In this document: piece by piece, positions 1-58,766 of the stretch
How the letters are laid out: every line of letters begins with the position of its first letter
Position numbering within the stretch: position 1 is the stretch's first letter
Assembly (NCBI GenBank): GCA_009691315.1
Contig: SICT01000001.1
Coordinates: forward strand, 1 to 58,766
Direction of reading: 5' to 3'
Origin: Candidatus Uhrbacteria bacterium
Lineage (GTDB): Bacteria; Patescibacteriota; Patescibacteriia; 2-12-FULL-60-25
Length of the DNA stretch: 58,766 nucleotides
Notes under the pieces: model-generated
What the model was told of the DNA's origin: nothing
Database searches by the model: none
The model's input: only the letters and a program-made list of their open reading frames with translations
Translations under genes and position numbers: made by a program

Positions 1-783
1 AAATCCTTCTACATCTCGCCCTTCCTGACGTGCCGGAAGAACAAAAATATCAGCCGCGGCATACCAGAGATTTCGTTCTTCATCGCTTGCCTGTAAGATA
101 AACGTGACGCACTGTTCGATGTGCTGGCTCTTAACTAAATTCTGCAAACGCTCACGATCTTCTCCATCACCAATCATCACATAATGGACGTGAGAAGGTA
201 ATTCTTTCAAAAGAACAATAAGTTGATCCAAACCTTTTCGCGATACAAGTCGCGTCACAGACAAAAGAATACATTCCTGTTCTTTTATATTTAAACGTCG
301 ACGAGCCTCGTCATGCGGAAGAAAATCTATCGGCTCAACTCCCGGAGTGAGAACCTCAACGCTTAATCCAGGATCCAATTGCTGAAGCAACAATTTTGTA
401 TATTCTGAATTTGCAATGATGAGTACAGCGGCTCTTAAAATCCGACGTGTGAGCCAACGTTTCCAAGCTGATCGACTTGCCAGTTGAATATCGAGTCCAT
501 GACACAGGATTGTATAAGGAAGCCCGTCAAACATCTGCACGATCCAAGCCGCGGTTCCAATCGGCAGAACATGACTGACAAAAATTGATTGATACCCTCG
601 CCTTCGTAAATCTCGTATCAGCTGAATGACGGATCGCCAACCAAAAAATCCTGCTTTGATCTCCGGTTGGAATACTTCCATCGCACCGTGTGAAGCATCA
701 ACCAAATTTTTTAAGTAACGCGCCACCCCTCCACGCCTCGGTGGATAATCAATCGTGATCAGAGCAATCTTCTGTTCAGGCAT
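1..783 (-). CDS. Glycosyltransferase family 4 (GT-B fold), C-terminal part cut by the window edge
   Basis: It is not in the ORF track because it runs off the window. My translation of the reverse strand from the ATG at 783-781 gives MPEQKIALITIDYPPRRGGVARYLKNL... and reaches ...PARQEGRDVEGF at position 1. These are the DYPPxxGG start and the E-x-F(G) region typical of GT4. The start overlaps the flippase stop by 8 nt. Confidence 0.75.
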   Translation of the reverse strand, partial: MPEQKIALITIDYPPRRGGVARYLKNLVDASHGAMEVFQPEIKAGFFGWRSVIQLIRDLRRRGYQSIFVSHVLPIGTAAWIVQMFDGLPYTILCHGLDIQLASRSAWKRWLTRRILRAAVLIIANSEYTKLLLQQLDPGLSVEVLTPGVEPIDFLPHDEARRRLNIKEQECILLSVTRLVSRKGLDQLIVLLKELPSHVHYVMIGDGEDRERLQNLVKSQHIEQCVTFILQASDEERNLWYAAADIFVLPARQEGRDVEGF

Positions 784-2215
784 AACGTCGTCTCAACCAA
801 TTTTTCAAAAGAGTAAAATCCTCCTGTCGTAAAAGTTTCACGATCGTCAGCAAGAGAATCGTCAGAATACCTGTACTCATCAATGCAATGATCAACGGCA
901 TGAAACTGAATACATAATGGATGATCAACCAAAGCAAGGCGGCGACGATCAATCCACGAATAACAAACCACAAGAACCAACTGATGCGTGCAACATCCTT
1001 TCTCACAAACCAAGCTCCGATCAAAAAAAGCCAAGAAAAGCTCACGACCGCAGCCCAGGCTGCTCCAACCGGACCAAGAGAAGGAACGAGCAAAAAATTC
1101 ATCACAACATTCAACACCATAGTGACTCCCATCGCGATCGTTTTCTGGCCGGCACGATGCGTTGCATTAAGCAAAGAACCAATCGGAAAGTCAAGAAAAA
1201 GTGGAATGAGAACCCAAGGCAAAATGATTAATGGGGCAACCGATCCAAGATAGGCCTGGCCATACACCAGTGGTACCAAACGCGGAGCAAAAGCGGAAAG
1301 ACCGGCCGCCAGTGGAATAGCCAAAACCATCATCAAACGGAGAGAACCGATAAACAGGCGGTTCATCCCGTCACGATCATTCGCCGCATGGACGGCACTC
1401 ATGCTGGGATAAAGCGCCGCCACAAATGTCAGGGGCAAAAATTGAAAAGAATAAGTTACTTTATACGCAATGGCGTAATAACCAACGGCAATCGCATCAT
1501 GAAATTGTTTGAGCAAAAGAGTATCAACGTAAGAATACACACGTACAAAAATTCCAGCCAGAGCAAATGGTAAAGCGAAACGTAAAAGTTTGAGAGCGGG
1601 CCAGTTGCCATCGGTCGTGAACGAAATCCCCTGTTTACGACTTTTGTGAATACTCCAAAAAACATTCCACGCACTGCCGCAGAATAAACCAAAGATCAGA
1701 CCAGATACACCGTGAAAGAAAAACACGGAGACCAACGTGACGATCGCCGTAATGATTTGTCCAAGAAACATTCCCCAAGCCTCAAAGCGTAATTTTTGTG
1801 TGCTGCGTAAAGCACCATACCAAACAAGCGAAAGATTATCTGCAGACATGACAAAACAAGCGATCGCCACGGCCACAATCGTTTCGCGTTCCGCCTGTGT
1901 TGACCAAACATAAGCCAATGCGGCAAGAGCGGCGAGCGGAATCAAGACAGACTTGATTTTGAGCGCGCGACCGAGAAGCGCTTGTCCATGCACCACATTT
2001 GCCGCCATCTCGCGAATGATCACGGGCGTTAATCCGAGATCAGCAATGATACCGAAGGCCGAAGTCACAGAAACAGCATAAAAATAGCTCCCCGTAATAT
2101 GGACTCCAACCAAGCGTGCCACCAACGTAAATGTCAAAAAAGAGATCACTTTCTGCCCGGTCGTAGCGAGGGTCAACCACAACGCATTTTGTGCCACCAT
2201 TTTTGCTTGAGACAT
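776..2215 (-). CDS. Polysaccharide/oligosaccharide flippase (MOP superfamily, Wzx/MurJ-like)
   Basis: The 479-aa ORF is hydrophobic throughout, with many predicted TM helices. The N-terminus ...NALWLTLATTGQKVISFLTFTLVARLVG... is typical of polysaccharide biosynthesis flippases. It is operonic with a GT4 gene. Confidence 0.8.
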   Translation of the reverse strand: MSQAKMVAQNALWLTLATTGQKVISFLTFTLVARLVGVHITGSYFYAVSVTSAFGIIADLGLTPVIIREMAANVVHGQALLGRALKIKSVLIPLAALAALAYVWSTQAERETIVAVAIACFVMSADNLSLVWYGALRSTQKLRFEAWGMFLGQIITAIVTLVSVFFFHGVSGLIFGLFCGSAWNVFWSIHKSRKQGISFTTDGNWPALKLLRFALPFALAGIFVRVYSYVDTLLLKQFHDAIAVGYYAIAYKVTYSFQFLPLTFVAALYPSMSAVHAANDRDGMNRLFIGSLRLMMVLAIPLAAGLSAFAPRLVPLVYGQAYLGSVAPLIILPWVLIPLFLDFPIGSLLNATHRAGQKTIAMGVTMVLNVVMNFLLVPSLGPVGAAWAAVVSFSWLFLIGAWFVRKDVARISWFLWFVIRGLIVAALLWLIIHYVFSFMPLIIALMSTGILTILLLTIVKLLRQEDFTLLKNWLRRRYA

Positions 2216-2323
2216 GCAAGAAGCGTACGTGATTTACTCATTTTTTTCAATCCCAAAAGGAACGAAGAAAACAGGAGCGAAGAAACATGGACAAGCGGAT
2301 CGAAAAATCGGTATAATAGTATT

Positions 2324-3091
2324 ATGTATCGTAGAATAGGCTTTTTTTGTCTTTTGTTATTCATCGTTGCCACCTGGAGCTGTCGTGTTTCTTTCGCCGA
2401 AGAAAATGCCATTCAATCTGTTCGTATCCTAACTCAAGAAGAAGCCAAAAGAAGAAACCTCTACTTAAGGGAACTCAGCACAACGGGGGGAGGGGGTCTT
2501 TCCTCTATGGTGAATGTCCTTCCTATCTCCTCTCGTTTGACGACTGAACAACCTCTATTGCCGATTTCAACGAAGTCGCTCCCTCTATCAAATACCAAAC
2601 AGGAATCACTACGCGGACAAACAGCTCCTATTCCTCTTGGATCCATGATTAAATTACTCGATGATCAAAATCCGAACACGCAAGAGGATACCGTCGTGTA
2701 CTATATTGATCCCGCAGGTCTTCGGCATGCCTTTCCAAATGAAAAAATTTTTCTTTCCTGGAATCCGAACTATAAAAAAGTCCTTTTAGTGAACAAGCTT
2801 GAGTTGACGACCTTTCCTCTTGCAAACACGCGCATGACGTATAAGCCTTATACGCATTTGGTAAAGATAAAAACGCAACCACGCGTTTATATCGTCACTC
2901 AAAACGCCGTCTTACGATGGGTAAAAACGGAAGCCCTGGCCAAACAACTTTACGGAAAACAATGGAAAACCCTGATCGATGATCTTCCCACAGATATCAT
3001 GAAAGACTATCAAATAGGAATGCCCATAGCCCAAAAAAGCGATATTTCCAATGTACAAAAAAATATTGCTAGAAAAAATGCGACCAGATGA
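2324..3091 (+). CDS. Secreted hypothetical protein
   Basis: I trimmed the track ORF 2099-3091 to the ATG at 2324, where a signal-peptide-like start occurs (MYRRIGFFCLLLFIVATWSCRVSFAEE). I recognise no catalytic motif. Confidence 0.6.
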   Translation: MYRRIGFFCLLLFIVATWSCRVSFAEENAIQSVRILTQEEAKRRNLYLRELSTTGGGGLSSMVNVLPISSRLTTEQPLLPISTKSLPLSNTKQESLRGQTAPIPLGSMIKLLDDQNPNTQEDTVVYYIDPAGLRHAFPNEKIFLSWNPNYKKVLLVNKLELTTFPLANTRMTYKPYTHLVKIKTQPRVYIVTQNAVLRWVKTEALAKQLYGKQWKTLIDDLPTDIMKDYQIGMPIAQKSDISNVQKNIARKNATR

Positions 3092-3109
3092 CAAAGACAA
3101 AAACTCTTC

Positions 3110-3631
3110 TTAACGCTTTGACCACTGCGGTGCGCGTCTGGCTTTTTTCAAACCGAATTTCTTGCGTTCCTTGGCGCGCGGATCACGGGTGAGATATCCC
3201 ATTTTCTTTAGTGTTTGACGATAGGCTGGATTTAAAATGATGAGCGTGCGGCACAATCCAAGACGAATGGCTTCTGCCTGTCCACGAATACCTCCTCCAT
3301 TGACCGAAGCACTCAAATCTATACTCGTTTCCAAACCAACCATTGTGAGGGGAATTTTTATGGTATTACGTAATTCTTGGGTGCCAAAATATTCATCAAT
3401 TGATCGACCGTTAACAGTAATGGTCCCCTTGCCATTTTTAATTAAACGACATCGCGCGATAGATGTTTTGCGTCGACCGACGGCACCAATCCATGAACCC
3501 CCCGTGGATTCAGCAGAACCAATCGCATCCTGCACCTCCTCCTTTTCTTCAGCGGTGGCAGATTTAGGTTTCTTTGCTGTAGCGGTTTTACGCGGGGCAC
3601 GCGGTTTTTTTATCACTTCTTCCGTAGGCAT
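3110..3631 (-). CDS. rpsI: 30S ribosomal protein S9 with a Lys/Ala-rich N-terminal extension
   Basis: The sequence contains GRRKTSIARCRL...GGGIRGQAEAIRLG...KKARRAPQWSKR, which are canonical S9 blocks. It lies directly downstream of rplM. Confidence 0.95.
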   Translation of the reverse strand: MPTEEVIKKPRAPRKTATAKKPKSATAEEKEEVQDAIGSAESTGGSWIGAVGRRKTSIARCRLIKNGKGTITVNGRSIDEYFGTQELRNTIKIPLTMVGLETSIDLSASVNGGGIRGQAEAIRLGLCRTLIILNPAYRQTLKKMGYLTRDPRAKERKKFGLKKARRAPQWSKR

Positions 3632-3635
3632 AAAA

Positions 3636-4022
3636 TTATAAAACGATAATCAAACGCTTTAATCTTTCTTTCTGTGTACGATTTTTTGGCAACATATACT
3701 TGACCGCGTGACGCAATACTTCTCCTGGTTTTTCTTGCTGAAGCTTCGCCACCGGCAAACGTGTAATACCACTCGGACGGTTGGAGGAACGAAACAAAAC
3801 TTTTTGCTCCATCTTTTTTCCCGTAAACACAAGCGCGCGAGGATTCGTCACCTTCACGATCGATCCGCTATCGATGTGCGGGATATAGCTTGGCTTATCT
3901 TTCCCCATGAGCAATCTCGCAATTTCGCTCGCTAAACGCCCAACCACTTTTCCCGTGGCGTCAATCGTAACGACTTCTCGTTTTCCTGCAATGCGTGATT
4001 CGCGTTTATGATTCCAGCTCAT
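3636..4022 (-). CDS. rplM: 50S ribosomal protein L13
   Basis: The sequence ...VVTIDATGKVVGRLASEIARLLMGKDKPSYIPHID.G... is the L13 signature region. The rplM-rpsI pair is conserved. Confidence 0.95.
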   Translation of the reverse strand: MSWNHKRESRIAGKREVVTIDATGKVVGRLASEIARLLMGKDKPSYIPHIDSGSIVKVTNPRALVFTGKKMEQKVLFRSSNRPSGITRLPVAKLQQEKPGEVLRHAVKYMLPKNRTQKERLKRLIIVL

Positions 4023-4027
4023 ATAGA

Positions 4028-4381
4028 TTATTTCACAAGTTGAATTTGAGCCGTCTCAGCCCCATCCCCGTGACGTGTGCCTAGTTTAATAATGCGTGTA
4101 TAGCCTCCAGGACGGGTGGCGTAGCGAGGACCCAATTCTTCCAAAATTTTGTTGACCGCGGATTCCATGGGCAAAACTTTCATCAACAAACGACGTGTGG
4201 CGAGAGATTTTGTTTTACCCCGTGTAATCACTTTTTCCACCATCGGTTTAACGGCTTTGGCTTTGGCCAAGGTCGTATTCACATGCTCATATAAAATGAT
4301 CGAAGTCATCAAATTATGCAACAACGCTCGGCGTGGTCCGGATGAGCGGTCAAGAGTTTTTCCAACGCGGCGATGGCGCAT
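4028..4381 (-). CDS. rplQ: 50S ribosomal protein L17
   Basis: MRHRRVGKTLDRSSGPRRALLHNLMTSIILYEHVNTTLAKAKA... is a canonical L17 N-terminus. The gene follows rpoA. Confidence 0.95.
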   Translation of the reverse strand: MRHRRVGKTLDRSSGPRRALLHNLMTSIILYEHVNTTLAKAKAVKPMVEKVITRGKTKSLATRRLLMKVLPMESAVNKILEELGPRYATRPGGYTRIIKLGTRHGDGAETAQIQLVK

Positions 4382-4412
4382 ATCAATGGTAATTCAGTGA
4401 AGAAGATGGAGT

Positions 4413-5120
4413 TTAGGCTTTTTCCTCGCTATACGTCAAGTCCTTCAACACATTCACATAATCCAATAAAACGACAACGGCTTGATTAACGGCATCGACG
4501 GCATCGATCGTTCCATCGGTTTCCACACGCAAAATCAGTTTATCAAAGTCTGTTTTTTCTCCAACGCGTGTCGCCTCTACTTTATAAGAAACATTCAATA
4601 CGGGGCTATAAAGCGCATCGATCGCGATCGTTCCTAATTCCAATTTTTCTTTGGCTCGCTCTTCCGTCGAACGATATCCGCGTCCTGGAGAAACCCAGAT
4701 CTCCATCTCAAGTGCAGCCGAAGGATCGGTTAACGTTGCAATCGGTAAATCCGTATTGATAATTTCAACTTGCGCATTTGCCTCAAAATCTTTTCCTGTC
4801 ACAACTTTTTCGCCTTTGACCAACAGACTCAACTTGACCGGTTCTTCCGAAAATAATTTCATGCGCAACATTTTCAGATTCAAAATGACTTCTAACATGT
4901 CTTCCTTGACATGAGACAACGTAGAAAATTCGTGATCAACCCCTTTAATTTTCACGGCGGTAACCGCAGCACCAGATAAAGAACCTAAGAGAACACGACG
5001 CAACGCATTACCTAAGGTCGTCCCATAGCCTTGAGCGCAGGGCTCGACCGTCAAAACACCCTCATGCGGGCGTTCACCGCGTGTGAAACGGATTTTAGAT
5101 GGAAGTAAAATTGGGTCCAT
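4413..5120 (-). CDS. rpoA: DNA-directed RNA polymerase alpha subunit, N-terminal (assembly) domain only
   Basis: ...GYGTTLGNALRRVLLGSLSGAAVTAVKI.GV.HEFST... is the alpha-NTD signature. The product is only 235 aa, and rplQ starts 31 nt after the stop. Confidence 0.9.
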   Translation of the reverse strand: MDPILLPSKIRFTRGERPHEGVLTVEPCAQGYGTTLGNALRRVLLGSLSGAAVTAVKIKGVDHEFSTLSHVKEDMLEVILNLKMLRMKLFSEEPVKLSLLVKGEKVVTGKDFEANAQVEIINTDLPIATLTDPSAALEMEIWVSPGRGYRSTEERAKEKLELGTIAIDALYSPVLNVSYKVEATRVGEKTDFDKLILRVETDGTIDAVDAVNQAVVVLLDYVNVLKDLTYSEEKA

Positions 5121-5157
5121 AGGAATGATTCATGTTTCATGATCCATGATCCATGAA

Positions 5158-5778
5158 TTATTGACGAGAATAAAATTCAATGATGAGTTTTGAATCAAAA
5201 GGTTGTTGTAATTCTGTGCCCGCTGGAATACCGGTCACTTTTCCAGAAATGGTTTCTGCATCAAGGGCGAGCCAAGAGGGTACATCCTTCTTGTTTTTCA
5301 ACAATTCCACGACCTGTTTCCAATTCCCTTTCTCACGCTTATTTTCCCGAATAGCAATCACGTCTCCTGTTTGAACATGATAAGATGGAATATTGAGGCG
5401 TTTACCGTTCACGGAAATATGAGCATGAGAAACAGCTTGGCGAGCAGCGGCGCGAGTCTTGACCAAACCTAAACGGTAGACCGTGTTATCTAAACGCGTT
5501 TCCAAGAATTGAACTAAGGTCTCTCCAGAATTCCCTCGTTTTGCTACAGCCGAACGAAATAAATTACGGAATTGGCGCTCGTTTAATCCGTAAATACGCT
5601 TGGCCTTTTGCTTTTCTCTGAGCTGTTTGCCGTAGTCGGTCATGCGGCCAAAGCCCTTTGGTCCATGAACTCCTGGTGGATAAGGACGGCGCGACAAGGC
5701 TCGCGCATGAGCAGCACGATCAGACAGCGGAATGCCTTCACGACGAGAGTATTTTGCCAGCGTTTTAAGAGTCTTCAT
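5158..5778 (-). CDS. rpsD: 30S ribosomal protein S4
   Basis: I trimmed the track ORF to the ATG at 5778, because the longer ORF would overlap the rpsK stop at 5784. The sequence contains ...YGKQLREKQKAKRIYGLNERQFRN... and ...RLDNTVYRLGLVKTRAAARQAVSHAHISVNGK..., which is the S4 domain. Confidence 0.93.
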   Translation of the reverse strand: MKTLKTLAKYSRREGIPLSDRAAHARALSRRPYPPGVHGPKGFGRMTDYGKQLREKQKAKRIYGLNERQFRNLFRSAVAKRGNSGETLVQFLETRLDNTVYRLGLVKTRAAARQAVSHAHISVNGKRLNIPSYHVQTGDVIAIRENKREKGNWKQVVELLKNKKDVPSWLALDAETISGKVTGIPAGTELQQPFDSKLIIEFYSRQ

Positions 5779-5783
5779 AAAGT

Positions 5784-6242
5784 TTAAACACGGCGTGGAC
5801 GTGGTGGTCGACAACCATTATGTGGAATTGGGGTGATATCTTTCATGGACAACACACCCACGCCATTGGCATTAAGAGCGCGCAATGCTCCTTCACGTCC
5901 CTGACCCACACCCGTAATAAAAACACTCACTTCTTTCAATCCAAAATCTTTCACTTTTTCCACCACATCGCGTACGATGACAGACGCGGCATACGGCGTG
6001 GCTTTTTTCGGACCCTTAAAGCCAACGACGCCGGCGCTTGACCAGGCCAGCACATTTCCATTCATATCGGTAAGTGAAACGATGGTGTTGTTATAGGTTG
6101 CTTGAATATACGCCTTCCCTTGAGGAATCTGCGTGTGGGCTTTTTTGCTCTTGCGAGGCTTGGCTTTTCCGGTCTTCTCCTTTTTCCCCTCTACAGGAGA
6201 ATCTGATTCGCCGGCTGGCTTTTTTTGAGTGTCGTCAATCAT
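5784..6242 (-). CDS. rpsK: 30S ribosomal protein S11 with an N-terminal Lys-rich extension
   Basis: ...GKAYIQATYNNTIVSLTDMNGNVLAWSSAG..GFKG.KKATPYAA... are canonical S11 blocks. Confidence 0.95.
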   Translation of the reverse strand: MIDDTQKKPAGESDSPVEGKKEKTGKAKPRKSKKAHTQIPQGKAYIQATYNNTIVSLTDMNGNVLAWSSAGVVGFKGPKKATPYAASVIVRDVVEKVKDFGLKEVSVFITGVGQGREGALRALNANGVGVLSMKDITPIPHNGCRPPRPRRV

Positions 6243-6248
6243 AGCGGT

Positions 6249-6635
6249 TTAGGTCTTTTCGAGTTTACGTTTACCAGAACCCATGGTACGACGGACATTC
6301 CCACGAATGGTGCGAGAATTTGTTTTTGTCCGCTGACCACGAACCGGAAGGTTGCGAATATGACGCACGCCCCGATAGCACCCAATCTCTTTCAAACGTT
6401 TAATGTTCGACAAAACTTCCCGTTTCAGCTCTCCTTCCACACGATAATTTTTTTCCACCTGATCACGTAATTTGTTTGCCTGTACTTCCGTCAAATCCTT
6501 GACACGAATTTCCGCCGCAATACCAGAAGCCACGAGAATTTTTTTCGCGGTGGTGTTACCGATGCCGTAGATGTACGTCAGAGCGACGTCAATGCGTTTT
6601 TGTGCAGGAAGGGTGACTCCAGCGATACGAGCCAT
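6249..6635 (-). CDS. rpsM: 30S ribosomal protein S13
   Basis: [34 protein letters not shown]... is a canonical S13 start. Confidence 0.95.
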
Positions 6636-6661
6636 AGATGAGTGATGGACAATTCAGCCAA

Positions 6662-6778
6662 TTAACCTTGGCGCTGTTTATGTTTAGGATTCTTCGGACA
6701 AATGACGACGACCCGACCCTTGCGGCGGACCACCTGACAATCTCGGCACATCGGTTTTACAGATGATCTGACCTTCAT
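6662..6778 (-). CDS. rpmJ: 50S ribosomal protein L36
   Basis: It is too short for the ORF track. My translation of the reverse strand gives [38 protein letters not shown] plus a stop, which is the C-x2-C...C...H L36 pattern. It sits between infA and rpsM, as in most bacteria. Confidence 0.92.
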
Positions 6779-6803
6779 ATAATTTCCATCGTTAATAAGA
6801 GGG

Positions 6804-7037
6804 CTATAATCTATACGTTATGCGTCCCTTTGTCAAATCGTAGGGGGTCATCTCCAACTGCACATCATCTCCAGGAGTCAAGCGGATGCGATTCATTCTC
6901 ATTTTCCCTGATAAATAACACAAAATACTCTGACCGTTCTCCAGTTTAACGCGAAAGGTTGCGCCCGGAAGATTCTCTTCGATCGTCCCCTTCACCACCA
7001 AAAAATCCTTGCTGGGAGAAGAGCCTTTATCCGCCAT
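6804..7037 (-). CDS. infA: Translation initiation factor IF-1
   Basis: I trimmed the track ORF 6804-7202 to the ATG at 7037. The product MADKG...[64 protein letters not shown] is a full S1-like IF-1. Confidence 0.93.
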
Positions 7038-7107
7038 AGAAAAGTGTTTGAGACATGAAAAATGGAATGAACAAACAATACCAAAAAAAAAATCTGGCGT
7101 CAATGAC

Positions 7108-8544
7108 TCATTTAAAGGACTCCAAGGCCGTGAGCGCACGATAATCTGACCACACAAGATTGCGCCAATCTTTTGATCGTTCCAATAAATTGAGGCGGGC
7201 ATTTTTTAAGGTTGTTTGAACAAGCGCACGATCCGTTATGACGGTTGGCCAAGATTGGATAGAAAAATCAGCTAATTCCGGTAAGGCATCGGATGAGAGA
7301 TGTTCAAGATAACTCACGTCTAGTGTTGAAGACTGCTGATGAAGAAAACGCTGGATATTCCAACGAGCGACAAAACCTTCCATATTAAACAACAGCACAA
7401 AAGAAAAAAAGATGAGGGTGGAAAGAAAAGAAATTTTTGCCAAGGTGGAAAATTGAAAGCGCCTCCATAAACTCATAATCAACAGAATCAGGATAGCGGC
7501 AATAAATAAAATAACGATCATGGCCCAGGAACGTGAAACAGTCAGTCCATAGGCTTGGACATAAAGGATTAAACGCTTGAGAGCCGAGGCCAGAATCACT
7601 CCTGTCTCCACGATCAGCGTTGTGATAAGCAAACAGGTCAGAAATCTTTGAATACGGCTGGTACGATAGATTGCGCTGGATAAGAGAAAGACTAAGGCGC
7701 CTACCATCAATAACTGAAAAAACCCTTCACGGGCGTAAGACGCATAGGTAATACCCTGCAATTGGATCATAGCGGCTCCGCCAAAAAAATACACGGCTTG
7801 ATAGCCTAAAAAAATGAGAAAGAAAACATTCAAAACAATGAGAAATGTATCGAGCATCAGGGGATGGCGAATAATATTCCAATTCCGTTCTATGGTAATT
7901 TTTCCGCGATGTGCGTGTACACGCGTAAACATCGTCCAACCAAAAGCCAAGAAGAATACTCCGACAATTCCGTCACGACTCAGTTTTCCTAACAGCGGAC
8001 CGATATTTTCCGTGTTAAAAAAATGAGAGATAGATTGGCCAAACAAGGGGTCAGCTGAGGCGAACAAGGAACCAAAGATAAACAAAAACGGAACAGCGAT
8101 GATCAAGCCGAGGACGACTTGCCAGATATGCTTGCTATAAGATTCTCCGGAAAACATTTTTCCCAAACCAAGAAAAGGAAAAATCGTTTCTACAAAAAAT
8201 GAAATCGGCCAAAAACTTTTCAGCGTTTTGAGCGGTTCATGCTCAGCCGTAAGCCAGTAAGCAAAGAACGCTAGGCTAATAAAAGGGATAAAAAATCCCA
8301 GTCTATGGACTACTTCATTCGCATACAGAAGTTCCGCGATGAGCGTAAAAGCAACGGGAATCAAAAAAAGAAACGCCCAACCGTTATGAAACCCTTTAGC
8401 GAAAGCCGCAACGCCCAAGATCGCCAACAATCCAAGTAAGACAAAAAAGATAAACGCCAGCCCAAACATGCGCTCAGCCAACAAAAAATGAAACCCAATG
8501 GTCAACCCAAAGGCGATCAAAAAAATCACGAGCGAATTCTTCAT
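7108..8544 (-). CDS. Polytopic integral membrane protein of unknown function
   Basis: The 478-aa ORF is hydrophobic helix after helix, and I see no catalytic motif. It weakly recalls DUF4153/DUF4173-type proteins, from memory only. Confidence 0.6.
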
Positions 8545-8628
8545 ATTTTTACTCTAGCAAACGGTTAAAGGAGCGTCTAATGTGGGCCGTTTATCGATTT
8601 CCAGTCGATGATGTTTTAAAATATGGTA

Positions 8629-8662
8629 GAATCAATCTATTGCTATAGCTTTATATTGATTC
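8629..8662. promoter_or_regulatory. 34-bp composite palindrome (operator-like) overlapping a promoter-like extended -10
   Basis: The site reads gaatcaat-ctatt-gctatagc-tttat-attgattc. The outer arms are 8 bp and the central GCTATAGC dyad shares the same centre. An extended -10, tggtagaat (8624-8632), overlaps the left arm. The site lies 23 nt upstream of the ATG at 8685. Confidence 0.6.
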
Positions 8663-8684
8663 CAATCATCTTCATTTATGCAAT

Positions 8685-9248
8685 ATGAAAAATGCAACGG
8701 AAAAATTATCTAAAGGAGAAATGATCAAACTCGTTCTCTTCGGATTAGGGGCTCTGGGTATCCTAACATCCGTCATTGTCTGTCCAGGTCTTGCGCAGCT
8801 CATTCCACGCTCATATCGAAGCCGGAATCGTGATAAAATTATTAGACAAACAATTCTTCGTCTGGATAAACGAGGATGGATTATCGCTCGACAAATCGGA
8901 GACGGATGGAAAATTCAGGTAACGAACAAGGGTCGTACGGAATTTCTGGCATATAAACTTGGTAAAAAAGGAATCCAAAAACCAAAGCGATGGGATAAAA
9001 AATGGCGTCTTCTTATATTTGATATTCCAGAAAAAAGGAAGATAACCAGAGAACAAATCCGTCGTTTTCTTCAAGACGTGGGCTTTATTCGTCTCCAAGA
9101 TAGTGTCTGGGTTCACCCATACGAATGTCGTGAGGTGTTAGAATTGCTACGTACGAAATACCGCATTCGATCAGAAGCTCTCTATGCTAAAGTTGAATTA
9201 CTAGATAATGATCACTGGCTCAAAAAAGAATTTAATCTAAAAATATGA
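8685..9248 (+). CDS. PaaX-like / Cas2-fold putative transcriptional regulator with an N-terminal hydrophobic segment
   Basis: The motif WDKKWRLLIFDIPEKRKITREQIRRFLQDVGFIRLQDSVWVHPYE matches the W-D-x-x-W-R-hhhFDIPE...GF..LQ.SVWV.P pattern of PaaX C-terminal/Cas2-like ferredoxin-fold domains. It is preceded by a winged-helix-like segment (RLDKRGWIIARQIGDGWKIQVTNKG). Confidence 0.65.
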   Translation: MKNATEKLSKGEMIKLVLFGLGALGILTSVIVCPGLAQLIPRSYRSRNRDKIIRQTILRLDKRGWIIARQIGDGWKIQVTNKGRTEFLAYKLGKKGIQKPKRWDKKWRLLIFDIPEKRKITREQIRRFLQDVGFIRLQDSVWVHPYECREVLELLRTKYRIRSEALYAKVELLDNDHWLKKEFNLKI

Positions 9249-9260
9249 ACCCATCCGTTG

Positions 9261-9294
9261 GAATCAATAGAATGCTATAGCAACGTATTGATTC
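9261..9294. promoter_or_regulatory. Second copy of the 34-bp composite palindrome
   Basis: The site reads gaatcaat-agaat-gctatagc-aacgt-attgattc, with the same architecture and length as 8629-8662. It lies 13 nt after the stop of the regulator gene. With its flanks it forms an 11-bp inverted pair (attgattccaa 8655-8665 and ttggaatcaat 9258-9268). Confidence 0.6.
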
Positions 9295-9316
9295 TTTCAT
9301 TCTTTAATGAAACAGG

Positions 9317-9991
9317 CTAAATCTGCCTCTTCGGTTTAAAAGGGCCAACTTGAAGATGTTTGTTCATGGGCATCACGGATGTTTCACTAGGTGTTAATGA
9401 TTCAGGACCGATCACCGGCAACGCTTCGGCAATTTTACTCCAAACATCTTTCAATTCTTCCACGGACAATGCTTTCCCGCATCTAAAACCAACTCGTTCA
9501 GATTCGGCAAAGGGTTCTACTCCCATTTTCTCAAAGTATGGCTTCAATGCATCGGGGAAATGAAAATGGGTTAGGAGTGGAATTTTTTCTGGATTGAAAT
9601 AAATAAACTGTGATGGCTTAATAATGTCTCCGTAACCAGATCCATGGGTCGGGTATCCTTTTTTTCTCAGCGTAAGGACTGCTTCTGAAACTTGTGACTC
9701 AATCTGCTCCGCATAATATCCCATAGCCCTCTCCGCCGCTGTAGGATCAGGATGCCGAACCATCCTCTCCTCAGTTAATCTTTGTCTTTCCGCTAAAACA
9801 CCTTTACGTTGTCGCGTGTAATAGGTCGCTAATTTGAATTCACGATCAGATATCCTTAATCTGGTCTTTAGCTCAAGCCGCCGCGCTCGATCATTTCCTT
9901 CAAGGATAGCTATAATAACCTCTAAACTTCTCCATTCACGCTCTGGGATCGGCTGGCCCTTTGGTGGAAGCGCGGGAGGACGTTCAGACAT
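9317..9991 (-). CDS. Hypothetical protein
   Basis: This is a 224-aa ORF with no motif I recognise. It is dense and non-overlapping with its neighbours, and it is convergent with the regulator gene. Confidence 0.5.
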   Translation of the reverse strand: MSERPPALPPKGQPIPEREWRSLEVIIAILEGNDRARRLELKTRLRISDREFKLATYYTRQRKGVLAERQRLTEERMVRHPDPTAAERAMGYYAEQIESQVSEAVLTLRKKGYPTHGSGYGDIIKPSQFIYFNPEKIPLLTHFHFPDALKPYFEKMGVEPFAESERVGFRCGKALSVEELKDVWSKIAEALPVIGPESLTPSETSVMPMNKHLQVGPFKPKRQI

Positions 9992-10008
9992 AGTAGGTCA
10001 TTTTAAGA

Positions 10009-11847
10009 TCAGGATAACGTTGCCTTGATGCGCCGTACACCCGCAGATACGGCTTCTTCTTTTTGAATTTTGAAGGAACCAAGTTCGCCCGTGTGGGTGA
10101 CGTGAGGACCACCGCAAATTTCTTTTGAAAAATCTGTGGCGTCGTTGCCGATAAAATAGACTTTTATTTTTTCACCGTATTTTTCTTCGAATAATCCTAT
10201 CGCCCCTCTTTTCTTCGCTTCTTCGACGGTCATCTCTTCAAATCGTACGGGCAAATCTTGTTGGATGATGTCGTTTACCATATCTTCAACTTGCTTCAGT
10301 TGTTCTACGGTGACTTTCATCGGATGAGAAAAATCAAAACGCAGACGCTCAGCGGTAATGTTTGAACCTTTTTGCTCCACATGATCTCCAAGAACATTTT
10401 TCAACGCACGATGCAAAAGATGCGTTGCCGTGTGCAAGCGCGTTGTTTCAACGGAATGATCAGCTAATCCACCTTTAAATTTCCCAGCGGAAGCTGTGCG
10501 TGAGAGTTCTTGATGTTTTTTAAACTCCTTCTCAAACGCCTTACGATCGACCATAATTCCATGCTCACGCAATATTTCTTCAGTCAATTCCCACGGAAAT
10601 CCATAGGTCGAAAACAACATAAAAGCTTGCTCGCCGGTAAGATGCTTCTGCTCGTTCTTAACAAGATTATCGATTGGCTCAATAAGTATCTTTTTAAACT
10701 CCTTCATCCCCTTCTCAAGCGTTTTTTCAAATTTCTGTTCTTCTTGCTTGAGCTCACTGACAATCCGAACCAAATTCGTTTCTAATTCTTGATAGTGTGT
10801 GCCGAACTCTCCAATGATCACAAGCGCGATCTGATGAGTGAGGGGTTCTTTGATCCCAAGACGTCGACCTTCGCGAATGGCCCGACGAAGCAAGCGACGA
10901 ACAATATAGCCCTGTCCGACATTGGATGGACTGACCCCATGCTGATCTCCAATAATGAATACCGCGGCACGAATGTGATCAGCGATAATACGAAATGGAC
11001 GTTCCGTCTCAGACGTATAACGTTTTCCAGACAACACTTCAATTTTATTAAAAATATTCTGAAAAATTTCTGTATCAAATACCGTTGGAACGTTCTGCAT
11101 GACGGCTGCAATGCGTTCAAGCCCCATACCCGTATCAACATTTTTCTGCTGCAAAGGTTTAAATGTTCCGTCTTCCTGTTTCTCATACTCCATAAACACG
11201 TTATTCCAAATTTCCACAAACCGTCCACAATCACAATTTTGATGGCACTTCAATCCAAAAGCTGGGTCATGCGCTCGACCTGTATCATAAAAAATCTCGG
11301 TATCTGGTCCACACGGACCGGTTTGACCAGCTGGCCCCCACCAATTTTTTTTCTTTGGATAAAGGCCAATACGTTCACCAACTTCCGCCCGAATTTTTGC
11401 CCGATTCAGAAACAACGTTTGCCAGATCCCAATAGATTCTTCATCGCGGGGGGCATCTTGATCCCCTTCAAACACCGTAACAAATAAACGCGTCGGATCA
11501 ATCCCAAGCCACGTCGGGTCGGTCAAAAATTCAAATGACCACTCAATCGCTTCACGCTTAAAATAATCGCCCAGCGACCAATTACCGAGCATTTCAAAGA
11601 AAGTCAGATGACGATTATCCCCCACTTCTTCAATATCATCCGTGCGTAAACATTTTTGGACACTGACTAAACGTTTTCCTCCCGGATGTTTTTCTCCTAA
11701 AAGATATGGAACCAACGGATGCATGCCGGCGGTCGTAAATAAAACGGTTGGATCATTTTCTGGAATCAAAGAGGCGGACGGGATGATCGTGTGGCCTTTT
11801 TGCTGAAAAAATTCGAGGAATTTTTGGCGGATGTGTGCAACGGTCAT
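10009..11847 (-). CDS. alaS: Alanine--tRNA ligase, short form (catalytic, tRNA-recognition and editing domains; no C-Ala domain)
   Basis: The N-terminus IRQKFLEFFQQKGHTIIPSASLIPENDPTVLFTTAGM...VQKCLRTDDIEEVGD.RHLTFFEMLGNWSLGDYFK is the AlaRS class II core. HTATHLLHRAL... and CGGPHV are the editing-domain zinc motifs. The product is 612 aa and ends ...GVRRIKATLS. Confidence 0.93.
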   Translation of the reverse strand: MTVAHIRQKFLEFFQQKGHTIIPSASLIPENDPTVLFTTAGMHPLVPYLLGEKHPGGKRLVSVQKCLRTDDIEEVGDNRHLTFFEMLGNWSLGDYFKREAIEWSFEFLTDPTWLGIDPTRLFVTVFEGDQDAPRDEESIGIWQTLFLNRAKIRAEVGERIGLYPKKKNWWGPAGQTGPCGPDTEIFYDTGRAHDPAFGLKCHQNCDCGRFVEIWNNVFMEYEKQEDGTFKPLQQKNVDTGMGLERIAAVMQNVPTVFDTEIFQNIFNKIEVLSGKRYTSETERPFRIIADHIRAAVFIIGDQHGVSPSNVGQGYIVRRLLRRAIREGRRLGIKEPLTHQIALVIIGEFGTHYQELETNLVRIVSELKQEEQKFEKTLEKGMKEFKKILIEPIDNLVKNEQKHLTGEQAFMLFSTYGFPWELTEEILREHGIMVDRKAFEKEFKKHQELSRTASAGKFKGGLADHSVETTRLHTATHLLHRALKNVLGDHVEQKGSNITAERLRFDFSHPMKVTVEQLKQVEDMVNDIIQQDLPVRFEEMTVEEAKKRGAIGLFEEKYGEKIKVYFIGNDATDFSKEICGGPHVTHTGELGSFKIQKEEAVSAGVRRIKATLS

Positions 11848-12602
11848 ACAGCTATTTCCTCAATCGGACTGGTGAGAGGAACAAAACGGTTATAAAGCAT
11901 TTCTGCCTGATTGACAAATACTTTGAGGAGAGAAGGGTCGATGTCTGCCAGTGGACGATCCCCGATCGGCAGTAAAAGAAATCCTTTGATCGCATGCGTG
12001 CCATCAGATGGGACAGCGAGCACACGATTACCATCTTCTGAGGAAAGAAGATGAAAGGCTTTTCCACTCTCGTGAAGCGTACGCAGATCTTTATTGGAAA
12101 CTCGAAAATCTAGCTGAGATTCTGGCTGATGGGCAAATTCTCTTTCCGTACGCAAACGTGTCAGCTCGACAAAACGGATCAACGCACTCGGCGCACTTAC
12201 TGCGGCACAGGCATGTGCGGCGAGTGCATGGAATAAATCCTTCGGAATCCGTTTTTCTCCTGCCATGGCTACTGTTTGATTATCTGCAAGTTTTTTTAAC
12301 AGTTCAAGCTTACGATTGATTGAGCCGATATAGGCATAGGATTCAATTAATTCTGCCTGGGCTTTTTGATAGTCATTTTGCGCGCGGTCTCGTTCCTGCT
12401 CATGTCGTTCCATGAAACGTTCATGAAACGTAAAACTGATCAAACCAGCCATGCCAAAAATAAAAATCGTCAATTCTTCCAATTGTGTTTCGCTCAACCC
12501 GATATAGCCCTGTTTGTAAATAGAGGGTGAGAGAACCGCCAAAACAAAAAAAACTAAATAAAGCAAAGACATCCACTGCAAACGATTGGATTTGGATGAC
12601 AT
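11844..12602 (-). CDS. Membrane-anchored hypothetical protein with a coiled-coil segment
   Basis: I trimmed the track ORF to the ATG at 12602, because the longer ORF would overlap mnmA, which stops at 12607. It has two N-terminal hydrophobic helices followed by a charged heptad-like stretch (ERHEQERDRAQNDYQKAQAELIES...). Its stop overlaps the alaS start by 4 nt. Confidence 0.55.
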   Translation of the reverse strand: MSSKSNRLQWMSLLYLVFFVLAVLSPSIYKQGYIGLSETQLEELTIFIFGMAGLISFTFHERFMERHEQERDRAQNDYQKAQAELIESYAYIGSINRKLELLKKLADNQTVAMAGEKRIPKDLFHALAAHACAAVSAPSALIRFVELTRLRTEREFAHQPESQLDFRVSNKDLRTLHESGKAFHLLSSEDGNRVLAVPSDGTHAIKGFLLLPIGDRPLADIDPSLLKVFVNQAEMLYNRFVPLTSPIEEIAV

Positions 12603-12606
12603 AAGG

Positions 12607-13707
12607 CTAGTGTAACGATTGTTCGCTAATAAATCCACCTCCGAGACATTCGGTTCCACGATAAAAAACCGCGGATTGACCGGGAGCAAGGGCCCAGACA
12701 GGGTGACGAAATTCCAGCCTGAGATTCCCACCTTCGCTGGAATGACAAAGGATAAGACGCGCTTTTTCTGGTTTTTGACGATAACGGATGGCTGCGTCAA
12801 TCTTACAAGGCATTTTTTTCGGAGGAACGATCCAATTCACCCCTCTCACCGTGGCTTGTTTTTGATAGAGCAATGGATGCTCACGATCTGGCACAATGAT
12901 CAGTTGATTCTTGTTTCGATCTTTGGCTACAACATACCAAGCGCGCTGATCGTGGCTGACCTTCAAACCCGTACGCTGACCGATCGTGTAAGCGTCTAAT
13001 CCATCATGTTGACCAAGAATCGCGCCATGCTCATCCACGATCTTTCCGGGTTTAGACTTTATTCGCTTGCGTAAAAAATCATGAAAATCCAATTTACCCA
13101 CAAAACAAATGCCCTGACTGTCGGGTTTGCTCGCCGTTGAAAGCTTCAATTGCTCAGCCAGTTTACGCACGCGCGCCTTCTTTAAATGGCCGATCGGAAA
13201 CAAGGTCTGGCGTAAAACTTTTTGAGAAACGCGGTGCAAAAAGTAAGATTGGTCTTTATCCGGATCCGCACCCTTCAACAGATGCGCGCTCCCCGTTCGA
13301 TCCCGTTTGACTCTTGCATAGTGACCCGTGGCCACAAACTCGCATCCCGCCTTCATCGCTTCTTCAAAAAACAAACCGAACTTGATTTCTTCGTTGCATA
13401 ACACATCCGGATTTGGAGTCAAACCCTGTTCGTATTCGGCAAACATCCGATCCAGCACGCGCTTGCGATATTCTTTTTCAAAATCAAATGTCAGGAGCGG
13501 AATATCTAACCGCGCGGCTACACGCAGAGCATCACGACGTTCCCCACGCCACGCGCACTCCCCGGTCCACAAATCCTTGGTATCAGACCAATTCTTTATG
13601 AATCCACCTATGACCTCGTAACCAGCTTGAACCAAGAGTGCGGCCGCTACGCTCGAATCAACTCCGCCTGACATACCCACTAAAACTTTTGGTTTTTTCT
13701 TGATCAT
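12607..13707 (-). CDS. mnmA: tRNA 2-thiouridine(34) synthase
   Basis: I trimmed the ORF to the ATG at 13707, which forms an ATGA overlap with the upstream gene. VLVGMSGGVDSSVAAALL is the PP-loop, and the remainder is collinear with MnmA (...GICFVG...). Confidence 0.92.
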   Translation of the reverse strand: MIKKKPKVLVGMSGGVDSSVAAALLVQAGYEVIGGFIKNWSDTKDLWTGECAWRGERRDALRVAARLDIPLLTFDFEKEYRKRVLDRMFAEYEQGLTPNPDVLCNEEIKFGLFFEEAMKAGCEFVATGHYARVKRDRTGSAHLLKGADPDKDQSYFLHRVSQKVLRQTLFPIGHLKKARVRKLAEQLKLSTASKPDSQGICFVGKLDFHDFLRKRIKSKPGKIVDEHGAILGQHDGLDAYTIGQRTGLKVSHDQRAWYVVAKDRNKNQLIIVPDREHPLLYQKQATVRGVNWIVPPKKMPCKIDAAIRYRQKPEKARLILCHSSEGGNLRLEFRHPVWALAPGQSAVFYRGTECLGGGFISEQSLH

Positions 13708-14726
13708 TTTTTTATGCCGATAACTGTTGTCGTTGAAAACTGATCGAGCAGGGGCACGAGATCTTCGTGATCTCTGATTTGAATCCGACGCAATTCGTAA
13801 CGTGACGATGTGGTATGGATCGATCCGAGTCTCACCCAAAATCCTAAATGATACCCGGCCTGCTCGACTTCTTTCTTCACCTGTTCGGAAAGAGCGCCGT
13901 ATGGATAGGCGAATGATGTCACAGAATGGCCAAGCATGATTTCCAAATCTTGTTTTGATCCTTTGATCTCATCCATCTGCGAAGTCTTTCCATATTTTGT
14001 TAACCAGGGGTGATGGCGAGTGTGTGCGGCAATGGTAAAACCTTGTTGATCCAATTCACGAATCATTTGCTCGGTCATAAATCCTTTCAGTTGACCAATC
14101 TGTGTGACCACAAAAAAAGTCGCTTTTAACCGAAATTCCTTCAAAATTGGAACAGCATTCTCATATTGATCACGATACCCATCATCAAACGTGATCAGGA
14201 CGGGCTTCGATGGTAGGGGCTGGGTCATCGCGCCCGTACCTCCATCATCCCTCAAAGCCTGATCCAGATCATCAGGGGTGATCGTATGATAGCCGGCACG
14301 AACCAATCCCTCCATCTGTGCACGAAAGACGTCTGGACTGACTGAATAGGGAATTTCTTTTGGTTTTGGATGAAGTGGCAAATAGCGGACGCGGTGATAC
14401 ATCAGGATGGGAACTTGAACGCTCAACTCTCCTTTTTTCACTTTCGGATTTCCGGTCACGCGACGCAAATACTCAAGCGGAGGTGACTGAAGATAAACGG
14501 AGGGGGGATGGGAAGGAATTGGACCTGGTTCGGATAATTGTAAAAATTCTGAGGGGATCCTCGGGTCTGATGGGAGAAGTGTTGTAGAGGTCGCAACGAG
14601 AGTCTTTGTTACAAAAGGAGCAGATTCAAAAATCGATTCAGGACGAGTCAATGCAAACGAAGTTGTGACGCTGATGAGAATCACCCCAAGAACCGTTGCA
14701 CCAAACAAAGGAATCAAGTGTTTCAT
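13704..14726 (-). CDS. Polysaccharide deacetylase (NodB homology domain), signal-anchored
   Basis: The motifs VLITFDDGYRDQYENAVPIL...ATFFVV and ...AAHTRHHPWL are present, and the N-terminal helix is hydrophobic. Confidence 0.85.
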   Translation of the reverse strand: MKHLIPLFGATVLGVILISVTTSFALTRPESIFESAPFVTKTLVATSTTLLPSDPRIPSEFLQLSEPGPIPSHPPSVYLQSPPLEYLRRVTGNPKVKKGELSVQVPILMYHRVRYLPLHPKPKEIPYSVSPDVFRAQMEGLVRAGYHTITPDDLDQALRDDGGTGAMTQPLPSKPVLITFDDGYRDQYENAVPILKEFRLKATFFVVTQIGQLKGFMTEQMIRELDQQGFTIAAHTRHHPWLTKYGKTSQMDEIKGSKQDLEIMLGHSVTSFAYPYGALSEQVKKEVEQAGYHLGFWVRLGSIHTTSSRYELRRIQIRDHEDLVPLLDQFSTTTVIGIKK

Positions 14727-14738
14727 ACTTCGACTGGC

Positions 14739-15782
14739 TCAGTACGTTGTTTTTTTCAATTTCATTTCTTCTTCTTTCACAGCTAACTGACCGCACGCCG
14801 CATCGATATCTTCGCCGAACGTAATACGATGGGTTGCTGGAACGCCTAGCTCATGTAATCGACGCAAAAAGGCAATACGATCAGACCGCTCGGTTCCTTC
14901 AAAGGCATGCGTTTCGTGATATTTTATCAGATTGACATGAACTAAACGAAAATCCGGACCCAACAGATGCGCGAGCGCGATAGCGTCTCCTTCACGATCG
15001 TTGATATCTTTCAACAAAAGGTATTCAAAAAAAACTTTCCGATTGGTTTTTTCCATGTAGGTGCGCACCGCGGCCATGAGTTTGGCCACGGGATAGGCTC
15101 GATTGACTGGCATGATTTTTGAACGCACCTGATCAATGGCGCTATGCAAAGAGATCGCTAAATTCACTTGGAGTGGCTCGTCCGCGAGTTTTAAAATTCC
15201 CGGGACAACACCACAGGTAGAAATACTCATATGACGTGCACCCAAATTAAACCCTTCGTGATCGTTAAGCGTGCGAACGGTTTCCATCACCGCATCATAA
15301 TTATGAAACGGTTCGCCCATGCCCATAAACACGACGCTCGAAACACGTTCGCCTGTCTTTTTTAAAAATCGTGCATAGTAGAGAACCTGCTCAACCATTT
15401 CGTCACTCGTTAAATTACGGGTAAAACCCATGGTTCCCGTCGCACAAAAACTGCAAGCCATCGCACAACCAACTTGCGAAGATAAGCACACCGTACGACG
15501 TTCATCCTGATGGCACATGAGAACAGCCTCAATTTTTTTCCCATCCGATAACTCAAATAATGTTTTCACCGTATCTCCCTGAGGACTCGTCTGCGTTTTG
15601 ATCACTTTGAGCGTATTCCAAGGAATTTTCTCTGCCATTTCATCCCGTAACATTTTTGGAAAAACCGAAAGCTCGTTCCAATCAGCCAGATATTCCACAA
15701 AAAAAGCGCGCTTGATCTGCGCCAATCGATAAGCTGGTTGTTTGCGCTCCTCAAGGACGCGCGAGAGTGCTGTGAAATTCAT
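14739..15782 (-). CDS. rlmN: 23S rRNA/tRNA (adenine-C2)-methyltransferase, radical SAM
   Basis: I trimmed the ORF to the ATG at 15782. CLSSQVGCAMACSFCATGTMGFTRNLT is the radical-SAM C-x3-C-x2-C motif in RlmN context, and ...FMGMGEP... is also present. Confidence 0.9.
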   Translation of the reverse strand: MNFTALSRVLEERKQPAYRLAQIKRAFFVEYLADWNELSVFPKMLRDEMAEKIPWNTLKVIKTQTSPQGDTVKTLFELSDGKKIEAVLMCHQDERRTVCLSSQVGCAMACSFCATGTMGFTRNLTSDEMVEQVLYYARFLKKTGERVSSVVFMGMGEPFHNYDAVMETVRTLNDHEGFNLGARHMSISTCGVVPGILKLADEPLQVNLAISLHSAIDQVRSKIMPVNRAYPVAKLMAAVRTYMEKTNRKVFFEYLLLKDINDREGDAIALAHLLGPDFRLVHVNLIKYHETHAFEGTERSDRIAFLRRLHELGVPATHRITFGEDIDAACGQLAVKEEEMKLKKTTY

Positions 15783-16656
15783 GATTATTCCAGGCCCAGT
15801 CCGCCAGGCGTTTGGCGGCGTCAAAGGATCCTTGCTTGGTTGGTGCGCCCATCACGACAATAATTAAATCTTTATTATGATCTCCCGTTCCATCCGCTTG
15901 CATAGGTTGCAGTTCCACCAAAAAATTATATTTTGACTCCTCCAAATAACCTGTTTTTCCACCCCGTACCCATATCTCAGCATCATTGACCAGCAGCGGA
16001 TTAGTGGTCTTAATAATCTTCAACTGTTTCGTGTTTTGAATCGGGAATTGATATTCTGCCGTGCTTGCGGCCGCATGAATGATCGGGTCACGAAAGGCCT
16101 GCTCGGCAATCAAGGCCATGTCGCGCGCCGTCGTCATATTACGTACGCTCATCCCAGACGCATCAAGAAAATGTGAGTGATTGGCACCCAAATCTTTTGC
16201 AACCTGATTCATCTTCAGCAGAAACGATCTGGTTCCAACTTTTGAAGTACGGGCCAAGGCCATAGCTGCATTATTGGCACTGGCTGTGATACTCGAATAG
16301 AGAAGATCGATTAACTTGATACGTGTGCCCACGGACACACGTAATCGCCCTCCACCAACCTCATCTGCTCGCGAAAGAGCCACCACTCGCTCCCACGCTG
16401 GATTGAGTTTCACGAGGGTAAGGGCTCCCACCAATTTGGTCAAGCTGGCAGCCACACGCGCATGATCTGGTTTGAATGAATACAAAACTTGATGGGTCCC
16501 AGGAATCATAACCATCGCGGAAGCGAATTCGTTTGTCACGGGCACAAAGGGAACGGCATCGGTCGAAGACACAACCCCCGCAGACGCGAACGACGCATAA
16601 AAAAATCCGCCACTTACCAGGAGACATCCTATCGAAAATAAGAGACGAAATTTCAT
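15751..16656 (-). CDS. D-alanyl-D-alanine carboxypeptidase (serine peptidase S11, low-MW PBP)
   Basis: A signal peptide is followed by SLTK (SxxK), SAN (SxN) and KTG in the correct order. Confidence 0.85.
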   Translation of the reverse strand: MKFRLLFSIGCLLVSGGFFYASFASAGVVSSTDAVPFVPVTNEFASAMVMIPGTHQVLYSFKPDHARVAASLTKLVGALTLVKLNPAWERVVALSRADEVGGGRLRVSVGTRIKLIDLLYSSITASANNAAMALARTSKVGTRSFLLKMNQVAKDLGANHSHFLDASGMSVRNMTTARDMALIAEQAFRDPIIHAAASTAEYQFPIQNTKQLKIIKTTNPLLVNDAEIWVRGGKTGYLEESKYNFLVELQPMQADGTGDHNKDLIIVVMGAPTKQGSFDAAKRLADWAWNNHEFHSTLARP

Positions 16657-16660
16657 AACA

Positions 16661-17257
16661 TCACTTCTTCACAATGGTGATGAGTGTGCCGACAGGCGTC
16701 CAATCGTATAATTCTTTGGCGGGCCCAACTCCTAAACGCACACATCCGTGGCTGGCCGCATGCCCTAAATGATTTACCCCTTCTTTTTTCCCACCTGGCC
16801 ACTCAGGAAGTTCATGCAGACCATGGCCGCGACCACTGAAATGCATCCACCAAGGCATCCACAACCCAGCGGCTTTGGACCAGGCCCGCGGAACTTTTTG
16901 TAACACTCGAAAATCTCCGGCGGGTGTTGGCATACGAGGCAAACCGCTCGAAATGGGAAACACTCGAATCGCAATTTGATTCACCTGCATTTCCAATTGT
17001 TGAGTCGCTAAATGAATCTTAATACTTTTTGGGAGACGCACAGAATCCGTTGAAGTTGGGCTAAAACCGGCAAACACCTCTTGCCCATCTGAATAACCGT
17101 CTCCGTCTGTATCGGGTATTGCAGAATCTGAACCAAACAAAAATTCTAAACGATCGGACAGACCATCCTGATCAGAATCAAGCTCAGCCGCCTGCACAAC
17201 CTTTACACCTCCTGACAGCAAGAGAAGGCATCCAATGAATACACCAAACCATTGCAT
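16661..17257 (-). CDS. L,D-transpeptidase (YkuD domain) with N-terminal thrombospondin-type-3-like Ca-binding repeats
   Basis: ...GHGLHE...HAASHGCVRLG... is the catalytic His/Cys motif. DSDQDGLSD and DTDGDGYSDGQE repeats follow the signal peptide. Confidence 0.88.
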   Translation of the reverse strand: MQWFGVFIGCLLLLSGGVKVVQAAELDSDQDGLSDRLEFLFGSDSAIPDTDGDGYSDGQEVFAGFSPTSTDSVRLPKSIKIHLATQQLEMQVNQIAIRVFPISSGLPRMPTPAGDFRVLQKVPRAWSKAAGLWMPWWMHFSGRGHGLHELPEWPGGKKEGVNHLGHAASHGCVRLGVGPAKELYDWTPVGTLITIVKK

Positions 17258-17260
17258 AAT

Positions 17261-19297
17261 TTAATGATCAAAATGCACGCGCTGACCAGGAGCAACGGTC
17301 TGCGTTAGATGAGATGGTGGTGGCTGAGGAGGTCGTGGCGGCGGAATGGGAGGAGGAGATATTGGTCGCGGGGCGAGAGCTGGCGCCTGATCACGCTTAC
17401 GACCGCGTTCAGGCTCACGTTTCCGCTCTGGTTTTGCCGAACCAGATCCAGTCTGCATTTTATTTTTTACTTGAGTCATTTCGGCTAAAAATTTTCCCGC
17501 ATCTCCTTTGACAATCCGGGGACGATTGAGTGGCGGCTCTACAGCAAGCATCGGCGCTTCTCCGGACTCCTGCTCACGGGGTGGTGGACTCTGTATGATC
17601 TGCTTAAATGTGACATCACGATTTTTTCGCTCTTCCATCACGAGCGGCCGACACTCGGCGCAATACATGGGACGACTTGGATCCAACTGCATCGGGAGAT
17701 TCCAAATTTTTCCACAGCGAGTGCATGTGTGCGGAAATTGTGGTTTGGTCTTTTTTCCTTGTGGTTGAGGCTTATTCGCGATAATTGCGGCCATGCGTTC
17801 CGGCTTGATCGTTAAATATTCTCCCGTGTCTTGCATCGCCGTTGGCCCTTCCAAAGAAATCTCTTGCTCTTCCTCTGTTTTAATGGCTGGATATTGGACA
17901 GCGAGATCGAGTTGAGGGAGAGGGGTCGTTTCTTGCTGGGATCCAGCCGGCATCAGAGACGATTCCGCATCGCTACTTGAGGCTGCTTCCATCCCGCTCC
18001 ATTTAAGAACTTTTTCTTCAATCAGAGCGCGTGGTTCCGCGTAGCGTTCACGACTAATCGCCACCACTTTTTCCATACTGCCCGTATGCTGCGCAATCGG
18101 CGGAAGAGCGGCCGCAGAAAAAGGCGAGGTTGCTACGCCATCCACCATGAGTTTCAGATACATCTGAAACTTTGTCATGTTCACCAAATCTTCCGGCGTG
18201 AATGTCGGCGCGAATTCCGTTTCCATGAATTCCGCATCCGCTCCTCCCACACGCATAACGATGATCGTCCCGACGTTTCCAAAAATAGCGGGCGCCACTT
18301 TTTCGTCCAACTGTTCGATATATTGATGTGCCACAATCAAATTGAGACGGTACTTACGCGCTTCAGATAAAATAGACGCAAAAGATTCATTCGCAAAATT
18401 TTGAAACTCATCAACAAATAAATAAAAATCACGACGCTCCAGCTCCAAAATATTCTGCCGCTCCTGCGCTGCTAACTGTATTTTTGTGATGAGCATGCCG
18501 CCGAGTAAACGCATATTATCTTCCCCGATGCGGCCTTTGGACAAGTTCACGATCAAAATTTTTCCATCATCCATGATACGTCGCGGATTAATGGTCGACT
18601 TCACCTGCGCGACCATATTGCGAATAACAGAAGAAGACAAAAATTGTCCGACTTTATTTTGTACCGGGGCGATGGCTTCGGTCGCATATTTTTCTGACCA
18701 CGAGGTGAACTCCGCCACCCAAAACGTTTTAACGATCGGATCACGAATCTTCGAAACGACACGCGAACGATATTCTTTGTCGACCAACAAACGATTGATG
18801 CCAAGGAGAGTTGCACCAGGATAATCAAGCAACGCCAGCACGCAATTCATCAAAATATATTCCATGCGCGCGCTCCACACATCTGGCCAGATTTTTTTAA
18901 ACACCCCCATGAGTCCGGACGCAATAAGCGGCTTCTGATCATCACTGTCTGTTTCTAAAATATTAAACCCGACCGGATAATCCATATCGGCTGGATTAAA
19001 ATACACCACATCATTCACCCGATTGGATGGAATAAAATCCAACAGTCTTTCTGCCGTATCGCCGTGTGGATCAATGTAGCAACACCCATGTCCCGCGTAG
19101 ATATCCGATAAAATCAAGTTTTCCATGAGCGTGGTCTTGCCCATGCCGGTTTTCCCAACGATGTACATGTGACGACGACGATCGTCTGTCTTGATACCAA
19201 AACGCCGCTGTTGATTACGAAAATTCGTCTCTGCAAAAAGCGTAATTTCGTGTTCGTGATCGTGATTATATTGGACAGGCATAAGGGGAAGGGGCAT
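17261..19297 (-). CDS. FtsK/HerA-superfamily P-loop ATPase, TraD/VirD4 coupling-protein-like, with a C-terminal zinc ribbon and a Pro-rich tail
   Basis: The Walker A motif is VGKTGMGKTT and the Walker B-like motif is FYLFVDEFQNF. The C-terminal CTRCGK...CAECRP is a C-x2-C...C-x2-C pattern. The start is uncertain: the track ORF begins with GTG at 19342, and ATGs occur at 19297 and 19282. Confidence 0.75.
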   Translation of the reverse strand: MPLPLMPVQYNHDHEHEITLFAETNFRNQQRRFGIKTDDRRRHMYIVGKTGMGKTTLMENLILSDIYAGHGCCYIDPHGDTAERLLDFIPSNRVNDVVYFNPADMDYPVGFNILETDSDDQKPLIASGLMGVFKKIWPDVWSARMEYILMNCVLALLDYPGATLLGINRLLVDKEYRSRVVSKIRDPIVKTFWVAEFTSWSEKYATEAIAPVQNKVGQFLSSSVIRNMVAQVKSTINPRRIMDDGKILIVNLSKGRIGEDNMRLLGGMLITKIQLAAQERQNILELERRDFYLFVDEFQNFANESFASILSEARKYRLNLIVAHQYIEQLDEKVAPAIFGNVGTIIVMRVGGADAEFMETEFAPTFTPEDLVNMTKFQMYLKLMVDGVATSPFSAAALPPIAQHTGSMEKVVAISRERYAEPRALIEEKVLKWSGMEAASSSDAESSLMPAGSQQETTPLPQLDLAVQYPAIKTEEEQEISLEGPTAMQDTGEYLTIKPERMAAIIANKPQPQGKKTKPQFPHTCTRCGKIWNLPMQLDPSRPMYCAECRPLVMEERKNRDVTFKQIIQSPPPREQESGEAPMLAVEPPLNRPRIVKGDAGKFLAEMTQVKNKMQTGSGSAKPERKREPERGRKRDQAPALAPRPISPPPIPPPRPPQPPPSHLTQTVAPGQRVHFDH

Positions 19298-19395
19298 TAC
19301 ACAATGAGCGAGCGGAGACCAGAGACTGTTTCGTGGACTCACCGTGCAAACGGGGATGTCCAGGAAATAGGCTCTGGTAGGCCGCGAGACAACAG

Positions 19396-20745
19396 TTAAC
19401 CAAACGGCAGATTATCCGGGGCTTCGGCTTTCTTCGCTTCAACTTTGTGCAAAGATGGGGCTTTTACCTGTATCAAGATCGGCAGATGCCAGAGCGTGGC
19501 CAACTCTTCAGAACACAAGAAAAAACGAGGCATGCCCATCCAATCCGAACGTTTTTTATAGGCATGCACCACATGACTCTTACGATGATTATTGCGTCGT
19601 TCTTTAAACCACCATAAAGCGCTCCCCATACCAACCATCTTTAATTCTGGCTTCAATGCTTGCATGTGGAACGTATTTGTCTGTTTCATGGCACCAATAA
19701 AGGTATTCACGGCGCGTGACTTTTTCATGACTTCTTTTTTCGCCATATAGACGAAACGAATTTTACATTCATGGCCCACCTGTGATGCTTTGTGCTCGAC
19801 CCCTTCCAACACATCTTTTTCACCAGGCGATAAAGCGAATAGTTTTGGTAAAAGAGCTTTGTCATCTTTTTTATGCTCCGGCGCCGCTGGCGGAGTGCCT
19901 AAAATCGTACCGACAACTTCTTGCGCCGTCTTCAGAGGAAAATCAATGGCGTGATCCATCAACGTTTTTTTATGTACCTTCTCCACCCCTTTTAATGTAT
20001 CAATAATTTTTTCGGCTTGCTGACGCATCTTCTTGTGATCTGTTTGAGTTAGCGTAATCTGATACCACAAATGCTCACCTGGCCCGAGACGACTCATCAA
20101 CTCCAGCATATAAGCGATCGGATCTTTAAACTCTCCAGAAACCTTATCTTCAAAATCATGATACGTTTTCAAAATATAAGGATCTGGCATGGTTGGAATC
20201 ATTTCTGTCCCCCAACAATCCCATTCTTCATCCGGAAAATGACTCGGAAAACCATCGGTATAATCCTGCACTTCTTGAATTTCTGCATGCGGATATTGAG
20301 CATAAATAGAGCCTTCCATTAAATCACGAAAGCGTCGCTCGCCACGCACATAAAAACCCACGCGACCTTCGATCGAAGCGATCTCAACACTAATCACCGC
20401 CTGTTTAAATCCCCTCACCCAAGTTTCTGTCCAAGATGGCGAGGAGTGGGCTCCCGCAAAACTGATAAACATGTTTTCCGCCGCACGGGCAGTTTGCTCC
20501 GAATCTTTTGGTACCGTGATCCGCAAAAGAATCCATTCTTGTTTGGCAATAACCTTGCCACTGACATAGTTCTGTCGATAAACAACCGCGATCCACAGAA
20601 AAACAAAGACAAACAAAATCCATCCGCCATGCAAAAACAAATATCCCATGGAAGAAAATGGATCGCTTCCAGTTAAAGCTAAAAACGTTTCAACGTCGAA
20701 ATTGAGGAAAGAGAAAAACCATTCCATGTGAGACCAGGATAGCAT
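19396..20745 (-). CDS. Membrane protein (two N-terminal TM helices plus a large soluble domain), presumed partner of the downstream ATPase
   Basis: The 449-aa ORF lies immediately upstream of the ATPase on the same strand, with a 53-nt gap. I recognise no enzymatic motif. Confidence 0.6.
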   Translation of the reverse strand: MLSWSHMEWFFSFLNFDVETFLALTGSDPFSSMGYLFLHGGWILFVFVFLWIAVVYRQNYVSGKVIAKQEWILLRITVPKDSEQTARAAENMFISFAGAHSSPSWTETWVRGFKQAVISVEIASIEGRVGFYVRGERRFRDLMEGSIYAQYPHAEIQEVQDYTDGFPSHFPDEEWDCWGTEMIPTMPDPYILKTYHDFEDKVSGEFKDPIAYMLELMSRLGPGEHLWYQITLTQTDHKKMRQQAEKIIDTLKGVEKVHKKTLMDHAIDFPLKTAQEVVGTILGTPPAAPEHKKDDKALLPKLFALSPGEKDVLEGVEHKASQVGHECKIRFVYMAKKEVMKKSRAVNTFIGAMKQTNTFHMQALKPELKMVGMGSALWWFKERRNNHRKSHVVHAYKKRSDWMGMPRFFLCSEELATLWHLPILIQVKAPSLHKVEAKKAEAPDNLPFG

Positions 20746-20790
20746 AAAAAAGTGAACTTGAACAGTCCTGTCTCTATTTATTTAGCCAAT

Positions 20791-20822
20791 AAAAAAATCC
20801 CTTCGGCAATGACACCTAAGGG
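20791..20822 (-). terminator. Rho-independent terminator of the lipoprotein gene
   Basis: On the minus strand the stem CCCTT-N14-AAGGG is followed by aTTTTTTT, 17 nt after the stop at 20839. Confidence 0.55.
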
Positions 20823-20838
20823 AAAGAAGTGAAATGGA

Positions 20839-21369
20839 CTACTTGTTAGCCGGGACCCACCTGGCAAGTTCAAATTCTTCGGCCGAACAAATGTCGAAAG
20901 TTCCATCGGCCTTGAGCTCCCGATGATGTTCCCACCCTGGCTTTAGATCCCAGACTCCCCCGTCATCCGGGCGCGCTGCGCGCTTTTCCAGGTGAGTGCA
21001 ACGGGCAACTCCACGTGGCCCAACCTTTTGTAACCTCTCGATCATTTTCTCGACATAAAACCGCTCCAATGAATCAGGAAAGAGCCGAAGATACTCTTGA
21101 TGGGTCTTCAATGCCGCTTTCGGATCGAAGAGGCGCTGAACTCTTGCCATTTGGTTCAGATCCATCGAGCTGTGGGAGAGAAGCCAGGCAGCCTTCTTCT
21201 TCTCGAATGCCTCGGGATACTTGCCCTGTTGCCGCAACTCCCAGGCTTGTGTTCTATTGAAGGCGATTTCTTGCTCATCTTTCACGCTGGGTTCTTTAGC
21301 ACAACCAAGCGCATAAAGGCATACGACGATGAACATGAGACGGGAAAACGGAATTGCATGAAGCTGCAT
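20839..21369 (-). CDS. Hypothetical lipoprotein
   Basis: I trimmed the ORF to the ATG at 21369. MQLHAIPFSRLMFIVVCLYALGCAKE has a lipobox (LGC). The gene is visibly more GC-rich than the flanking genes. Confidence 0.6.
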   Translation of the reverse strand: MQLHAIPFSRLMFIVVCLYALGCAKEPSVKDEQEIAFNRTQAWELRQQGKYPEAFEKKKAAWLLSHSSMDLNQMARVQRLFDPKAALKTHQEYLRLFPDSLERFYVEKMIERLQKVGPRGVARCTHLEKRAARPDDGGVWDLKPGWEHHRELKADGTFDICSAEEFELARWVPANK

Positions 21370-21470
21370 GACCGAACCTCCAACGCGATTTCCTCGCGCG
21401 TGAAAAAGTGAATGTGCGAAAATGATATATATCACAAAAATAGCCTCGTGTCAATCGCCTGACCGAGAGA

Positions 21471-21498
21471 TTGACGGAAAGGATTTTTCCGCTAAGAT
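21471..21498 (+). promoter_or_regulatory. Sigma-70-like promoter upstream of purM
   Basis: The signal is TTGACG-N16-TAAGAT, ending 52 nt before the ATG. A 7-bp inverted repeat (gtcaatc...gattgac) overlaps the -35. Confidence 0.45.
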
Positions 21499-21549
21499 GC
21501 ACGGGAACTCGCAACTTCCACAACCAAAAAAGCTGAAAGCGAGGACAAG

Positions 21550-22674
21550 ATGAGCAAACCAATGACATACAAGGGCGCGGGCGTGGATTATACGGCGCTT
21601 GACCGGTTCAAGCGTGCAGCACAAAAATCTGCCGCCGTGACAGATCATTTCTTTCCTGATTATCGCATCAAGGTTTGTGCATGGAGCCGCGGGGAGAGCG
21701 CCTTCCTCGTTCAATTGCCGGACGGTTCGATCCTGGCCCATGTCGAAGAGGGACTGGGAACCAAGCAATTGGTGGCCGATGCCATGCTCAAACTCCAACC
21801 GGATGGACCAACCTACTACGGTGCTCTGGCCCGGGACACCGTCGCCATGATCGTGAATGATATGATCACCGTCGGCGTTCTACCGGTCACACTTGCCATG
21901 CACTTGGCCGTTGGATCAGACGACTGGTTTGCCAACGAACAGCGCAGTCAGGATCTTATCGACGGCTGGGAAATGAGCTGTTGTTTCACCGGTTGTATCT
22001 GGGGCGGAGGAGAAACTCCAACGCTCAGAGATACGATCAATCCCATGACCTGTGTCCTGGCTGGCTCCGCGACTGGTTATTTGGACGCGTCCGCCGTCGA
22101 TAGATTGATCTCCGGTCAAACGCTCAAATCCGGACAGGCAATCGTCATGCTGGCAAGCTCGGGCGTCCATGCCAATGGTCTCACTCTGTGCAGAAAGATT
22201 GCCAAGCGATTGCCCAAAGGCTATCTCACACCTGTGGGAATGGATAAACTGGCCTATGGCGAGCTCTTACTCAAGCCGACGACAATCTATGTGCCGATCC
22301 TGCGCGATCTGATGCGAAGCGGAGTCAAGATTCACTCCGCGATCAACGTCACGGGTCACGGCTGGCGCAAACTCATGCGTGCGCCCCAAGCCTTGCGTTA
22401 CGTGATTGATAAGCTTCCGCCCGAACCTTCGCCCATCTTCGGTTTTATTCAAAAGAACGGGCCGGTGGATATCGGCGAGATGTACGGCAATTTCAACATG
22501 GGTGCCGGCTTTGCCATCATCGTCGATGAGACGAATGTGCGCACGGTCATCGAAGCGGCGGATCATCACCACGTCCAAGCCTGGCATGCCGGGTTCGTCA
22601 AGGATGGATCAAAGCAGGTGTTCATTCGGCCACTCAACCTCACTTTCGAAGCCGACACCCTCGCGGTACGCTGA
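21550..22674 (+). CDS. purM: Phosphoribosylformylglycinamidine cyclo-ligase (AIR synthase family)
   Basis: The N-terminal YKGAGVDY and the EGLGTK block sit at the DGVGTK position. The fold-length is that of the PurM/AIR-synthase family, and the gene is next to purQ/purL. Confidence 0.72.
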   Translation: MSKPMTYKGAGVDYTALDRFKRAAQKSAAVTDHFFPDYRIKVCAWSRGESAFLVQLPDGSILAHVEEGLGTKQLVADAMLKLQPDGPTYYGALARDTVAMIVNDMITVGVLPVTLAMHLAVGSDDWFANEQRSQDLIDGWEMSCCFTGCIWGGGETPTLRDTINPMTCVLAGSATGYLDASAVDRLISGQTLKSGQAIVMLASSGVHANGLTLCRKIAKRLPKGYLTPVGMDKLAYGELLLKPTTIYVPILRDLMRSGVKIHSAINVTGHGWRKLMRAPQALRYVIDKLPPEPSPIFGFIQKNGPVDIGEMYGNFNMGAGFAIIVDETNVRTVIEAADHHHVQAWHAGFVKDGSKQVFIRPLNLTFEADTLAVR

Positions 22675-22695
22675 ACTTTTTTCTTTTTTTTCTCT

Positions 22696-22732
22696 CTCCG
22701 ATCTCCGCCAGCTGGCGGATCGGAGAATTTTT
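22696..22732 (+). terminator. Rho-independent terminator of purM
   Basis: In ctccgat(ct)ccgcc-agct-ggcggatcggag I count a 12-bp interrupted stem, followed by aattttt. Confidence 0.7.
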
Positions 22733-22772
22733 ATATCCTCAATAAAATACTATAGTACTTTATTGAGGATAT
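22733..22772. repeat. 40-bp AT-rich near-perfect palindrome
   Basis: In atatcctcaataaaatacta|tagtactttattgaggatat I count 19 of 20 positions as complementary. It sits between the purM and purQ terminators. Confidence 0.8.
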
Positions 22773-22782
22773 ATTGAAAAAC

Positions 22783-22814
22783 AAAAAATCTCCCTTTGCA
22801 TAAAGCGCTGGGAG
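22783..22814 (-). terminator. Rho-independent terminator of purQ
   Basis: On the minus strand the stem CTCCC-N15-GGGAG is followed by aTTTTTTg, 14 nt after the stop. Confidence 0.5.
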
Positions 22815-22827
22815 AAAGAAAAATGAA

Positions 22828-23574
22828 CTACAGGTTTCGTGCGGCTGCCACGGCATTCTGGAAAATCTTGAGGCCGTGCGGCGGTTCCATCCACCGGCTG
22901 CGCCAGTTGGGATGTTGGAGGGGATCAACGAAACGTTCCGGATGGGGCATGAGCCCGAAAATCCGGCCCGATGGATCACACACGCCAGCAATGGCGTTTT
23001 CCGAACCATTGGGATTGTGTGGAGCGTAGCGAAGGGCTACGAGCTTGCGCTCTTCGATCTGCACAAGCGTTTCCGGTGAGGCAAAAAATCTGCCTTCACC
23101 GTGGGCGATTTGCAGAGAAATTTCGCTTTCCATCCCGCGCGTGAACACGCACGGACTTCCCTGCTCGACCACCATCCTGACCCACTCGCACTGGAAACGT
23201 CCGGAGACGTTGTGTGTGAGAGTCGCGGACATTTTGCCTAGTTCGCGAAACGGCAGGAGACCGGTCCGCACCAAGACTTGAAATCCGTTGCAGATGCCGA
23301 TGACGAGCTTACCCGCCTCAACAAAGGCACGGAGTTCGTCGGACAGAAACGTGGTGAGCTCGAGCGCCAGGATCTTGCCCGAAGCCACGTCATCGCCGTA
23401 GGAAAATCCGCCGGGAATGGCCAGAATTTGGAAATCTGCCAACCGAACGGATCGTGCACGCAATTGATTGATGTGCACAAGTCTGGGATTACCACCTGCT
23501 CGCATGAAGGCGTAAGCCGTCTCACGATCGCAGTTTGTGCCGTCGGTCTGCAGAATGCATACACGCGGGTTCAT
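22828..23574 (-). CDS. purQ: Phosphoribosylformylglycinamidine synthase, glutaminase subunit
   Basis: I trimmed the ORF to the ATG at 23574, which forms an ATGA overlap with the purL stop. The sequence contains MNPRVCILQTDGTNCDRE..., the nucleophile context ...GICNGFQ... and ...HGEGRF. Confidence 0.9.
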   Translation of the reverse strand: MNPRVCILQTDGTNCDRETAYAFMRAGGNPRLVHINQLRARSVRLADFQILAIPGGFSYGDDVASGKILALELTTFLSDELRAFVEAGKLVIGICNGFQVLVRTGLLPFRELGKMSATLTHNVSGRFQCEWVRMVVEQGSPCVFTRGMESEISLQIAHGEGRFFASPETLVQIEERKLVALRYAPHNPNGSENAIAGVCDPSGRIFGLMPHPERFVDPLQHPNWRSRWMEPPHGLKIFQNAVAAARNL

Positions 23575-26438
23575 GGGAACACCTCTCGCATGGGGTTTTT
23601 CCAGGCAGCTCGCAGATCCTCGAGCGTAATCTTGAAGCCGGAATAAGGACCAGTACGGCCAATGATGACCTGCTCTACCATGGTCTGACCAATCATGAAC
23701 CACGGTAGATCTCCCAAAAGTTTTTCCAGATCAACTCCAGGCGGAACCTCCACCAAGAAGCATCCTGGATTTTCACTAAAGAACACTGTCCGTGCTATCG
23801 GCCCATGACCCAGACGAGTCAGGTCGATATCTGCGCCGATGTTTCCACCAAAGCACATTTCTGCGAGCGTGACAGCAACGCCACCTTCGCTCACATCATG
23901 GCAAGCAAGAATTTCACCAGCCACAATCAACTCGTGCAGACGTCGAAAGATGCGTGGCAGGAGTTTGAGATCAACCTGCGGGACTGACGTGCCGAGCTGG
24001 CCATGTAGGTCGTAGAACACGGACCCACCAAAATCATAGCCATCCAGTTTGCCCAGAAGAATGATTTTCGAGCTTGGATATTTGAAATCCGTACTCATCG
24101 TCTTCGCGACATCTGGAATACGGCCGAACACCGAGATGCACAGCACCGGCGGAATGTCGATGACGGTTCCGTCTTTGCCGCGATAGGTGCTGGACAGGCT
24201 GTCCTTGCCTGAGACAAACGGCAGACCAAATGCATCAGCCGCCGCCACACAGGCATCAACCGCACGATCAAGCGCTCCAAGCCAGTGCTCTGTTGGCGCT
24301 GGCCAGATAAAGTTATCAATGAACGCAGCCTCACCCTTAACCGGATTGCCGCCGACGGCGACAAAATTCGCGAGAGCTTCTGTGATGGCCCAGAGTGTTC
24401 CGGCGTACGGATCGATCTGGTTGAGCACGGGATTGATTCCGTGCGACACCACCATGCCGTATGGCTTACCAGGGAGCAGGCGCAAGACGACCGCGTCATT
24501 GGGCGCGTCGCCCTTACACCCACCGTACGGAGGCAGGACATTGGTCCCTTGCACCCCGTGATCATAGCGGCGAACAATCGGCTCTCGCGAGCAGACATTC
24601 GGATGTGCCATCACACGCTTATACAAGGCACACCAGGAATCATTATCATTGTCACGAGGTACATTGATTACAATTGATTGGGCCAATGAAAACGGCTGCC
24701 ACTTGGCTGTGAGCGTCCGCTTGGGCATACCGTGGTGCAGGAATTCCATTTCCAGATCACACACGACAACACCATCGTAGAGCACAACCAGCCTATGCAA
24801 GTCAGTGAAAACGCCAAGCACTGTTGCTTCGACATTCAAACTCACACAGATTTCGAGGACAGCTGTCACATGTTCCGGCGCGACTGCAAGGACCATGCGC
24901 TCCTGTGATTCGCTCACCCAGATTTCCCAGGGATGCAAACCGCTGTACTTGAGCGGCGCACGATCGAGCCAAACCCGAACGCCCGTCTTCGCCCCCATCT
25001 CGCCAATGGCGGATGAGAAGCCGCCAGCCCCGCAATCTGTCACCGCTCGAATGAGACCAGCATCACGACAGGCGAGAAGTGCCTCCATGGTGCGTTTTTC
25101 CTCGATCGCGTGACCGATTTGCACGGCGTTTGCGTTGACTGAGGCGGTGCGATCGGTCATGGCCGCAGACGAAAATGTCGCGCCATGAATTCCATCGCGA
25201 CCGGTTTTGCCACCAAGCACGATGATCTTGTCACCGACTCTGGGCTCACCTTTTTCCACGCACGTCTCTGGCATGATGCCGTAGGCGCCGACAATTACAC
25301 TCGGCTTGGCGCGGAATCCTTCGTGAAAATGGAACGACCCGTTGGCCGTCGGAACGCCCATGCGATTGCCATAATCCCCAACCCCGCGCACCACTTCGCG
25401 CAGAATATGGCCGGGATGCAGACAACCGGGCGGGACCAATTCGGATTTCAAATCCCACGGCCCGAGACAAAACATGTCGGTGGACAACACAACACGTGCG
25501 CCCAAACCCGTACCCATGATGTCGCGGAACACCCCACCACTACCGGTTGCGGCTCCGCCATAGGGCGCGGTTGCGCTCGGACTGTTATGCGTCTCGACTT
25601 TTCCGCAGATGGCTTGTCCATCATAAAACGGAATGACGCCGGCATTGTCGTGGAACATGGAGAGGACGCCCGACGCATGACGCCTGGACGCGCCCTTCAA
25701 CCGTTCCATGAGCGAGGGCTTGGGACAACCGTCAACGATGAGCTCTGCATTGAACGTCTTGTGACTGCAATGCTCACTCCAAGTTTGGGCCAGCGTCTCG
25801 AGTTCGACATCCGTCGGATCTCGATTCAAGTCTGTGAACGCCGATTGAACAGCTTGCATTTCTTCGAGCGACAGAAACAGCTTGTCGCGCGACAGAGCCA
25901 TGAGCGCTTCGTCACTCATCCCGCCAAGCGGAATGGTTGTGACAGAACCGCGTACTCCTTCGATCAGGAGTGTGGTCGGCTCATTTTTCACCACCTGCGA
26001 AACCGTGGGGTTGACCAGCAGTCGAGCAACGATCTCATCGATCTGTGCCCGACTCACCTGCTGACCATAGAACGTATATTCTGTGCTCACGTCCACGGCC
26101 TTGAGATTGGTCAACCTGAAATCACTTGCCACTTTCATGAGAGACGCCGCCGCAGGGTTCATCACCCCCGGCTTGTACGCCACTTCAACGGTGCGCTGAC
26201 CCTCCATCAAAAGCGGCGCATTGAGCGACCACGTCTGATCGATCGATTCGACAAGCACCCGCAAGGCGAACTGTTCCGCCTGCTCGGAGCCAAGTCCTTC
26301 CATTTCCAACCGATAGACGGTCACGACCCGAACAGCCGTGAGCATCAGGATCCCGAGCGCGTTCTCGATGGTTCGATGCAACGCCCGTCCCGCACTGTCG
26401 TGTGCGGGAATACTCGCTACGCGAATGGTATAAATCAT
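23571..26438 (-). CDS. purL: Phosphoribosylformylglycinamidine synthase II with two N-terminal PurS-like modules (PurS-PurS-PurL fusion)
   Basis: I trimmed the ORF to the ATG at 26438, which is preceded by aaggagg. ...LAQTWSEHCSHKTF... is the PurL signature. The first ~180 aa contain two PurS-like units (IRVASIP...LVESID and VEVAYKPGVMNPAAASL...ARLLVNPTVSQ). Confidence 0.9.
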   Translation of the reverse strand: MIYTIRVASIPAHDSAGRALHRTIENALGILMLTAVRVVTVYRLEMEGLGSEQAEQFALRVLVESIDQTWSLNAPLLMEGQRTVEVAYKPGVMNPAAASLMKVASDFRLTNLKAVDVSTEYTFYGQQVSRAQIDEIVARLLVNPTVSQVVKNEPTTLLIEGVRGSVTTIPLGGMSDEALMALSRDKLFLSLEEMQAVQSAFTDLNRDPTDVELETLAQTWSEHCSHKTFNAELIVDGCPKPSLMERLKGASRRHASGVLSMFHDNAGVIPFYDGQAICGKVETHNSPSATAPYGGAATGSGGVFRDIMGTGLGARVVLSTDMFCLGPWDLKSELVPPGCLHPGHILREVVRGVGDYGNRMGVPTANGSFHFHEGFRAKPSVIVGAYGIMPETCVEKGEPRVGDKIIVLGGKTGRDGIHGATFSSAAMTDRTASVNANAVQIGHAIEEKRTMEALLACRDAGLIRAVTDCGAGGFSSAIGEMGAKTGVRVWLDRAPLKYSGLHPWEIWVSESQERMVLAVAPEHVTAVLEICVSLNVEATVLGVFTDLHRLVVLYDGVVVCDLEMEFLHHGMPKRTLTAKWQPFSLAQSIVINVPRDNDNDSWCALYKRVMAHPNVCSREPIVRRYDHGVQGTNVLPPYGGCKGDAPNDAVVLRLLPGKPYGMVVSHGINPVLNQIDPYAGTLWAITEALANFVAVGGNPVKGEAAFIDNFIWPAPTEHWLGALDRAVDACVAAADAFGLPFVSGKDSLSSTYRGKDGTVIDIPPVLCISVFGRIPDVAKTMSTDFKYPSSKIILLGKLDGYDFGGSVFYDLHGQLGTSVPQVDLKLLPRIFRRLHELIVAGEILACHDVSEGGVAVTLAEMCFGGNIGADIDLTRLGHGPIARTVFFSENPGCFLVEVPPGVDLEKLLGDLPWFMIGQTMVEQVIIGRTGPYSGFKITLEDLRAAWKNPMREVFP

Positions 26439-26476
26439 CTCTCGGCCTCCTTGGCACAAGTGTCTGGTTTCGAAGA

Positions 26477-26673
26477 ACACCGTTCGAATATCGAACGGTG
26501 TCCGGAGCCTAACCTGTTTCTATTTTTGTGGCAATTTGATTCTTTGGGCTCAGATTCCTCCTCTTTTGGAAAGAGGAGGTGAGGAGGAGTTAAAAACAAA
26601 AGGGTTATGTGGTACCAGGTACCAATAATCTCCGGTTTTTAACTCCCTCGATCCCTCTTTCCACAAAGAGGGA
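26477..26673. repeat. Cluster of four strong hairpins in the secF-purL spacer
   Basis: H1 is acaccgttcga-ata-tcgaacggtgt (26477-26501). H2 is cctcctcttt-tgg-aaagaggagg (26557-26579). H3 is ggagttaaaaac-N37-gtttttaactcc (26586-26646), with ggtaccaggtacc in its loop. H4 is tccctcttt-ccac-aaagaggga (26652-26673). H2 and H4 share the CCTCTTT/AAAGAGG stem. Confidence 0.8.
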
Positions 26674-26680
26674 GGTCTGA

Positions 26681-27577
26681 TTAAGGTTTCCGACTCCAAC
26701 GGTCCCAACTCACCAAAAGGGGTGAGGCGATAAAAATGGAGGAGTAAGTTCCCGTGGCAATGCCGATGATCAGGGTCAGCGTAAAGTCACGCAGAGATTC
26801 ACCACCAAAAAAATGAATGGCGAACAAAACAAGCAAAGTTGTGATAGACGTGCTGAACGAACGAAAAAATGTTTGACGGACAGATGCGGCGACAATATCT
26901 TCAAACGAACCAGAAAGTTTTTGCAAATTTTCTCGAATACGATCCATCACCACGATCGTGTCAGTAATCGAATAGCCAAGAATGGTGAGAATGGCGGCGA
27001 CGAATGGCGTGCCAATTTCGATTCCGTAAAAATGTCCCAGAAAAGCAAACACCCCAATCGGTACGATCACATCGTGAAAGGCGGTGAAGATCGTCACCAA
27101 ACCATACTTCCAAGATTTGACCGGCACAGAAACTTTGCGAAAAACATACGCCACATAAAGCGCGATGGCGACTAATACAATCACCAATCCGCGAATGGCT
27201 TTTTGACGTAACTCCTCCCCAATCACCGGTCCGATGGCATCAAAACGCAATTCAACCGCATCTGCATATTTTTTCTTCAATGCCTGAATCAGGGTCTGAT
27301 GTTCTTCCTCTGTCATGTGACGCAAACGAAATTGCATCTCCTGCTCACCCACCGGTTGGATGACAATAGATCCAAGATTCACATGCGCCGTATCAAAGAC
27401 TTGCTGAACTTCGGTTGGTGTGGGACGCGTATTGTATTTAACAGCGAGAAGCGATCCTCCCGTAAAATCAATCCCCTGTTTCAACCCCCAGATCGCCAAA
27501 AAAAGAATGGACAATCCAATCATCGTTCCAGACAAAATGTACCAAACGGGACGCAATGTGATGACATTCATTTTCAT
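26681..27577 (-). CDS. secF: Protein translocase subunit SecF
   Basis: The 298-aa product has the typical start ...GIDFTGGSLL... and six-TM RND-like topology. It lies directly after secD. Confidence 0.92.
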   Translation of the reverse strand: MKMNVITLRPVWYILSGTMIGLSILFLAIWGLKQGIDFTGGSLLAVKYNTRPTPTEVQQVFDTAHVNLGSIVIQPVGEQEMQFRLRHMTEEEHQTLIQALKKKYADAVELRFDAIGPVIGEELRQKAIRGLVIVLVAIALYVAYVFRKVSVPVKSWKYGLVTIFTAFHDVIVPIGVFAFLGHFYGIEIGTPFVAAILTILGYSITDTIVVMDRIRENLQKLSGSFEDIVAASVRQTFFRSFSTSITTLLVLFAIHFFGGESLRDFTLTLIIGIATGTYSSIFIASPLLVSWDRWSRKP

Positions 27578-27580
27578 ACG

Positions 27581-29626
27581 TTATTCTTGTTTGTTGCGCG
27601 GTTTAAGAAATAACCAACCATTTTTCGCGATGGGTGTACCCGCCAAAAATCGCAAGATCGTCCGACTGGATACAACGGCCGTAAAAAGAGAGATGAGCGT
27701 ACCAATGGCGAGCGTGAGCGCGAATCCCTTAATCATGGATGAGGAGAACCAATACAACACGGCACACGAAATCAAAACCGTCGCGTGTCCGTCTCGAATC
27801 GATAACCAAGCACGTTTAAACGCATCTTCAAGTGCCAGCGTAAGTCCTTTCCCTTCCATCCATTCCTCTTTCAACCGTTCAAACACAAGCACATTCGCAT
27901 CAACCGCAATGCCCAATGACAGAATAAATCCTGCAATGCCAGAAAGGCTCAAGGTTACGGGAATCATTTTGAACACCGCGGCAGAAACGGCCGCATACAA
28001 AAGAAGTGCAACAATCGAGACAACCCCTGGCAAACGATAGAGCGCGATCATGTACAAGGCGACCAGCAAAAATCCGATCAGTCCAGCTTTCAAAGATTTT
28101 TGCAAAGAATCTGCGCCAAGCGTTGGTCCGACGGTTTGTTGGGCAATCAATTTAATCGCGACCGGAAGCGCACCGGCCTGCAAACGCTGAGCAAGAAGTT
28201 TCGCTTCATTCAAATTAAAACTTCCAGTAATCACCGCTTGCCCGCCCAAAATTTCATTCTGTACGGTTGGGACGGAAATCGGCTGACCATCCAAAAAGAT
28301 GGCGACCGATTTGCCCACATTGCGTTTGGTGATGTCCGCGAATAGTTTTCCGCCTTCGCTATTAAATTGAAGAGCGATCTGGATCGCACCCGTGCGCTGA
28401 TCAAACTCGACACGCGCTGACTGCAATTGTTTTCCGGTCAGAGCTGTTGCTTTCCAAGGATCAACCGGCGGCGCAAGATCTTCTGGTGTCAATTTTTTGA
28501 TTTCAATCAAACGCACATGAACGTCCTTCACAGGTCGTTCCTCCAACTTCCAAATAATGTGAAAACCAAATGGTGTTTCCACGACATCAGAAATAGTCCC
28601 GACTTTCTGAACAAATACCACTTTCTCGAATTCATCCACCATATCTCCTTTCCCAAACCAACTCAGATCACCTTTTGATTCGACCGCTCCAGGCTCCTGG
28701 GAATTTTCTGCAACCAATTTATCAAAATTCGCCTGGGTGATTTGCGCCTTTATCTTATCAATCTTGGCTCGCGCTTCCTCTTTCGTATAAGTCGAAAGAT
28801 CACCACGTGCACCTTTATAACTGATCAGTACATGTTTGGCATGAATTTGGGTTCCTGCATCTTTTACCTCTTCCACTTTCGCGATCGTTAAATAATGTGG
28901 ACGCTCAATCGGCAATGGCAAAACCGTTCCCGCTGGCAAATCTTTGGCTTTAGAATAAATATCGCTGACTTCAGATTTATCCTTAATAAAACCCAAATCA
29001 CCACCAGACTCTTTTAACGCAGGATTTTCCGTTTTTTCTTTGGCCAGCGCAGCAAAGTCTGTACCTGGTTTTTTTGCCTGCATCAAAATTTGATCAACGC
29101 GTTTGTTCGCATCCACATTTGTCTGATCCATCTCCTTTTTCTGTTCTTCGGTCAACACCGGCGTTTTCTGATCATTCTGTTCTTTAAATTCCAAAATTGG
29201 CGTTTCCCCAATCAACTTAATTGCTTGATTGATATCGCGGATACCGGCCAGTTCGACCGTCACGCGCCAGGCATTGCCCGCTTGAGTCGTTTGAATGAGC
29301 GGTTCAGAAACGCCAAGCGTATTCACACGACGCTCAATCACATCACGCACCCCATCAAGTGCACTTTTACGATCCGCATCCGCTTGCTTGGAAACATCTG
29401 CCTCATATTCCAAGTGCGTACCACCTTGAAGATCAAGCCCAAGCACAAATGGTTTCTGAATTTGACCCAAGTTGATCCCAATAAGACTTTTTGCTTGAGC
29501 AAGCAGCCAATTCGCTGGAGCCGGATAGGACAAAGAACCCGTCACAATAAACAAAACGAGAAGCCACAGAATGCGGTTACGAATGGTTCGCTTAGATTGA
29601 ATGGGGTTTCTTTTCAGAGGAGGCAT
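27581..29626 (-). CDS. secD: Protein translocase subunit SecD carrying an inserted tandem parvulin-like region
   Basis: LGLDLQGGTHLEYE..., ...RRVNTLGVSEPLIQ... and ...VAIFLDGQPISVPTVQNEILGGQAVITGSF...LAQRLQAGALP plus the C-terminal TM bundle identify SecD. It is 681 aa because of an insert at aa ~150-385. Confidence 0.93.
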   Translation of the reverse strand: MPPLKRNPIQSKRTIRNRILWLLVLFIVTGSLSYPAPANWLLAQAKSLIGINLGQIQKPFVLGLDLQGGTHLEYEADVSKQADADRKSALDGVRDVIERRVNTLGVSEPLIQTTQAGNAWRVTVELAGIRDINQAIKLIGETPILEFKEQNDQKTPVLTEEQKKEMDQTNVDANKRVDQILMQAKKPGTDFAALAKEKTENPALKESGGDLGFIKDKSEVSDIYSKAKDLPAGTVLPLPIERPHYLTIAKVEEVKDAGTQIHAKHVLISYKGARGDLSTYTKEEARAKIDKIKAQITQANFDKLVAENSQEPGAVESKGDLSWFGKGDMVDEFEKVVFVQKVGTISDVVETPFGFHIIWKLEERPVKDVHVRLIEIKKLTPEDLAPPVDPWKATALTGKQLQSARVEFDQRTGAIQIALQFNSEGGKLFADITKRNVGKSVAIFLDGQPISVPTVQNEILGGQAVITGSFNLNEAKLLAQRLQAGALPVAIKLIAQQTVGPTLGADSLQKSLKAGLIGFLLVALYMIALYRLPGVVSIVALLLYAAVSAAVFKMIPVTLSLSGIAGFILSLGIAVDANVLVFERLKEEWMEGKGLTLALEDAFKRAWLSIRDGHATVLISCAVLYWFSSSMIKGFALTLAIGTLISLFTAVVSSRTILRFLAGTPIAKNGWLFLKPRNKQE
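28538..28852 (-). other. Parvulin-type (PpiC/rotamase) PPIase module embedded in the SecD periplasmic domain
   Basis: IHAKHVLISYKG...ANFDKLVAENSQEPGAVESKGDLSWFGKGDMVDEFEKVVF...GTISDVVETPFGFHIIWKLE is collinear with the E. coli PpiC pattern (HILV...ADFGKLAKKHS.CPS...GGDLG.F..G.MV..FD.VVF......P..T.FGYHIIKV). A degenerate second copy lies just upstream (aa ~175-252). Confidence 0.85.
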
Positions 29627-29638
29627 ACGGGTCCAAAA

Positions 29639-30421
29639 TTAGTTTGAAACGATGGGATTGAGTTTGGGCGGCATCTTACGCATTAACCACCATTGTTGCA
29701 ACCAAGTAAGCACACTCATCACAAACCAGTAAAGGGTGAGCCCGCCAGGCAAAGAAAACCCGATCACTGCCGTCATGATGGGCATGATATAGGCCATCTG
29801 CTTATTCATCATGGTGGCCATACTTTCGTCTTTGGCGCCTGTCGTTCCTGCGACTTCCGCGGGCGGAGAGGTAATGGTCGCGGCCGGTGGTTTTAAAATC
29901 TGTTTGGTTTGGAAAAATTGGACGATGGCCGCAGCAATAGCCAACACCGGACTTGCCTTAGCCAGATTGATCAAACCAAATAGCGTTGGATCAATGTGTG
30001 AGGGATGTGGAATAAATCCGTACAACAACCCTTCAAAACTACTTGAGCCCAATCCAATGATCAACGCGCGATACAATGCCAAGAGTACAGGCAGTTGAAT
30101 CAACAGCGGCAAACAGGAAGAGGCTGGATTAACCTTTTCTTTCGCATACAACGCCATGAGCTCACGCGCCTGCTCTTCTTTTTGATCTTTCTCTTTTAAA
30201 CGTTTCCGAATCTCATCAATTTTTGGTTGGAGTTCCTGCAACGCGCGCTGTTGCTTGATCTGTGCGACGGTAAACGGATAGAGAACAAATTTGATGATGA
30301 TGGTCAGCAAAATAATGGCAATACCAATATCCTGACCCGGCACCACGCTATACAACCAAATCAAAACATTCAAAATTGGTTGAACAAATATGAACGTAAA
30401 CCAATGGGAAATAAAGGACAT
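29639..30421 (-). CDS. yidC: Membrane protein insertase YidC (short, Gram-positive/Oxa1-like form)
   Basis: The 260-aa product starts ...FIFVQPILNVLIWLY.... A coiled basic loop (RKRLKEKDQKEEQAREL...YAKEKVNP) lies between TM1 and TM2, and PLLIQLPVLLALY is present. Confidence 0.88.
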   Translation of the reverse strand: MSFISHWFTFIFVQPILNVLIWLYSVVPGQDIGIAIILLTIIIKFVLYPFTVAQIKQQRALQELQPKIDEIRKRLKEKDQKEEQARELMALYAKEKVNPASSCLPLLIQLPVLLALYRALIIGLGSSSFEGLLYGFIPHPSHIDPTLFGLINLAKASPVLAIAAAIVQFFQTKQILKPPAATITSPPAEVAGTTGAKDESMATMMNKQMAYIMPIMTAVIGFSLPGGLTLYWFVMSVLTWLQQWWLMRKMPPKLNPIVSN

Positions 30422-30429
30422 ACCAAGCG

Positions 30430-31722
30430 TTAGGCCTTAGGCGTTAAGTTCTCGACTTCAGACTCAGACACTGATCCTTCTTCTGACGGAACAACCGGGG
30501 CCACAAATTCTCCCTTCTCTGAATCTGCGACCGCTTCCCCACCTTCTTTGACGATCGTGATACGCCAGCCAGTCAGTTTTGCCGCGAGCCTAACATTCTG
30601 ACCGCCTTTACCAATGGCAAGCGATAGCTGATCCGGAGCGACGTGTGCATGCGCAAGATGCTCTGCCTCATCTAAATGTACTTTGATAACTGGTGCCGGC
30701 TTGAGCGCTTCTTGAATAAATCTTGCTGGATTATCACTCCATTCAATCACATCAACTTTTTCCCCACCGAGCTCACGATTAATCATTTGGATACGCGTTC
30801 CGCGCTGACCAATACATGAACCGATCGGATCAATCGCAGGATCGTTCGTTGTCACGGCGATCTTGGTGCGTGAACCAGCTTCGCGCTCAATCGCTTTAAT
30901 TTCCACAACCCCATTTGCAATTTCGGGAATCTCCTGCGTGAACAAACCAACAACTAATTGAGGACTGGTTCGTGACAAACGAATTTCCGGACCTTTGGTC
31001 GTCATGACCACTTCACGCAAAATCACTTTCATACGCTTACCCCGATCATAACGTTCAAATTCAATCTGATCTTCTGGAACCATGATCCCAGAAGTTCGAC
31101 CGAAATCAATAATCACCAAACGCCCTTCACGACGCTGAACCGTGACATTCATGAGCTCACCTTCACGACCCTTGAAATCACTAAAGATCACCTCACGCTC
31201 TGCCTCACGAATTTTTTGCAAGATAATTTGTTTAGCTGTTTGTGCAGCCATGCGACCAAATGCCGCTGGCACCGTGAGTTCCACGCGAATTTCTTCCGCG
31301 AGCGCGGCGTCCGCTTTAATATCACGCGCGTCAGACAACATAATCATGGTCTTCGGTTTGAACTTAAATTCATCCTCAACAACCACTCCATCGACAGGCG
31401 CTTGCTCAGACACGATGGTTACGCGCGACGGCCGTCCGTCTTCCCGTTTCTTTGTCGCATACGATGCTTCAAACCGCTCAAAATAATCTTCCGGCAATTC
31501 CATATCCTCAACCACTTCTTTCACATCAAATACGCGGATCCCGCCAGTTTGCCCATCATATTTTTCCGAATCAAACTCCACGCGAATATTCTGATTCTTA
31601 TTGCCAAAATCTTTTCGAAACGCCGCGGCAAGCGCACTCTCAACCGTCTCGAGTACGGATTCATAAGAAATATTCTTCTCTTCAGCGATTTGTTTCATCG
31701 CTTGGGTGATGGGTGAAGCCAT
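30430..31722 (-). CDS. nusA: Transcription termination/antitermination factor NusA
   Basis: I trimmed the ORF to the ATG at 31722. It has the N-terminal domain, an S1 domain and two KH domains (IGQRGTRIQ and IGKGGQNVRLA). Confidence 0.92.
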   Translation of the reverse strand: MASPITQAMKQIAEEKNISYESVLETVESALAAAFRKDFGNKNQNIRVEFDSEKYDGQTGGIRVFDVKEVVEDMELPEDYFERFEASYATKKREDGRPSRVTIVSEQAPVDGVVVEDEFKFKPKTMIMLSDARDIKADAALAEEIRVELTVPAAFGRMAAQTAKQIILQKIREAEREVIFSDFKGREGELMNVTVQRREGRLVIIDFGRTSGIMVPEDQIEFERYDRGKRMKVILREVVMTTKGPEIRLSRTSPQLVVGLFTQEIPEIANGVVEIKAIEREAGSRTKIAVTTNDPAIDPIGSCIGQRGTRIQMINRELGGEKVDVIEWSDNPARFIQEALKPAPVIKVHLDEAEHLAHAHVAPDQLSLAIGKGGQNVRLAAKLTGWRITIVKEGGEAVADSEKGEFVAPVVPSEEGSVSESEVENLTPKA

Positions 31723-31783
31723 AGGTAGGAATATAAAAAGGGTAAAATAAGACCCGTCCTTCCAGAACGAGTCAATGGGCAAT

Positions 31784-31812
31784 AGGATAGGGGAAAAGGA
31801 AAAGCCTGTCAA
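31784..31812 (-). promoter_or_regulatory. Sigma-70-like promoter for the nusA operon
   Basis: The minus strand reads TTGACA-N17-TATCCT. Confidence 0.45.
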
Positions 31813-31832
31813 ATCTGCACTCACATATATTG

Positions 31833-31854
31833 GGACCTGGTCCGGACCAGGTCC
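31833..31854. promoter_or_regulatory. 22-bp perfect palindrome between divergent promoters
   Basis: The site is ggacctggtcc|ggaccaggtcc. It lies 21 nt upstream of the predicted nusA -35 and 40 nt upstream of the predicted -35 of the lipoprotein gene. Confidence 0.7.
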
Positions 31855-31893
31855 GGGGGTAGTTTATCCACAAGGTGATCTATTCTCTTATCC

Positions 31894-31922
31894 TTGACCT
31901 TTGTTTGACTATTTGCTTAACT
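31894..31922 (+). promoter_or_regulatory. Sigma-70-like promoter for the Met/Cys-rich lipoprotein gene
   Basis: The signal is TTGACC-N17-TTAACT. It is followed by a ~110-nt leader with several short hairpins. Confidence 0.4.
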
Positions 31923-32035
31923 CTGTCTTCCGGAGTAATCTGGAGTTAAGCGAAGCGGGATCAATGTGGTCCCGCCTCGATGCACCTCGAGAAAAAATCC
32001 GACCTGCGACAGCGGGCGGTAGAAAGGGACTGAAA

Positions 32036-32680
32036 ATGATGATCCGAAACGTCTCTCTCCTCTGCCTCGCGCTCGCCGCAGGTTCGGCCTGCAGCGCCCC
32101 GGACATGATGCCCCCACCCGGAATGATGGGTGACGGGCCGGACATGGCCAAGGTCGTTCCTCCGGGATCCGACCTCGCCGGCATGATGATGACCGGCGGC
32201 GACATGGTGATGAACGCCAATGCCTGTGCTTCTTGCGTCATGGGTCAGACCATGCTGAAGGATTGCATGGACATGATCAGTTACTGCATGGACAAGGCTA
32301 CGGACACGAACCAGTGCCCCAAGACCTGTTCATGCGGTTTCGACCTCCCAGGCGGGGAGTGTCCCATGGGCAAGCCATTCAACTGGACCATGCAAGTCGT
32401 GGGCCAGACCTGGTCGTGCGATGGTCAGCCTGCGTTCGAACCCAAACAGTTGAGCCAGGATGGCGAGCCACTACGCGTGGACTTCCACATGGGCGGTGAT
32501 ACTAATCACGCGACTTGTGTGGGAGACTCATGCTGGTACCGAGCATCATATTCCCCACTTCTTAAGGTGGCGCGTGTTCGATTCACGAGTGCAACTTCGG
32601 CCGTGATCGAATCGTGGCCCAAAGGCTGGGACGTTTCGACGAAACCTGGAGGTATCGTCGGTAATTGTACGCAGTTCTAA
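32036..32680 (+). CDS. Met- and Cys-rich lipoprotein (putative metal-binding)
   Basis: I trimmed the ORF to the ATG-ATG at 32036, which is preceded by aaaggga. MMIRNVSLLCLALAAGSAC has a lipobox. It is followed by MMPPPGMMGDGPDM...AGMMMTGGDMVM and many Cys. The gene is GC-rich. Confidence 0.65.
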   Translation: MMIRNVSLLCLALAAGSACSAPDMMPPPGMMGDGPDMAKVVPPGSDLAGMMMTGGDMVMNANACASCVMGQTMLKDCMDMISYCMDKATDTNQCPKTCSCGFDLPGGECPMGKPFNWTMQVVGQTWSCDGQPAFEPKQLSQDGEPLRVDFHMGGDTNHATCVGDSCWYRASYSPLLKVARVRFTSATSAVIESWPKGWDVSTKPGGIVGNCTQF

Positions 32681-32711
32681 TCCAGTCTCGCCAGTTGTAC
32701 CTTGCTTCTTT

Positions 32712-32742
32712 CCCCTCCGACTTTGCTCGCGAGGGGTTTTTT
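32712..32742 (+). terminator. Terminator-like hairpin in the convergent spacer
   Basis: The stem cccctc-N13-gagggg is followed by tttttt. Confidence 0.45.
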
Positions 32743-32751
32743 AATTTAATC

Positions 32752-35700
32752 CTAACCTATTGTTTCTGCACAAATATCATTAAAGATTACACAACCCACG
32801 GGACAATGAGGTGCTGAATACTCCTTACAATTTCTGAGTCCACAGTATGGATTGTTAACATCAGTATTAACACAACCAATGGGACAATTAGGTTTTTTGT
32901 ACGCACTGCAATTAGGTCCTGGTTGAGGTGTTTTGGACTTAAGATTCTCATCTTCCTGTGTTTGCAATTCACCACTTGAACGTAGTTGCAATGATCCTGG
33001 ATACACGATCCAAGGACGATAGTTCTGCGTATATCCACTATTCAAACTCTGAAAATCTGGATTTGTTGAATTGCATTCGTTATTCAATAGCCTACCGAAT
33101 GTTGCCCGCACCTCGTTAGTAGATTTAATTGTACCTTCTCGTATTCCATCAGCTAGTCCCCAAGAATAACAGCCACCATATGGATGTAAAACTTCATTAT
33201 CAGATCCATCATCCTGTAACTGATTATCTTTAATCTTGGTCCGACACTCTCCTGAACACCAGCCCCAATTATCTTGCAGCATAACGCGCGGAGTAAAGCG
33301 GCATGCATTTACTTTTTTATCCCAACAACCACGGTTTGGAGCCAATCCCGTTGGAATACAGATGTCCCCTGCTGCACAACGGAGTGGGATATTGCCTATT
33401 TCCTGTTGCGGTGTTGTACAACCGCGATTCGGATCTCGGGAACAACGTCCTTCCAAAAATTTCTTCGGTTCTTGCTGTTGATTCACAGGCCACTCAAATT
33501 CGCACGCGGGCAGATCGCCCGTGCCGCCGCAATAGTATTGGTGGCTGAATTCGAAATAATTGGGCTGGCAAGCCTCACCACTATTACCGAAGAACGTACG
33601 GTATATACATTGATCTTTAGCTTTGCCAATCGTGCAATCAGAGTCAGAATGACAAGTTTTGTATTGTTTTTTGGAACAGGTGCCGAGCGGCGCACAACGA
33701 CCCGCACCAGCGGGACAATCAACATCCGTATTGCAGGTGATTCCCCATCCGCGGATCGGATCATCACACTCGCTCTGAGTTGCGCAGAATGGTTTATGAT
33801 TTTTCAAGCTTGCATCAGCAATTTTTTGCTGAAACCCATCCCCCCAATCAACGGTCACGTTCTTGAGCGGCATCTGCTCATGACTGGCCCAACCATAAAA
33901 CTTGAGAGAGGCTTTATGCTGACCGCCAGCAGCATTCACAGCACCATCGGATTGACCATCAAAAGAGAACATATCTAAGCGTTGAATGGAGCATTGGCCA
34001 GGCGTGTCACACTTGCGGGCATCAGGTGCCGCAATCCGTGGTGGATGAGGGGTGTAGTAGGCAATGGTGTCAGTGAATTGCTGAATCCGAGGAACATCTG
34101 CTGGAATAGGATCATAGCCTAAAAATTGAGGGGTGTAGTGCCCAGGTGTGACATTGGTCGGAGGAAGGTTATCCGAAAGGAACGGATCCAAACCTTCTTG
34201 TTTGCCGTTTATGTTCTTCGTAAAATTATAAACTGTTAATCCGCACGATTCATCGCTTGGATCCGGACATTGTTTTATATCGGGTTGATATTCGGTTCCG
34301 GTCCATTGATATATGCGATAAATTTTGGCGAACAGATTTGTCAGATAGTGCCAAGATCTGCCATAAGGAGGGACATTGAGCTCAACGAATCCTTTTGGAT
34401 CATTTGGATCAGGCACTTTACAGCACGTTTCTTTTCGAAAGAAACTCCCGATTCCGGCACCCAAGAAAGTTGGTGGCTTCAGGGAAGAGAATCCAGCCAC
34501 ATTCCCACCGCTTTGGAACAACGGATCTGTTCCAGCCGGTCCGGTATTTAACGCGCTCGAAAATGGGGCGAAACGAGAACCATATTGAAATCCAACACCG
34601 GGAGCCGTAAAATTTCCGTTCTTCCACACACGATCGGTAAAAGCGGCATTTTGACGAGAGTCACGACTGATGACTTCCGCGAGTTGCGTACAAATACTCC
34701 CATAATTAACCTTGATATTCATATAGATATATCTCATATCATTTGCCTGACCTCCACAGGTCGAGACCCAAAATCCCTGTAAACTCCACGGGCCATTGAC
34801 AGCTTTAGACTGAAACACCCCCCGAATGGAAAAGTAAGGTTTATCACTGGTACATTTTTCCGTATAAGCAGTTGATCGAATATGACTTAATTGACGTTTG
34901 ACACTGCTGGCATCAGGCGGATCAAACGGTTTCAGCGAATCTTTAAAGAGAGAAATGAAGTTTGTTTGCCCGCTACTCCGATAATCCGTTTGCCAAGTCT
35001 TCATAAAGCACTTGCCTGGCTCATTCACACAATCCACTTCCAAAGGTTGCCCTTGAGATCCTTTGAACAGGGTATCAGCTCCTCGACCCAGAATAGGCTT
35101 ATAGTTCTCAAAAAATTTCTGTCGCCATTCCACATCCTTGGCCTTGGTGCTATCCCCTTCATTATAATCTACCTCCCCTAAGCCATCGACCCAGTCCGCT
35201 TGATATCCGCAGGCTAAACGGCCCATATCATTTGGATTTTCGATCGGGGAAATGCTGATATAGGCCAGGCTCTTATCTTTATTGTCCCCACCATTGAATT
35301 CTAGTATTGGTTTCTCCAATTGAAAAAATGTTTCGGTATAACTTTGATCTGGACTACTTCCAGCATCAACCAAACGTACAGCCGAAAGATCACGGTCATT
35401 GTCTCCCTCATCTTGATCATCATCTGCCAACTCACACTGCTCGGCGTTTGGACTGAATTCAGGACGATCCCCCACGAGCGAAGCACCTGGATATCCCCCA
35501 ACGGCCGAGTCTCTGCCATTTGATGTGAAATTATCATCGTAATTGAATTTGAACATACTCCCAGCATAATTAGAGTCTGGCTTACCTTCATTCTGCTTTT
35601 TTTCATCATGTTCACCAACAAAATCCACATCCGTTAAAGAACGCGCGCTCGGTGGATCAGCTTTTGATAAACAGTAGTACTGGCCTGAATTTTCTGGCGG

Positions 35701-38700
35701 GAAATAGCCGGCCGTCGGCACATAATGATAGGGATCTTTTTCCCCAAACAAAATTGGCGTTGGATTCCACGTTAAGCATGGGTGCTGAGTCACATCATCT
35801 CCAGTAATGCGTGTCATGTCGCGCTCCAAACATTGTCCAAAAATTCCGTTGACTATTTGCGATTTACGGAAAGCCACGCATCTCCCGCCTTGTTCCGGTG
35901 GTCCGCAGGTTTGAGAGGCATTAGACCCTTCAATCGCCAATTTCTGTGGATTTTTTGGATCTGTCTGCGGTATTTTAAATATCGCTTCCGGCAAACACGA
36001 CTGTCCGGCGCGCGGTCCGCCCGCGCACACCCCGGGCAAAACATGTGAAGAAAACACATCGTAAAACTTGATGATACCGGCATCTGGATATTCCACACGT
36101 TTATAACTGCAAGCACAATCTTCACCGTATTCACAGATGTTGGCTCCGGTAAAACTGGTTAACCGTTGTTTCGGTTGAGCAGGATTTTTGGACGTATCCC
36201 AATCAATCGCATACGAAGAAGGGAATGGAGCATCCGCTTCCGGATAAGCTCGACACTCCGCACTCGGAAATGCCTGACTCAAAGCCTGATCATGGGTTGG
36301 ATTAGGCTGAGCAAATTTTAAAGTCACATTCTGAAAATCTAAGCCAGTGTCTTTGGCATTGACCGCCACATAGCAAAGGAATGAACGGCCTGAACTTAAG
36401 GCTTGCAAGTATTCATTCAAACGATAATACCCAATTCTCCCAGTGCCAACATGCTTACACAAAAACAGTTGAGGATTCGCTTTAGACAACGGGTCTTCTT
36501 TATCGAGCTTGATTGCTTCATAGCTCTTGGGACTTGGGTTCAAAAGGAATTTATTTGGATTCTGAGGATCCACGATTACTGGGATGACAATAGCAGCGGC
36601 CAAACGATAATCCAAGGCAAACCGATATTTGTTATTTGCTACATTCCCTGCCCCATCCGCACCAGGTTTCGCCGTGGTCAGGTCCGGCACCTGAAATGAA
36701 TTCGGGATGGTGTAACCAGAATAATCATTTTCCCCCAAACCGATCCTCCGACTCGCGTATTGGTTGACGTCAAAGAATGCGCCGCGGGTCAGCGTTGGTT
36801 CCGTACTCGTCGTCGCACGATTCACATAATGTGCGCAGAAAATATCACCGTTCTCATGGCTCGCCTGATCGCATAACGCCAAATTCGTACAAATATCTTT
36901 ATATTTATTGCTGCTGCGATCAAACACTGTTTCGGCACTCTTACACCCCAACCACTGCGAACAATCACGATCCACGTTTACTTTAATCAACAAATTGGCA
37001 TCATTTTCTCTCGTTCCTCCAGGCTTACTGCACGATCCTGTAAAATCGTGGGTATGAGTCAATAAAACCGGGTTAATAATCTCTTTATCAACAATCTTAT
37101 AATTACATTCCGCATCCCGTTCACACACATTGCCTTCCCATGGATTGATCTTTGTATCCACAACCCCCAGAAAATTGGTCGTGACAATCGTTTCCTGTCC
37201 CTGACACTTCTTGGCTTGACAATTTGCATCCTTTGATCCCAAACAACTCACAGGCGTGGTGGGCGTAAACAATTGATCGCGATATTTTGCATAACTGGCA
37301 GACACGTTGTAACTCAATTGCGTATCACTCAAATTATTCAACAAGATACAGCCCTTCCCAACATCTACACTCCCATTACACGTGGCGGTATCAAATTTCT
37401 GCGGATCATAAATAAAGAAGTATGGCTTACCGGTTTTATGTGATGGATCTGATACATCATTTGGATCGCGCAATTCCGAACACTCCCCTTGATCCTGCGG
37501 ACACAACCCTCCCCATCCCTGATATTCCGTGTCACCTGTGCGCAGAAGATTAAACGTCTGACCGTTTTCCAAGACCAGCGGATAACACGGAAGCGTTGTC
37601 CCCTTCTCAAACCAACCAGAATAGGTACCGACCGCTAAATTTTTAATCCCTGAATTATCTCCGGTTAATGGAACATTCTCTTTATATTCACAGGTGTGAT
37701 TTCCTGGATCGCGGAAATATTCTTTTCCTCCGGTCGCCGGATTAAATTCCTGACAAAAAAGTTCAGATGGCCGGCACAAACCCTGATCGTATTTCGTAAT
37801 GTCATCTTTATAATAAACCGTGGCGAACGTGGATGTCGCATCCAAACTCAAACGATTTTGGGTATATTTTGGTTTTCCAAACGCCCGGCACGAGGCATTT
37901 TCTGGTTGACAATGTTTGCTCGGATCATCAATCAAATACAAATAGCGATCGGCCGAACGGGTGGTTGTTGCGCCACCAAATCCTGGAATCACTGGTTTGT
38001 CTTCCATAACGAATGTTTGTTCACCCGTGTCAGCTGAATTCCGCGTATCAATAAATCCAGTACAGCTGATCGCCTGTTGACGACACAAGCGCGAGAACTG
38101 ACGAATGTCTACTTTTTGCCCATCGCGCCGCTTGTATTCGCGACAACCTAGCATGGCTTGCGGTTGAGGGACTCCGCCTAATCCGGTATCACACTCATTC
38201 GGTGTCTTCCAAGTATTGGCTCGCACATAGGCCATATCCGGAATAAGAGTCACCGTTACTTCATCCAGATAAACAAGAGGCGTCGCAGCACTCCAAACGA
38301 GCGCGGTTAGCTTACTCCCACTCCAACCATTAAACGGACCCACCGAATATCTCTGCCAATCCGGTGTCAGATTCACCGTACCGACCACGGTCTTTTTTCC
38401 TAAATCTTTTGGATCTGCTGTTGATACGAACAATGGAACAGAGCTGGTCGCGGCTGGTCCTTTGGCCCAAAAGGTCACGCGGAATAAGTCGGTCGGAGTT
38501 GAAGTGACAGATACGCTCGCCTGTACAATCTTGTCTTGCGGCTTATTTTTTGCTGGGATCCGCAACGACGAATCACCGACTAAAAGTGATTCACTTGATT
38601 TTTCTCCACCGACAAACGCCCCAATCCCATCTCGAAAATTTTGTGCCAAGACCGTTTGCATGTTACCAGACTCTGCTCCCGCATAAGCGCGACAAGAAAT

Positions 38701-41700
38701 TGCTTGTGCACTACACACCCGACTTTCCGGGGCAAACAACGAATACACACACTCCCCTGTGGATGCCTGAAACGTTCCACCTGTTTTTTTACAGTCATCT
38801 ATATTCCGATTGTTCAAACGATAATCTTTACACTGATCCGTCGATAACACGGTCTGAGAATAATAACGATAAAAAACATGGCCATCCGCATCGTAAAATT
38901 GTCGGCAATCCGGATCAACGCCGCTCCGCCAATTGGCTTCACTACACGTTTTTGGGTCTTTAAAACTTACCTGATCTGGACCACGTTTGAGCAACAGAAG
39001 TGGCCCGCCAGCGACTTCCCCGGGCAAAACATTGGCATTTGGATCTTGCTTCATGCTCCAACTACGTAATTGAAATCCGGCGGTGTCTGATCCTTCCCAG
39101 GTAAAAAATGTTTTGGAATTTTTATCTGGCTTTTCACAGGCGCGTACATAACTATAGTAAGCCGTCCGCTCACCGCCACCTGCACTCGCCTCCACATTGG
39201 TAAATTCTTCACAACCGACTTGCTCCTGTGTACAGGCTTGAGCTGTGGCAGGAATAAAAAAGTCTGTCGCTGTGTCCGTAGGATCATCAAACTCTTTTAT
39301 ACTGTCATGTACCAAATCAAATGCTGACGGTTGTTTTCGATACTGGGCATAGCTGACACAGGTTTCCGGACAATAATCATTTGTACCGACAATCGCTGGC
39401 ACTTCTCCGCCTGCCAGCACATCGGTGTAGCCCTGACAGCCGGCTTCTGACTGACGACAGACTTGAGCAAATTTTGCACACAATGGATGATCCTTGCCTT
39501 CTCCACGGCAATTGAGATCTTCTGGCGCAAGTTTCATAAACGTCGCTGGCAAACTAGCATTCAACCCCGATGCAAATGGCGTAGCAAGCTCGCCTTCTTC
39601 CAATTGCAAAGCGTCTAGTAAGGCTGGCGAATTTTTATCATCTTGAGATAAGCTCATCACCGCGAAACGTGCATTGGCCGCGCTCAAAAAACTACATTCA
39701 TAGCGTCGCCAGTCTGTCGTAAGAGCCGGATGAGCACGTAAATCAACACTCTCAACTCCGAGTCCAGCTGGTTCACAGCCCGAACTACGAAAATCTTTAA
39801 TCGTAGCCGCCTTATCTATCATCAAATTTTTCTCCGTATATTGAATGATCTGCGCTTTAAATGATTCATTGCCCCCATCTTTTGTTCCACGTGCATAGAC
39901 AGAGAAGGTATACATGCGTCCGGAAGTAATTGCCATTTTTTGAATAATCGTTTTACCAAGCGACAACTCTAAAGCAGAGGCTGTATCAAATGAGGCCGTT
40001 CCACTCGCGACTTGGGGAATCGTGAAAGGGGTACCCGGCGACCAATTGGCCAGAGTTGGGGTCGATGTCCCAACGGCATTTTCAAATGAAGGATTCTGAA
40101 TCAGATTTAAGGCTGAATCACCAATTTGAAATGAATGGACCTTCGTACAACCTTCGTCTGATCCAGAACATGGCGCCAACGTCTTATCAAAGTAGATACG
40201 TGGGCCGGTTGAGGTCGTTCCCACCCACGCATCCGTACTTGTACTCAAAGCATTGCGCGTCGTCGCATACCACAAACATCCGACATTGCTAGCATCACAC
40301 GTTCCGTAATCCAACGTATTGCGCAGATAGGAAATCGCCCCGCCTCCAGGAGCTTGATAATTGCGACAGCTGGAAAAACGTGCCGGACATTCTTCGGCCT
40401 GAAAACGATAAACCGTTTTTTCTGCCATGCAGTAACCATAACCGCCCGTACACTCACCTTGATTGTTCCGCTTAAGACAGGTTTGAATGTCCTGACACTC
40501 TTCCCGACGCTGATTGATAGATGGAGATAAAAGCGTATCGCCAAAACCAGACAGCGTGCATTGTTGAGGAAACGACGTGATGACCCAGTTCGCATCAATC
40601 AAATGACACCATGGATATTTGGCATCACGCTGGCCCTGCGGATTGCACACGGAAAATCCTTTCACAACTTCAGACAACGTGGCACAACCACTAGAAGAGT
40701 TACACAAAGCCTGATTTTCCGCCGAATTCGCCGCCAGCTCAAATCCCACAGACAAAATACGCGCCAGTCGTAATTTCTGCAGATTGCCCGCACAGTAAGC
40801 TGTGTTAAAACAGTTCGGATCCTGATTCAGCTTGGTCATGCTGGTTGGAATCAGTCTGCGCGATCCATCCAAGAAACCTTTGCCCATCGCTTCGCCAACC
40901 GTAAAAGATCCCTGCTCACCCTGGCTCTGGACGGCCTGAATGAATTTTTGATCAATCGTACAATTCCACAAACCACGATAATCACTTGGACAACCTGAGA
41001 ACTCCGATACCACATCCACTTGCGCGACTTTTTGCAGGTTGGGCGTCTTCAAATCAATGTTCGCCGCACGCGCATCGGTTTTTCCTGCCGTCACAATCGC
41101 ATCTGGATTCGCCGCGACGTTCTGCCGCACGGCATCGGAATAATCAAAGGCACCGGTAAACCCTTTATCAAAAATGCGCTTCATGAATTTGGAAGCAAGC
41201 GTGTTCAAAAAAACCGAAGCCGTATAACTCGCCAACTGGATCGGACCTTCTTTAAACGCATTGCCCAAAATCGCTCCGGTTTGCGCAATCTGCGAAGCAT
41301 TGCCTTTTCTCACCGTTTCTTCTTTTGTCGCTTCAGACACGACTTCGCTCGGCGTTTTGACATTGCCTGAAATAATCCCGGAGACATCTTTAAACCCTTT
41401 GCCAACCTCACGTTCTTTCGTCGCAAAGGATACGGCATCCGTTGTTTTTAAAGTGACAGAATTCAAAATATTTACCGTGGCCCCAAGCTCACTCGTATTC
41501 GTATTCAAATTAAAATCAATCGTCGGATAGGTTTCCGCTTTTGTTAACGACGAGCCAAATGAATTCCAATTGTTAATCACATTCTGAAATTCACATTTTG
41601 GTTTTTGCGGTGAGTACTGCCCCTGACCAACACCAGACTGCGGGAAAAAATTACCCAGTGACAATTGGATCTTCAGCAGGTTGCTGGTATTGGGCTTACA

Positions 41701-42141
41701 CAAATTAAATCCAATATTCTTAAAAAATTCTGAATCTGACAATGAACCCATGGCCTCGCCCACCGCATCCTTGCCCACATCTGTCATGTTTTTCGCAAAA
41801 TTTTTGGTAAAAAACTGTGCCCCCTGACCCTTGCCACCTGACACAATATAGTTCGCCGCTTCATAGGCAAGACGACCTACTAAAAGCTGGGCCGCATTAA
41901 AAAAAGCCACAACCAGAGCACGGGTAATCTGAGAAATGATCGTCTTATAAGTGCTGTTAGCTGTTTCTGGCAGGTTGGCCATAACTGCACTTGGCATACC
42001 AACGCCAGTAACCGGCGGAGCATTCTCCGGCTGAGCTAACGCAAACTCTACAGATGGGCCGGCTAAACTCACACAAACAACCATAACAATCAACACCGAT
42101 TGCATGGCGCGAAAAAAAATCGAAGAGCGATTAATCTTCAT
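32752..42141 (-). CDS. Giant (3129 aa) secreted cysteine-rich surface protein with CBM4/9-like jelly-roll modules
   Basis: It is a single uninterrupted ORF with an N-terminal signal or anchor (SVLIVMVVCVSLAGPSVEFALA). A CBM-like module starts ...NLIQNPSFENAVG... and ends ...LLDALQLEEG (aa ~678-855). A second beta-sandwich-like module lies at aa ~1163-1300 (...YLDEVTVTL). A VTVDWGDG motif lies near the C-terminus. Cys is extremely frequent after aa ~380. Confidence 0.85.
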   Translation of the reverse strand: MKINRSSIFFRAMQSVLIVMVVCVSLAGPSVEFALAQPENAPPVTGVGMPSAVMANLPETANSTYKTIISQITRALVVAFFNAAQLLVGRLAYEAANYIVSGGKGQGAQFFTKNFAKNMTDVGKDAVGEAMGSLSDSEFFKNIGFNLCKPNTSNLLKIQLSLGNFFPQSGVGQGQYSPQKPKCEFQNVINNWNSFGSSLTKAETYPTIDFNLNTNTSELGATVNILNSVTLKTTDAVSFATKEREVGKGFKDVSGIISGNVKTPSEVVSEATKEETVRKGNASQIAQTGAILGNAFKEGPIQLASYTASVFLNTLASKFMKRIFDKGFTGAFDYSDAVRQNVAANPDAIVTAGKTDARAANIDLKTPNLQKVAQVDVVSEFSGCPSDYRGLWNCTIDQKFIQAVQSQGEQGSFTVGEAMGKGFLDGSRRLIPTSMTKLNQDPNCFNTAYCAGNLQKLRLARILSVGFELAANSAENQALCNSSSGCATLSEVVKGFSVCNPQGQRDAKYPWCHLIDANWVITSFPQQCTLSGFGDTLLSPSINQRREECQDIQTCLKRNNQGECTGGYGYCMAEKTVYRFQAEECPARFSSCRNYQAPGGGAISYLRNTLDYGTCDASNVGCLWYATTRNALSTSTDAWVGTTSTGPRIYFDKTLAPCSGSDEGCTKVHSFQIGDSALNLIQNPSFENAVGTSTPTLANWSPGTPFTIPQVASGTASFDTASALELSLGKTIIQKMAITSGRMYTFSVYARGTKDGGNESFKAQIIQYTEKNLMIDKAATIKDFRSSGCEPAGLGVESVDLRAHPALTTDWRRYECSFLSAANARFAVMSLSQDDKNSPALLDALQLEEGELATPFASGLNASLPATFMKLAPEDLNCRGEGKDHPLCAKFAQVCRQSEAGCQGYTDVLAGGEVPAIVGTNDYCPETCVSYAQYRKQPSAFDLVHDSIKEFDDPTDTATDFFIPATAQACTQEQVGCEEFTNVEASAGGGERTAYYSYVRACEKPDKNSKTFFTWEGSDTAGFQLRSWSMKQDPNANVLPGEVAGGPLLLLKRGPDQVSFKDPKTCSEANWRSGVDPDCRQFYDADGHVFYRYYSQTVLSTDQCKDYRLNNRNIDDCKKTGGTFQASTGECVYSLFAPESRVCSAQAISCRAYAGAESGNMQTVLAQNFRDGIGAFVGGEKSSESLLVGDSSLRIPAKNKPQDKIVQASVSVTSTPTDLFRVTFWAKGPAATSSVPLFVSTADPKDLGKKTVVGTVNLTPDWQRYSVGPFNGWSGSKLTALVWSAATPLVYLDEVTVTLIPDMAYVRANTWKTPNECDTGLGGVPQPQAMLGCREYKRRDGQKVDIRQFSRLCRQQAISCTGFIDTRNSADTGEQTFVMEDKPVIPGFGGATTTRSADRYLYLIDDPSKHCQPENASCRAFGKPKYTQNRLSLDATSTFATVYYKDDITKYDQGLCRPSELFCQEFNPATGGKEYFRDPGNHTCEYKENVPLTGDNSGIKNLAVGTYSGWFEKGTTLPCYPLVLENGQTFNLLRTGDTEYQGWGGLCPQDQGECSELRDPNDVSDPSHKTGKPYFFIYDPQKFDTATCNGSVDVGKGCILLNNLSDTQLSYNVSASYAKYRDQLFTPTTPVSCLGSKDANCQAKKCQGQETIVTTNFLGVVDTKINPWEGNVCERDAECNYKIVDKEIINPVLLTHTHDFTGSCSKPGGTRENDANLLIKVNVDRDCSQWLGCKSAETVFDRSSNKYKDICTNLALCDQASHENGDIFCAHYVNRATTSTEPTLTRGAFFDVNQYASRRIGLGENDYSGYTIPNSFQVPDLTTAKPGADGAGNVANNKYRFALDYRLAAAIVIPVIVDPQNPNKFLLNPSPKSYEAIKLDKEDPLSKANPQLFLCKHVGTGRIGYYRLNEYLQALSSGRSFLCYVAVNAKDTGLDFQNVTLKFAQPNPTHDQALSQAFPSAECRAYPEADAPFPSSYAIDWDTSKNPAQPKQRLTSFTGANICEYGEDCACSYKRVEYPDAGIIKFYDVFSSHVLPGVCAGGPRAGQSCLPEAIFKIPQTDPKNPQKLAIEGSNASQTCGPPEQGGRCVAFRKSQIVNGIFGQCLERDMTRITGDDVTQHPCLTWNPTPILFGEKDPYHYVPTAGYFPPENSGQYYCLSKADPPSARSLTDVDFVGEHDEKKQNEGKPDSNYAGSMFKFNYDDNFTSNGRDSAVGGYPGASLVGDRPEFSPNAEQCELADDDQDEGDNDRDLSAVRLVDAGSSPDQSYTETFFQLEKPILEFNGGDNKDKSLAYISISPIENPNDMGRLACGYQADWVDGLGEVDYNEGDSTKAKDVEWRQKFFENYKPILGRGADTLFKGSQGQPLEVDCVNEPGKCFMKTWQTDYRSSGQTNFISLFKDSLKPFDPPDASSVKRQLSHIRSTAYTEKCTSDKPYFSIRGVFQSKAVNGPWSLQGFWVSTCGGQANDMRYIYMNIKVNYGSICTQLAEVISRDSRQNAAFTDRVWKNGNFTAPGVGFQYGSRFAPFSSALNTGPAGTDPLFQSGGNVAGFSSLKPPTFLGAGIGSFFRKETCCKVPDPNDPKGFVELNVPPYGRSWHYLTNLFAKIYRIYQWTGTEYQPDIKQCPDPSDESCGLTVYNFTKNINGKQEGLDPFLSDNLPPTNVTPGHYTPQFLGYDPIPADVPRIQQFTDTIAYYTPHPPRIAAPDARKCDTPGQCSIQRLDMFSFDGQSDGAVNAAGGQHKASLKFYGWASHEQMPLKNVTVDWGDGFQQKIADASLKNHKPFCATQSECDDPIRGWGITCNTDVDCPAGAGRCAPLGTCSKKQYKTCHSDSDCTIGKAKDQCIYRTFFGNSGEACQPNYFEFSHQYYCGGTGDLPACEFEWPVNQQQEPKKFLEGRCSRDPNRGCTTPQQEIGNIPLRCAAGDICIPTGLAPNRGCWDKKVNACRFTPRVMLQDNWGWCSGECRTKIKDNQLQDDGSDNEVLHPYGGCYSWGLADGIREGTIKSTNEVRATFGRLLNNECNSTNPDFQSLNSGYTQNYRPWIVYPGSLQLRSSGELQTQEDENLKSKTPQPGPNCSAYKKPNCPIGCVNTDVNNPYCGLRNCKEYSAPHCPVGCVIFNDICAETIG

Positions 42142-42147
42142 GAAAAG

Positions 42148-42918
42148 TTATTCATCTGAATCTAAATTTGGCAAAGGTCCTGGAATATTTCCCACTTGAT
42201 TTAATATTTGACTCGAACCAGCTGCCGCTCTAATTTTCAATGCTTCCTGATAGGCCGCATTATACACCTGTTCCACCTGAATATCCGAAAGTCCATCTAA
42301 TGTATCCTTGGCAACAAGATTGTTAGAGACTAAATATTCACGAATTTGAGTAGGAGTGAGACTGGTTGGTTCAGGCGGAGCCTGTAAAAACGTTTTCACG
42401 CCAATCGCTCCTGTCCCACTCTGCCCAATCTCCGCATCCGCCTGTGGAACGGGGAGTTGTGCTACATCCAAAAACTCACTAAAAGAAGAGGAGGCGTTCG
42501 CCTGAGGCAGTTGATTAAACGCCTGAAAACAGGTTTTTCCCTGTGGACAATTCGGATCAGAATTTTGTGCGACTTCGACCGTATCTGGAACGCCGTCCGA
42601 ATCACTATCCCCTATATAAGGTGAGGTGTGGTAAACGTATGACTCATCATAATCTGACAACCCATCATGATCTGTATCTTTTTGTTTTGAATCATTCAAT
42701 TGATTTGCTTGTGTTTGTTGTTCTGTAAAAAATTGTTGGGCGAGTTTTGACTTTTGATTCGGAACAAGAAATGGACTCCGAACCTGTCCGCTTACTTGAA
42801 ACAATGCGAGCGAAAAAGCAACCAGCCCGCAGAAACTTAAAATTCCCCCAGCCAATCTCTGCTCGGTTGATAGATGTAACCACCAGGCCCTCACGCCAGA
42901 CGGTTCTTGCTCCTCCAT
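42148..42918 (-). CDS. Membrane-anchored protein with thrombospondin-type-3-like Ca-binding repeats
   Basis: I trimmed the ORF to the ATG at 42918. It has one TM helix (LAGGILSFCGLVAFSLALF) followed by DTDHDGLSDYDE and DSDSDGVPDTVE. It ends 6 nt before the giant gene. Confidence 0.7.
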   Translation of the reverse strand: MEEQEPSGVRAWWLHLSTEQRLAGGILSFCGLVAFSLALFQVSGQVRSPFLVPNQKSKLAQQFFTEQQTQANQLNDSKQKDTDHDGLSDYDESYVYHTSPYIGDSDSDGVPDTVEVAQNSDPNCPQGKTCFQAFNQLPQANASSSFSEFLDVAQLPVPQADAEIGQSGTGAIGVKTFLQAPPEPTSLTPTQIREYLVSNNLVAKDTLDGLSDIQVEQVYNAAYQEALKIRAAAGSSQILNQVGNIPGPLPNLDSDE

Positions 42919-42987
42919 AGCATAAAAAAAGTATAGCACATGCGTTCTTGTCTATCTAGAAAAAATACTCTATTCTACCCACAACCT

Positions 42988-43353
42988 ATGCCAGCACATT
43001 CTTCTCAAGACTGGTCTCTCCCCGCGCAAGAAGGACAGCTATCGGTAGATATCTTTCGAGAAGGTGAAACGCTGATCATACGCTCCCCGGTCGCAGGTAC
43101 ACGGCTTGAGAATCTAGATATTGCCGTGCACGGAGATTTGTTGACGATCCGAGGCACTCGACAAATGATCGAAACTATTAATCAAGATGATTGGTTTCAT
43201 CAAGAATGTTATTGGGGAGCGTTCAGCCGCTCCATTATTCTGCCCCTTGAAGTCTATGCGGAAAAAGCAGAAGCGGCTCTGCAAGATGGATTGCTCACCA
43301 TCCGCTTACCAATCCGCTCAGGCTCTCATCGTCTAACCATCAAACCTCATTAA
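42988..43353 (+). CDS. Small heat-shock protein (Hsp20/alpha-crystallin)
   Basis: I trimmed the ORF to the ATG at 42988. The sequence ...LSVDIFREGETLIIRSPVAG...LDIAVHGDLLTIRGTR...F.RSI.LP..V....A.A.L.DGLLTIRLP is present. Confidence 0.88.
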   Translation: MPAHSSQDWSLPAQEGQLSVDIFREGETLIIRSPVAGTRLENLDIAVHGDLLTIRGTRQMIETINQDDWFHQECYWGAFSRSIILPLEVYAEKAEAALQDGLLTIRLPIRSGSHRLTIKPH

Positions 43354-43360
43354 TCAATCT

Positions 43361-43588
43361 ATGCTCAATCCGTTGACACTGACTGTCGAAAATATCCAAG
43401 GGAATATCATCAACGCGAAAAGCGCAGATGGAAAAACCTGGTCTCTGCCTATGGAGACCGTGCATGGAACGCCTAAACCCGGACAAGAAATCCGCCTGAT
43501 CGGCGTGACCGTTGGCGCAGAAGATATTGGCACCAGTGCATTCGCTCAAACTCTTCTCCAAGAAATTTTAGGCGGAAAAACTGCATGA
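43361..43588 (+). CDS. Small hypothetical protein
   Basis: The 75-aa ORF has a stop that overlaps the VanW-family start by 4 nt. I recognise no motif. Confidence 0.45.
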   Translation: MLNPLTLTVENIQGNIINAKSADGKTWSLPMETVHGTPKPGQEIRLIGVTVGAEDIGTSAFAQTLLQEILGGKTA

Positions 43589-45378
43589 GAGTCGCGCTGA
43601 TCATCTGGCTATTCATCTTGAGCGCATCTCCGGCGTTGGCATTTGTAAATACGAAAATCGTTCCAGGCCTATCCATCTGGCACGTCCGATTGGATCATCT
43701 AGATCAAAAACAAGCCGTGGAAATCTTACAAAAAAAAATCCCTGACATCATTCCCGCGTATCTGACATTTCAGATCAATCGCGAATCCTTCGATCTAAAA
43801 ACAGACTGGATCCATGCGGATCTTGAGACGACCATCAATCAAGCACTCGCGTTTGGACATTCTGAAATCTGGTGGCGTAATTGGTTCGATCACATGCGCC
43901 TGTACATCTACCCCGTGAATCTTGAACCAAAAATAACGATCGATGAACCAGCTCTGCGCCTTCTCTTACAACCACAGCTAGATCCACGGCTTATCACCGT
44001 AAAAAATGCTGAACTCATGGTCAGCCTTGTCGTAGGTACTTCCACCCCAAGTATTCGAATAGAAACCGAGCGGGATGGCGTCCTGATCGATACCGATGCG
44101 GTCATACGGCTGATCCGTGTGCGAATCACTGACCAAGATTTTTCTCCCATCACGATTCCAACCATTGTTGTGAAAGCGGAAAGACGCACAGAAAATCTTG
44201 AACCACTCCGCGATCAGGTCCCTTCCTGGCTCGCCTACGCACCATTTGAACTCCGAGCCGATGGGGAACGTTTCAAGATATCCCCAGCTACACTGGCCTC
44301 CTGGCTTGATGGAGTGCCTCAAGATCAAACTATTGTTCTAGGATTAAATCCCGATCGAGTTGAAGCGACGTTAAAAGAGCGTTTGGATGGCATCTTGCAG
44401 ACGGCTAAAGATGGTTCGCTCACGCTCGAAGAAGATACTTCCTCAACAAGTTCAGCCTACAAAATAAAATCATTTATCCCTGGGATGGATGGGGTTGATC
44501 TTGATACCTCTGCCACTGTTCAAGCCATGCAACAGGCCTGGACCGTCGGTTCTTCGACTATTCCTATTACGCTGACACGACATCCGGCCATCATCGAAGG
44601 GGCCGATGCTGAGCGTCTGGGTATTCACGAATCAATCGGCGTTGGTCGCTCAAATTTTTCTGGTTCGCCCGTTAACCGCCGCAAAAATATCGCACTCGGC
44701 GCACAAAAAGTTTCTGGCGTACTTATTCCACCAGATACTGAATTCTCCCTCATCAAGACATTGACTCCGATTGACCAAACAGCCGGTTGGCTCAAAGAAC
44801 TGGTCATCAAAGACAACAAAACCATCCCGGAATTTGGCGGAGGACTGTGTCAGATAGGCACAACCGTTTTTCGTGCCGCGATTGATTCTGGACTACCAAT
44901 CACCTCACGCGTCAATCACGCCTATCGCGTACCGTATTACGAACCCGCTGGAAAAGACGCCACCATTTATGATCCGGCTCCGGATATGAAATTTAAAAAT
45001 GACACCGGTCATTGGATTCTCGTTTCGTCCCACATCAAAGGTGATAATATCTCTTTTACCTTTTGGGGCACACGTGATGGCAGAGAAATCACACAAAGCG
45101 ATTCCCGTGTTTATAATTTCGTCCCACCACCGGCGAAAAAAATTATTGAAACGTTGGATCTCCCACCAGGACAAATCAAATGCACAGAAAAAGCTCACAC
45201 CGGGGCTGACGCGAGTTTTACCTATGACGTGGTCTATCCAGACGGCAAAAAAAAACACGTGACCTTTTTCAGCCATTACAAACCCTGGGGTGCGGTATGT
45301 CTATTAGGCGTAGCACAGTTATCGGCTAGTTCGACAACTCCTATCGTTGATGAAACAGGTGTGAATAACCCCAATTAA
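43585..45378 (+). CDS. VanW-family protein (secreted or anchored)
   Basis: A signal-like N-terminus is present. The VanW core is ...EFGGGLCQIGTTVFRAAIDSGLPITSRVNHAYRVPYYEPAGKDATIY. Confidence 0.85.
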   Translation: MRVALIIWLFILSASPALAFVNTKIVPGLSIWHVRLDHLDQKQAVEILQKKIPDIIPAYLTFQINRESFDLKTDWIHADLETTINQALAFGHSEIWWRNWFDHMRLYIYPVNLEPKITIDEPALRLLLQPQLDPRLITVKNAELMVSLVVGTSTPSIRIETERDGVLIDTDAVIRLIRVRITDQDFSPITIPTIVVKAERRTENLEPLRDQVPSWLAYAPFELRADGERFKISPATLASWLDGVPQDQTIVLGLNPDRVEATLKERLDGILQTAKDGSLTLEEDTSSTSSAYKIKSFIPGMDGVDLDTSATVQAMQQAWTVGSSTIPITLTRHPAIIEGADAERLGIHESIGVGRSNFSGSPVNRRKNIALGAQKVSGVLIPPDTEFSLIKTLTPIDQTAGWLKELVIKDNKTIPEFGGGLCQIGTTVFRAAIDSGLPITSRVNHAYRVPYYEPAGKDATIYDPAPDMKFKNDTGHWILVSSHIKGDNISFTFWGTRDGREITQSDSRVYNFVPPPAKKIIETLDLPPGQIKCTEKAHTGADASFTYDVVYPDGKKKHVTFFSHYKPWGAVCLLGVAQLSASSTTPIVDETGVNNPN

Positions 45379-45465
45379 CCTCAAAATGCAGGCTCTTGAC
45401 AATCATTGACCCTGTGCTTGGTAACATGGTAAAACCTCTCTTACCCCCTGGATCAGGGGGTAATC

Positions 45466-45494
45466 TTGACAGGATTCAAAATACTTGATATCCT
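45466..45494 (+). promoter_or_regulatory. Sigma-70-like promoter inside the VanW/DHFR convergent spacer
   Basis: The signal is TTGACA-N17-TATCCT, the same hexamers as the predicted nusA promoter. No protein gene lies downstream on this strand. Confidence 0.45.
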
Positions 45495-45499
45495 TCCAT

Positions 45500-45704
45500 G
45501 ATCACTTTGATCAGCTCATGCTTCGACAAGCTCACCATACACCAGGTCTTTAGCAATCCGCGTCCACGACAAGCATGGAATCTTTCCATAGGGTGTGGCA
45601 GGTCTTCGGACTCGCTCTCCCCTTTAGAAAGGTTTCTTGGATGCGGATTGCTCAAGCTCTGATGAAAAAACTCCCCCGGCACAGTGTCGAGGGAGTTTTG
45701 TTTT
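45500..45704 (+). ncRNA. Candidate structured small RNA (~200 nt), family not identified
   Basis: A long-range 10-bp pairing agcaatccgc (45552-61) with gcggattgct (45643-52) encloses smaller hairpins, including gtc-UUCG-gac (45602-11) and atggaa-tct-ttccat. The region is preceded by a promoter-like signal and ends at a terminator. Confidence 0.35.
45669..45704. terminator. Bidirectional rho-independent terminator
   Basis: The stem aactccc-N15-gggagtt is flanked by an A-run on the left and ttgtttt on the right, so it is usable from both strands. Confidence 0.6.
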
Positions 45705-45750
45705 ACCAACATCCTGAATTCTGACTTATAAATAATTTCAATAATCAATT

Positions 45751-46266
45751 TTATTTTAAAACTTGGTAGTGTAGTTGGATGGTATGTATGTTTATTTTTT
45801 TTACCTCTAACAACTCTAAATCAACTGCAAAATCTCCTTCGGCAAAAATAGGGATCCCCTGACCAAACACGAACGGTTCAACATCAATGTAAATTTCATC
45901 GATCAATTTTTCTTTGATGAACGAACGGTTTAACTGACCGCCGCCGGCTAAAAATGCCGTGGTAAATCCTCTCGCTTCCAAAAGACGCAAAATTTCTTGT
46001 GGCGGCTTATCTGTGGTCAATACCCTATCATTCCAGGTATTTTTTATTGGTTCGTGTGAAACGATAATATTGAGAGCTTCTGGGAATGGAAAATATCCGT
46101 ATCGCAAGGCTTCCAGATAGGTGTTCTTCCCCATAATAATATTTCCTGCGGACTTACTGTGCTCAAAAAAACCTTTTAAATCTTCCTCGGACGTCCACTG
46201 GGAATTGCCGTCTTTCTTGGCAATGAATCCATTAACAGACATCCCCATGTAGAGAACTGTTTTCAT
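45751..46266 (-). CDS. Dihydrofolate reductase-family protein (RibD C-terminal-like)
   Basis: MKTVLYMGMSVNGFIAKKDG......F....SAGNIIMGKNTYE pattern and ...AFLAGGGQLNRSF... are typical of the RibD_C/DHFR-like family. Confidence 0.75.
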   Translation of the reverse strand: MKTVLYMGMSVNGFIAKKDGNSQWTSEEDLKGFFEHSKSAGNIIMGKNTYLEALRYGYFPFPEALNIIVSHEPIKNTWNDRVLTTDKPPQEILRLLEARGFTTAFLAGGGQLNRSFIKEKLIDEIYIDVEPFVFGQGIPIFAEGDFAVDLELLEVKKINIHTIQLHYQVLK

Positions 46267-46270
46267 AAAA

Positions 46271-47497
46271 TCATTCTCCCTTCATCGCCTCTGCTATCCG
46301 CTCAATTGCGAGAATAAATGCGGCTTCGCGTTGCGTCGCGCCATATTTTTCAGCGGTTGAAATCACATCTTGTGCGGCCTGACGCATAAGAGGCTCTAAG
46401 CGTTGAAACACCCTTCCTTCGTCCCAATGTTCCCCAATTTTATTTTGTTGCCATTCGAGAAACGAGGTTGTGACACCACCGGAATTCGCTAACACATCCG
46501 GGATGACCGTCACGCCATGCTTGGCAAAATACGCATCGGCTTCTGGTGTAGTCGGGCCGTTCGCCAGTTCTAAAATCATTTGTGCTTGCACACGCGGCGC
46601 AATCTCAGCGGTCAATTGATTTTCTAAAGCTGATGGCACAAGTAAACCACATGGGAGAGTCAGAAGCTGCTCCTGAGTCAGCGTCTCTAAATTATTGAAA
46701 CCTGTAACACTTCCCGTCTTTTTCTTGTGTTCGATCACCCCCGGAATATCCAAACCATGTTCTGAATGAATTCCTCCTTTAGAATCTGAAACAGCCACTA
46801 CTTTGTATCCGTGATGATGAAAAATTTTCGCCATAGTTTCACCAGCATTGCCAAAACCCTGAATAACAACGCTGAGCGATTCAGGATCCACGCCGAATTT
46901 TTGACGATACACATCAAACACATAAAATCCGCCTTGGGCGGTGGCCGTGCCGCGACCCTCTGATCCACCTTTACCGACCGTCTTACCTGTCACTACTGCA
47001 AGATCTTGATGTCCAATCACCTTCCCGTATTCATCTGCCAGCCAATCCATAATCTGTGGCGTCGTATTCACGTCTGGTGCCGGAATGTCTTTGTCAGAAC
47101 CGATACAATCTGCGATCGCACGGGTGAACGCACGTGTCAGTCGCTCCAGCTCGCCAGAAGATAATTCTTTCGGATTGACCGTCACGCCACCCTTGCCACC
47201 GCCAAACGGAATGCCTGCAACGGCACATTTGATCGTCATCCAAAATGCGAGTGCCTTTACTTCATCTAAATCAACCTGCGTATGAAAACGCAAACCTCCC
47301 TTAAACGGACCACGTACATTATTCCACTGCACCCGATAACCATGAAAAAATCTGGTGGAACCATCATCCATCACGATGGAAAACTCAACATTGATCGTCC
47401 GCGCTGGATGATGGAGAGCGTCGAGTGTTTTTGGATCAAGCGGCGCAATCGTTGCGGCCAGATCTAATTGCCGCATGGCATTGGTAAAAGCGGACAT
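46271..47497 (-). CDS. gdhA: Glutamate dehydrogenase (Glu/Leu/Phe/Val dehydrogenase family)
   Basis: I trimmed the ORF to the ATG at 47497. The motifs are ...RGPFKGGLRFH... and ...PFGGGKGGV..., with the Rossmann motif GFGNAG. Confidence 0.9.
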   Translation of the reverse strand: MSAFTNAMRQLDLAATIAPLDPKTLDALHHPARTINVEFSIVMDDGSTRFFHGYRVQWNNVRGPFKGGLRFHTQVDLDEVKALAFWMTIKCAVAGIPFGGGKGGVTVNPKELSSGELERLTRAFTRAIADCIGSDKDIPAPDVNTTPQIMDWLADEYGKVIGHQDLAVVTGKTVGKGGSEGRGTATAQGGFYVFDVYRQKFGVDPESLSVVIQGFGNAGETMAKIFHHHGYKVVAVSDSKGGIHSEHGLDIPGVIEHKKKTGSVTGFNNLETLTQEQLLTLPCGLLVPSALENQLTAEIAPRVQAQMILELANGPTTPEADAYFAKHGVTVIPDVLANSGGVTTSFLEWQQNKIGEHWDEGRVFQRLEPLMRQAAQDVISTAEKYGATQREAAFILAIERIAEAMKGE

Positions 47498-47501
47498 AAA
47501 A

Positions 47502-48419
47502 TTAATGCGATAAATATTTTTCTGCATCAAGCGCGGCCATACAACCAGTTCCGGCAGCGGTGATAGCCTGACGATAGCGTGGGTCCTGTAAATCACCAGA
47601 CACAAACAGGCCGGGCACATTCGTCATCGTGGTTCCCTTTACGACACTCACATATTTTTTCTCATCCAAATCCACCAAGCCCTGAAGTAATCGCGAATTC
47701 GGTTCATGACCAATTGCGGCAAACACCCCGTCGATTGACAGATCATGTATCTCACCCGTCACCGTGTCTTTAAGACGCGCACCCGTCACATGACCAACAT
47801 CCACACCGAGAATTTCGATAACCTCTGCATTCCAAATCACTTTTATTTTTGGATTGGCGAACGTGCGGTCTTGCATGATTTTTGAAGCACGAAATTCGGC
47901 GCGACGATGCACGATGGTGACTTCGCTGGCAAAGCGGGTCAAGAAATTTGATTCTTCCATAGCGCTGTCTCCCCCGCCCACCACGATCACTTTTTTCTGT
48001 TTGAAAAAAAATCCATCACACGTCGCACAGGCAGACACGCCGTGACCGTAAAGCTTCTTCTCTGATTCTAAACCTAAACGCCGCGCCTCTGCTCCTGTGG
48101 CCATAATCACGGTTCTTGTTTGATAGGTCTGACCTTTGCTTGCGACTTCAAATCCCCCATCAATAATCTTGAGTGACTCAACCTGCTCTGTTTTAATATC
48201 TGTCCCAAATCGTTTAGCCTGCTCACGAAAACGCTGCATTAATTCAGGACCCTGAATACCTTCGGGGAAACCCGGGAAATTTTCTACATCCGTTGTTGTC
48301 ATTAACTGACCGCCCGGTTCGTTACCTTCAAATAAAATCGGTGCCAAACTTGCCCGCGCCGCATAAATCGCCGCGGTCCATCCAGCCGGTCCAGACCCAA
48401 TAATGATCACGTCAATCAT
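47502..48419 (-). CDS. trxB: Thioredoxin-disulfide reductase
   Basis: GSGPAG is the FAD motif, CATC is the redox centre ([11 protein letters not shown]) and GGGDSA is the NADPH motif. Confidence 0.93.
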
Positions 48420-48736
48420 ACGTGCTTCATCAATTTTTCTTTAAATTGTTCTTTGCTCATTGAACCCACCATCTGTTCGACCACTCCCCCATTCTTAAAC
48501 ACCAAAAACGTCGGAATAGACATGATCCCATACTGGCCAGGCACTGTCGGATTTTGATCAACATTCATTTTCCCTATCTTTAGCTTGGTCTCATCAATTT
48601 CTCCAGCTAACTCTTCCAAAATCGGTGACATCATGCGACACGGTCCGCACCATTCGGCCCAAAAATCTACCACCACCGGTGTAGATGATTGCAAAACATC
48701 CGTTTGAAAATTTGCGTCAGTAAATGTGTGTTCCAT
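48416..48736 (-). CDS. trxA: Thioredoxin
   Basis: The 106-aa product contains [10 protein letters not shown]. It overlaps the trxB start by 4 nt. Confidence 0.95.
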
Positions 48737-48798
48737 AGTTCGCCTATCTTAAAGATAAAAACTGTAGCCCGCAAGAGGTAAGTTATCAACAAATTCTA

Positions 48799-48827
48799 TT
48801 GACTCATAATCAAAACTCACGTATCAT
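48799..48827 (+). promoter_or_regulatory. Sigma-70-like promoter for the first beta-CA-like gene
   Basis: The signal is TTGACT-N17-TATCAT, ending 53 nt before the ATG. The RBS is aggggggg. Confidence 0.5.
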
Positions 48828-48880
48828 TTTGTCCCAAAACGTACCTTCCACTCACAACCACTCACCCTTAGGGGGGGTCC

Positions 48881-49402
48881 ATGAAGCGATATCTGATAAT
48901 CGGCCTCGTCTCCGCTGTCACCCTGTTCGCCGCACTCAAGGCTGGCCCGCTCAAGGCGGAACGTCCAGCTGATCGAGCGGTGGTGGCATTGTTCTGCTCA
49001 GACTCCAGGAATGGACGATTCAAGCAAGATCTGGAAACCCATCATCCGGGATTCGTGGAGCACAACGTCCACGTCTACGAACACCAGGTCCCCGGATCGG
49101 CTATCTACGACATCATCCATGCTCACCCGGCCGTTCGGGAGCATGTGATCGAACAGATTACCATCCTACTAAGAAAGGCTCAGAAAGAGGGCGCTTCGGC
49201 TGCCATTGCCCTGGCCTATCATGAAAAGTGCGCTCGCTACCCCCAAGGCCATGAACAGGAACAGGAACGAGACGGCCTCGCAGCAAAGCATTTGCTCGAG
49301 GATCGTCTCAAGGATCTGCACCCGCAGATCCTCCTGTACAAGGCACATATGGATGATTCTCATATCACCGAGATCGAAATCATCGAACGGCCACGGCCGT
49401 GA
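48881..49402 (+). CDS. Beta-carbonic-anhydrase-like protein 1 (signal/TM anchored), highly divergent
   Basis: FCSDSR (C39-x-D41-x-R43) and HEKC (H114-x2-C117) match the C-x-D-x-R ... H-x-x-C zinc-site pattern of the beta-CA fold. The N-terminus is hydrophobic and the gene is GC-rich. Confidence 0.5.
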   Translation: MKRYLIIGLVSAVTLFAALKAGPLKAERPADRAVVALFCSDSRNGRFKQDLETHHPGFVEHNVHVYEHQVPGSAIYDIIHAHPAVREHVIEQITILLRKAQKEGASAAIALAYHEKCARYPQGHEQEQERDGLAAKHLLEDRLKDLHPQILLYKAHMDDSHITEIEIIERPRP

Positions 49403-49415
49403 ACCATTCTCTTCT

Positions 49416-49453
49416 CTCCCAAATCTGCCAAAGCGGATGAGGGAGCTTTTTTT
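49416..49453 (+). terminator. Terminator-like hairpin after beta-CA-like gene 1
   Basis: The stem ctccc...gggag has an internal atc/gat extension and is followed by cTTTTTTT. Confidence 0.45.
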
Positions 49454-49463
49454 AATATTAATC

Positions 49464-49492
49464 TTGACCGGTAGAAAAAAATCACATATAAT
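49464..49492 (+). promoter_or_regulatory. Sigma-70-like promoter for the second beta-CA-like gene
   Basis: The signal is TTGACC-N17-TATAAT. The RBS ggagga lies 5 nt before the ATG at 49544. Confidence 0.55.
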
Positions 49493-49543
49493 TTCGCAGC
49501 TTCTTCGATAAAGCTCTCTCACCTACAAGGCTCTGGAGGATCC

Positions 49544-50071
49544 ATGGGTACCGCAGCAGCACATTCAACCGACGCGGATCGCTGTCAGGCGACTGCCTTC
49601 TTCTGCAGTGACTACCGTCACTGGAACGGGCCACTGAACATCTCGCAGGCTCTACGATCGCTCGTCGGGCATGCAGGATTCGACAAAATCGCAAAACCCG
49701 GAGCAATCCATGCTCTGGTTCATGGCGAGGAACATCATCGCCGCGCCATCCTGGATGATCTCAGCGACCTCGTGTCGCTGCATCAACCCGAATGGATCTA
49801 TCTCATCCCCCACACCGATTGTGGAAAATATCGACTCAGCTTTGGGCAACGAGACGAAGCTGAGCAGCGCCAGCAGCTGATCCAGGATCTGGCGACAGTC
49901 ACCACCCTGATCCTCAGATACTACCCATTGGTCAGGGTCCGGTCGTTCATCGCCGTGATGAAGCCCGACACCCTGAGCGATCTGGAAGAGGTGACCTCCT
50001 TGGTCGCCGCTCATATCGCCTCCCTACCTTCTTCCATGAACGATGATCAAGATCATCGAGGCACGGACTAG
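49544..50071 (+). CDS. Beta-carbonic-anhydrase-like protein 2, highly divergent
   Basis: FCSDYR (C21, D23, R25) and HTDCG (H90, C93) are present. KPGAIHAL sits at the position of the R-x-AGN strand. Confidence 0.5.
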   Translation: MGTAAAHSTDADRCQATAFFCSDYRHWNGPLNISQALRSLVGHAGFDKIAKPGAIHALVHGEEHHRRAILDDLSDLVSLHQPEWIYLIPHTDCGKYRLSFGQRDEAEQRQQLIQDLATVTTLILRYYPLVRVRSFIAVMKPDTLSDLEEVTSLVAAHIASLPSSMNDDQDHRGTD

Positions 50072-50184
50072 ACAGGTTCTTTCATCCTTTCACCGTCACG
50101 CCATGTGCCGGTTTTTTTATTCTTGCCTAAATCCTTGCTTTTCTTTATTCTAGCGGTCTGTTCTATCAAGACTTCATCAATCCT

Positions 50185-51204
50185 ATGCCTACACTTCACC
50201 AACGCATCCTTGAAATTAACGCGGAAAAATCAATGCAATACACTACCGACGAATCTGCCCGTAATCGTTATTGGGCCAGTCATCCAACCTTTTTTGCCTG
50301 CATTAAATGTATGGATGGCCGGGTAAATTTTCCGGTCATGACCAAAACACCCGTCGGGATTGTAAAACCATTTCGGGCGATTGGGGGAAAATTCGAGGCC
50401 TGGTGGCCAAGTTTTTTAGGCCGCGTGCGACACTGGGTAGAGAAAGCGGAATCCATGGGTTGCCGAAGTTTTATTTTTGTTACCTACCACTATAGCGCCA
50501 GTGATGCACATTTAGGTTGTGCGGGCTGGAAATATGATACCAAAGCCGCCCGCGCCCATGCGGAAAAATTACAACAAGAGCTTTCTTATATTTTTGGAGA
50601 ACAGATGACGGCCATTGTCGCAGGTGTTGAGACGGATCATGATCTTTTGACACTTCATGGCCCGCACGCAGACCTCTCCGGGGAGATGCTTGCGGGCAAA
50701 AGTGAGGCAGAGGTCTACCAAACGATTGCCTCGATTTTTCCAGACATGAATCAGCAAACCAATCATGATCTGGCACCATTTTTATTGGGCAATGCCGGGC
50801 GGGTAGAAGAACTCACTCGTCAACCACGAGACCTCAAACAAAAAGGTCACAATGAACGGATTATTGCCGTAGGTCAAGGATTTGACTGGCTGGTGGAAGA
50901 AAATCTCGCACTCATCATCAACGACGCGGATCCAAATTTAGCCGACTCCATCCGCGTTGCCGGATCGTTGATTGAAAAGAATTTAAAAGATGCTCCTCCC
51001 GGAGATGACGCCACGATTTTTACCTCGATCCCTTATCGCAATCCAGGCCTGGATTATCGGCAAGCTGTGGTCCGATCACAAGGCCTGCGCTTATTTGCCG
51101 AACGAGTCCTGCAAGAATCTTTTCCTGATCTCATGAAATCTGGTCGATTACACTCTCTCGCGGCTGTGATGTGGGAGGCAAACAAAAAAATCGAAATCAT
51201 CTAA
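50185..51204 (+). CDS. Beta-carbonic-anhydrase-like protein 3 (339 aa, with an extra C-terminal domain)
   Basis: CMDGR (C42, D44, R46), FRAIGG, and HLGC (H109, C112) within YHYSASDAHLGCAGW are present. The start is uncertain, with an alternative ATG 16 codons downstream. Confidence 0.5.
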   Translation: MPTLHQRILEINAEKSMQYTTDESARNRYWASHPTFFACIKCMDGRVNFPVMTKTPVGIVKPFRAIGGKFEAWWPSFLGRVRHWVEKAESMGCRSFIFVTYHYSASDAHLGCAGWKYDTKAARAHAEKLQQELSYIFGEQMTAIVAGVETDHDLLTLHGPHADLSGEMLAGKSEAEVYQTIASIFPDMNQQTNHDLAPFLLGNAGRVEELTRQPRDLKQKGHNERIIAVGQGFDWLVEENLALIINDADPNLADSIRVAGSLIEKNLKDAPPGDDATIFTSIPYRNPGLDYRQAVVRSQGLRLFAERVLQESFPDLMKSGRLHSLAAVMWEANKKIEII

Positions 51205-53209
51205 ACGTCTCAACTTTGCGTGTTTTAGATTCTTCCATGTAAACCTCAAAGCGATCACCAATGGCAATTTTTGTTTTTCCTTTAAATGATAGTCCGCATT
51301 CCTGTCCAGCACTGACTTCTTTCACGACGGATTTTCCAGATTGTAACGATTCCAAAATCCCTTCGCCGACCGGCTCTTGACCACGCCATACGCGAACCTT
51401 AGCCCCGGCCAATAATTTTCCTGTTTTCACTTTCGCGCCCAAAATCATTTTTCCCGGATCGGTGCGAAACACGGCGGCAATTTCCGCTTCGCCAAGGGCT
51501 GTCACAATCAATTCTTGTGGCAAAAGTCTATTTAAGCGCGCCACCACATCATCAAACAACTCATAAATAATTTTATAACTCTTGATTTCTACCCCCTTGT
51601 CTCGCGCATCACTTTCAATGGCTGCAGGCGTCATCACATTAAATCCATACACGACAGAGGGTTTGGCATTTGCTGCGCGTTCAATATCTGATTCCGTCAC
51701 ATTGCCTAAACCCTTTTGAATGACGTCTGTCCCGACGAGTTCATGTTTAATTTTTTCCAACATGCCAAGCAACGCTTCAAGCGAACCTAATACGTCGGTT
51801 TTCAAAACAATATTTAACGTAATTTTTTTGTTCGCGGTTTCTTCTTCCGTTGGTACCGCTTTCGTGGCCGTGAATGCTTCTGCTACCTGACGCGAGGTTT
51901 TGGCTTTTTTCTGTTCGAGCATTTTTGGATCTTCTGGTACTTCCAAAATATCTCCCACCGCTGGCGCGACTTTAAATCCTAAAATTTTCACTGGCATACC
52001 TGGCCCCGCCTCATCGACCATGGCACCTGTCCAATCACGCATGGCACGCACGCGACCATACGCAGCACCGGCAATGCCTAAACAATCATTACGATGAAGG
52101 GTTCCCGTTTGCACGAGCACCGTCGCGACTGGACCCTCGCCTTTATCCACATGCGATTCAACAATCGTTCCGGCGGCTTTGCGTTCCGGATTAGCCATGA
52201 TGTGATCTTTTTCGACTTCAGCCACGAGCAAAATTAAATCCAATAATTCTGGAATGCCTTGTCCGGTTTTAGCCGAAATTTTTGTCATGGGTGTTTTTCC
52301 TCCCCACTCTTCAACGGTGACACCGATTTCCGCCAATTGTCCCATGACGCGATTAGGATCCGCTTCCGGTTTATCAATCTTGTTCAATGCGACCACGAAC
52401 GGAAGTTTGGCCGCTTGAATAATCTGTACAGCTTCTTTTGTTTGAGGTTGAACACCATCATCAGCTGCAACAACCAAGATCGCAATGTCAGCGACCTTCG
52501 CACCACGTGAACGCATGACCGTAAACGCTTCATGGCCAGGCGTGTCGATAAACGTAATCTTTTTTCCATTTTTTTCTGTTTGATATGCCCCGATGTGTTG
52601 TGTAATCCCTCCAGATTCTTTTTCCATCACATGCGTTTGACGAATCGCATCAAGCGTACGCGTTTTTCCGTGATCCACATGACCCATCACCACGACCACT
52701 GGCGCACGCGGCACAAGATCCTCCGTTTTTTCCTGTTCCAGTAAAGATTTGATGCGATTGGTTGATTCCTCCTCTCCCGCTTGCTCACTCGCTAATACAG
52801 ATTCCGGATTAGCTTTAAATCCAAGTTCCTCAGCAATGATGGCCGCCGTTGTAAAATCAATGCGCTCATTTTGTGACGCGAGAATTCCGGCACGCATCAA
52901 TTGTTGAATCACACGTGTAACAGGCAAACCGAGTTTTCCCGCAAAATCACGCACGCTCAATACCGATGGCAAAGCCACTTCTGTTTTTACGACAGGCGCT
53001 CCGCTTGGATCCACGGTCGATGATCGAACGAGTTGATCTCGTAAACGCTCACGCCGTGCATTCTCCAACCACTTTTTATAAATTTGATCTGCCACCCGAT
53101 CATCCACTTTTATGGCCCGCCCGCCAATATCAAAACCAAGCGCTGGCAATTTTGTCAGCAATTCATTTGGCGTGATACGCAGTCGTCGAGCGAGTTCTGT
53201 AACATTCAT
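51197..53209 (-). CDS. infB: Translation initiation factor IF-2
   Basis: The G domain motifs are GHVDHGKT...DTPGH...NKID. The start is set at the ATG at 53209 ([12 protein letters not shown]..., the usual IF-2 N-terminal helix). An alternative ATG at 53254 would add 15 aa. Confidence 0.92.
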
Positions 53210-53252
53210 GGGTCGCTTGATTCTAAATGGATTTGATGGTTTAGTCAATGTC

Positions 53253-53966
53253 ATGAACGGCTTTCTCTTAATCGATAAACCCGGCGGGATCACCTCGCAT
53301 GATGTTGTGGATGCGGTACGGCGCGTGGCTGGCATCCGTGCGGTTGGTCATGCGGGAACCCTTGATCCGTTTGCCACCGGACTCTTAATTTTAGGCCTTG
53401 GTCCAGCCACAAAAAAACTTGGTGAGTTGATTGGTCTCGACAAAACCTATGAAGCAACACTGACGCTCGGCGCGACCAGTGATACGTTTGATCGGGATGG
53501 AGTGATTACGGTAGGGGCGCACCCAAGCGTGCGCCCCTCGGCCGACCGATCAGGGCAGACACATGGGTCTGCCCCTACCGAGTCAGAGATCGAATCCGTT
53601 CTCGATCAATTCCGCGGGGGTTACGATCAACGGGCACCAATTTTTTCGGCCAAAAAAATCAAAGGAAAAAAACTCTATGAACTGGCACGAGCTGGAACGG
53701 CAACAGAAGAGATGCGTCCGATCAAGCATGTGACAATCAGCGAACTTTCGATACTCGATGCCCAATACCCAATACTACGTCTCCGCATCGTTTGTTCTTC
53801 TGGTACGTACATTCGTTCTCTCGCTGATGACATTGGGCGTGCGCTTGGTGTTGGCGCCTATCTCTCCGAACTTCGTCGAACATCCATTGGAACCTGGTCT
53901 GTGAATAACGCAATTCCTCTCAAAAATCTCAACAAATCTGATCTAGACAAAATTCTCATAAAATGA
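53253..53966 (+). CDS. truB: tRNA pseudouridine(55) synthase
   Basis: I trimmed the ORF to the ATG at 53253. MNGFLLIDKPGGITSHDVV...VGHAGTLDPFATGLL contains the catalytic Asp motif, and ...CSSGTYIRSLA.D.G is also present. Confidence 0.92.
   Translation: MNGFLLIDKPGGITSHDVVDAVRRVAGIRAVGHAGTLDPFATGLLILGLGPATKKLGELIGLDKTYEATLTLGATSDTFDRDGVITVGAHPSVRPSADRSGQTHGSAPTESEIESVLDQFRGGYDQRAPIFSAKKIKGKKLYELARAGTATEEMRPIKHVTISELSILDAQYPILRLRIVCSSGTYIRSLADDIGRALGVGAYLSELRRTSIGTWSVNNAIPLKNLNKSDLDKILIK
53510..53579. repeat. GC-rich nested palindromic element lying in frame within truB
   Basis: The outer arms ggtagggg/cccctacc enclose two hairpins, ggggcgcac-N6-gtgcgcccc and gggcagac-N6-gtctgccc. The element encodes ~VGAHPSVRPSADRSGQTHGSAP. 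Confidence 0.75.
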
Positions 53967-54162
53967 TACGCTCTGCTTACTGAATTATTATTAACGAACC
54001 GGTTGCGTCAGGAGATAGATTCCAAAGGTTGTTCTTCGTTTAAACTCAATTAATGTGTTCCAGATGTCCAGGATTCATAACAAAAAACACCAAATAAATT
54101 GACCCTCTCACTAGAGGAGAGTTTTAAGCGAAAAAAATCAAGACGCGCCGACGTTTCATTCT

Positions 54163-55695
54163 ATGAATAACATCTTATTGGTTATTTTGACACTTATTGG
54201 TGCCGCGATTGGGATTGCGGTTGGATATACTGTGCGCGATGGTAAAGGCAAACGTGATGCGGCCAATGCCGAGTCAAAAGCGCATGACATTGTGAAGCAA
54301 GCAGAGGAAAAACAGGTAGAAGTTTTGCAAAAAGCTAAAGAAAAAGCCATCAAAATTTTAGAGGATGCGCGGTTGGAAGAAAAACGTGTACTTGAAGAAC
54401 TCAAGACACAACAGCTTGAATTGATTGAACGTGAAAAAACATTTAGCAAACAGTTGCTGGCAATTGACGAGAGCAAGGCTACGGTCGATGCTATTAAAAC
54501 CAAGTTGACCGAAGAAACGGCGCGCGTCGAGTCACTCAAACTAGAAGAATTAAAAAAATTAGAAGAGGTTTCTGGCCTGACCAAGGAAAAAGCCTTAGAA
54601 CGCGTCATCAGCTCGGTTGAGGTTCAATATCAAGATGATTTGATGGGACGCTTGCGTAAGTTGGATGAAATGGCAGCAGATGAAATTGACCGAAAAGCAA
54701 AAAATATTTTAGCCTTGGCCGTTCAACGTCAAGCGTCTTCGCATGTGGCGGAAACGACCACAACACATGTGGAAATTCCAAGCGAAGAAATGAAGGGACG
54801 TATTATTGGACGCGAAGGACGTAACATTAAAGCGATTGAATTGCTCACCGGTTGTGAACTCATTATCGATGACACACCTGGCGTGGTCACCGTTTCCGGT
54901 TTCTCCCCAATTCGTCGACAAGTTGCCCGACGTGCACTTGAAAAATTGATCACCGATGGCCGCATTCATCCCGGACGCATTGAGGAATTTGTCGAGGAAT
55001 CCAAAAAAGAATTAGCTCTTGATATTAAAAAAGCCGGTGAAGATGCACTGTTTCAATTGGGAATTTCTATGGCTGGCATTGATCCAAAGCTCATTCAAAT
55101 TTTGGGTCGTTTAAAATATCGCACCAGCTACGGACAAAACGCCCTCATGCACTCGATGGAAGTGGCGAATCTTGGAGCCCTGCTCGCCGAAGAGCTTGGA
55201 GCGAATGTTTCCGTGTGCAAAAAAGGCGGGTTATTCCATGATGTGGGTAAAGCCGTGGATCACGATATGCAAGGAAGCCATCCAGAACTCGGTTATCAAA
55301 TCATGAAAAAATTTGGTTTTCCAGAAGAAATTTGTTATCAATCCATCAGTCATCACGAAGATAAACCGAAAACGATTGAGGGCGTCATTGTCAAAGCCGC
55401 TGATGCGATTTCCGGTGCCCGTCCTGGCGCACGCAAAGACTCGCTCGAATTTTACGTGAAGCGTTTGGAAGAATTGGAAGCCGTAGCCACATCATTTGAA
55501 GGAGTCGATAAAGTCTATGCCATTCAAGCCGGTCGTGAGATTCGCGTGTTTGTGAATCCAAAAGCGATTGATGATTTCTCTTCCGTCAAACTCGCCCGTG
55601 ACATCGCCAATAAAATTGAAGCAGAATTAAAATATCCTGGCGAAGTCCGTGTAACGGTCATCCGCGAAACCCGCGTGATCGAATACGCAAAGTAA
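54163..55695 (+). CDS. rny: Ribonuclease Y
   Basis: It has an N-terminal TM helix, a coiled-coil, a KH domain (IIGREGRNIKA) and an HD domain (...LFHDVGKA...SHHED...). Confidence 0.93.
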   Translation: MNNILLVILTLIGAAIGIAVGYTVRDGKGKRDAANAESKAHDIVKQAEEKQVEVLQKAKEKAIKILEDARLEEKRVLEELKTQQLELIEREKTFSKQLLAIDESKATVDAIKTKLTEETARVESLKLEELKKLEEVSGLTKEKALERVISSVEVQYQDDLMGRLRKLDEMAADEIDRKAKNILALAVQRQASSHVAETTTTHVEIPSEEMKGRIIGREGRNIKAIELLTGCELIIDDTPGVVTVSGFSPIRRQVARRALEKLITDGRIHPGRIEEFVEESKKELALDIKKAGEDALFQLGISMAGIDPKLIQILGRLKYRTSYGQNALMHSMEVANLGALLAEELGANVSVCKKGGLFHDVGKAVDHDMQGSHPELGYQIMKKFGFPEEICYQSISHHEDKPKTIEGVIVKAADAISGARPGARKDSLEFYVKRLEELEAVATSFEGVDKVYAIQAGREIRVFVNPKAIDDFSSVKLARDIANKIEAELKYPGEVRVTVIRETRVIEYAK

Positions 55696-55708
55696 ATCCA
55701 AACCTGCC

Positions 55709-57703
55709 ATGCAGAAAATTCAGAAATACACTCTCCTATTGGTGAGTGTTCTTGCTCTGCAATCCATCCTCCAGACCATTTTTTATTATCTTGGATGGCA
55801 TTTGGGATGGATGACGGATGTGGGAAGCTTCGTTTTGAGTTTGGGAATTCTTATTCTCGTTCTCAAGCGTCACGGGTCCTGCCACGGCGCCACCCACTCC
55901 GTACTCGTCCCGCGACGGGACTCCGTGCTGAGCGGGGCCCGTCGCCGTGTCACCCGTGATGTCGTATTTCTCCTTCTATCTGTTTTAGTGACGATTTTCA
56001 TCCTCTGGACCACGATTACGCACGCCACAACAGAATCCATCCGCACCCCTTGGCCCTTACTTGGATCGGCAACGTTGATCGCTCTCGCTATTTCTTTTTT
56101 AAGTTTGATTTTAGTTGCGTGGAAATCCCGTTCGATCATTTGCACCGCTTTCGCAAGCACCCTCACAATCATGAGTGTGACATTCATCACGCCGCTCCTA
56201 TACAAACTTGGCTTTGGCTTTGATGGTTTCCTGCATCGTGCCAGCGAAAATATTATATTACAAACCGGCACGCTCGATCCGCATCCTGCTTACTATATTG
56301 GTCAATATGTATTTGTCACCTGGCTTTCGCGCGTGACAACCATCCCGCTCCATTTCATGGACATCTGGCTTGTCCCGCTCGCGGCTCTCCTTATCCCCTT
56401 CTTTTTGTTGTTGATGGATCTTCCCTCATCATACAAACGCGTGATGCTCGTCACACTTCCACTTCTCCTTCCATTCACACCATTGATCGTCACCACTCCA
56501 CAATCTTTTGCCTATCTGCTGGGCTTTTTTGCCCTTTGTACTGCTTTAGGATATCGATCAAACCAACTCCCTTTGATCGTTCCCCTGTCACTTGTTGCTT
56601 GGTCACTCGTCACACACCCTCTCGCCGGAATTCCATTTTTGGGAGCCGTGATCGGCATTTTACTCATGGCAACGGGTGAGGCATCCCTGCATCGCGAGAC
56701 TGCGGGCAGCGAGCAGGGCGGGGATGCCTCACCCGTTGCACGACAGCTTGTTTATCTTGCCATCATTATTTTAACATCCGCCACGATTCCCCTTCTGTTT
56801 TTCTTTACCAATGGTTTTTCTTTTCACTCATACTCGATCCTTAATACTTTATACTCAATACTCACGCCACCGATCATCCACGTTTCTTTTTGGATCGATT
56901 GGTCCGCATTTATTGATTATCTGTTCCCATTCATGCTGATCTTGCTCGCGTTCTTTTCACATAAAAATCGACAAGCCTGTTTTCTTCTTTTTCTTGGTCT
57001 TGGAATGACCGTCGCGAGTCTTATCCTGAAAGCCACCGGCAATTTCTCCTTCTTGATTGATTATGAACGCTCAAACTACGCAGATCGATTATTGATTCTG
57101 GCACAGCTCTTTCTCCTCATTCCTGCGTTGATTGGAAGCACTACAATCATTCATCAATGGAAACGCATCTCAATCTTTCCTGTCGCCTTCTGCTTGATCA
57201 TCCTCGCCGCTTGGTTTTCTGCGCGTGCCTATTTCACTTTTCCACGCCATGATGCCGCAATCACCGGTCATGCTTGGAGCATGGGACAAGCGGATATCGA
57301 TGCCGTACGCTGGATAGAACAAAATGCCCAAGGCAAACCCTACACGGTGCTAGCCAATCAATCAGTCAGTGCCGCAGCCATCCAAGAATTTGGATTTAAA
57401 CGGTACACGGATAAAAATATTTTTTATTATCCGATTCCAACGGGTGGCCCTCTCTATCAACACTTTCTTGAGGCGAGCAGCGTAAACCCTCAGAATGAAC
57501 ACGCCACACAGCAAGCGATACGACAAGCTTCGCAACTCGGAAAAAGTGACTTGGTCTATGTAGTGATAAATAATTATTGGTGGGATGCCGAAAATGTAAA
57601 CAGGTGGTTATCCCATATCACCACTGACCCTGTTGGTGTAATCCGAAATGGGAAAATACGTATTTATGAGTTTGATCTTAGCAATCCTAATATCTTCTTT
57701 TGA
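55709..57703 (+). CDS. Large polytopic membrane protein with a C-terminal soluble domain (GT-C-like architecture, function unknown)
   Basis: The 664-aa product has many TM helices and ~150 soluble C-terminal residues. It lies beside a GT4 gene. The family assignment is by architecture only. Confidence 0.55.
   Translation: MQKIQKYTLLLVSVLALQSILQTIFYYLGWHLGWMTDVGSFVLSLGILILVLKRHGSCHGATHSVLVPRRDSVLSGARRRVTRDVVFLLLSVLVTIFILWTTITHATTESIRTPWPLLGSATLIALAISFLSLILVAWKSRSIICTAFASTLTIMSVTFITPLLYKLGFGFDGFLHRASENIILQTGTLDPHPAYYIGQYVFVTWLSRVTTIPLHFMDIWLVPLAALLIPFFLLLMDLPSSYKRVMLVTLPLLLPFTPLIVTTPQSFAYLLGFFALCTALGYRSNQLPLIVPLSLVAWSLVTHPLAGIPFLGAVIGILLMATGEASLHRETAGSEQGGDASPVARQLVYLAIIILTSATIPLLFFFTNGFSFHSYSILNTLYSILTPPIIHVSFWIDWSAFIDYLFPFMLILLAFFSHKNRQACFLLFLGLGMTVASLILKATGNFSFLIDYERSNYADRLLILAQLFLLIPALIGSTTIIHQWKRISIFPVAFCLIILAAWFSARAYFTFPRHDAAITGHAWSMGQADIDAVRWIEQNAQGKPYTVLANQSVSAAAIQEFGFKRYTDKNIFYYPIPTGGPLYQHFLEASSVNPQNEHATQQAIRQASQLGKSDLVYVVINNYWWDAENVNRWLSHITTDPVGVIRNGKIRIYEFDLSNPNIFF
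55870..55959. repeat. GC-rich concentric-palindrome element in frame within the membrane-protein gene
   Basis: The nested arms are tcacgggt/acccgtga (55870-77 / 55952-59), cacggcg/cgccgtg (55883-89 / 55943-49) and a central gtcccg-cga-cgggac (55907-21). The element encodes HGSCHGATHSVLVPRRDSVLSGARRRVTRD. Confidence 0.7.
56669..56739. repeat. GC-rich element with 19-bp perfect inverted arms in frame within the membrane-protein gene
   Basis: The arms gcaacgggtgaggcatccc and gggatgcctcacccgttgc are separated by 33 nt. By my count 50 of 71 nt are G+C. The element encodes ~ATGEASLHRETAGSEQGGDASPVA. Confidence 0.8.
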
Positions 57704-58737
57704 TACTCCTCAGGATCATGTTGTTTCGCGATTTCGTACATACGTTCTGATTGTTGACGGTACCCAACAGGATCTTTCGTCAACCGTTCGATTGATTCCA
57801 CCCAAGCGGACACATCATAAAACGTCACGCACCACGTCGACTCTCCCAGAGTTTCCATGATGCCACCAAGATTGGAAGCGATGAGCGGAAGACCAACGGA
57901 GGCCGCTTCTAAAATCACGGTTGGTTGATTTTCTACAATTTGTGATGGTACGAGCAGGATATCTGCTTGTTTCATTTTTTCTAAGACTTGATCAGACGCC
58001 AGAGCGCCAAAATATCTTACCTGTGCTCCAACCTGTTTGATCCTCTCACGATCTGGCCCATCACCCACGATCCATAATTCATAGGCTGACGATAATTTTT
58101 GTCCTAACTTGATCAACACATCACTCCCCTTTTCTTTCGAGATATGACCGACGAAAAGCAAACGGATCGGCGTATGCGGCACATGTCGATCAACGTGTTT
58201 GATTATGGGCCCAGGATTTGGCAAGACGATTGCCTGTGATTTTTTTCGATTGATGACACCACGACGCTCGTGCTGTTTTAACAACCATTCCGTTGGTGAG
58301 ATAACAATCTCTGGATTCCCTAGATACGTCACCCGCATCACTCCCCAAAAAATTTGCCACGGAGTGATCGTTCGTTCATCTTGCAACTGTCCAGATGGCT
58401 CAAATAGCTGAACATCATGCAACACATGGATCCATTGAATCTTGTGTGCTTGAATCGCTCGTGGCGTTCCGAATCCGCAGCCCGTCAAATTATGCGTGAG
58501 CAAAACATCGGGTTTCCAAGCAAGCATCTCGTTGACCGTTTGTTCCTGCGCTTTTAAATCCTTCAGATGATGTTTGAGCCGCGACCATGCGCCATCTTGC
58601 AACCATGAACAATCCGGTGACCAAACACGAACTTCGTGATCGGCTTGCTTTAGCATCTCCACCTGCCGTTCCGCGATCTGCGCCGCCCCACCTTGATGAA
58701 CGGGCGGGTAGGCATTTGTTAAAACGGCGACGCGCAT
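57664..58737 (-). CDS. Glycosyltransferase family 4
   Basis: The start is MRVAVLTNAYPPVHQGGAAQ... and the C-terminal region ...PSQIVENQPTVILEAASVGLPLIAS is the E-x7-E-like region. Its 3' end overlaps the convergent membrane-protein gene by 40 nt. Confidence 0.85.
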   Translation of the reverse strand: MRVAVLTNAYPPVHQGGAAQIAERQVEMLKQADHEVRVWSPDCSWLQDGAWSRLKHHLKDLKAQEQTVNEMLAWKPDVLLTHNLTGCGFGTPRAIQAHKIQWIHVLHDVQLFEPSGQLQDERTITPWQIFWGVMRVTYLGNPEIVISPTEWLLKQHERRGVINRKKSQAIVLPNPGPIIKHVDRHVPHTPIRLLFVGHISKEKGSDVLIKLGQKLSSAYELWIVGDGPDRERIKQVGAQVRYFGALASDQVLEKMKQADILLVPSQIVENQPTVILEAASVGLPLIASNLGGIMETLGESTWCVTFYDVSAWVESIERLTKDPVGYRQQSERMYEIAKQHDPEEYQKKILGLLRSNS

Positions 58738-58766
58738 ACTTCTTGATAGATTTTCATCAATCCATC

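Follow-up and report, generated by a model that had tools for sequence, protein, structure and literature searches.

How polypeptide chains exported through SecYEG are handed over to folding helpers, outside, at the energy-poor face of the membrane, is still debated, and so is the role of the mobile P1 head of SecDF. The parvulin helpers of model organisms (PrsA, PpiD and SurA) are separate proteins, and their short-lived contacts with the translocon are difficult to capture. The locus described here, in a Candidatus Uhrbacteria genome, raises the question of whether such a helper can instead be part of the motor itself. The original prediction, made from a 58,766-nucleotide stretch of DNA (hereafter the window), was that its secD gene encodes a foldase within SecD, in the form of two parvulin modules inserted into the periplasmic head. 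The host belongs to the CPR/Patescibacteria, uncultivated small-genome episymbionts dependent on exported surface proteins.

The secD coding sequence occupies positions 27581..29626 of the minus strand, as do all genes and domains given below unless stated otherwise, and corresponds to an open reading frame of 681 amino acids plus the stop codon, identified by its matches to Pfam, TIGR01129 and the Thermus SecDF structure 3AQP. The protein is a genuine SecD with all the hallmarks kept. Using the full-length sequence, Pfam retrieved Sec_GG (aa 57-77), SecD_1st (aa 92-151), SecDF_P1_head (aa 392-489) and SecD_SecF_C (aa 491-661), each above its gathering threshold, together with Rotamase_3 over two stretches (E 1.4e-35), so that the SecD set and the two Rotamase matches that had been anticipated were both found. 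The TIGR01129 secD model scored 370 bits against a cutoff of 244.4, and the sequence alignment with Thermus SecDF (3AQP) reached an E-value of 3.7e-78. At the structural level, the best Foldseek matches of the full-length model were the SecDF structures 5YHF, 5XAN and 3AQP (E 1e-17 to 1e-21), and a model restricted to P1 matched the isolated Thermus P1 domain 3AQO (E 2e-14). The TM1-P1-TM2-6 topology is shared with the SecDF of Thermus (3AQP, 5YHF) and Deinococcus (5XAM) and with E. coli SecD, as are Sec_GG, SecD_1st, the P1 head, SecD_SecF_C, the transmembrane Asp/Asn and an adjacent secF.

The protein thus comprises TM1, a P1 domain bearing the double-parvulin insert, and TM2-6, and the AlphaFold model places helices at residues 12-33 and 505-662 with the P1 elements between them. 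TM1 (29507..29572; aa 19-40 from the sequence, helix 12-33 in the model) is preceded by an N-terminus rich in Lys and Arg, which, by the established positive-inside rule, places the P1 domain outside the cell membrane. The N-terminal part of the P1 base (29174..29458, aa 57-151) consists of Sec_GG and SecD_1st, ends with ...LIGETPILEFKE and aligns to residues 34-123 of 3AQP. The P1 head subdomain is intact (28157..28453, aa 392-490), its SecDF_P1_head match (E 4.4e-32) spanning profile positions 17-114 out of 114, and is followed by the end of the P1 base and TM2-6 (27632..28156, aa 491-665), delineated by SecD_SecF_C and by the 3AQP alignment. In this alignment, GIAVDANV pairs with the Thermus segment GAAVDGNV; its residues D576 and N578 do not vary among the aligned homologues, and the Thermus counterpart of the conserved transmembrane Asp, which belongs to the proton path, is presumably D340. 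By family membership, the 681-residue protein would be expected to serve in export dependent on the proton-motive force (PMF).

The protein departs from these relatives in the connector joining the P1 base to the P1 head, which, with two parvulin domains in it, spans about 240 residues, against about 20 in the SecD of Thermus and E. coli. Residues 61-155 and 375-665 align to chain positions 34-123 and 146-429 of 3AQP, respectively, leaving about 220 residues where Thermus has about 22, and in E. coli SecD the gap from SecD_1st (227-285) to P1_head (306-431) amounts to about 20 residues. An insert had been announced between the conserved SecD blocks at 28472-29179, equivalent to aa 150-385; it is real, the motifs quoted for it occur as written in the 681-residue translation, and it comprises about 220 residues (aa ~156-378) with junctions near 28490 and 29160. 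Its position had been misplaced, since it sits at the hinge between base and head and not inside the P1 head. The question of whether the parvulins replace or decorate P1 is also settled: they decorate it, as the base, the head, TM2-6 and the conserved transmembrane Asp are all kept. An insertion hot spot shared with E. coli SecD was considered and rejected, the extra residues of the E. coli protein being located N-terminal of SecD_1st.

A degenerate parvulin and, after it, a complete one make up the insert, and each half is a parvulin beyond chance, as judged from separate Rotamase_3 scores (cutoff 22.5 bits): aa 257-395 scanned alone gave 90.5 bits (E 1.5e-25) and aa 150-257 gave 38.4 bits (E 2.1e-9), the latter over profile positions 27-113 only. 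The complete module, module 2 (28535..28855, aa 258-364), is a PpiC-type peptidyl-prolyl isomerase (PPIase) domain according to Rotamase_3 and Foldseek, and is the true parvulin that had been predicted for the second half. It carries a full tetrad (H265, D320, T351 and H356), whose positions are assigned after Pin1 and Par14, as well as the pocket residues M329 and F333. Among 61 sequences, H265 and H356 are both invariant (61/61), position 320 is Asp in 46 and Glu in 8, position 351 is Thr in 44 and Ser in 17, and M329 and F333 are found in 47 and 57, respectively. The two histidines are also invariant in 15 divergent sequences taken as diverse cluster representatives, while the tetrad Asp is replaced by Tyr, Asn or Ser in some divergent members. 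Foldseek superposed the module on the PPIase domain of S. aureus PrsA and on SurA P2 with TM-scores of 0.82-0.84 (rmsd 2.0-3.0 Å) and on the catalytic domain of Pin1 with TM-scores of 0.75-0.77; the pLDDT is about 90-95 across the insert. The mean pairwise identity is 0.55 for module 2, 0.37 for module 1 and 0.69-0.75 for the SecD core. The conserved residues suggest that module 2 is under selection for catalysis and has PPIase activity. Catalysis may nevertheless not be the selected function, given the replacement of the Asp in some members and the fact that two inactive parvulin domains, those of PpiD and SurA P1, are nonetheless useful.

Module 1 (28859..29161, aa ~156-256), delineated by Rotamase_3 and AlphaFold (pLDDT ~90), has neither the N-terminal β1 strand nor the catalytic His pair, and opens with a helix of 26 residues. 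The tetrad is incomplete, with no β1 His and a variable position 244 (Asn, His, Arg or Gln). The original description of this half as a degenerate parvulin devoid of the first His strand therefore holds as regards the profile coverage, but the module is probably not simply strand-less, for it appears to be closed by a strand located after module 2. This tail strand (28493..28534, aa 365-378, PVKDVHVRLIEIKK), delineated by AlphaFold DSSP and covariation, prolongs β4 of module 2, and two independent AlphaFold models show unbroken strands at residues 245-268 and 354-377 by DSSP. In the covariation analysis, the pair 252-372 ranks first of 26,565 (z 6.0), and 257-366, 258-365 and 247-373, in register with it, are within the top 40 pairs. 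The AlphaFold secondary structure and the covariation together suggest that the strand at aa 365-377 pairs with β4 of module 1 and closes its sheet where β1 is missing, and both parvulins would then share one long two-stranded β ribbon. Such a ribbon, with the strand closure, would bring the two termini of the insert next to each other and turn the module into a rather stiff arm at the P1 hinge. When aa 364-380 were prepended to module 1 and scored with the module-2 HMM, the result was no better than that of 20 shuffled controls (all 28.6-33.7 bits). The AlphaFold pTM values (0.40 at full length, 0.56 in the model restricted to P1) leave the placement of the parvulin arm relative to the P1 head poorly defined.

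An arrangement like that of SurA, PrsA or PpiD had been proposed for the insert. The order of the modules is indeed that of SurA, whose tandem parvulins are likewise inactive then active (E. coli, 1M5Y), but the N/C chaperone core of all three proteins is absent, and for this reason the insert is not a member of any of these families. SurA is the best match of module 2 among solved structures by sequence, and aa 167-367 are colinear with positions 188-387 of the NCBIfam SurA profile NF008038, at 54.8 bits (cutoff 394), with coverage limited to the two parvulins; no SurA_N-type Pfam match was obtained for the 681-residue protein at E ≤ 0.01. SurA is soluble and has an N/C chaperone core flanking its parvulins, whereas the SecD-parvulin protein is membrane-bound, lacks an N- or C-terminal core and has a module 1 devoid of its own first strand. 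Monoderm CPR bacteria, unlike the host of SurA, have no outer-membrane protein pathway. In E. coli, SurA binds the holo-translocon, and AlphaFold placed both of its parvulin domains on the P1 head of SecDF, the basis for this contact being low-resolution EM and AlphaFold models (PMC9987972).

PrsA of the Firmicutes (4WO7, 6VJ4, 2JZV), a membrane-tethered extracytoplasmic parvulin foldase of monoderms that acts on Sec-exported proteins, is close in setting, and the best NCBIfam parvulin match of the insert is PrsA NF002827 (E 2.6e-17). The NCBIfam PrsA models nevertheless reach only 57-63 bits (cutoffs 343-361) and cover no more than aa ~280-370. PrsA is a separate dimeric lipoprotein with one parvulin inside its N/C chaperone domain; the SecD insert has no such domain, contains two parvulins and uses SecD as its tether, and there is no lipobox since the parvulin domain is internal to SecD. 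PpiD, a protein of about 620 residues, combines an N-terminal transmembrane anchor, a SurA-like chaperone domain and an inactive parvulin. The insert stays far from it, with 49.8 bits against 493 for NF008054 and Foldseek TM-scores of only about 0.13-0.14 to 8ZHT. The PpiD-YfgM complex (8ZHT) associates with SecYEG as a membrane-anchored parvulin-containing chaperone at the translocon exit (PMC9643414). PpiD is a polypeptide of its own, and its parvulin domain lacks catalytic activity. In Mycoplasma pneumoniae, another genome-reduced monoderm, the Sec translocon including SecDF bears a dome of PrsA-like proteins (Mdp436, Mdp444 and Mdp489 with SecYEG-SecDF), and the catalytic residues are kept in one of the PPIase modules only (10.1101/2025.04.25.650208). 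In Mycoplasma, a chamber is built from three large lipoproteins that are separate foldases, whereas the present case is a domain insertion in SecD, with nothing that points to a chamber. By analogy, what SurA-SecDF, PpiD-SecYEG, PrsA and the Mycoplasma dome achieve with separate proteins would here be made covalent.

A fusion of this kind could stem from an assembly chimera or from a gene-calling merger of a SecD gene with a parvulin gene. Here, the reading frame is single and unbroken with SecD segments flanking the insert on both sides, and the composition shows no break except a slightly lower GC in the soluble domain. Three plus-strand open reading frames cross the region (27420-28040, 28427-28678 and 29090-29647); they have no Pfam matches and were taken as shadows of the secD frame. 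Among the matches listed, at least 120 homologues (59-72% identity, on contigs of up to 988 kb) all combine Rotamase and SecD domains, and, of the best 150 representatives of clusters formed at 50% identity, about 20 are SecD fusions. The fusion is also present in the loci of 22 GTDB species-representative genomes from independent studies, with GC from 0.35 to 0.66, belonging to Uhr-, Magasanik- and Falkowbacteria, the Parcubacteria group and Peribacteria. With the same architecture in so many independently assembled genomes, an artefact is practically discounted, and the parvulin pair built into SecD can be accepted as predicted.

The fusion is conserved across many lineages of the Patescibacteria/CPR with secF adjacent. 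In the window, secF (26681..27577, 298 aa; SecD_SecF_C E 4.1e-52) begins 3 nt past the secD stop. In 18 of the 22 related loci, the open reading frame right after secD is a separate SecF-like one, and a fused secDF gene occurs in two (L009 and L019); of the remaining two, L008 ends at a contig edge and L011 has no separate match. Upstream, yidC (29639..30421), which encodes a protein of 260 residues of the short monoderm type (60KD_IMP E 1.4e-49), ends 12 nt before secD, and the two genes probably belong to one operon; nusA (30430..31824; Pfam NusA_N and KH_5) lies further upstream on the same strand. Neither the 58.7-kb window nor the 5.9-20.8 kb (most ~20 kb) surrounding the 22 related secD genes yielded a second parvulin.

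As to function, the reading we favor, with a probability of about 0.7, is that the protein is a functional SecD of the PMF-driven SecDF motor into which a double parvulin has been spliced, acting as a translocon-coupled foldase or chaperone. A secretory chain leaving SecYEG would be captured and pulled by the swinging P1 head and bound by the attached parvulin arm; module 2 would catalyse prolyl cis/trans isomerisation of the chain, while module 1 would be a scaffold or holdase, like SurA P1. Folding help could thus be delivered at the exit site in a fixed 1:1 stoichiometry with the motor, and in these small-genome monoderms the insert may do the work of separate PrsA-, PpiD- or SurA-type proteins. 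The parvulin links of SurA, PpiD-YfgM and the Mycoplasma dome to the translocon, and a separate family of small proteins that pairs a P1-head domain with a parvulin, lend this reading independent support.

The same domains could also do no more than chaperone or hold unfolded chains, or form a structural arm extending P1 across the wall zone, with isomerase activity absent or irrelevant, as in the PpiD parvulin domain and SurA P1. Module 1 is clearly non-catalytic, the tetrad Asp is lost in some divergent members, and the chaperoning function of SurA, PrsA and PpiD is established to be largely separable from PPIase activity (see also PMC9643414). Drift like that of module 1 would, however, be expected of a pure scaffold, whereas module 2 is far better conserved, with its His pair invariant in the 61 close and 15 divergent sequences and T/S351, F333 and M329 conserved as well, so that we regard this option as rather unlikely. 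Still less probable is a docking module that would position or regulate SecDF by binding one constant partner, for instance YidC, SecY, the cell wall, the S-layer or the pilus machinery. Tight co-function is suggested by the yidC-secD-secF gene order in the window, and the inter-domain geometry left undefined by the pTM values would accommodate it; yet nothing points to any specific partner, the conserved residues form the proline-binding and catalytic pocket and not a novel surface, and the known translocon-associated parvulins act on substrates (PMC9987972; 10.1101/2025.04.25.650208).

An extension of the translocon-coupled foldase reading, possible but tentative, is that the two parvulins are mechanically linked to the P1 head and its proton-driven swing and hence form an energy-coupled extracytoplasmic foldase, that they replaced stand-alone PrsA/SurA/PpiD-type chaperones in a large part of the CPR, and that the topology of module 1 reflects an out-of-register capture from a parvulin array of at least three repeats. 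If so, the chain coming out would be passed to a working prolyl isomerase at every power stroke, and the fusion would be a "Rosetta stone", marking the contact of tandem parvulins with the P1 head, as put forward for SurA in E. coli, as a general and ancient functional interaction.

The original prediction also held the architecture to be undescribed, and a full-text literature search returned no description of a SecD-parvulin fusion. A paper on giant genes of Omnitrophota that contains the terms SecD, peptidyl-prolyl and rotamase was discarded, as they occur there in unrelated contexts. Databases name such proteins simply 'SecD', which makes the fusion invisible in annotation. A natural and conserved fusion at the P1 hinge provides independent evolutionary support for a functional link between parvulins and SecDF, points to a lineage-specific solution for extracytoplasmic proteostasis in the CPR/Patescibacteria, and, as a stoichiometric single chain, lends itself to cryo-EM and to assays of PPIase activity, chaperoning and secretion.

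Outside SecD, a separate family of small membrane-anchored proteins joins a SecDF P1-head domain with a parvulin, and a triple-parvulin relative (P0125) lies in a gene context that does not look like CPR, with GGDEF and Ser/Thr kinase-TPR genes.

The 681-aa open reading frame encoding SecD (27581-29626, minus strand) belongs to a tight same-strand run with nusA (30430-31824), yidC (29639-30421) and secF (26681-27577), with gaps of 12 nt and 3 nt on either side. It scores 370 bits against the NCBIfam secD model TIGR01129 (cutoff 244), and every defining feature of SecD that was tested is present. As the original prediction had anticipated, Pfam returned SecD and rotamase domains in the same protein: Sec_GG (aa 57-77, E 4.7e-6), SecD_1st (aa 92-151, E 2.2e-15), two stretches of Rotamase_3 (best aa 248-359, E 1.4e-35), SecDF_P1_head (aa 392-489, E 4.4e-32) and SecD_SecF_C (aa 491-661, E 5.4e-13). 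The P1 base, an intact P1 head, TM2-6 and the GIAVDANV segment are all kept, D576 and N578 of the latter being invariant; the parvulins hence decorate P1 and do not replace its head. Foldseek led from the whole AlphaFold model to SecDF structures and from the P1-only model to the isolated Thermus P1 domain. The membrane side of a domain following TM1 can be assigned via the positive-inside rule, and the Lys/Arg-rich N-terminus preceding TM1 (aa 19-40) places P1, hence the parvulins, outside the membrane.

The region initially delimited, 28472-29179, corresponds to aa 150-385. In the alignment to Thermus SecDF (3AQP), query 61-155 matches chain 34-123 and query 375-665 matches chain 146-429, with ~220 residues in place of ~22. 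The interval between SecD_1st (227-285) and P1_head (306-431) of E. coli SecD is also ~20 aa. Because both intervals are this short, the alignments place the insert in the connector that joins the P1 base to the mobile P1 head and is normally short; the predicted insertion is thus retained, but its site is not in the head itself. A general insertion hot spot at the connector was ruled out, the extra length of E. coli SecD lying further N-terminal, outside this interval.

Scanned separately, both halves of the insert match Rotamase_3 significantly (aa 150-257, E 2.1e-9, 38 bits, cutoff 22.5; aa 257-395, E 1.5e-25), and the tandem-parvulin reading is therefore correct, far beyond chance. As proposed, aa 258-364 (module 2) form a complete, true parvulin; in Foldseek its fold reaches TM-scores of 0.82-0.84 to the PrsA PPIase domain of S. 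aureus and to P2 of SurA. We take H265, D320, T351 and H356 to be the His/Cys(Asp)/Thr/His network of Pin1 and Par14, and M329 and F333 to be the proline pocket. Among 61 homologues, both His are invariant, position 320 holds D 46 times and E 8 times, position 351 holds T 44 times and S 17 times, and M329 and F333 are retained in 47 and 57, respectively. Both catalytic His are likewise unchanged in 15 cluster representatives of much greater divergence, although a few of these carry Y, N or S at the tetrad Asp. The alignments thus show purifying selection on the predicted catalytic residues. Of the two modules, only the second carries the parvulin catalytic signature: aa 160-256 (module 1) cover only profile positions 27-113 of Rotamase_3, without the N-terminal beta1 strand and the conserved His, in agreement with the degenerate parvulin initially described. 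With a mean pairwise identity of 0.37, module 1 evolves faster than module 2 (0.55) and the SecD core (0.69-0.75).

Two independent AlphaFold runs (the full-length protein, 61 sequences; P1 alone, 16 sequences) gave identical secondary structure and a pLDDT of ~90-95 over the insert; pTM was 0.40 and 0.56, respectively, with the arm-to-head geometry poorly defined. A 26-residue helix (160-185) starts module 1, the final strand of module 1 continues without a break into the opening strand of module 2 (245-268), and the final strand of module 2 likewise continues unbroken past the module (354-377). In the simplest reading of these models, the two 24-residue strands would pair as one antiparallel ribbon, with aa 365-377 at the beta1 position of module 1; a parvulin sheet devoid of its central beta1 strand is implausible, which is why this segment is taken as the missing strand. 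Covariation (mutual information with APC correction, 185 non-redundant fused SecDs) supports both the ribbon and this closure of module 1: 252-372 is the strongest of the 26,565 pairs in the insert (z 6.0), and 257-366, 258-365 and 247-373 rank within the top 40, all in one register (i+j ~620-624) that extends the beta1/beta4 register of module 2, with module 1 positions 200 and 169 covarying with 376 and 379. The proposed topology would bring both ends of the insert side by side, as needed for insertion in a short loop, and would arise naturally if a parvulin array with at least three repeats had been excerpted out of register. The closest stand-alone relatives among the representatives listed are proteins with two or three tandem parvulins.

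An artefactual fusion, such as an assembly chimera, is excluded. The insert region shows no composition break in the window, and the Rotamase and SecD domain set is found in 120 of 120 homologues listed (59-72% identity, 643-699 aa), named Patescibacteria group or Candidatus Uhrbacteria and located on contigs of up to 988 kb. Of the 80 GTDB species-representative loci listed, 22 encode a SecD with both parvulins at the same position, under record titles including Uhrbacteria, Magasanikbacteria, Falkowbacteria, Parcubacteria group and Peribacteria and with GC contents of 0.35-0.66; the other 58, titled as other phyla, encode parvulin proteins without a SecD domain. The fusion is thus real, as originally held, and conserved lineage-wide. 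In 18 of the 22 loci, secD is immediately followed by a separate SecF-like ORF; secD is fused to secF in L009 and L019, L008 is cut by a contig end and L011 has no separate SecF match. The insert alone, used as the query against 1.84 billion cluster representatives, yielded 20,455 parvulin-containing proteins. Of the best 150 matches, ~20 were SecD fusions, each from a different 50%-identity cluster; among them were a fused SecDF of 1015 aa and a longer-insert variant of 776 aa.

The latter (P0177, JGI metagenome) has a ~350-aa insert with extra helical/degenerate material ahead of the active parvulin and a long extra segment behind it, which suggests that the double-parvulin module evolves modularly. 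Single-chain SecDFs of 1015-1046 aa with the same insert (L009:9425-12514, L019:1517-4654 and P0206) occur in Magasanikbacteria and Peribacteria and would be convenient structure targets. Some fusion records (L002, L003, L005, L008, L010, L016, L021 and L025) are titled 'uncultured Gammaproteobacteria' or 'Candidatus Binatia', and we suspect mislabelled or placeholder-labelled bins; L002 and L005 have an unusually high GC content (0.63-0.66).

The parvulin chaperones known to work at the translocon exit are proteins in their own right. PpiD-YfgM is associated with SecYEG (PMC9643414), SurA binds to the holo-translocon and has both its parvulin domains placed by AlphaFold on the P1 head of SecDF (PMC9987972), and in Mycoplasma a dome of PrsA-like lipoproteins covers SecYEG-SecDF (10.1101/2025.04.25.650208). 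The predicted resemblance to SurA, PrsA and PpiD holds for the domain order of SurA, P1-P2 having the same inactive-then-active succession, colinear with the insert (NCBIfam SurA profile positions 188-387 on aa 167-367), but does not extend to the chaperone core, which neither Pfam nor NCBIfam found in the 681-aa SecD in any of the three types. The insert would work like SurA, PrsA and PpiD but, lacking this core, is a member of none of these families. Neither the 58.7-kb window nor the flanks of the 22 related loci contained a second parvulin; replacement of stand-alone parvulins by the SecD insert is weakly suggested.

A ~282-aa family (P0182, L084:3947-4807; P0203, L087:4156-5001; P0241) combines an N-terminal TM anchor with a SecDF P1-head domain (aa 56-140, Pfam E 1.8e-16) and, at aa 171-280, a parvulin of the catalytic type; in L084-L086 its gene directly follows that of a Trypsin_2 serine protease. 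This second, different covalent association of P1 head and parvulin strengthens the functional link. Many Bacteroidota-type loci encode a 640-800-aa protein with two tandem parvulins and, no more than ~1 kb further on, a second protein of ~430-490 aa that has one or two parvulin matches, a conserved pair in L024, L027, L029, L030, L034, L038, L042, L049, L073, L074 and L077, also seen in L023 and L033 and partly in L052; from size alone, the two look PpiD-like and SurA-like.

The protein is an intact SecD whose P1 domain bears, outside the membrane, an arm of two tandem parvulins at the hinge between base and head. In the SecDF structures of Tsukazaki and Furukawa, the P1 head reportedly binds the emerging chain and pulls it by a PMF-driven swing. 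Most likely, the fusion works as a motor-fused foldase arm at the translocon exit: in these CPR bacteria, a folding helper would be joined to the export motor at fixed stoichiometry, a chain captured by P1 would meet the predicted active PPIase of module 2, and module 1 would serve as a scaffold or holdase holding module 2. The main rival makes catalysis dispensable and the arm a holdase or spacer; the departures from the tetrad Asp would fit it, and the invariance of both catalytic His argues for the foldase arm. A docking role is less likely given the same conservation. No description of a SecD-parvulin fusion was found in the searchable full-text literature, as the original prediction had supposed; domain-architecture databases may list it, and the sources naming these proteins call them 'SecD' only. 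This clean, conserved fusion of two well-known modules, undescribed as far as that literature shows, bears directly on translocon-to-chaperone hand-over and offers a tractable single-chain model, with a mechanism that we infer.

Elsewhere in the window, a 3129-aa ORF (32752-42141, minus) has only a sub-threshold CBM_4_9 match and the 263-aa ORF upstream on the same strand (42148-42939) a sub-threshold bacterial TSP3-repeat match; located ~3 kb from the sec operon, they probably encode large surface or secreted proteins. The Cys/Met-rich 259-aa ORF at 31901-32680 (plus), with a signal-like N-terminus, had no Pfam match, and ARAGORN found no tRNA or tmRNA gene in the whole window (1-58766). A 693-aa TrwB/VirD4-like type IV coupling protein (17261-19342, minus; TrwB_AAD_bind E 3e-11, TraG-D_C) could point to a system of the conjugative or competence type in this small genome. 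The ORF at 25185-26582 (plus), antisense to a purL-like FGAM synthase gene (23571-26480), looks spurious. The nusA-yidC-secD-secF block has a GC content of 0.42-0.50, with a sharp jump to 0.58-0.62 at 31900-32680 and 23571-26480. In NusA (30430-31824, minus), the 119-position N-terminal domain profile is stretched across aa 39-211, implying a ~55-aa insertion, and the listed GTG start lies ~38 residues ahead of this domain; the true start may be further downstream.

Follow-up and report, generated by a model that had tools for sequence, protein, structure and literature searches.

Much of bacterial diversity falls within the CPR/Patescibacteria, whose cultivated members live attached to other cells; to our knowledge, the molecules of this cell-cell interface are almost unknown, type IV pili aside. 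Rigid extracellular rods built from local-disulfide beta hairpins are known from the furin-like/EGFR CR repeats, the TNFR CRDs and laminin-type EGF modules, and such eukaryotic Cys-rich hairpin modules are arranged tightly in tandem with defined Cys patterns.

Within the CPR, large Cys-rich exported proteins have been described in Peribacteria, for which a role in rigidity and/or attachment was proposed (Anantharaman et al. 2016; PMC4736985), and giant envelope proteins of 1392-4163 aa have been proposed to act in host recognition and attachment in the CPR predator Vampirococcus lugosii (PMC8080830). The giant protein analyzed here, encoded within a stretch of 58,766 nucleotides (the window), resembles the Peribacteria set in that it is very large, Cys-rich and without functional annotation, carries a signal peptide and stems from an ultrasmall CPR bacterium. 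It falls within the descriptive class of large Cys-rich CPR proteins by its length of >1000 aa, its signal peptide, its raised Cys content and its CPR origin. Compared by description, however, the Peribacteria proteins belong to another lineage, are encoded in a cluster of ~14 genes, contain 7.2±2.4% Cys and vary among strains (PMC4736985), whereas the giant protein is the product of one highly conserved single-copy gene, contains 3.9% Cys and has a fixed TSP3 partner. The V. lugosii proteins share the giant CPR size but are built from WD40, PKD, integrin, fibronectin and saposin domains, while the present family is almost without recognizable domains. In contrast to the eukaryotic modules, 30-210 residues separate the predicted hairpins of the giant protein, which sit within larger beta units, and a Foldseek comparison of AF2 tile 2 with the PDB matched no eukaryotic Cys-rich hairpin module.

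The giant gene and its family

The single giant ORF of the original prediction proved intact, and its layout is colinear in >100 full-length homologues (Table 1): it aligned without rearrangement to 105 homologues of 1767-3858 aa, and over aa 3-3117 to its closest relative (P0002/L001); colinear homologues came from >75 independent genomes. This colinearity gives no hint of a frameshift or an assembly join, the two defects that had been named as possible objections. The GC content of the gene (46.4%) agrees with that of the window, and the gene takes up ~1% of a genome of roughly 1 Mb. An Rfam search of the window returned no match, and a promoter and terminator scan did not rise above chance level.

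Homologues were numerous, with 1629 representatives or clusters at 50% identity (E<=1e-3), all annotated as 'hypothetical', and the set was unchanged when the search was repeated with a profile of 33 sequences. Among the best 150 of the 1629 matches, the head lay at residues ~35-700 and lengths were mostly 2500-3900 aa. Organism names, given for a minority of the homologues, were Candidatus Uhrbacteria, Magasanikbacteria and unclassified groups, and never Peregrinibacteria. Searching with the C-terminal domain yielded only contig-end fragments and no other architecture, no relatives were found on viral contigs, and literature searches retrieved no description of the family. At the level of sequence, the giant gene is placed as the founding-type member of a large unnamed family of predicted extracellular proteins in Uhrbacteria-type CPR/Patescibacteria. 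Members occur as single copies, share one colinear layout and their synteny, and have cysteines that hardly vary. The family comprises >1600 clusters and is inherited with a fixed partner, while Pfam and NCBIfam cover its optional CBM_4_9 domain only; defining it offers a concrete and testable candidate for how the surface of one major CPR lineage is built, and may supply new disulfide-rich folds as well as a lineage marker gene.

Secretion of the protein, as had been proposed, is supported by an AxA signal peptide with Q at the +1 position that is kept across homologues; a signal peptide was found in every homologue inspected. No other 19-mer of the protein is as hydrophobic as that of this segment (KD 2.19), and hydropathy revealed neither a second strong TM segment nor a C-terminal hydrophobic segment. 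The giant protein is thus predicted to be exported via a Sec-type signal peptide with an AxA site. LPXTG was present in the last 60 aa of none of the 105 homologues, which sets the protein apart from LPXTG/sortase-anchored adhesins; the absence of a GGxGxD motif and the presence of an N-terminal signal peptide likewise set it apart from RTX/T1SS giant adhesins. CXXC and RGD motifs were not found in the protein.

Table 1. Position and extent of the giant gene, the regions of its product, and the partner gene (all on the minus strand of the window).
Feature	Residues (aa)	Position (nt)	Strand	Remarks
Giant ORF	1-3129	32752..42141	-	ATG start, no internal stop; stop codon inside coordinates
Signal peptide (MKINRSS...EFALA, followed by Q)	1-36	42034..42141	-	AxA site followed by Q or A conserved; predicted cleavage
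Cys-poor head, predicted long helices	37-376	41014..42033	-	AF2 helical, pLDDT 30-60
Compact helical disulfide domain	377-527	40561..41013	-	invariant R458, E468, W519
Module block 1	528-678	40108..40560	-	three C-x6-C hairpins
Hairpins of block 1	from 585, 615, 658	40357-40389, 40267-40299, 40138-40170	-	
Jelly roll 1, CBM_4_9-like	679-855	39577..40107	-	Pfam PF02018 match, sub-threshold
Module block 2	870-1160	38662..39534	-	three hairpins
Hairpins of block 2	from 895, 970, 1143	39427-39459, 39202-39234, 38683-38715	-	
Jelly roll 2, weakly CBM4-like	1163-1300	38242..38655	-	conserved across family
Module block 3	1301-1640	37222..38241	-	four hairpins
Hairpins of block 3	from 1353, 1411, 1456, 1547	38053-38085, 37879-37911, 37744-37776, 37471-37503	-	
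Conserved Cys-rich middle region	1700-2160	35662..37044	-	alignment of homologues
Indel-rich, poorly conserved region	2161-2689	34075..35661	-	alignment of homologues
Conserved C-terminal Cys-rich domain	2690-3055	32977..34074	-	profile alignment
VTVDWGDG motif	2762-2769	33835-33858	-	D-W-G-D invariant in 48 sequences
C-terminal tail	3056-3129	32755..32976	-	occupancy 0.02-0.18
Partner gene	263 aa	42148..42939	-	TM helix ~aa 29-50, TSP3 repeats

Domain layout and cysteine pairing

From the signal peptide to aa 384 the only cysteines are the single pair C148/C183, in agreement with the Cys-poor head of ~380 aa that had been noticed. Two motifs, AYDAAxYIASGGKGQ and YTASxFLNTLxSKL, are conserved in the head, which is the best-conserved part in distant relatives. 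The helical domain that follows it (aa 377-527) was the sole confidently modelled part of AF2 tile 1 (pLDDT 80-96; mean of the tile 55.5) and had no fold match in the PDB. Further downstream, the middle region contains the motifs NDANxxxKVxxDRxCxQWLxC, CRAYPExDSPFP and GxCLExD...PCLTWxP and found no match in a profile search of the PDB or in Pfam. Near aa 2613-2618, in the indel-rich region, the giant protein lacks the Cys-rich inserts, 160-600 aa long, that are seen in relatives. The C-terminal domain is marked by FGNSxxAC..YFxFxHxYxC, DNWGWCxGxC and the VTVDWGDG motif, found near the C-terminus as predicted, and the tail, whose 8 Cys form two units of the type 'NC.aY..P.CP.GCV', is shared only with the closest relative. 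Invariant polar residues along the chain include R458, E468, D1293, D1559, N1716, R1725, D2108, D2957 and N2958.

All ten strings on which the prediction of a recurrent C-x6-C-x2-aromatic module was based are present (CPARFSSCRNY, CDASNVGCLWY, CSGSDEGCTKV, CRQSEAGCQGY, CTQEQVGCEEF, CSAQAISCRAY, CRQQAISCTGF, CQPENASCRAF, CRPSELFCQEF and CPQDQGECSEL), eight of them ending in F/Y and two in V/L. Relative to shuffles that kept the composition of the protein from aa 381 onwards, C-x6-C was enriched (15 vs 5.0±2.2, reached in 1/5000 shuffles; z=4.8 and 0/2000 in a second run), as were C-x6-C-x2-[FWY] (8 vs 0.5; 0/5000) and the version that also allows V/L at the last position (11 vs 1.1; 0/5000). 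C-x5-C, which the original prediction had not mentioned, was likewise enriched (13 vs 5.0; z=3.7), with copies mainly in the C-terminal half. The Cys pairs of all ten motifs are kept in 100% of 105 aligned homologues, hhalign comparisons between modules reached probabilities of up to 95%, and an HMM of the module scored 8.6-23.9 bits, compared with a maximum of 4.8 in 200 shuffles. Leaving one copy out, the HMM recovered 6/10 module copies. The recurrence therefore holds for the Cys spacing in all ten, but likeness beyond the spacing is recognizable in only these six; moreover, a protein 'built around' the module is an overstatement, as all copies lie within aa 585-1557, about one third of the chain. 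The C-x6-C motif is predicted to be a short disulfide hairpin of ~15-25 residues rather than a free-standing domain, and the C-x6-C-x2-aromatic pairs would form ten beta hairpins in this stretch.

The protein contains 121 Cys (3.9%), of which 120 are in the mature chain. Cysteines that vary among homologues are gained or lost as neighbouring pairs (phi 0.95-1.0; 1.0 for both C480/C486 and C2922/C2928), a pattern that agrees with the proposed disulfide-rich nature of the protein. Because the 120 cysteines stand mostly in closely spaced pairs that are either invariant or jointly gained and lost, they point to ~60 local disulfides. Genes for DsbA-like and VKOR oxidative-folding proteins are widespread in CPR genomes (10.1101/335083); no DsbA or VKOR gene was present within the window.

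AF2 modelled tile 2 (aa 1300-1640) as all-beta with short strands (mean pLDDT 70.2, pTM 0.32), and the moderate pLDDT together with the low pTM would agree with small units strung out along the chain; the solenoid that had been raised as a possibility was not established by these strands. In both tiles the C-x6-C loops were modelled with pLDDT mostly <50-70. Foldseek found no analogue for either tile in the PDB, nor for tile 2 in BFVD (best E 0.21-3), and no solved structure thus resembles the parts of the giant protein that were compared by fold. At the level of sequence, Pfam searches with the whole protein, 14 homologues and ten overlapping 340-aa tiles detected CBM_4_9 only, NCBIfam and a PDB search with the single giant protein detected nothing, and PDB profile searches with the whole protein, head, middle and C-terminus detected CBM4 and a weak GP42 element only. 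In line with the original prediction, the module matched no domain in Pfam, NCBIfam, PDB sequences or PDB/BFVD folds.

The two jelly rolls that had been recognized as CBM4/9-like each drew a sub-threshold or weak match of that kind. Jelly roll 1 matched Pfam CBM_4_9 (PF02018) at aa 679-770 with 24.2 bits and E=4.8e-5, just below the gathering cut-off of 25.9; CBM_4_9 was matched in 8/14 close relatives (best E=5.7e-9), some of which carry a precomputed PF02018 match. It is an optional insert, found in ~50-60% of homologues (occupancy 0.53-0.62 in the 105-homologue alignment), and since a Pfam-detectable CBM_4_9 is absent in ~40-50% of homologues it cannot be the core function of the family. 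Jelly roll 2 has no Pfam match; the family profile weakly matched 1gui_A, the CBM4 of laminarinase 16A (E=1.5e-4, 21.9 bits, mapping to aa 1214-1295), and its invariant residues are F1169, S1192, W1262 and D1293. The likeness to CBM4/CBM9 modules (PF02018; Thermotoga laminarinase 16A CBM4, 1gui) is by sequence and covers ~10% of the giant protein, whose own scores are sub-threshold, which has no catalytic partner domain, and in whose family the first copy is optional.

The C-terminal profile aligned locally with the GP42 transglutaminase 3tw5_A over 66 residues (E=0.0041). GP42 (Phytophthora sojae, Vibrio; PF16683, 3tw5) shares with the giant protein a Cys-rich element, C-S-x-D-x-D-C...C-x-I-R-T...C...F-x-x-S-H, but the match covers chain residues 83-148 and stops short of the 'CH' motif that holds the catalytic Cys290 (PMC10318531), and a conserved CH dipeptide is absent from the family consensus. 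PF16683 itself scored 9.1 bits (E=0.66) on a tile of the giant protein, under the cut-off of 25 bits, and was matched weakly in 5/48 relatives (best E=0.0071), leaving most family members unmatched. As the aligned part does not include the active site, a transglutaminase identity was rejected.

The TSP3 partner and the wider neighbourhood

Directly upstream of the giant gene lies a co-oriented partner gene, and the predicted gap of 6 nt to the giant ATG was found as described (TAA-CTTTTC-ATG). Its product, anticipated as a Ca-binding-repeat membrane protein, has a predicted N-terminal TM helix, two bacterial TSP3 Ca-binding repeats (DTDHDGLSDYDE, DSDSDGVPD) and a conserved Cys, with D88, D90, D92, E99, D115 and D119 invariant. 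The copy in the window scored 23.8 bits against PF18884 (cut-off 25), and the assignment to the TSP3 repeat proteins (DxDxDG-type, PF18884) comes through its orthologues, 55/56 of which matched (best E=7e-12). No known relatives were found for its C-terminal region of ~110 aa.

The partner lies directly upstream of the giant gene, with a gap of a few nt, in all 71 loci with upstream sequence (69/69 evaluable loci in the genome-locus subset), and it holds this position also in Magasanikbacteria-type and distant loci despite a differing wider neighbourhood. Synteny further includes nusA, yidC, secDF and infB; distant lineages do not keep these wider surroundings, and the linkage to housekeeping genes is thus incidental. 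Three extra co-directional downstream genes at locus L077 are conserved in a distant subgroup only and are absent from the window, and are therefore not part of the core unit. Elsewhere in the window, an L,D-transpeptidase (16661..17257) is also membrane-anchored and TSP3-bearing, and the ORF at 32036..32680, which adjoins the giant gene on the opposite strand, is compositionally foreign.

Candidate functions of the giant protein

The best explanation, which we hold with moderate confidence, is that of an exported, disulfide-stapled, partner-docked surface fibre that contacts a host or substrate. Once exported and oxidatively folded, the protein would form a fibre of multiple domains on the cell surface, long, rigid and stapled by disulfides; the membrane-anchored partner would hold the conserved helical N-terminal head at the envelope, possibly in a Ca2+-dependent manner; and the lectin-like jelly rolls and variable inserts would make contact with the glycans or proteins of a host cell or solid substrate. 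An adhesive role is plausible. Strong constraint on a single-copy gene is unusual for host-specific adhesins, and a clearly recognizable CBM_4_9 is missing in about half of the family; both count against this explanation, as do the weak structure predictions for the two tiles and the absence of DsbA and VKOR genes from the window. A conserved structural organelle fits a single-copy, colinear, syntenic and Cys-invariant family better than a fast-evolving adhesin does.

In a more tentative extension, the giant protein and its TSP3 partner may constitute an undescribed two-component surface organelle that is common to Uhrbacteria and relatives and would act as the principal apparatus of this lineage for host contact or at the envelope. 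A Ca-binding dock anchored in the membrane would then hold a disulfide-stapled fibre ~3000 aa long, made of folds without a solved counterpart: its helical head, its C-x6-C hairpin units and the Cys-rich domain at its C-terminus.

It is possible, though doubtful, that the protein is instead a conserved envelope scaffold, S-layer-like or wall-spanning, that serves shape, integrity or division and binds no specific host or substrate. The near-invariant architecture and cysteines across >1000 clusters, the position of a single-copy core gene amid housekeeping and secretion genes (nusA, yidC, secDF, infB) and the resemblance of the partner to other TSP3-bearing membrane-anchored envelope proteins, such as the L,D-transpeptidase, would suit such a scaffold; however, that neighbourhood is lost in distant lineages, ~60 disulfides and 3000 aa are unusual for S-layer proteins, and contact with a ligand is suggested both by the lectin-like jelly rolls and by the variable, indel-rich regions.

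CBMs are usually appended to carbohydrate-active enzymes, and the invariant polar residues (R458, E468, D2957 and N2958 among them) together with the local GP42 match raise the alternative of an extracellular enzyme or effector platform that would act on polymers of the host envelope and use its Cys-rich parts as a stalk. Its candidate catalytic parts would be, for example, aa 377-527 with its invariant Glu and Arg or the C-terminal domain with its GP42-like element. This alternative is unlikely: no catalytic family emerged from Pfam, NCBIfam, PDB sequence or fold searches, and the GP42 match lies off the Cys290-His site, in a family with few and weak PF16683 matches and no conserved CH motif in its consensus.

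Finally, the extreme ORF length and the foreign composition of the adjoining ORF might point to an artefact, such as an assembly error, a fusion of ORFs, a pseudogene or the tail-fibre gene of a prophage; this is effectively refuted by the lack of viral-contig relatives and of a BFVD fold match, the matching GC content, and an uninterrupted frame that is colinear across independent genomes.

The giant gene, its cysteines and its family

The giant gene, encoding a Cys-rich protein, constitutes an uninterrupted reading frame of 3129 codons with an ATG start and no internal stops, so that the single ORF proposed in the original prediction is real. The protein contains 121 cysteines (3.9%), 120 of them in the mature chain and the remaining one in the signal peptide; before residue 384 the mature chain has only C148 and C183, in line with the predicted Cys-poor head. 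All ten C-x6-C strings quoted earlier were found (listed in the table), ending in F or Y in eight cases and in V or L in two. In comparison with composition-preserving shuffles of the sequence from residue 381 onwards, the predicted motif enrichment was evident both for C-x6-C (15 observed versus 5.0±2.2; z=4.8; 1 of 5000 shuffles in one run and 0 of 2000 in another) and for C-x6-C-x2-[FWY] (8 versus 0.5; 0 of 5000 shuffles). Moreover, C-x5-C, which had not been noted before, is enriched (13 versus 5.0; z=3.7) and dominates the C-terminal half.

Coordinates of the features discussed (nucleotides of the window or residues of the giant protein, unless stated otherwise)
Feature	Position	Strand	Details
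Giant gene	32752..42141	-	
Partner gene	42148..42939	-	263 aa
Met- and Cys-rich protein gene	32036..32680	+	214 aa; inside ORF 31901..32680
L,D-transpeptidase (YkuD)	16661..17257	-	
VirD4/TrwB-like type IV coupling ATPase	17261..19342	-	
Purine-synthesis cluster	21550..26480		purM-like (+), purQ (-), purL fused with purS (-)
SecD	27581..29626	-	Rotamase_3 at aa 248-359
Two adjacent ORFs, carbonic-anhydrase-like (weak)	49544..50071 and 50185..51204	+	
Three genes after the giant gene in locus L077	15470..21363 of L077		1036, 369 and 549 aa
C-x6-C copies	residues 585, 615, 658, 895, 970, 1143, 1353, 1411, 1456, 1547		
CBM_4_9 match	residues 679-770		
1gui_A match	residues 1214-1295		
VTVDWGDG	residues 2762-2769		
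Indel-rich regions	residues 680-860, 1650-1700, 1850-1950, 2160-2450, 2550-2700		
Co-varying Cys pair	C480/C486		phi 1.00
Co-varying Cys pair	C789/C816		phi 0.96
Co-varying Cys pair	C2625/C2633		phi 0.96
Co-varying Cys pair	C2803/C2809		phi 0.95
Co-varying Cys pair	C2816/C2822		phi 0.96
Co-varying Cys pair	C2922/C2928		phi 1.00

A word-indexed protein search returned 105 homologous clusters, all annotated as 'hypothetical' and colinear with the giant protein over its full length, most of which measure 2300-3860 aa (one 1767-aa protein is on a short contig) and which, where named, belong to Candidatus Uhrbacteria or Magasanikbacteria. An exhaustive HMMER search of 1.84 billion representatives with a profile of residues 38-680 yielded 1629 proteins at E<=1e-3 (1164 at E<=1e-30), and cluster names again pointed to Uhrbacteria; the best 150 of these 1629 carry the head at residues of about 35-700 and are mostly 2500-3900 aa long, the shorter ones probably being fragments. 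Scanning one genome per GTDB species identified 75 loci, one per genome. Many of these are in representative MAGs titled 'uncultured Gammaproteobacteria', titles that look mislabelled because the genes found locally are syntenic with those of Uhrbacteria. No relatives were detected in the viral contigs searched, and searching with just the C-terminal domain retrieved nothing but contig-end fragments, without any other architecture. Giant Cys-rich extracellular proteins are already a known feature of CPR genomes. The literature search found no paper on this family, whose size and fixed architecture, together with its C-x6-C hairpin element, its obligatory TSP3 partner and the absence of a detectable structural analogue, seem not to have been described before.

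The C-x6-C element, known domains and predicted structure

In a MAFFT alignment of the 105 homologues all ten C-x6-C pairs, and almost all cysteines of residues 148 to 1769, were retained in 100% of the sequences, with a family consensus at each copy of roughly [aromatic strand]-x5-7-C-x5-[G/S]-C-x-x-[F/Y]. Profile-profile comparison of the ten segments, which is partly circular since these were selected by motif, aligned them in register over 15-28 columns at probabilities reaching 95%. When all copies were combined into a 31-position HMM, the ten sites scored 8.6-23.9 bits, versus a maximum of 4.8 bits in 200 shuffled proteins, and no other ORF was matched when the window was translated in six frames. 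A stricter leave-one-out test recovered six copies (615, 895, 970, 1143, 1353 and 1411) above all shuffles, but not the other four (585, 658, 1456 and 1547). On the basis of these three outcomes, the motif is regarded as truly recurrent, although the element is short, at about 15-25 residues. The copies are irregularly spaced (30-210 residues), have variable flanks and are confined to residues 585-1557. Variable cysteines come and go as neighbouring pairs across the family (examples with phi values in the table), which is the signature to be expected of local disulfides and, by extension, suggests that each invariant C-x6-C is a disulfide-closed loop.

Only two segments of the giant protein matched anything known, and these correspond to the two predicted CBM4/9-like jelly rolls. 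CBM_4_9 was the sole Pfam match, just below cut-off (24.2 versus 25.9 bits), also when ten overlapping tiles were searched; it was matched in 8 of 14 close homologues (best E-value 5.7e-9) and represents an optional insert with an alignment occupancy of just 0.53-0.62. The second jelly roll, conserved family-wide, was detected by comparing the family profile with PDB sequences (1gui_A, CBM4 of Thermotoga laminarinase 16A; E=1.5e-4). The single giant-protein sequence had no match in PDB, nor in NCBIfam. The VTVDWGDG motif is located near the C-terminus as predicted and is conserved, D-W-G-D being invariant in 48 sequences; neither PKD nor any other model matched it. A 48-sequence profile of the C-terminal domain (residues 2690-3055) matched Phytophthora GP42 transglutaminase (3tw5_A, E=0.0041) over 66 residues. 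Since this match covers chain residues 83-148, outside the Cys290-His active site (PMC10318531), and the GP42 Pfam model was touched, weakly, by 5 of the 48 relatives, membership was rejected and the similarity is treated as a putative shared Cys-rich element.

AlphaFold2 modelling of residues 38-680 (32 sequences; mean pLDDT 55.5) predicted long helices of low confidence in the head, a confident, compact, helical and disulfide-bearing domain at residues 377-527 (pLDDT 80-96), and poorly modelled first three hairpin modules. Residues 1300-1640 (29 sequences; mean pLDDT 70.2, pTM only 0.32) were modelled as all-beta with short strands, the second cysteine of every module opening a strand and the C-x6-C loops being the least confident parts. 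Foldseek found no meaningful match for these segments in PDB (best E-values 3.1 and 0.85, respectively), or for the second in BFVD (best E-value 0.21); because the models are weak, this is taken as absence of evidence for a known fold and not as proof of a new one.

The TSP3 partner and the putative function of the pair

The co-oriented partner gene ends 6 nt ahead of the giant ATG, as originally noted. The encoded protein combines a single transmembrane helix with two TSP3 Ca-binding repeats of the bacterial type, and its C-terminal region has no known relatives. In each of the 69 loci with upstream sequence the giant gene is directly preceded by a partner orthologue, at a distance of a few to a few tens of nt in most and of at most about 500 nt in all, and TSP3_bac was matched in 55 of 56 orthologues. 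The loci of the distant homologues P0097 (Magasanikbacteria-type, 30% identity) and P0102 (27% identity) have the pair intact with a 4-5 nt spacer among otherwise different neighbours, and therefore it is the pair of genes that constitutes the conserved unit. Its other neighbours in the window (nusA, yidC, secD/secF, hsp20, vanW and infB) reflect lineage synteny rather than function. In L077, a locus of a distant family branch, three co-directional genes without Pfam match lie downstream of the giant gene, separated by spacers of 5-20 nt; these are partly conserved in L070, L072 and L075, and absent from the window's branch. The L,D-transpeptidase of the window carries a bacterial TSP3 repeat near its N-terminus, and thus TSP3 recurs on extracytoplasmic envelope proteins of this organism beyond the giant's partner.

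The predicted secretion agrees with a classical signal peptide with an AxA|Q site, kept in homologues. LPXTG was present in 0 of 105 homologues, and the giant protein has no RTX repeat or C-terminal hydrophobic segment; judged from these absences, any retention at the cell must be non-covalent, the obvious candidate for mediating it being the obligatory partner with its membrane anchor. The window was found to contain neither DsbA nor VKOR genes, which CPR bacteria are reported to encode widely (10.1101/335083).

The preferred reading, given roughly even chances, is that the protein is exported and would form an extended, disulfide-stapled surface fibre, of which the conserved helical head may dock onto the TSP3 partner, while the lectin-like jelly rolls and the indel-rich regions may provide contact surfaces. 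The attachment structure of the original prediction is plausible, in accordance with proposals made for other CPR proteins that are giant or Cys-rich (PMC4736985, PMC8080830). A conserved structural organelle is a rival reading, of clearly lower probability than the preferred one, which the single-copy, colinear and highly constrained family fits at least as well as attachment. A cryptic enzymatic or effector role is improbable, and that the uninterrupted frame is an artefact can be dismissed.

Other genes in the window

At its N-terminus the Met- and Cys-rich protein resembles a signal peptide or lipoprotein (MMIRNVSLLCLALAAGSAC), and it contains stretches rich in Met (MMPPPGMMGDGPDM). Its gene (GC 58% and GC3 70%, versus 47% for the window) has no homologue in the 75 related loci and appears to be of foreign origin, having been inserted between nusA and the giant gene. 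The purine-synthesis cluster (GC about 56%; GC3 61-64%, well above the window average) was found in none of the flanks of related loci and was possibly acquired horizontally; CPR bacteria usually lack nucleotide synthesis, which makes this cluster notable. Rfam searches over the 58.8 kb window gave no family at gathering score, tRNAs included. SecD, matched in 13 related loci, has a parvulin-type PPIase domain adjoining the P1 head subdomain, and could be a secretion-coupled foldase. The coupling ATPase adjoins peptidoglycan genes encoding a D-Ala-D-Ala carboxypeptidase, a polysaccharide deacetylase and the L,D-transpeptidase. Finally, the two adjacent carbonic-anhydrase-like ORFs weakly matched the Pro_CA_2 family and the CsoSCA catalytic domain.

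Follow-up and report, generated by a model that had tools for sequence, protein, structure and literature searches.

Three adjacent beta-carbonic-anhydrase-fold genes in a Candidatus Uhrbacteria genome: two divergent Pro_CA_2-type proteins and a compact CsoSCA2

The DNA analysed here (hereafter, the window) is a stretch of 58,766 nucleotides from contig SICT01000001.1 of a Candidatus Uhrbacteria bacterium. Three consecutive open reading frames on its forward strand, at positions 48881–49402, 49544–50071 and 50185–51204, encode proteins of 173, 175 and 339 amino acids (hereafter, P1, P2 and P3), exactly as given in an initial annotation of the sequence. Upstream of P1, a candidate sigma-70-like promoter (TTGACT-17-TATCAT, forward strand, 48799–48827) was recognised from a 10/12 consensus match alone, and a Shine-Dalgarno-like run of G residues (GGGGGGG, 48871–48877) ends 3 nt ahead of the start codon. 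P2 is preceded on the same strand by a candidate promoter with an 11/12 consensus match (TTGACC-17-TATAAT, 49464–49492) and by a Shine-Dalgarno sequence, GGAGGA (49535–49540), which also ends 3 nt ahead of the start codon and, among the 42 genes checked, ties with the AAGGA of the gene at 14739–15824 for the longest exact match (5 nt). For P3, the promoter scan and Shine-Dalgarno check found neither a promoter-like site nor a ribosome-binding sequence of its own, so that this gene may be co-transcribed with P2; the terminator scan found no intergenic terminator among the three genes. The promoter scan reproduces the signals first noted by eye, which are suggestive only, since the region contains five promoter-like sites against 3.1 ± 2.0 in shuffled sequence.

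The first two genes are more GC-rich than their surroundings, as had been noticed: GC is 0.556 for P1 and 0.566 for P2, compared with 0.479 for P3 and 0.472 for the window, and GC at third codon positions (GC3) is 0.62, 0.64 and 0.45, respectively, against a window mean of 0.46. A Pfam scan of the window genes placed the trio among genes for thioredoxin, thioredoxin reductase (TrxR), GDH, IF-2, TruB and RNase Y. Among the genes scanned, no carboxylase, sulfur-metabolism gene or NuoL-like gene was identified, nor was any cso or cbb gene, and Rfam gave no match anywhere in the window.

All three proteins carry the motif pair that had been read as a beta-carbonic-anhydrase (beta-CA) signature, namely C-x-D-x-R followed 67–75 residues later by H-x-x-C. 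The pairs are CSDSR at residue 39 and HEKC at 114 in P1 (spacing 75), CSDYR at 21 and HTDC at 90 in P2 (spacing 69), and CMDGR at 42 and HLGC at 109 in P3 (spacing 67). The motifs are not a product of chance, for they correspond to invariant columns in the alignment of each homologue family, with one correction for P3 that is described below. The proteins are otherwise as divergent from each other as had been claimed; BLASTP aligns P1 and P2 at 24% identity with an E-value of 0.12, and returns no alignment of P3 with either.

When 5.8 billion protein clusters were searched by word index, P1 and P2 each retrieved nothing but the query itself, and relatives emerged only through an exhaustive profile search, which yielded 43 remote ones. 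In the resulting family alignment R25, G53, H90 and C93 (P2 numbering) are invariant, while C21 and D23 are conserved in at least 90% of sequences; the corresponding sets are C21-x-D23-x-R25, G53 and H90-x-x-C93 in P2, and C39-x-D41-x-R43, G72 and H114-x-x-C117 in P1. Pfam Pro_CA_2 is matched by 42 of the 45 family members (E ≤ 0.01), and Pro_CA by 8. P2 itself scores 27.6 bits against Pro_CA_2 (PF20393.3), just below the curated gathering cut-off of 30, and PF20393.4 is listed for it in a precomputed table. P1 has no Pfam match, and NCBIfam offered nothing useful for either protein. Both are nonetheless recognised by a family HMM from which all window proteins had been left out, at 59 bits for P1 and 153 bits for P2, although P1 lacks D47 and H80 (numbered as in P2), both of them near-invariant in the family. 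The two proteins share with PF20393 (‘Putative carbonic anhydrase’) a single-domain size of 130–200 amino acids and the pattern C-x-D-x-R ... PG ... H-x-x-C-G-x-Y; they depart from it in the marginal score of P2 and in P1, which the model misses and which bears a putative export signal or anchor. As judged from these sequence comparisons, both proteins are probably divergent Pro_CA_2 members and putative Cab-like single-domain beta-CAs. A literature search found no experimental paper on PF20393.

The AlphaFold2 (AF2) model of P2 is confidently predicted (pLDDT 91.4), and all 50 of the matches listed by Foldseek against the PDB are beta-CAs, with TM-scores of only 0.4–0.5; the fold of P1 would be the same, by inference from the family HMM. 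In the matches of the family profile to Cab (1G5C), 6JQC/6JQD, Rv1284 and CS2 hydrolase, the two motifs are in register. The glycine of the ‘PG’ strand falls on that of the ‘AG’ in solved beta-CAs, where the initial annotation had placed it. Among known enzymes, the Cab-type or clade-D beta-CAs (1G5C, Rv1284 1YLK, 3TEN and 3VQJ) resemble P1 and P2 in their minimal single-domain fold, and their ligand motifs align column for column with those of the family. Of these, 1G5C is Cab of M. thermoautotrophicum and 1YLK is Rv1284 of M. tuberculosis. In comparison to these proteins, the Cys-to-His spacing of P1 and P2 is some 12–20 residues longer (69–75 versus 55), and identity amounts to only 10–18% at the TM-scores given above.

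The N-terminus of P1, MKRYLIIGLVSAVTLFAALKAGPLKA, read directly from the translation, comprises a charged n-region and, after it, a hydrophobic stretch of 15 residues. Residues 1–26 (48881–48958, forward strand; MKR, 15 hydrophobic residues and LKA) probably form the signal peptide or membrane anchor that had been suspected, and P1 would accordingly be exported or membrane-anchored. The positional orthologue of P1 in a related genome (P0133, in the syntenic locus L090) bears a lipobox-like LLLMGC. P2 is predicted to be cytosolic.

P3 belongs to a different family. It scores 32.2 bits against Pfam CsoSCA_cat, above the cut-off of 21.5, and matches 2FGY in a phmmer search of the PDB (E 7e-6); 323 homologues were collected, the nearest 72% identical. 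The AF2 model (pLDDT 94.2) superposes over both domains on the structures of carboxysomal CsoSCA (8THM, 9G4T and 2FGY) with a TM-score of 0.75 and an E-value of 5e-18. The score against NCBIfam TIGR02701, the equivalog model for the carboxysomal protein, is 37.6 bits and does not reach the cut-off of 241. P3 is CsoSCA2, in its compact variant. CsoSCA2 was described in 2022, with Candidatus Uhrbacteria among the hosts listed (USF Genomics Class et al. 2022; PMC9164163), and its compact form has an N-terminus of about 40 amino acids folded as two helices, an active domain and a defunct one (PMC9164163). P3 corresponds to this description without material difference: two helices (residues 3–21 and 23–32 of the AF2 model) make up an N-terminus of about 35–40 residues with no Rubisco-binding peptide, an active and a defunct domain follow with the full set of CsoSCA catalytic residues, and the gene lies outside a carboxysome locus. 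Carboxysomal CsoSCA (epsilon/beta-CA) has the same two-domain, pseudo-dimeric beta-CA fold, but P3 is only about 18% identical to it, lacks its N-terminal domain of about 144 amino acids together with the Rubisco-binding peptide, has shorter loops and is without the carboxysome gene context.

The catalytic domain of P3 covers approximately residues 36–189 (50290–50751, forward strand) and opens with a strand at residue 36. Alignment of 68 homologues shows C42, D44, R46, H102, C112 and H222 to be invariant. The predicted zinc ligands C42, H102 and C112 align with C173, H242 and C253 of CsoSCA (the 2FGY construct being offset by 28 residues), the His/Cys pair has the H-x9-C spacing of CsoSCA, and D44 and R46 match its Asp-Arg dyad. 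The histidine of HLGC, H109, had been proposed as the ligand in the initial annotation; it was rejected, being merely the majority residue at its position, in favour of H102 (in YHYS), which is invariant and aligned to H242. Counted to this ligand, the Cys-to-His distance in P3 is 60 residues. The roughly 200 extra residues that had been remarked upon correspond to the second beta-CA-like domain familiar from CsoSCA (approximately residues 190–339; 50752–51201, forward strand), delimited from the translation and predicted secondary structure, and termed defunct as it contains no cysteine. Its invariant H222 aligns in the phmmer comparison with H397 of CsoSCA, for which a role as proton shuttle has been proposed (preprint 10.64898/2026.05.01.722082).

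Taken together, profiles, structure prediction and conservation support, for the whole trio, the zinc-ligand set of a beta-CA fold and the reading as putative enzymes of the CO2/bicarbonate type. The view of the three genes as a paralogous set stands for P1 and P2, which are paralogues at the family level, and fails for P3, which has the fold in common with them but represents another family. Direct comparison of the P1/P2 and P3 family profiles with hhalign gave no link (probability 2%), and the connection is made through the shared fold and clan. The suggestion of an unrecognised enzyme family is not supported, given that Pfam already has an entry for each family and that of P3 carries the name CsoSCA2 in the literature.

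Of 16 informative sister loci from Uhrbacteria-like genomes, 13 have a beta-CA-fold gene directly upstream of csoSCA2 and in the same orientation, as a survey of gene neighbourhoods showed. These partner genes are variable and heterogeneous in type, evolve very fast, and are usually the most GC3-rich genes of their locus; several have lost the arginine (CGDxD) or contain a defunct half, with csoSCA2 intact beside them. The pairing is not obligatory: csoSCA2 occurs alone in L009, L013 and L015, and a partner alone in L093 and L090. Recent horizontal transfer was rejected as the sole cause of the elevated GC of P1, as P0133 is also GC3-rich. Repeats and intergenic alignment against L090 yielded no accepted insertion scar around P2 and P3. 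The one feature seen, a 15-nt stretch (14/15 identical) that encodes ‘IEII’ at the 3' end of each of the genes P1 and P3, was rejected as a scar, about 0.2 such matches being expected by chance on our own estimate. Outside the Uhrbacteria-like clade, tight linkage of csoSCA2 to genes for NuoL-like membrane subunits is frequent. Elsewhere the gene is also linked to SulP permeases and to membrane subunits that translocate protons, which fits inorganic-carbon handling. Neither the pairing with a partner nor that with NuoL-like genes was found described in literature searches covering CsoSCA, Patescibacteria, Pro_CA_2 and antiporters, and neither is in the CsoSCA2 paper (PMC9164163). The recurrence of the upstream partner, its GC3 richness and fast evolution, and the association of csoSCA2 with NuoL-like genes appear to be new.

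We consider it probable that P1, P2 and P3 are zinc enzymes of the beta-CA fold, most likely interconverting CO2 and bicarbonate outside (P1) and inside (P2 and P3) the cell. The observed basis for this reading is the assignment of fold and family, the conservation of catalytic residues, and a gene arrangement that recurs in sister genomes; metal binding, carbonic anhydrase activity, the location of P1 and the physiological role of the trio are what we infer. Weighing against the reading are the sub-threshold Pfam score of P2 and its modest TM-scores, the missing Pfam match of P1 and its two substituted family positions, and the failure of hhalign to connect the two families. In P3, the catalytic domain, carried behind the two-helix N-terminus, would bind zinc through C42, H102 and C112, the D44-R46 dyad would position the zinc-bound water, and the cysteine-free pseudo-domain would complete the active site and supply H222. 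The zinc ligands of P1 and P2 would be the cysteine of C-x-D-x-R and the histidine and cysteine of H-x-x-C. By a zinc-hydroxide mechanism, the proteins would catalyse CO2 + H2O <-> HCO3- + H+, P1 at the cell surface and P2 and P3 in the cytoplasm, and the trio would thereby equilibrate inorganic carbon both inside and outside the membrane of what is a very small cell, with metabolic CO2 trapped as bicarbonate for carboxylations or pH buffering. The physiological rationale is generic, because no carboxylase was identified among the Pfam-scanned window genes.

The substrate is not fixed by sequence, since COS and CS2 hydrolases have the same ligand set. These hydrolases are clade-D relatives of the beta-CAs and provide precedents for a shift of substrate on this scaffold. 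Another substrate on the same fold and metal site (COS, CS2 or another small heterocumulene), most plausibly for the fast-evolving P1 and P2, could be proposed from the match of their profile to CS2 hydrolase (3TEN, E 0.003) and, weakly, to COS hydrolase (3VQJ, E 1.1), and from an insertion of about 12 residues, relative to Cab, between PG and H-x-x-C, which could reshape the access tunnel; three carbonic anhydrases in one minimal genome would also look redundant. We regard this as quite unlikely, as the best solved matches are the bona fide carbonic anhydrases 6JQD, 6JQC and 1G5C, sulfur-metabolism genes were not seen among the window genes scanned, and CsoSCA2 keeps every catalytic residue of CsoSCA, including the equivalent of H397. 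Instead of redundancy, the conserved gene pair could signify physical or regulatory coupling, with P2 and CsoSCA2 forming a two-component module in which the two hetero-oligomerise, or in which one subunit is catalytic and the other modulates it. The upstream gene in 13 of 16 sister loci, the degenerate partners beside an intact csoSCA2 and the possible co-transcription of P3 with P2 are consistent with such coupling, as is the remark that compact CsoSCA2 may no longer have the contacts of the homodimer and may enter complexes of another kind (PMC9164163). The solitary occurrences of each gene and the heterogeneity of partner types argue against it, and we deem it unlikely.

P1 and P2 might also be horizontally acquired, dispensable or decaying passengers, leaving P3 as the sole functional resident. 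Their elevated GC3, a composition like that of a GC-rich purine-biosynthesis island, the absence of relatives in the word-indexed search and a P2 Shine-Dalgarno sequence and promoter that are atypically strong for the genome could be so explained. Against this, their catalytic residues are intact and coincide with the invariant columns of the family, both reading frames are intact, P2 folds confidently in prediction, and the positional orthologue of P1 in a related genome speaks against a recent arrival; we judge the idea very unlikely. That the motifs are coincidental in proteins of some other fold might be supposed from the insignificant pairwise BLASTP result and the failure of hhalign between the families, but Pfam, the profile search of the PDB, AF2 with Foldseek, and motif conservation all point to the beta-CA fold, and this view is effectively refuted.

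Beyond carbon dioxide hydration by the trio itself, the sister loci could conceivably describe a dedicated two-part inorganic-carbon module of Uhrbacteria-like genomes, composed of csoSCA2 and its hyper-variable, GC3-rich upstream gene. CsoSCA2 would then be the catalytic core, and the partner a rapidly diversifying subunit tuned to host or environment, sometimes exported and perhaps driven by recombination. More broadly, CsoSCA2 may be a free-living ancestor or cousin of DabA. In Geobacteraceae, Nitrosomonas and some Uhrbacteria it may serve as the carbonic anhydrase head in complexes of NuoL type, where CO2 hydration is coupled to protons. CsoSCA has been reported as the closest structural homologue of DabA, and the linkage of the CsoSCA2 family, outside the window, to NuoL-like proton-channel subunits recalls the vectorial CO2-hydration complexes DabA/DabB (DAB) and Cup/NDH-1. 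DabA, however, has a leucine where P3 keeps the residue equivalent to H397, and no NuoL-like gene was identified among the scanned genes of the window; coupling with CsoSCA2 is hypothetical. We offer this extended reading as speculative and rather unlikely.

What the window itself contributes is limited to new, divergent members of families already known. The carboxysomal enzyme is believed to have arisen from the CsoSCA2 pool. Both CsoSCA2 and Pro_CA_2 are so far known as catalogue entries, and any biochemical result on either would be new. The pairing, the anomalous composition of the partner and the association of csoSCA2 with NuoL-like genes elsewhere are concrete, testable leads. Patescibacteria are ultra-small, symbiotic-type cells with minimal metabolism, and three beta-CA-fold genes in a row in such a genome suggest that the handling of inorganic carbon or protons matters more to them than current metabolic reconstructions allow for.

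Three consecutive plus-strand genes, here termed P1 (48881–49402, 173 aa), P2 (49544–50071, 175 aa) and P3 (50185–51204, 339 aa), lie exactly where the initial annotation placed them and encode proteins best explained as zinc-dependent beta-class carbonic anhydrases (beta-CAs). The motifs that had suggested this class are present in each: CSDSR at residue 39 and HEKC at 114 in P1, CSDYR at 21 and HTDC at 90 in P2, and CMDGR at 42 and HLGC at 109 in P3. The genes are flanked on one side by a divergent thioredoxin/thioredoxin-reductase/glutamate-dehydrogenase block and on the other by the convergent infB, whose stop overlaps that of P3 by 8 bp. As first reported, a consensus scan gave promoter-like sites for P1 (10/12 matches) and P2 (11/12) and none for P3, the three proteins can hardly be aligned pairwise, and GC content is high in P1 and P2 (GC3 0.62 and 0.64, versus 0.45 for P3 and a window mean of 0.46). 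The remaining genes, which in the Pfam scan include ribosomal proteins, RpoA, AlaRS, SecDF, YidC, NusA and cell-wall enzymes, are typical of a Patescibacteria/Uhrbacteria-type chromosome. A 15-nt sequence encoding IEII recurs with 14/15 identity at the 3' ends of P1 (49373–49387) and P3 (51190–51204), the second copy overlapping the infB stop codon; by our estimate (~0.2 per region) this is within chance expectation, and it was discarded as a signal.

P3 scores above threshold against Pfam CsoSCA_cat (32.2 bits, cut-off 21.5) and shows sequence similarity to solved structures of carboxysomal CsoSCA (E 7e-6). Its AF2 model (pLDDT 94.2) superposes on 8THM, 9G4T and 2FGY over both domains (TM 0.75, E about 5e-18). 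In the alignment to the solved structure, H102, C112 and H222 correspond to CsoSCA H242, C253 and H397 (numbering of the 2FGY construct is shifted by 28 residues), and these three residues together with C42, D44 and R46 are invariant among 68 homologues. H109, the histidine of HLGC initially proposed as a zinc ligand, is not invariant in that alignment, and H102 takes its place. The C-terminal half contains no cysteine and thus corresponds to the second, 'defunct' beta-CA domain of CsoSCA, which accounts for the ~200 extra residues. With a modelled N-terminus of only about 35 residues forming two helices, the predicted architecture matches exactly the compact CsoSCA2 (PMC9164163), a family described there as 'yet to be studied', with Candidatus Uhrbacteria listed among its carriers. 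P3 falls short of the carboxysomal CsoSCA equivalog model (37.6 bits versus 241 required), and no carboxysome genes were found near it among the window genes scanned. Its closest relatives, at 67–72% identity, belong to Patescibacteria and Uhrbacteria MAGs.

Word-indexed searches returned no relatives of P1 and P2; an exhaustive HMMER search with a joint profile recovered 43 proteins of 130–200 aa. In P2 numbering, R25, G53, H90 and C93 are invariant in the joint alignment, and conservation reaches 90% or more at C21, D23, D47, H80 and Y96. Pfam Pro_CA_2 ('Putative carbonic anhydrase') matches 42/45 family members, and Pro_CA also matches 8/45. The family profile matches the solved beta-CAs 6JQD, 6JQC, Cab (1G5C) and Rv1284, as well as CS2 hydrolase, with C-x-D-x-R, the PG glycine and H-x-x-C aligned to the corresponding positions; the initial placement of the PG strand at the beta-CA AGN position thus stands. 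An insertion of ~12 residues relative to Cab, between the PG and H-x-x-C motifs, explains the longer than canonical Cys–His ligand spacing. With the window proteins left out of the profile, P2 scored 153 bits and P1 59 bits, a test not fully independent, as the remaining members were first recruited with the joint P1 and P2 profile. All 50 PDB matches listed by Foldseek for the P2 model (pLDDT 91.4) are beta-CAs, though with TM of only 0.4–0.5. The charged and hydrophobic N-terminus of P1, and a lipobox-like LLLMGC in its positional orthologue, suggest that P1 is probably exported or anchored, as had been supposed. The initial annotation is therefore upheld on the zinc-ligand logic by profiles, the models of P2 and P3 and residue conservation, which place all three proteins in the beta-CA fold. 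Its paralogous set of three holds for P1 and P2, P3 belonging to a distinct family, and the suggested unrecognised enzyme family gives way to Pro_CA_2 and the published CsoSCA2.

The P1 orthologue (P0133) lies in L090, a locus syntenic with window 32.7–53 kb (IF-2 83% and TrxR 75% identical), where it alone occupies the slot between trx and infB. This gene order implies that P1 is native to the slot and that the P2–P3 pair came to adjoin it; no insertion scars were found around the pair by comparison with L090. Genes for a DHFR/RibD_C-like protein and glutamate dehydrogenase (45751–47620, between VanW and TrxR) are absent from L090. A giant 3129-aa protein (32752–42141, minus strand), with only a weak carbohydrate-binding-module match, is probably a surface protein, and a 3346-aa counterpart holds the syntenic position in L090 (position 1–97).

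A same-strand beta-CA-fold gene lies directly upstream of csoSCA2, the P3 gene, in 13/16 Uhrbacteria-like loci, counting the window and those with enough upstream sequence. This partner is Pro_CA_2-like with canonical motifs (L012, L016, window) or with the Arg lost (CGDxD; L004, L014, L017), a tandem duplicate whose N-terminal half is defunct (L001, L008), a partial Pro_CA_2-like ORF (L010), or a second CsoSCA-like paralogue (L003, L005/L006, L007, L018). In the tandem forms (L001 5151–5885, L008 3508–4239) the N-half lacks C-x-D-x-R and the C-half is intact (CADGR ... H-x-T-C), an independent parallel to the active-plus-defunct architecture of CsoSCA with domain order reversed. The pair usually lies between atpC or tgt and uvrD-dciA-mreB. 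Pro_CA_2-like and/or csoSCA2 genes adjoin the F-type ATP synthase operon repeatedly in Patescibacteria, just after atpC or before atpB (L001, L005, L024, L091, L093). Patescibacterial L091 (5001–7300) carries tandem Pro_CA_2 genes (174 and 141 aa) and then a 397-aa protein with no Pfam match that is not CsoSCA2-like.

Among all ORFs of at least 150 aa per locus, the variable beta-CA-fold genes rank top in GC3 in 15/19 cases (both Pro_CA_2-like genes and the second CsoSCA-like paralogue that precedes csoSCA2; window 48881–50071, L001, L003–L005, L007, L008, L010, L012, L014, L016–L018, L087, L090, L091, L093). Their divergence also far outpaces that of neighbouring genes: P1 and its orthologue are 33% identical versus 63–83% for neighbouring genes, and P2 and sister-locus partners 26–37% versus 67–72% for csoSCA2. 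Simple recent horizontal transfer was rejected as the sole explanation, since P1 shares its high GC3 with a positional orthologue in a diverged genome. The pattern may reflect repeated replacement in situ, codon-usage selection, or GC-biased gene conversion at a recombination hotspot. Elsewhere in the window, a GC-rich island (21550–26480; GC 0.55–0.58, GC3 0.61–0.64) encodes a PurM-like protein, PurQ and a PurS–PurL fusion; purine de novo synthesis genes are unusual for Patescibacteria, and the island looks horizontally acquired. The highest window GC3 (0.66) belongs to a 259-aa ORF (31901–32680, plus strand) with no Pfam match that adjoins the giant protein gene, and a TrwB/TraG-like type IV coupling protein homologue (17261–19342, minus strand) lies amid cell-wall genes.

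Outside the clade of the window, Proton_antipo_M (NuoL/M/N-like) genes lie within 3.5 kb of csoSCA2 in 28/68 non-Uhrbacterial loci, often separated by only 20–40 bp and in some cases accompanied by a NuoB-like gene. In Geobacteraceae, csoSCA2 follows one NuoL-like gene of ~669 aa at a distance of at most a few tens of bp (this type: L028, L031, L048, L051, L053, L057, L061, L063, L071). Other linked loci are L056, L060, L064, L085, L025, L027, L035, L037 and L055. Nitrosomonas and Sulfuricaulis have two or three NuoL/M/N-like genes upstream, and Sulfuricaulis-type loci an additional NuoB-like gene before csoSCA2. In Uhrbacteria locus L025, NuoB-like and NuoL-like genes lie downstream of a csoSCA2 paralogue. 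SulP permeases (PF00916), a family that includes BicA-type bicarbonate transporters, flank csoSCA2 in five loci and L009 (e.g. L009 4146–5873, L066 2612–4366). The antiporter arrangement resembles the DabAB and Cup/NDH-1 vectorial CO2-hydration systems; CsoSCA is reported to be the closest structural homologue of DabA (2026 preprint 10.64898/2026.05.01.722082). No description of the linkage was found in the literature searched. It is inapplicable inside the window, where the Pfam-scanned genes include no NuoL-like membrane subunit.

The analysis shows the fold, the family membership and the conservation of catalytic residues, and from these features we infer zinc binding, activity, substrate, localization and physiological role. 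The CS2 hydrolase match would suit COS or CS2 as substrate, which is less likely than CO2/bicarbonate, the best solved matches being carbonic anhydrases. The recurrent pairing upstream of csoSCA2 would suit a two-component module of P2 and P3, also less likely, the partner being so variable in type. Foreign passenger genes, to which the high GC3 might point, are likewise a less likely reading beside the conserved catalytic residues and the persistence of P1 in its slot. The interest of the beta-class carbonic anhydrases proposed here comes mainly from the uncharacterized status of both families and from the side observations. The three would jointly keep CO2 and bicarbonate in equilibrium for a very small cell, P1 from the outside and P2 and P3 from within.

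Follow-up and report, generated by a model that had tools for sequence, protein, structure and literature searches.

A GC-rich palindrome lying in frame within the truB gene of a 58.8-kb stretch of DNA (the window, by which we mean the whole stretch analysed) is, on the evidence of its sequence, a pair of inverted GTAG-tagged REP units arranged head to head, an "HH heterodimer" that resembles a REPIN. It is a selfish repeat of a kind already known, now noted in another group of hosts, and not a new class of element. We put at roughly 70% the probability that this REPIN-like pair occupies one permissive loop of TruB in a genome nearly free of intergenic space, that it is translated as a disordered segment, and that it has spread both by REP-type mobilisation and by recombinational exchange of filled truB alleles. 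The host had been described as CPR-like in a first-pass annotation made from the letters of the window, and this is borne out by the nearest TruB proteins, which are annotated as Patescibacteria group (top identity, 69%), and by the homologues of a neighbouring membrane protein, which are annotated as Candidatus Uhrbacteria.

The paired GTAG units in truB

The truB gene occupies positions 53253 to 53966 of the plus strand, with a probable ATG start at 53253 and its stop at 53966, and encodes a tRNA pseudouridine-55 synthase of 237 aa, as identified from the ORF list, a phmmer search of the PDB and the annotation of its homologues. The whole composite hairpin within it spans 53509–53580 (72 nt including a closing C/G pair), encodes TVGAHPSVRPSADRSGQTHGSAPTE and folds as a 72-mer with an energy of -46.2 kcal/mol. 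Its 68-nt GTAG...CTAC core (53511–53578) is made up of two units and a spacer. Unit 1, detected by a scan for REP units (plus strand, 53511–53538, 28 nt), has a GTAG head and a fully complementary inverted repeat, the 10-bp stem AGGGGCGCAC/GTGCGCCCCT, which pairs 53513–53522 with 53529–53538 around the 6-nt loop CCAAGC; its plus-strand reading is GTAGGGGCGCAC-CCAAGC-GTGCGCCCC(T). The 14-nt spacer CGGCCGACCGATCA (53539–53552) contains a small CGGCCG palindrome of its own. Unit 2 (53553–53578, 26 nt) is inverted and reads GTAGGGGCAGAC-CCATGT-GTCTGCCC on the minus strand, with a stem of 8–9 bp, of which 8 bp are perfect, and a 6-nt loop; the inner hairpin here pairs 53553–53563 with 53564–53574 at 91% complementarity. 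The GTAG tag (53511–53514) and its complement CTAC (53575–53578) point outward, and the outer arms of the block (53509–53536 and 53553–53580) are 28 nt long, 79% complementary and 16 nt apart.

Folding of a 91-nt RNA stretch over the block gave a minimum free energy (MFE) of -51.6 kcal/mol against a shuffle mean of -29.9 (z = -6.36), and none of the 200 shuffles folded as stably. In the MFE structure the stretch forms one long hairpin, with the CGGC of the spacer paired to the downstream CCGA region. In a scan of the whole 58.8 kb (mean -14.8, sd 5.9) the block was the second most stable 80-nt stretch, at -46.7. Its GC content is 72% at 53510–53579, and 0.71 over the 70-nt span 53515–53584, compared with 0.507 for the truB gene and 0.472 for the whole window. 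The nested palindrome that the first-pass annotation had placed at 53510–53579 is thus confirmed, with the sequence as quoted there, its arms, its two hairpins and, from the folding that it had proposed, a z-score of -6.4.

The GTAG tag is present at both ends of the block, as in the GTAG superfamily of REPs, and the stem and loop sizes of both units lie within the limits used for such repeats by Di Nocera, De Gregorio & Rocco (2013, BMC Genomics 14:522; PMC3733652), namely a GC-rich stem-loop of 20–40 bp with a stem of 5–13 bp and a loop of 2–20 nt. These authors describe HH dimers, in which the tags point outward and the bodies face each other, as often being heterodimers of two stem variants. 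They also catalogued GTAG and CGTC REPs lying wholly inside ORFs, more than half of them dimers encoding 20–30 aa; examples of intragenic GTAG dimers are GTAG-17, -18 and -19 of Opitutus terrae, and some of the intragenic copies are in truB. The block shares with these GTAG REPs the head, the GC-rich stem, the HH heterodimer arrangement and an in-frame length of 20–30 aa. Since intragenic REPs, including copies in truB, had already been reported (PMC3733652), both the kind of element and its recipient gene were known. The idea raised in the first-pass annotation, that this is a new family of palindromes tolerated in coding regions and without a described equivalent, therefore finds no support, given the canonical GTAG REP anatomy of the block and that catalogue.

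There are also differences from the REPs of the 2013 survey. Patescibacteria were not among its eight phyla, the stem type of the truB element is GGGGCGCAC/GGGCAGAC, and neither the recurrent use of one loop across a clade nor the recombinational exchange of filled alleles was described there. The truB REPs in the literature were considered as possible occupants of the same loop and rejected, as they lie at other positions (aa 10–16 in S. maltophilia, 169–177 in S. alaskensis and 164–190 in E. litoralis). Our search of the literature for palindromes, REPs or REPINs in CPR/Patescibacteria returned nothing relevant and, so far as that literature shows, REP-type repeats have not been described in Patescibacteria.

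The element is also similar to the REPINs that are mobilised by RAYTs (Bertels & Rainey, 2011, PMC3116915; Nunvar et al., 2010, PMC2817692), in that two inverted REPs with a short spacer form one long hairpin whose conserved stems show compensatory changes, and the GTAG motif is a known recognition feature of RAYTs (PMC3116915; PMC2817692). REPINs are defined as extragenic (PMC3116915), whereas the truB copy is in coding sequence and has no RAYT gene in the window. Pfam scans of the ~45 ORFs of the 58.8 kb detected no gene for a RAYT or other Y1 transposase (PF01797). We know of no RAYT in the Patescibacteria.

Rickettsia palindromic elements (RPEs) reportedly give rise to surface loops on translation and are inherited at orthologous positions. 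They are ~100–150 bp in length, AT-richer and not known outside Rickettsia. The length (68 nt), GC content (72%) and GTAG tag of the truB element argue against its membership of the RPEs, and the parallel that had been drawn with them holds in behaviour, that is, tolerance inside a coding region at an in-frame, fold-compatible site (a coil with pLDDT of 52–76), and not in family. RPE-1 to RPE-8, which occur in a reduced genome, are likewise palindromic repeats in frame within genes (Ogata et al., 2000, 2002); R. conorii truB carries RPE-1, and some classes of RPE are members of the CGTC and not of the GTAG superfamily (PMC3733652). Hairpin-forming inverted repeats inside reading frames are also found in the coding palindromes of Nematomorpha mitochondria (PMC6649704) and the GC clusters of yeast mitochondria, but these organelle palindromes differ from the truB element in sequence and origin, and both arms of those in Nematomorpha encode conserved protein.

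The TruB loop and its occupants

The TruB of the window matches Pfam TruB_N and TruB_C_2 and is of the short Patescibacteria form, ~75–90 aa shorter than solved TruBs (309–327 aa); in the phmmer search it matched the TruB structures 1sgv, 1k8w and 1r3e with E-values of 1e-36 to 1e-40. The first-pass annotation had read the block as lacking a stop in the truB frame, and the ORF translation confirms that the frame stays open across it, with the upstream flank ...TSDTFDRDGVIT leading into ...DGVIT-VGAHPSVRPSADRSGQTHGSAPT-ESEIESVLDQFRG. The loop encoded by the block is 23 aa long, from residue 87 to residue 109, and the peptides that span its junctions in the translation are DGVITVGAHPSVRPSADR and SGQTHGSAPTESEIESVLDQFR. 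The solved TruBs of E. coli, M. tuberculosis and T. maritima can be aligned to both flanks of the block, with 12–17 fewer residues between these flanks, in agreement with the short connector that the first-pass annotation had given for E. coli-type TruB. In an AlphaFold2 model of the window protein, built with 50 homologues (mean pLDDT 91), residues ~88–109 form a coil with pLDDT of 52–76, falling below 50 at residues 91–93, which is flanked by a strand (85–87) and a helix (110–118). The block is predicted to be read as a floppy, solvent-exposed surface loop.

Measured from the conserved T-x-D to F-R-G, the loop is 42 aa long in the window versus 27–28 aa in most of the 116 bacterial TruB loci listed. 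Its length in the 114 closest homologues is between 27 and 47 aa, with at least 32 aa in 35 of them; some palindrome-derived loop, of one or another of several families, is present in ~40% of the closest homologues, and the loop is plain in ~60%. A scan of a genome collection listed, Patescibacteria loci aside, ~60 TruB loci with a readable loop, none of them longer than 32 aa; the TruB matches listed from this collection are distant (at most 51% identity) and serve as a baseline for loop length. In a metagenome scan with the single TruB protein, at least six relatives with an identity of ~60% or above were among the listed matches. The loop is the sole recurrent internal insertion site in the TruB protein alignment. 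The segment of ~22–24 aa that had been put forward as a possible indel is not a clean one: a native loop of ~9 aa has been largely replaced and the net gain is 14 aa.

The termini GTAGGGGC...GCCCCTAC are present at this same truB loop in eight independent Patescibacteria assemblies, namely the window and L081, L082, L083, L089, L164, L166 and L176, the last seven with cores of 70, 55, 29, 47, 52, 67 and 66 nt, respectively, and with interiors that differ. The possible readings of GTAGGGGC are limited to VGA or [CRSG]RG because its third frame contains TAG, while those of GCCCCTAC are APT, xPY or xPL. Approximately 25 of the 114 closest homologues show these frame signatures, many of them as VGA...AP(T/L), and all seven for which the DNA was examined carry GTAGGGGC...GCCCCTAC. 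Other occupants of the loop are unrelated to this element. Hairpins of different sequence are present there in L016 (-100 kcal/mol, z -9.6), L088, L096, L122 (GGACCAT-repeat arms, -65 kcal/mol) and L155 (AT-rich), and the loop peptides VIPAKAGI and DSRFHGND (in P0091 and P0077; identified at the peptide level only) correspond to translations of CGTC-1 REPs in the supplement of PMC3733652.

An empty truB loop has 84 nt and filled loops have 87–129 nt, with ~25 nt of the native loop missing when it is filled; filled loops are therefore not clean additions. A model of clean insertion was rejected, as there was no pair of empty and filled alleles with an exact insertion and a duplication. In the window, a test for the target duplication expected of a MITE found that the direct repeat flanking the element is the dinucleotide CG alone (aCG|GTAG...CTAC|CGag), which is at chance level, and the junctions of the element fall at different positions in truB at different loci (-2, 0, +6 and +7 nt). 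The frame is kept across the loop at every TruB locus with both flanking motifs, including the loci found by tblastn; one TruB locus has a single in-frame stop, possibly reflecting an alternative genetic code.

Conservation, exchange and origin of the filled loop

The closest homologue, L176, has the same composite (GTAGGGGCGAACCCATGCGTTCGCCC-TCCGGCCGGCCTGA-GGGCAGACACGTGGGTCTGCCCCTAC). Between it and the window the element is identical at 58/66 positions (88%), versus 420/610 (69%) for the rest of truB and 36/85 (42%) for third codon positions. Three compensating indels distinguish the two genes here: relative to the window, L176 has an insertion of 7 nt ahead of the element and deletions of 2 nt each in the spacer and behind the element. 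As a result the element is read in different frames in the two genes, and the peptides are unrelated (VGAHPSVRPSADRSGQTHGSAPT versus GRGEPMRSPSGRPEGRHVGLPL). One stem pair is altered on both sides, from GCGCAC/GTGCGC to GCGAAC/GTTCGC. A DNA identity of 88% in different reading frames places the conservation at the nucleic-acid level: by this comparison the element is conserved, or recently homogenised, as nucleic acid, and its peptide would be constrained only to remain open and in frame. The retention of frame at all loci with both flanking motifs, together with the frame-restoring indels of L176, argues that the segment is translated and tolerated.

In a neighbour-joining tree of TruB with the loop masked, filled and empty alleles occur as close sisters, and there are sub-clades, for example P0037/P0044/P0071, with clear vertical inheritance and point mutations. 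The filled allele L164 and the empty allele L165, both from groundwater samples (SRR23592405 and SRR23592399), differ at 8/604 positions outside a patch of ~98 columns and at 62/98 inside it. This patch spans the element with ~20 nt upstream and ~28 nt downstream, and its downstream flank is identical at 21/33 positions to the sibling and at 27/33 to L082 and L167. Two genes that are nearly identical apart from one divergent patch point to an allele segment imported by homologous recombination and not to transposition, and we regard this pair, on the strength of the alignment, as demonstrably a case of recombinational exchange of a filled allele.

The other copies of the element for which the first-pass annotation had suggested a search are found in other genomes, as the same units or the same composite, but the 58.8-kb window holds only the one intact dimer in truB and a degenerate GGTAGGGGC...GCCCGTACC hairpin (14212–14240) in a polysaccharide deacetylase gene. 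No copy besides that in truB was present within ±10 kb in L081 or L082. Units of the GTAGGGGC type are multi-copy in 20 kb of L088, a related Patescibacteria contig, where they are extragenic and situated at gene ends, and, among the contigs sampled, they are also present in L069 (Omnitrophota), L054 and L063 (Chloroflexota), L051 and deltaproteobacterial contigs. The IMG/VR contigs L168–L175 also match GTAGGGGC-type units or the composite. In two scans the same two-unit composite, a GCGCAC unit with a GC(A/G)GAC unit, was found in seven IMG/VR contigs with 59–65% GC, and in L169 and L174 the heterodimer lies in frame within the gene of a phage portal-MuF protein, where it falls in the linker that joins the portal and Mu-F domains.

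The explanation we favour is that a non-autonomous repeat of the REP/REPIN kind occupies, and largely substitutes for, the coding sequence of one solvent-exposed TruB loop. The element would be a passenger, selfish or neutral, whose translation gives a disordered loop rich in Gly, Ala, Pro, Ser and Arg that TruB tolerates. It may have arrived in truB by REP-type transposition (RAYT/HUH-like, through a single-strand hairpin) or by homologous import of an allele that was already filled; of these, the transposition step is one that we infer; the window has no RAYT, and no clean insertion junction was seen. Its persistence may be due to the near-absence of intergenic space in this genome and to the loop being the only permissive site that this small enzyme of an essential type offers, and a hairpin that is already present probably favours later replacement by other hairpin elements. 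The data suggest that in these low-intergenic genomes it is chiefly in permissive coding loops that REPs survive, and that recombination spreads the filled alleles.

The main rival to the selfish or neutral passenger is that selection maintains the hairpin as a cis-acting RNA or DNA structure within truB, such as a translational pause separating sub-domains, an RNase target that controls the truB mRNA or a recombination or replication signal, for which REP-like sequences were merely the raw material. This expectation accords with the conservation seen in L176, where the element DNA is 88% identical against 42% at neutral sites, the stem change is compensatory and the frames differ. It is also in keeping with the occurrence of unrelated hairpins in ~40% of the clade at exactly one loop and at no other place in the protein. 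We nevertheless consider it unlikely, based on the fact that ~60% of the close relatives have a plain loop and that near-identical strains exist with and without the element. In addition, the composite is found in an unrelated context, the phage portal-MuF linker, its units are found at extragenic sites, similar hairpins are present in loops of an unrelated membrane protein (see below), and no Rfam family matched at the gathering threshold in 53200–57800.

We think it quite improbable that the filled loops descend from one ancient insertion in the ancestor of the clade, followed by vertical inheritance and neutral decay, with their diversity a product of drift and losses. Outer termini common to the same loop in genes that are just 60–69% identical would be consistent with such a history, as would the vertical inheritance within small sub-clades (P0037/P0044/P0071). 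However, neutrally decaying DNA would be ~42% identical, and not 88% as observed for the element. The differing junctions, the at least four unrelated hairpin families at the site, the pairs of filled and empty sisters in the tree and the recombination patch are further points against a single insertion.

It is very improbable that the segment goes untranslated, through excision from the mRNA or bypass by the ribosome. Ribosome bypass does have a precedent in the "byp" GC-cluster elements of some yeast mitochondria, the rRNA of Patescibacteria has unusual insertions, and a very stable hairpin (-46 to -52 kcal/mol) lies inside the ORF. Against this, all of the variants examined, including the loci found by tblastn, are in frame and without stops, and compensating indels restore the frame in L176, a constraint that is expected only if the ribosome reads the segment. 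Formation of the palindrome in situ, through template switching or slippage, and an artefact of assembly are both effectively refuted by the same REP units and composite in many independent assemblies and at unrelated loci, even though template-switch mutation can perfect quasi-palindromes.

Beyond the passenger explanation, we offer a broader proposal tentatively and with the odds against it. The TruB loop in Patescibacteria may serve hairpin elements as a maintained site of landing and exchange, and loops of other core proteins may be used likewise; either selection or hairpin-targeted insertion would keep the hairpin as nucleic acid, while the peptide drifts freely across frames and filled alleles recombine between lineages. 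If this is true, REP-like palindromes would be a systematic generator of diversity in loop length and sequence in reduced genomes, one that is possibly shared with phages.

For annotation, peptides of the VGA...APT type in Patescibacteria proteins are to be read as footprints of GTAG REPs and not as new motifs or as conserved structure to model. The system also offers a tractable case for asking if REPs are selfish or are kept for their hairpin, as TruB is a small assayable enzyme with natural loops that have and lack the element; the practical consequences are otherwise modest. New relative to the searched literature are the host phylum, the filling of one TruB loop across a whole clade with hairpins of several families, the conservation of the element irrespective of frame, the recombination patch and the presence of the composite in a phage protein linker.

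The two downstream hairpins in the membrane protein

The first-pass annotation had pointed to two further elements of the same style downstream of truB. These are real, are in frame and share one gene, but their termini are not GTAG and they belong to a different family. The product of this gene, a multi-pass membrane protein of 664 aa, has no match in Pfam and has the Candidatus Uhrbacteria homologues mentioned above, and both hairpins are in loops between predicted transmembrane stretches. Their termini are CACGGGT.../CAACGGGTGAGG..., with ACGGGTGA/TCACCCGT common to both, and it is because these are not of the GTAG type that we assign the two hairpins to a family other than that of the truB element. 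Further copies of this family were not found in the 58.8-kb window.

The first of the two (plus strand, 55869–55958) is a GC-rich in-frame hairpin of 90 nt (-46.9 kcal/mol) that encodes RHGSCHGATHSVLVPRRDSVLSGARRRVTRD in the first variable loop of the protein. Its site is a hypervariable loop in which several homologues have other palindrome-like peptides. The second (plus strand, 56669–56740) is a near-perfect hairpin of 72 nt (-56.1 kcal/mol) with a 22-bp stem and the termini GCAACGGGTGAGGCATCC.../...GGATGCCTCACCCGTTGC; it encodes ATGEASLHRETAGSEQGGDASPVA in an inter-helix loop, where it adds ~13–15 aa that are absent from all of the ~57 homologues. The sole sub-threshold Rfam match in 53200–57800 was to this hairpin (56667–56741), a meaningless match to a miRNA. 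The most stable 80-nt stretch of the entire window, at -55.8, is also here (56661–56740).

Allelic and loop variation in TruB

Two patescibacterial loci recovered in two runs (SRR23592405 and SRR23592399), L164 (1080-1781) and L165 (5186-5860), have truB genes that are ~98.7% identical outside a patch of ~98 columns. Within this patch a GTAG REP dimer, an inverted pair of REP units like that found in frame in the TruB loop of the window, is either present or absent, along with diverged flanking codons. The two genes look like a natural recombinant allele pair. Long hairpins also occupy the same loop in the TruBs of four Patescibacteria (L016, L096, L122, and L155); their arms are made up of short tandem repeats (GGACCAT, TGAACAA, and TTGTTATA) and their base composition is that of the host genome. 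The TruB proteins of the window (53253-53966) and its relatives are only ~215-240 aa long, vs 309-327 aa in solved bacterial TruBs, and the C-terminal part absent from the short patescibacterial proteins may include the PUA domain.

The GTAG composite in a phage protein

The two-unit composite of the window truB is also present in two IMG/VR contigs of ~63% GC, L169 (3102-3156, in an ORF at 2536-5085, minus strand) and L174 (6611-6665, in an ORF at 6009-8336, minus strand). In both contigs a phage protein carries it in frame, within the linker that connects the portal domain to the Mu-F domain.

A separate hairpin family in a membrane protein

A 664-aa membrane protein that has no Pfam match carries two very stable hairpins in frame within its loops, one at 56669-56740 (-56.1 kcal/mol) and one at 55869-55958 (-46.9 kcal/mol). 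They have the termini ACGGGTGA/TCACCCGT in common and are therefore a family separate from the GTAG element. The hairpin at 56669-56740 adds ~13-15 aa that are absent from all ~57 homologs of the membrane protein.

Other hairpins and unusual ORFs in the window

A polysaccharide deacetylase encoded on the minus strand (13704-14726) has, in frame and directly ahead of its catalytic domain, a degenerate GGTAGGGGC...GCCCGTACC hairpin (14205-14247; -14 kcal/mol), which may be a decayed REP remnant comparable to the 29-nt minimal form at the truB loop of L083. A double hairpin at 49261-49337 (-44.7 kcal/mol), whose GC content is not notably high, falls within a 173-aa ORF (48881-49402) that has no Pfam match and is followed downstream by a pair of carbonic-anhydrase-like genes. 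This double hairpin could be a further example of a coding element or, should the ORF prove spurious, a structured RNA. The minus-strand gene for a VirD4/TrwB-like coupling protein (17261-19342) has a strong hairpin at 19311-19390 (-45.5 kcal/mol) that spans its 5' end and the region immediately upstream, and for which no Rfam match was found.

In the segments with SecD and NusA (27581-29626 and 30430-31824), SecD contains an internal PPIase (rotamase) domain. The match to the NusA N-terminal domain covers 173 residues vs a profile of 119 positions, which suggests another insertion of ~50 aa. A giant ORF of 3129 aa (32752-42141, minus strand) has as its sole match a sub-threshold CBM_4_9, and the patescibacterial truB locus L082 has a comparable giant gene in the same neighborhood.
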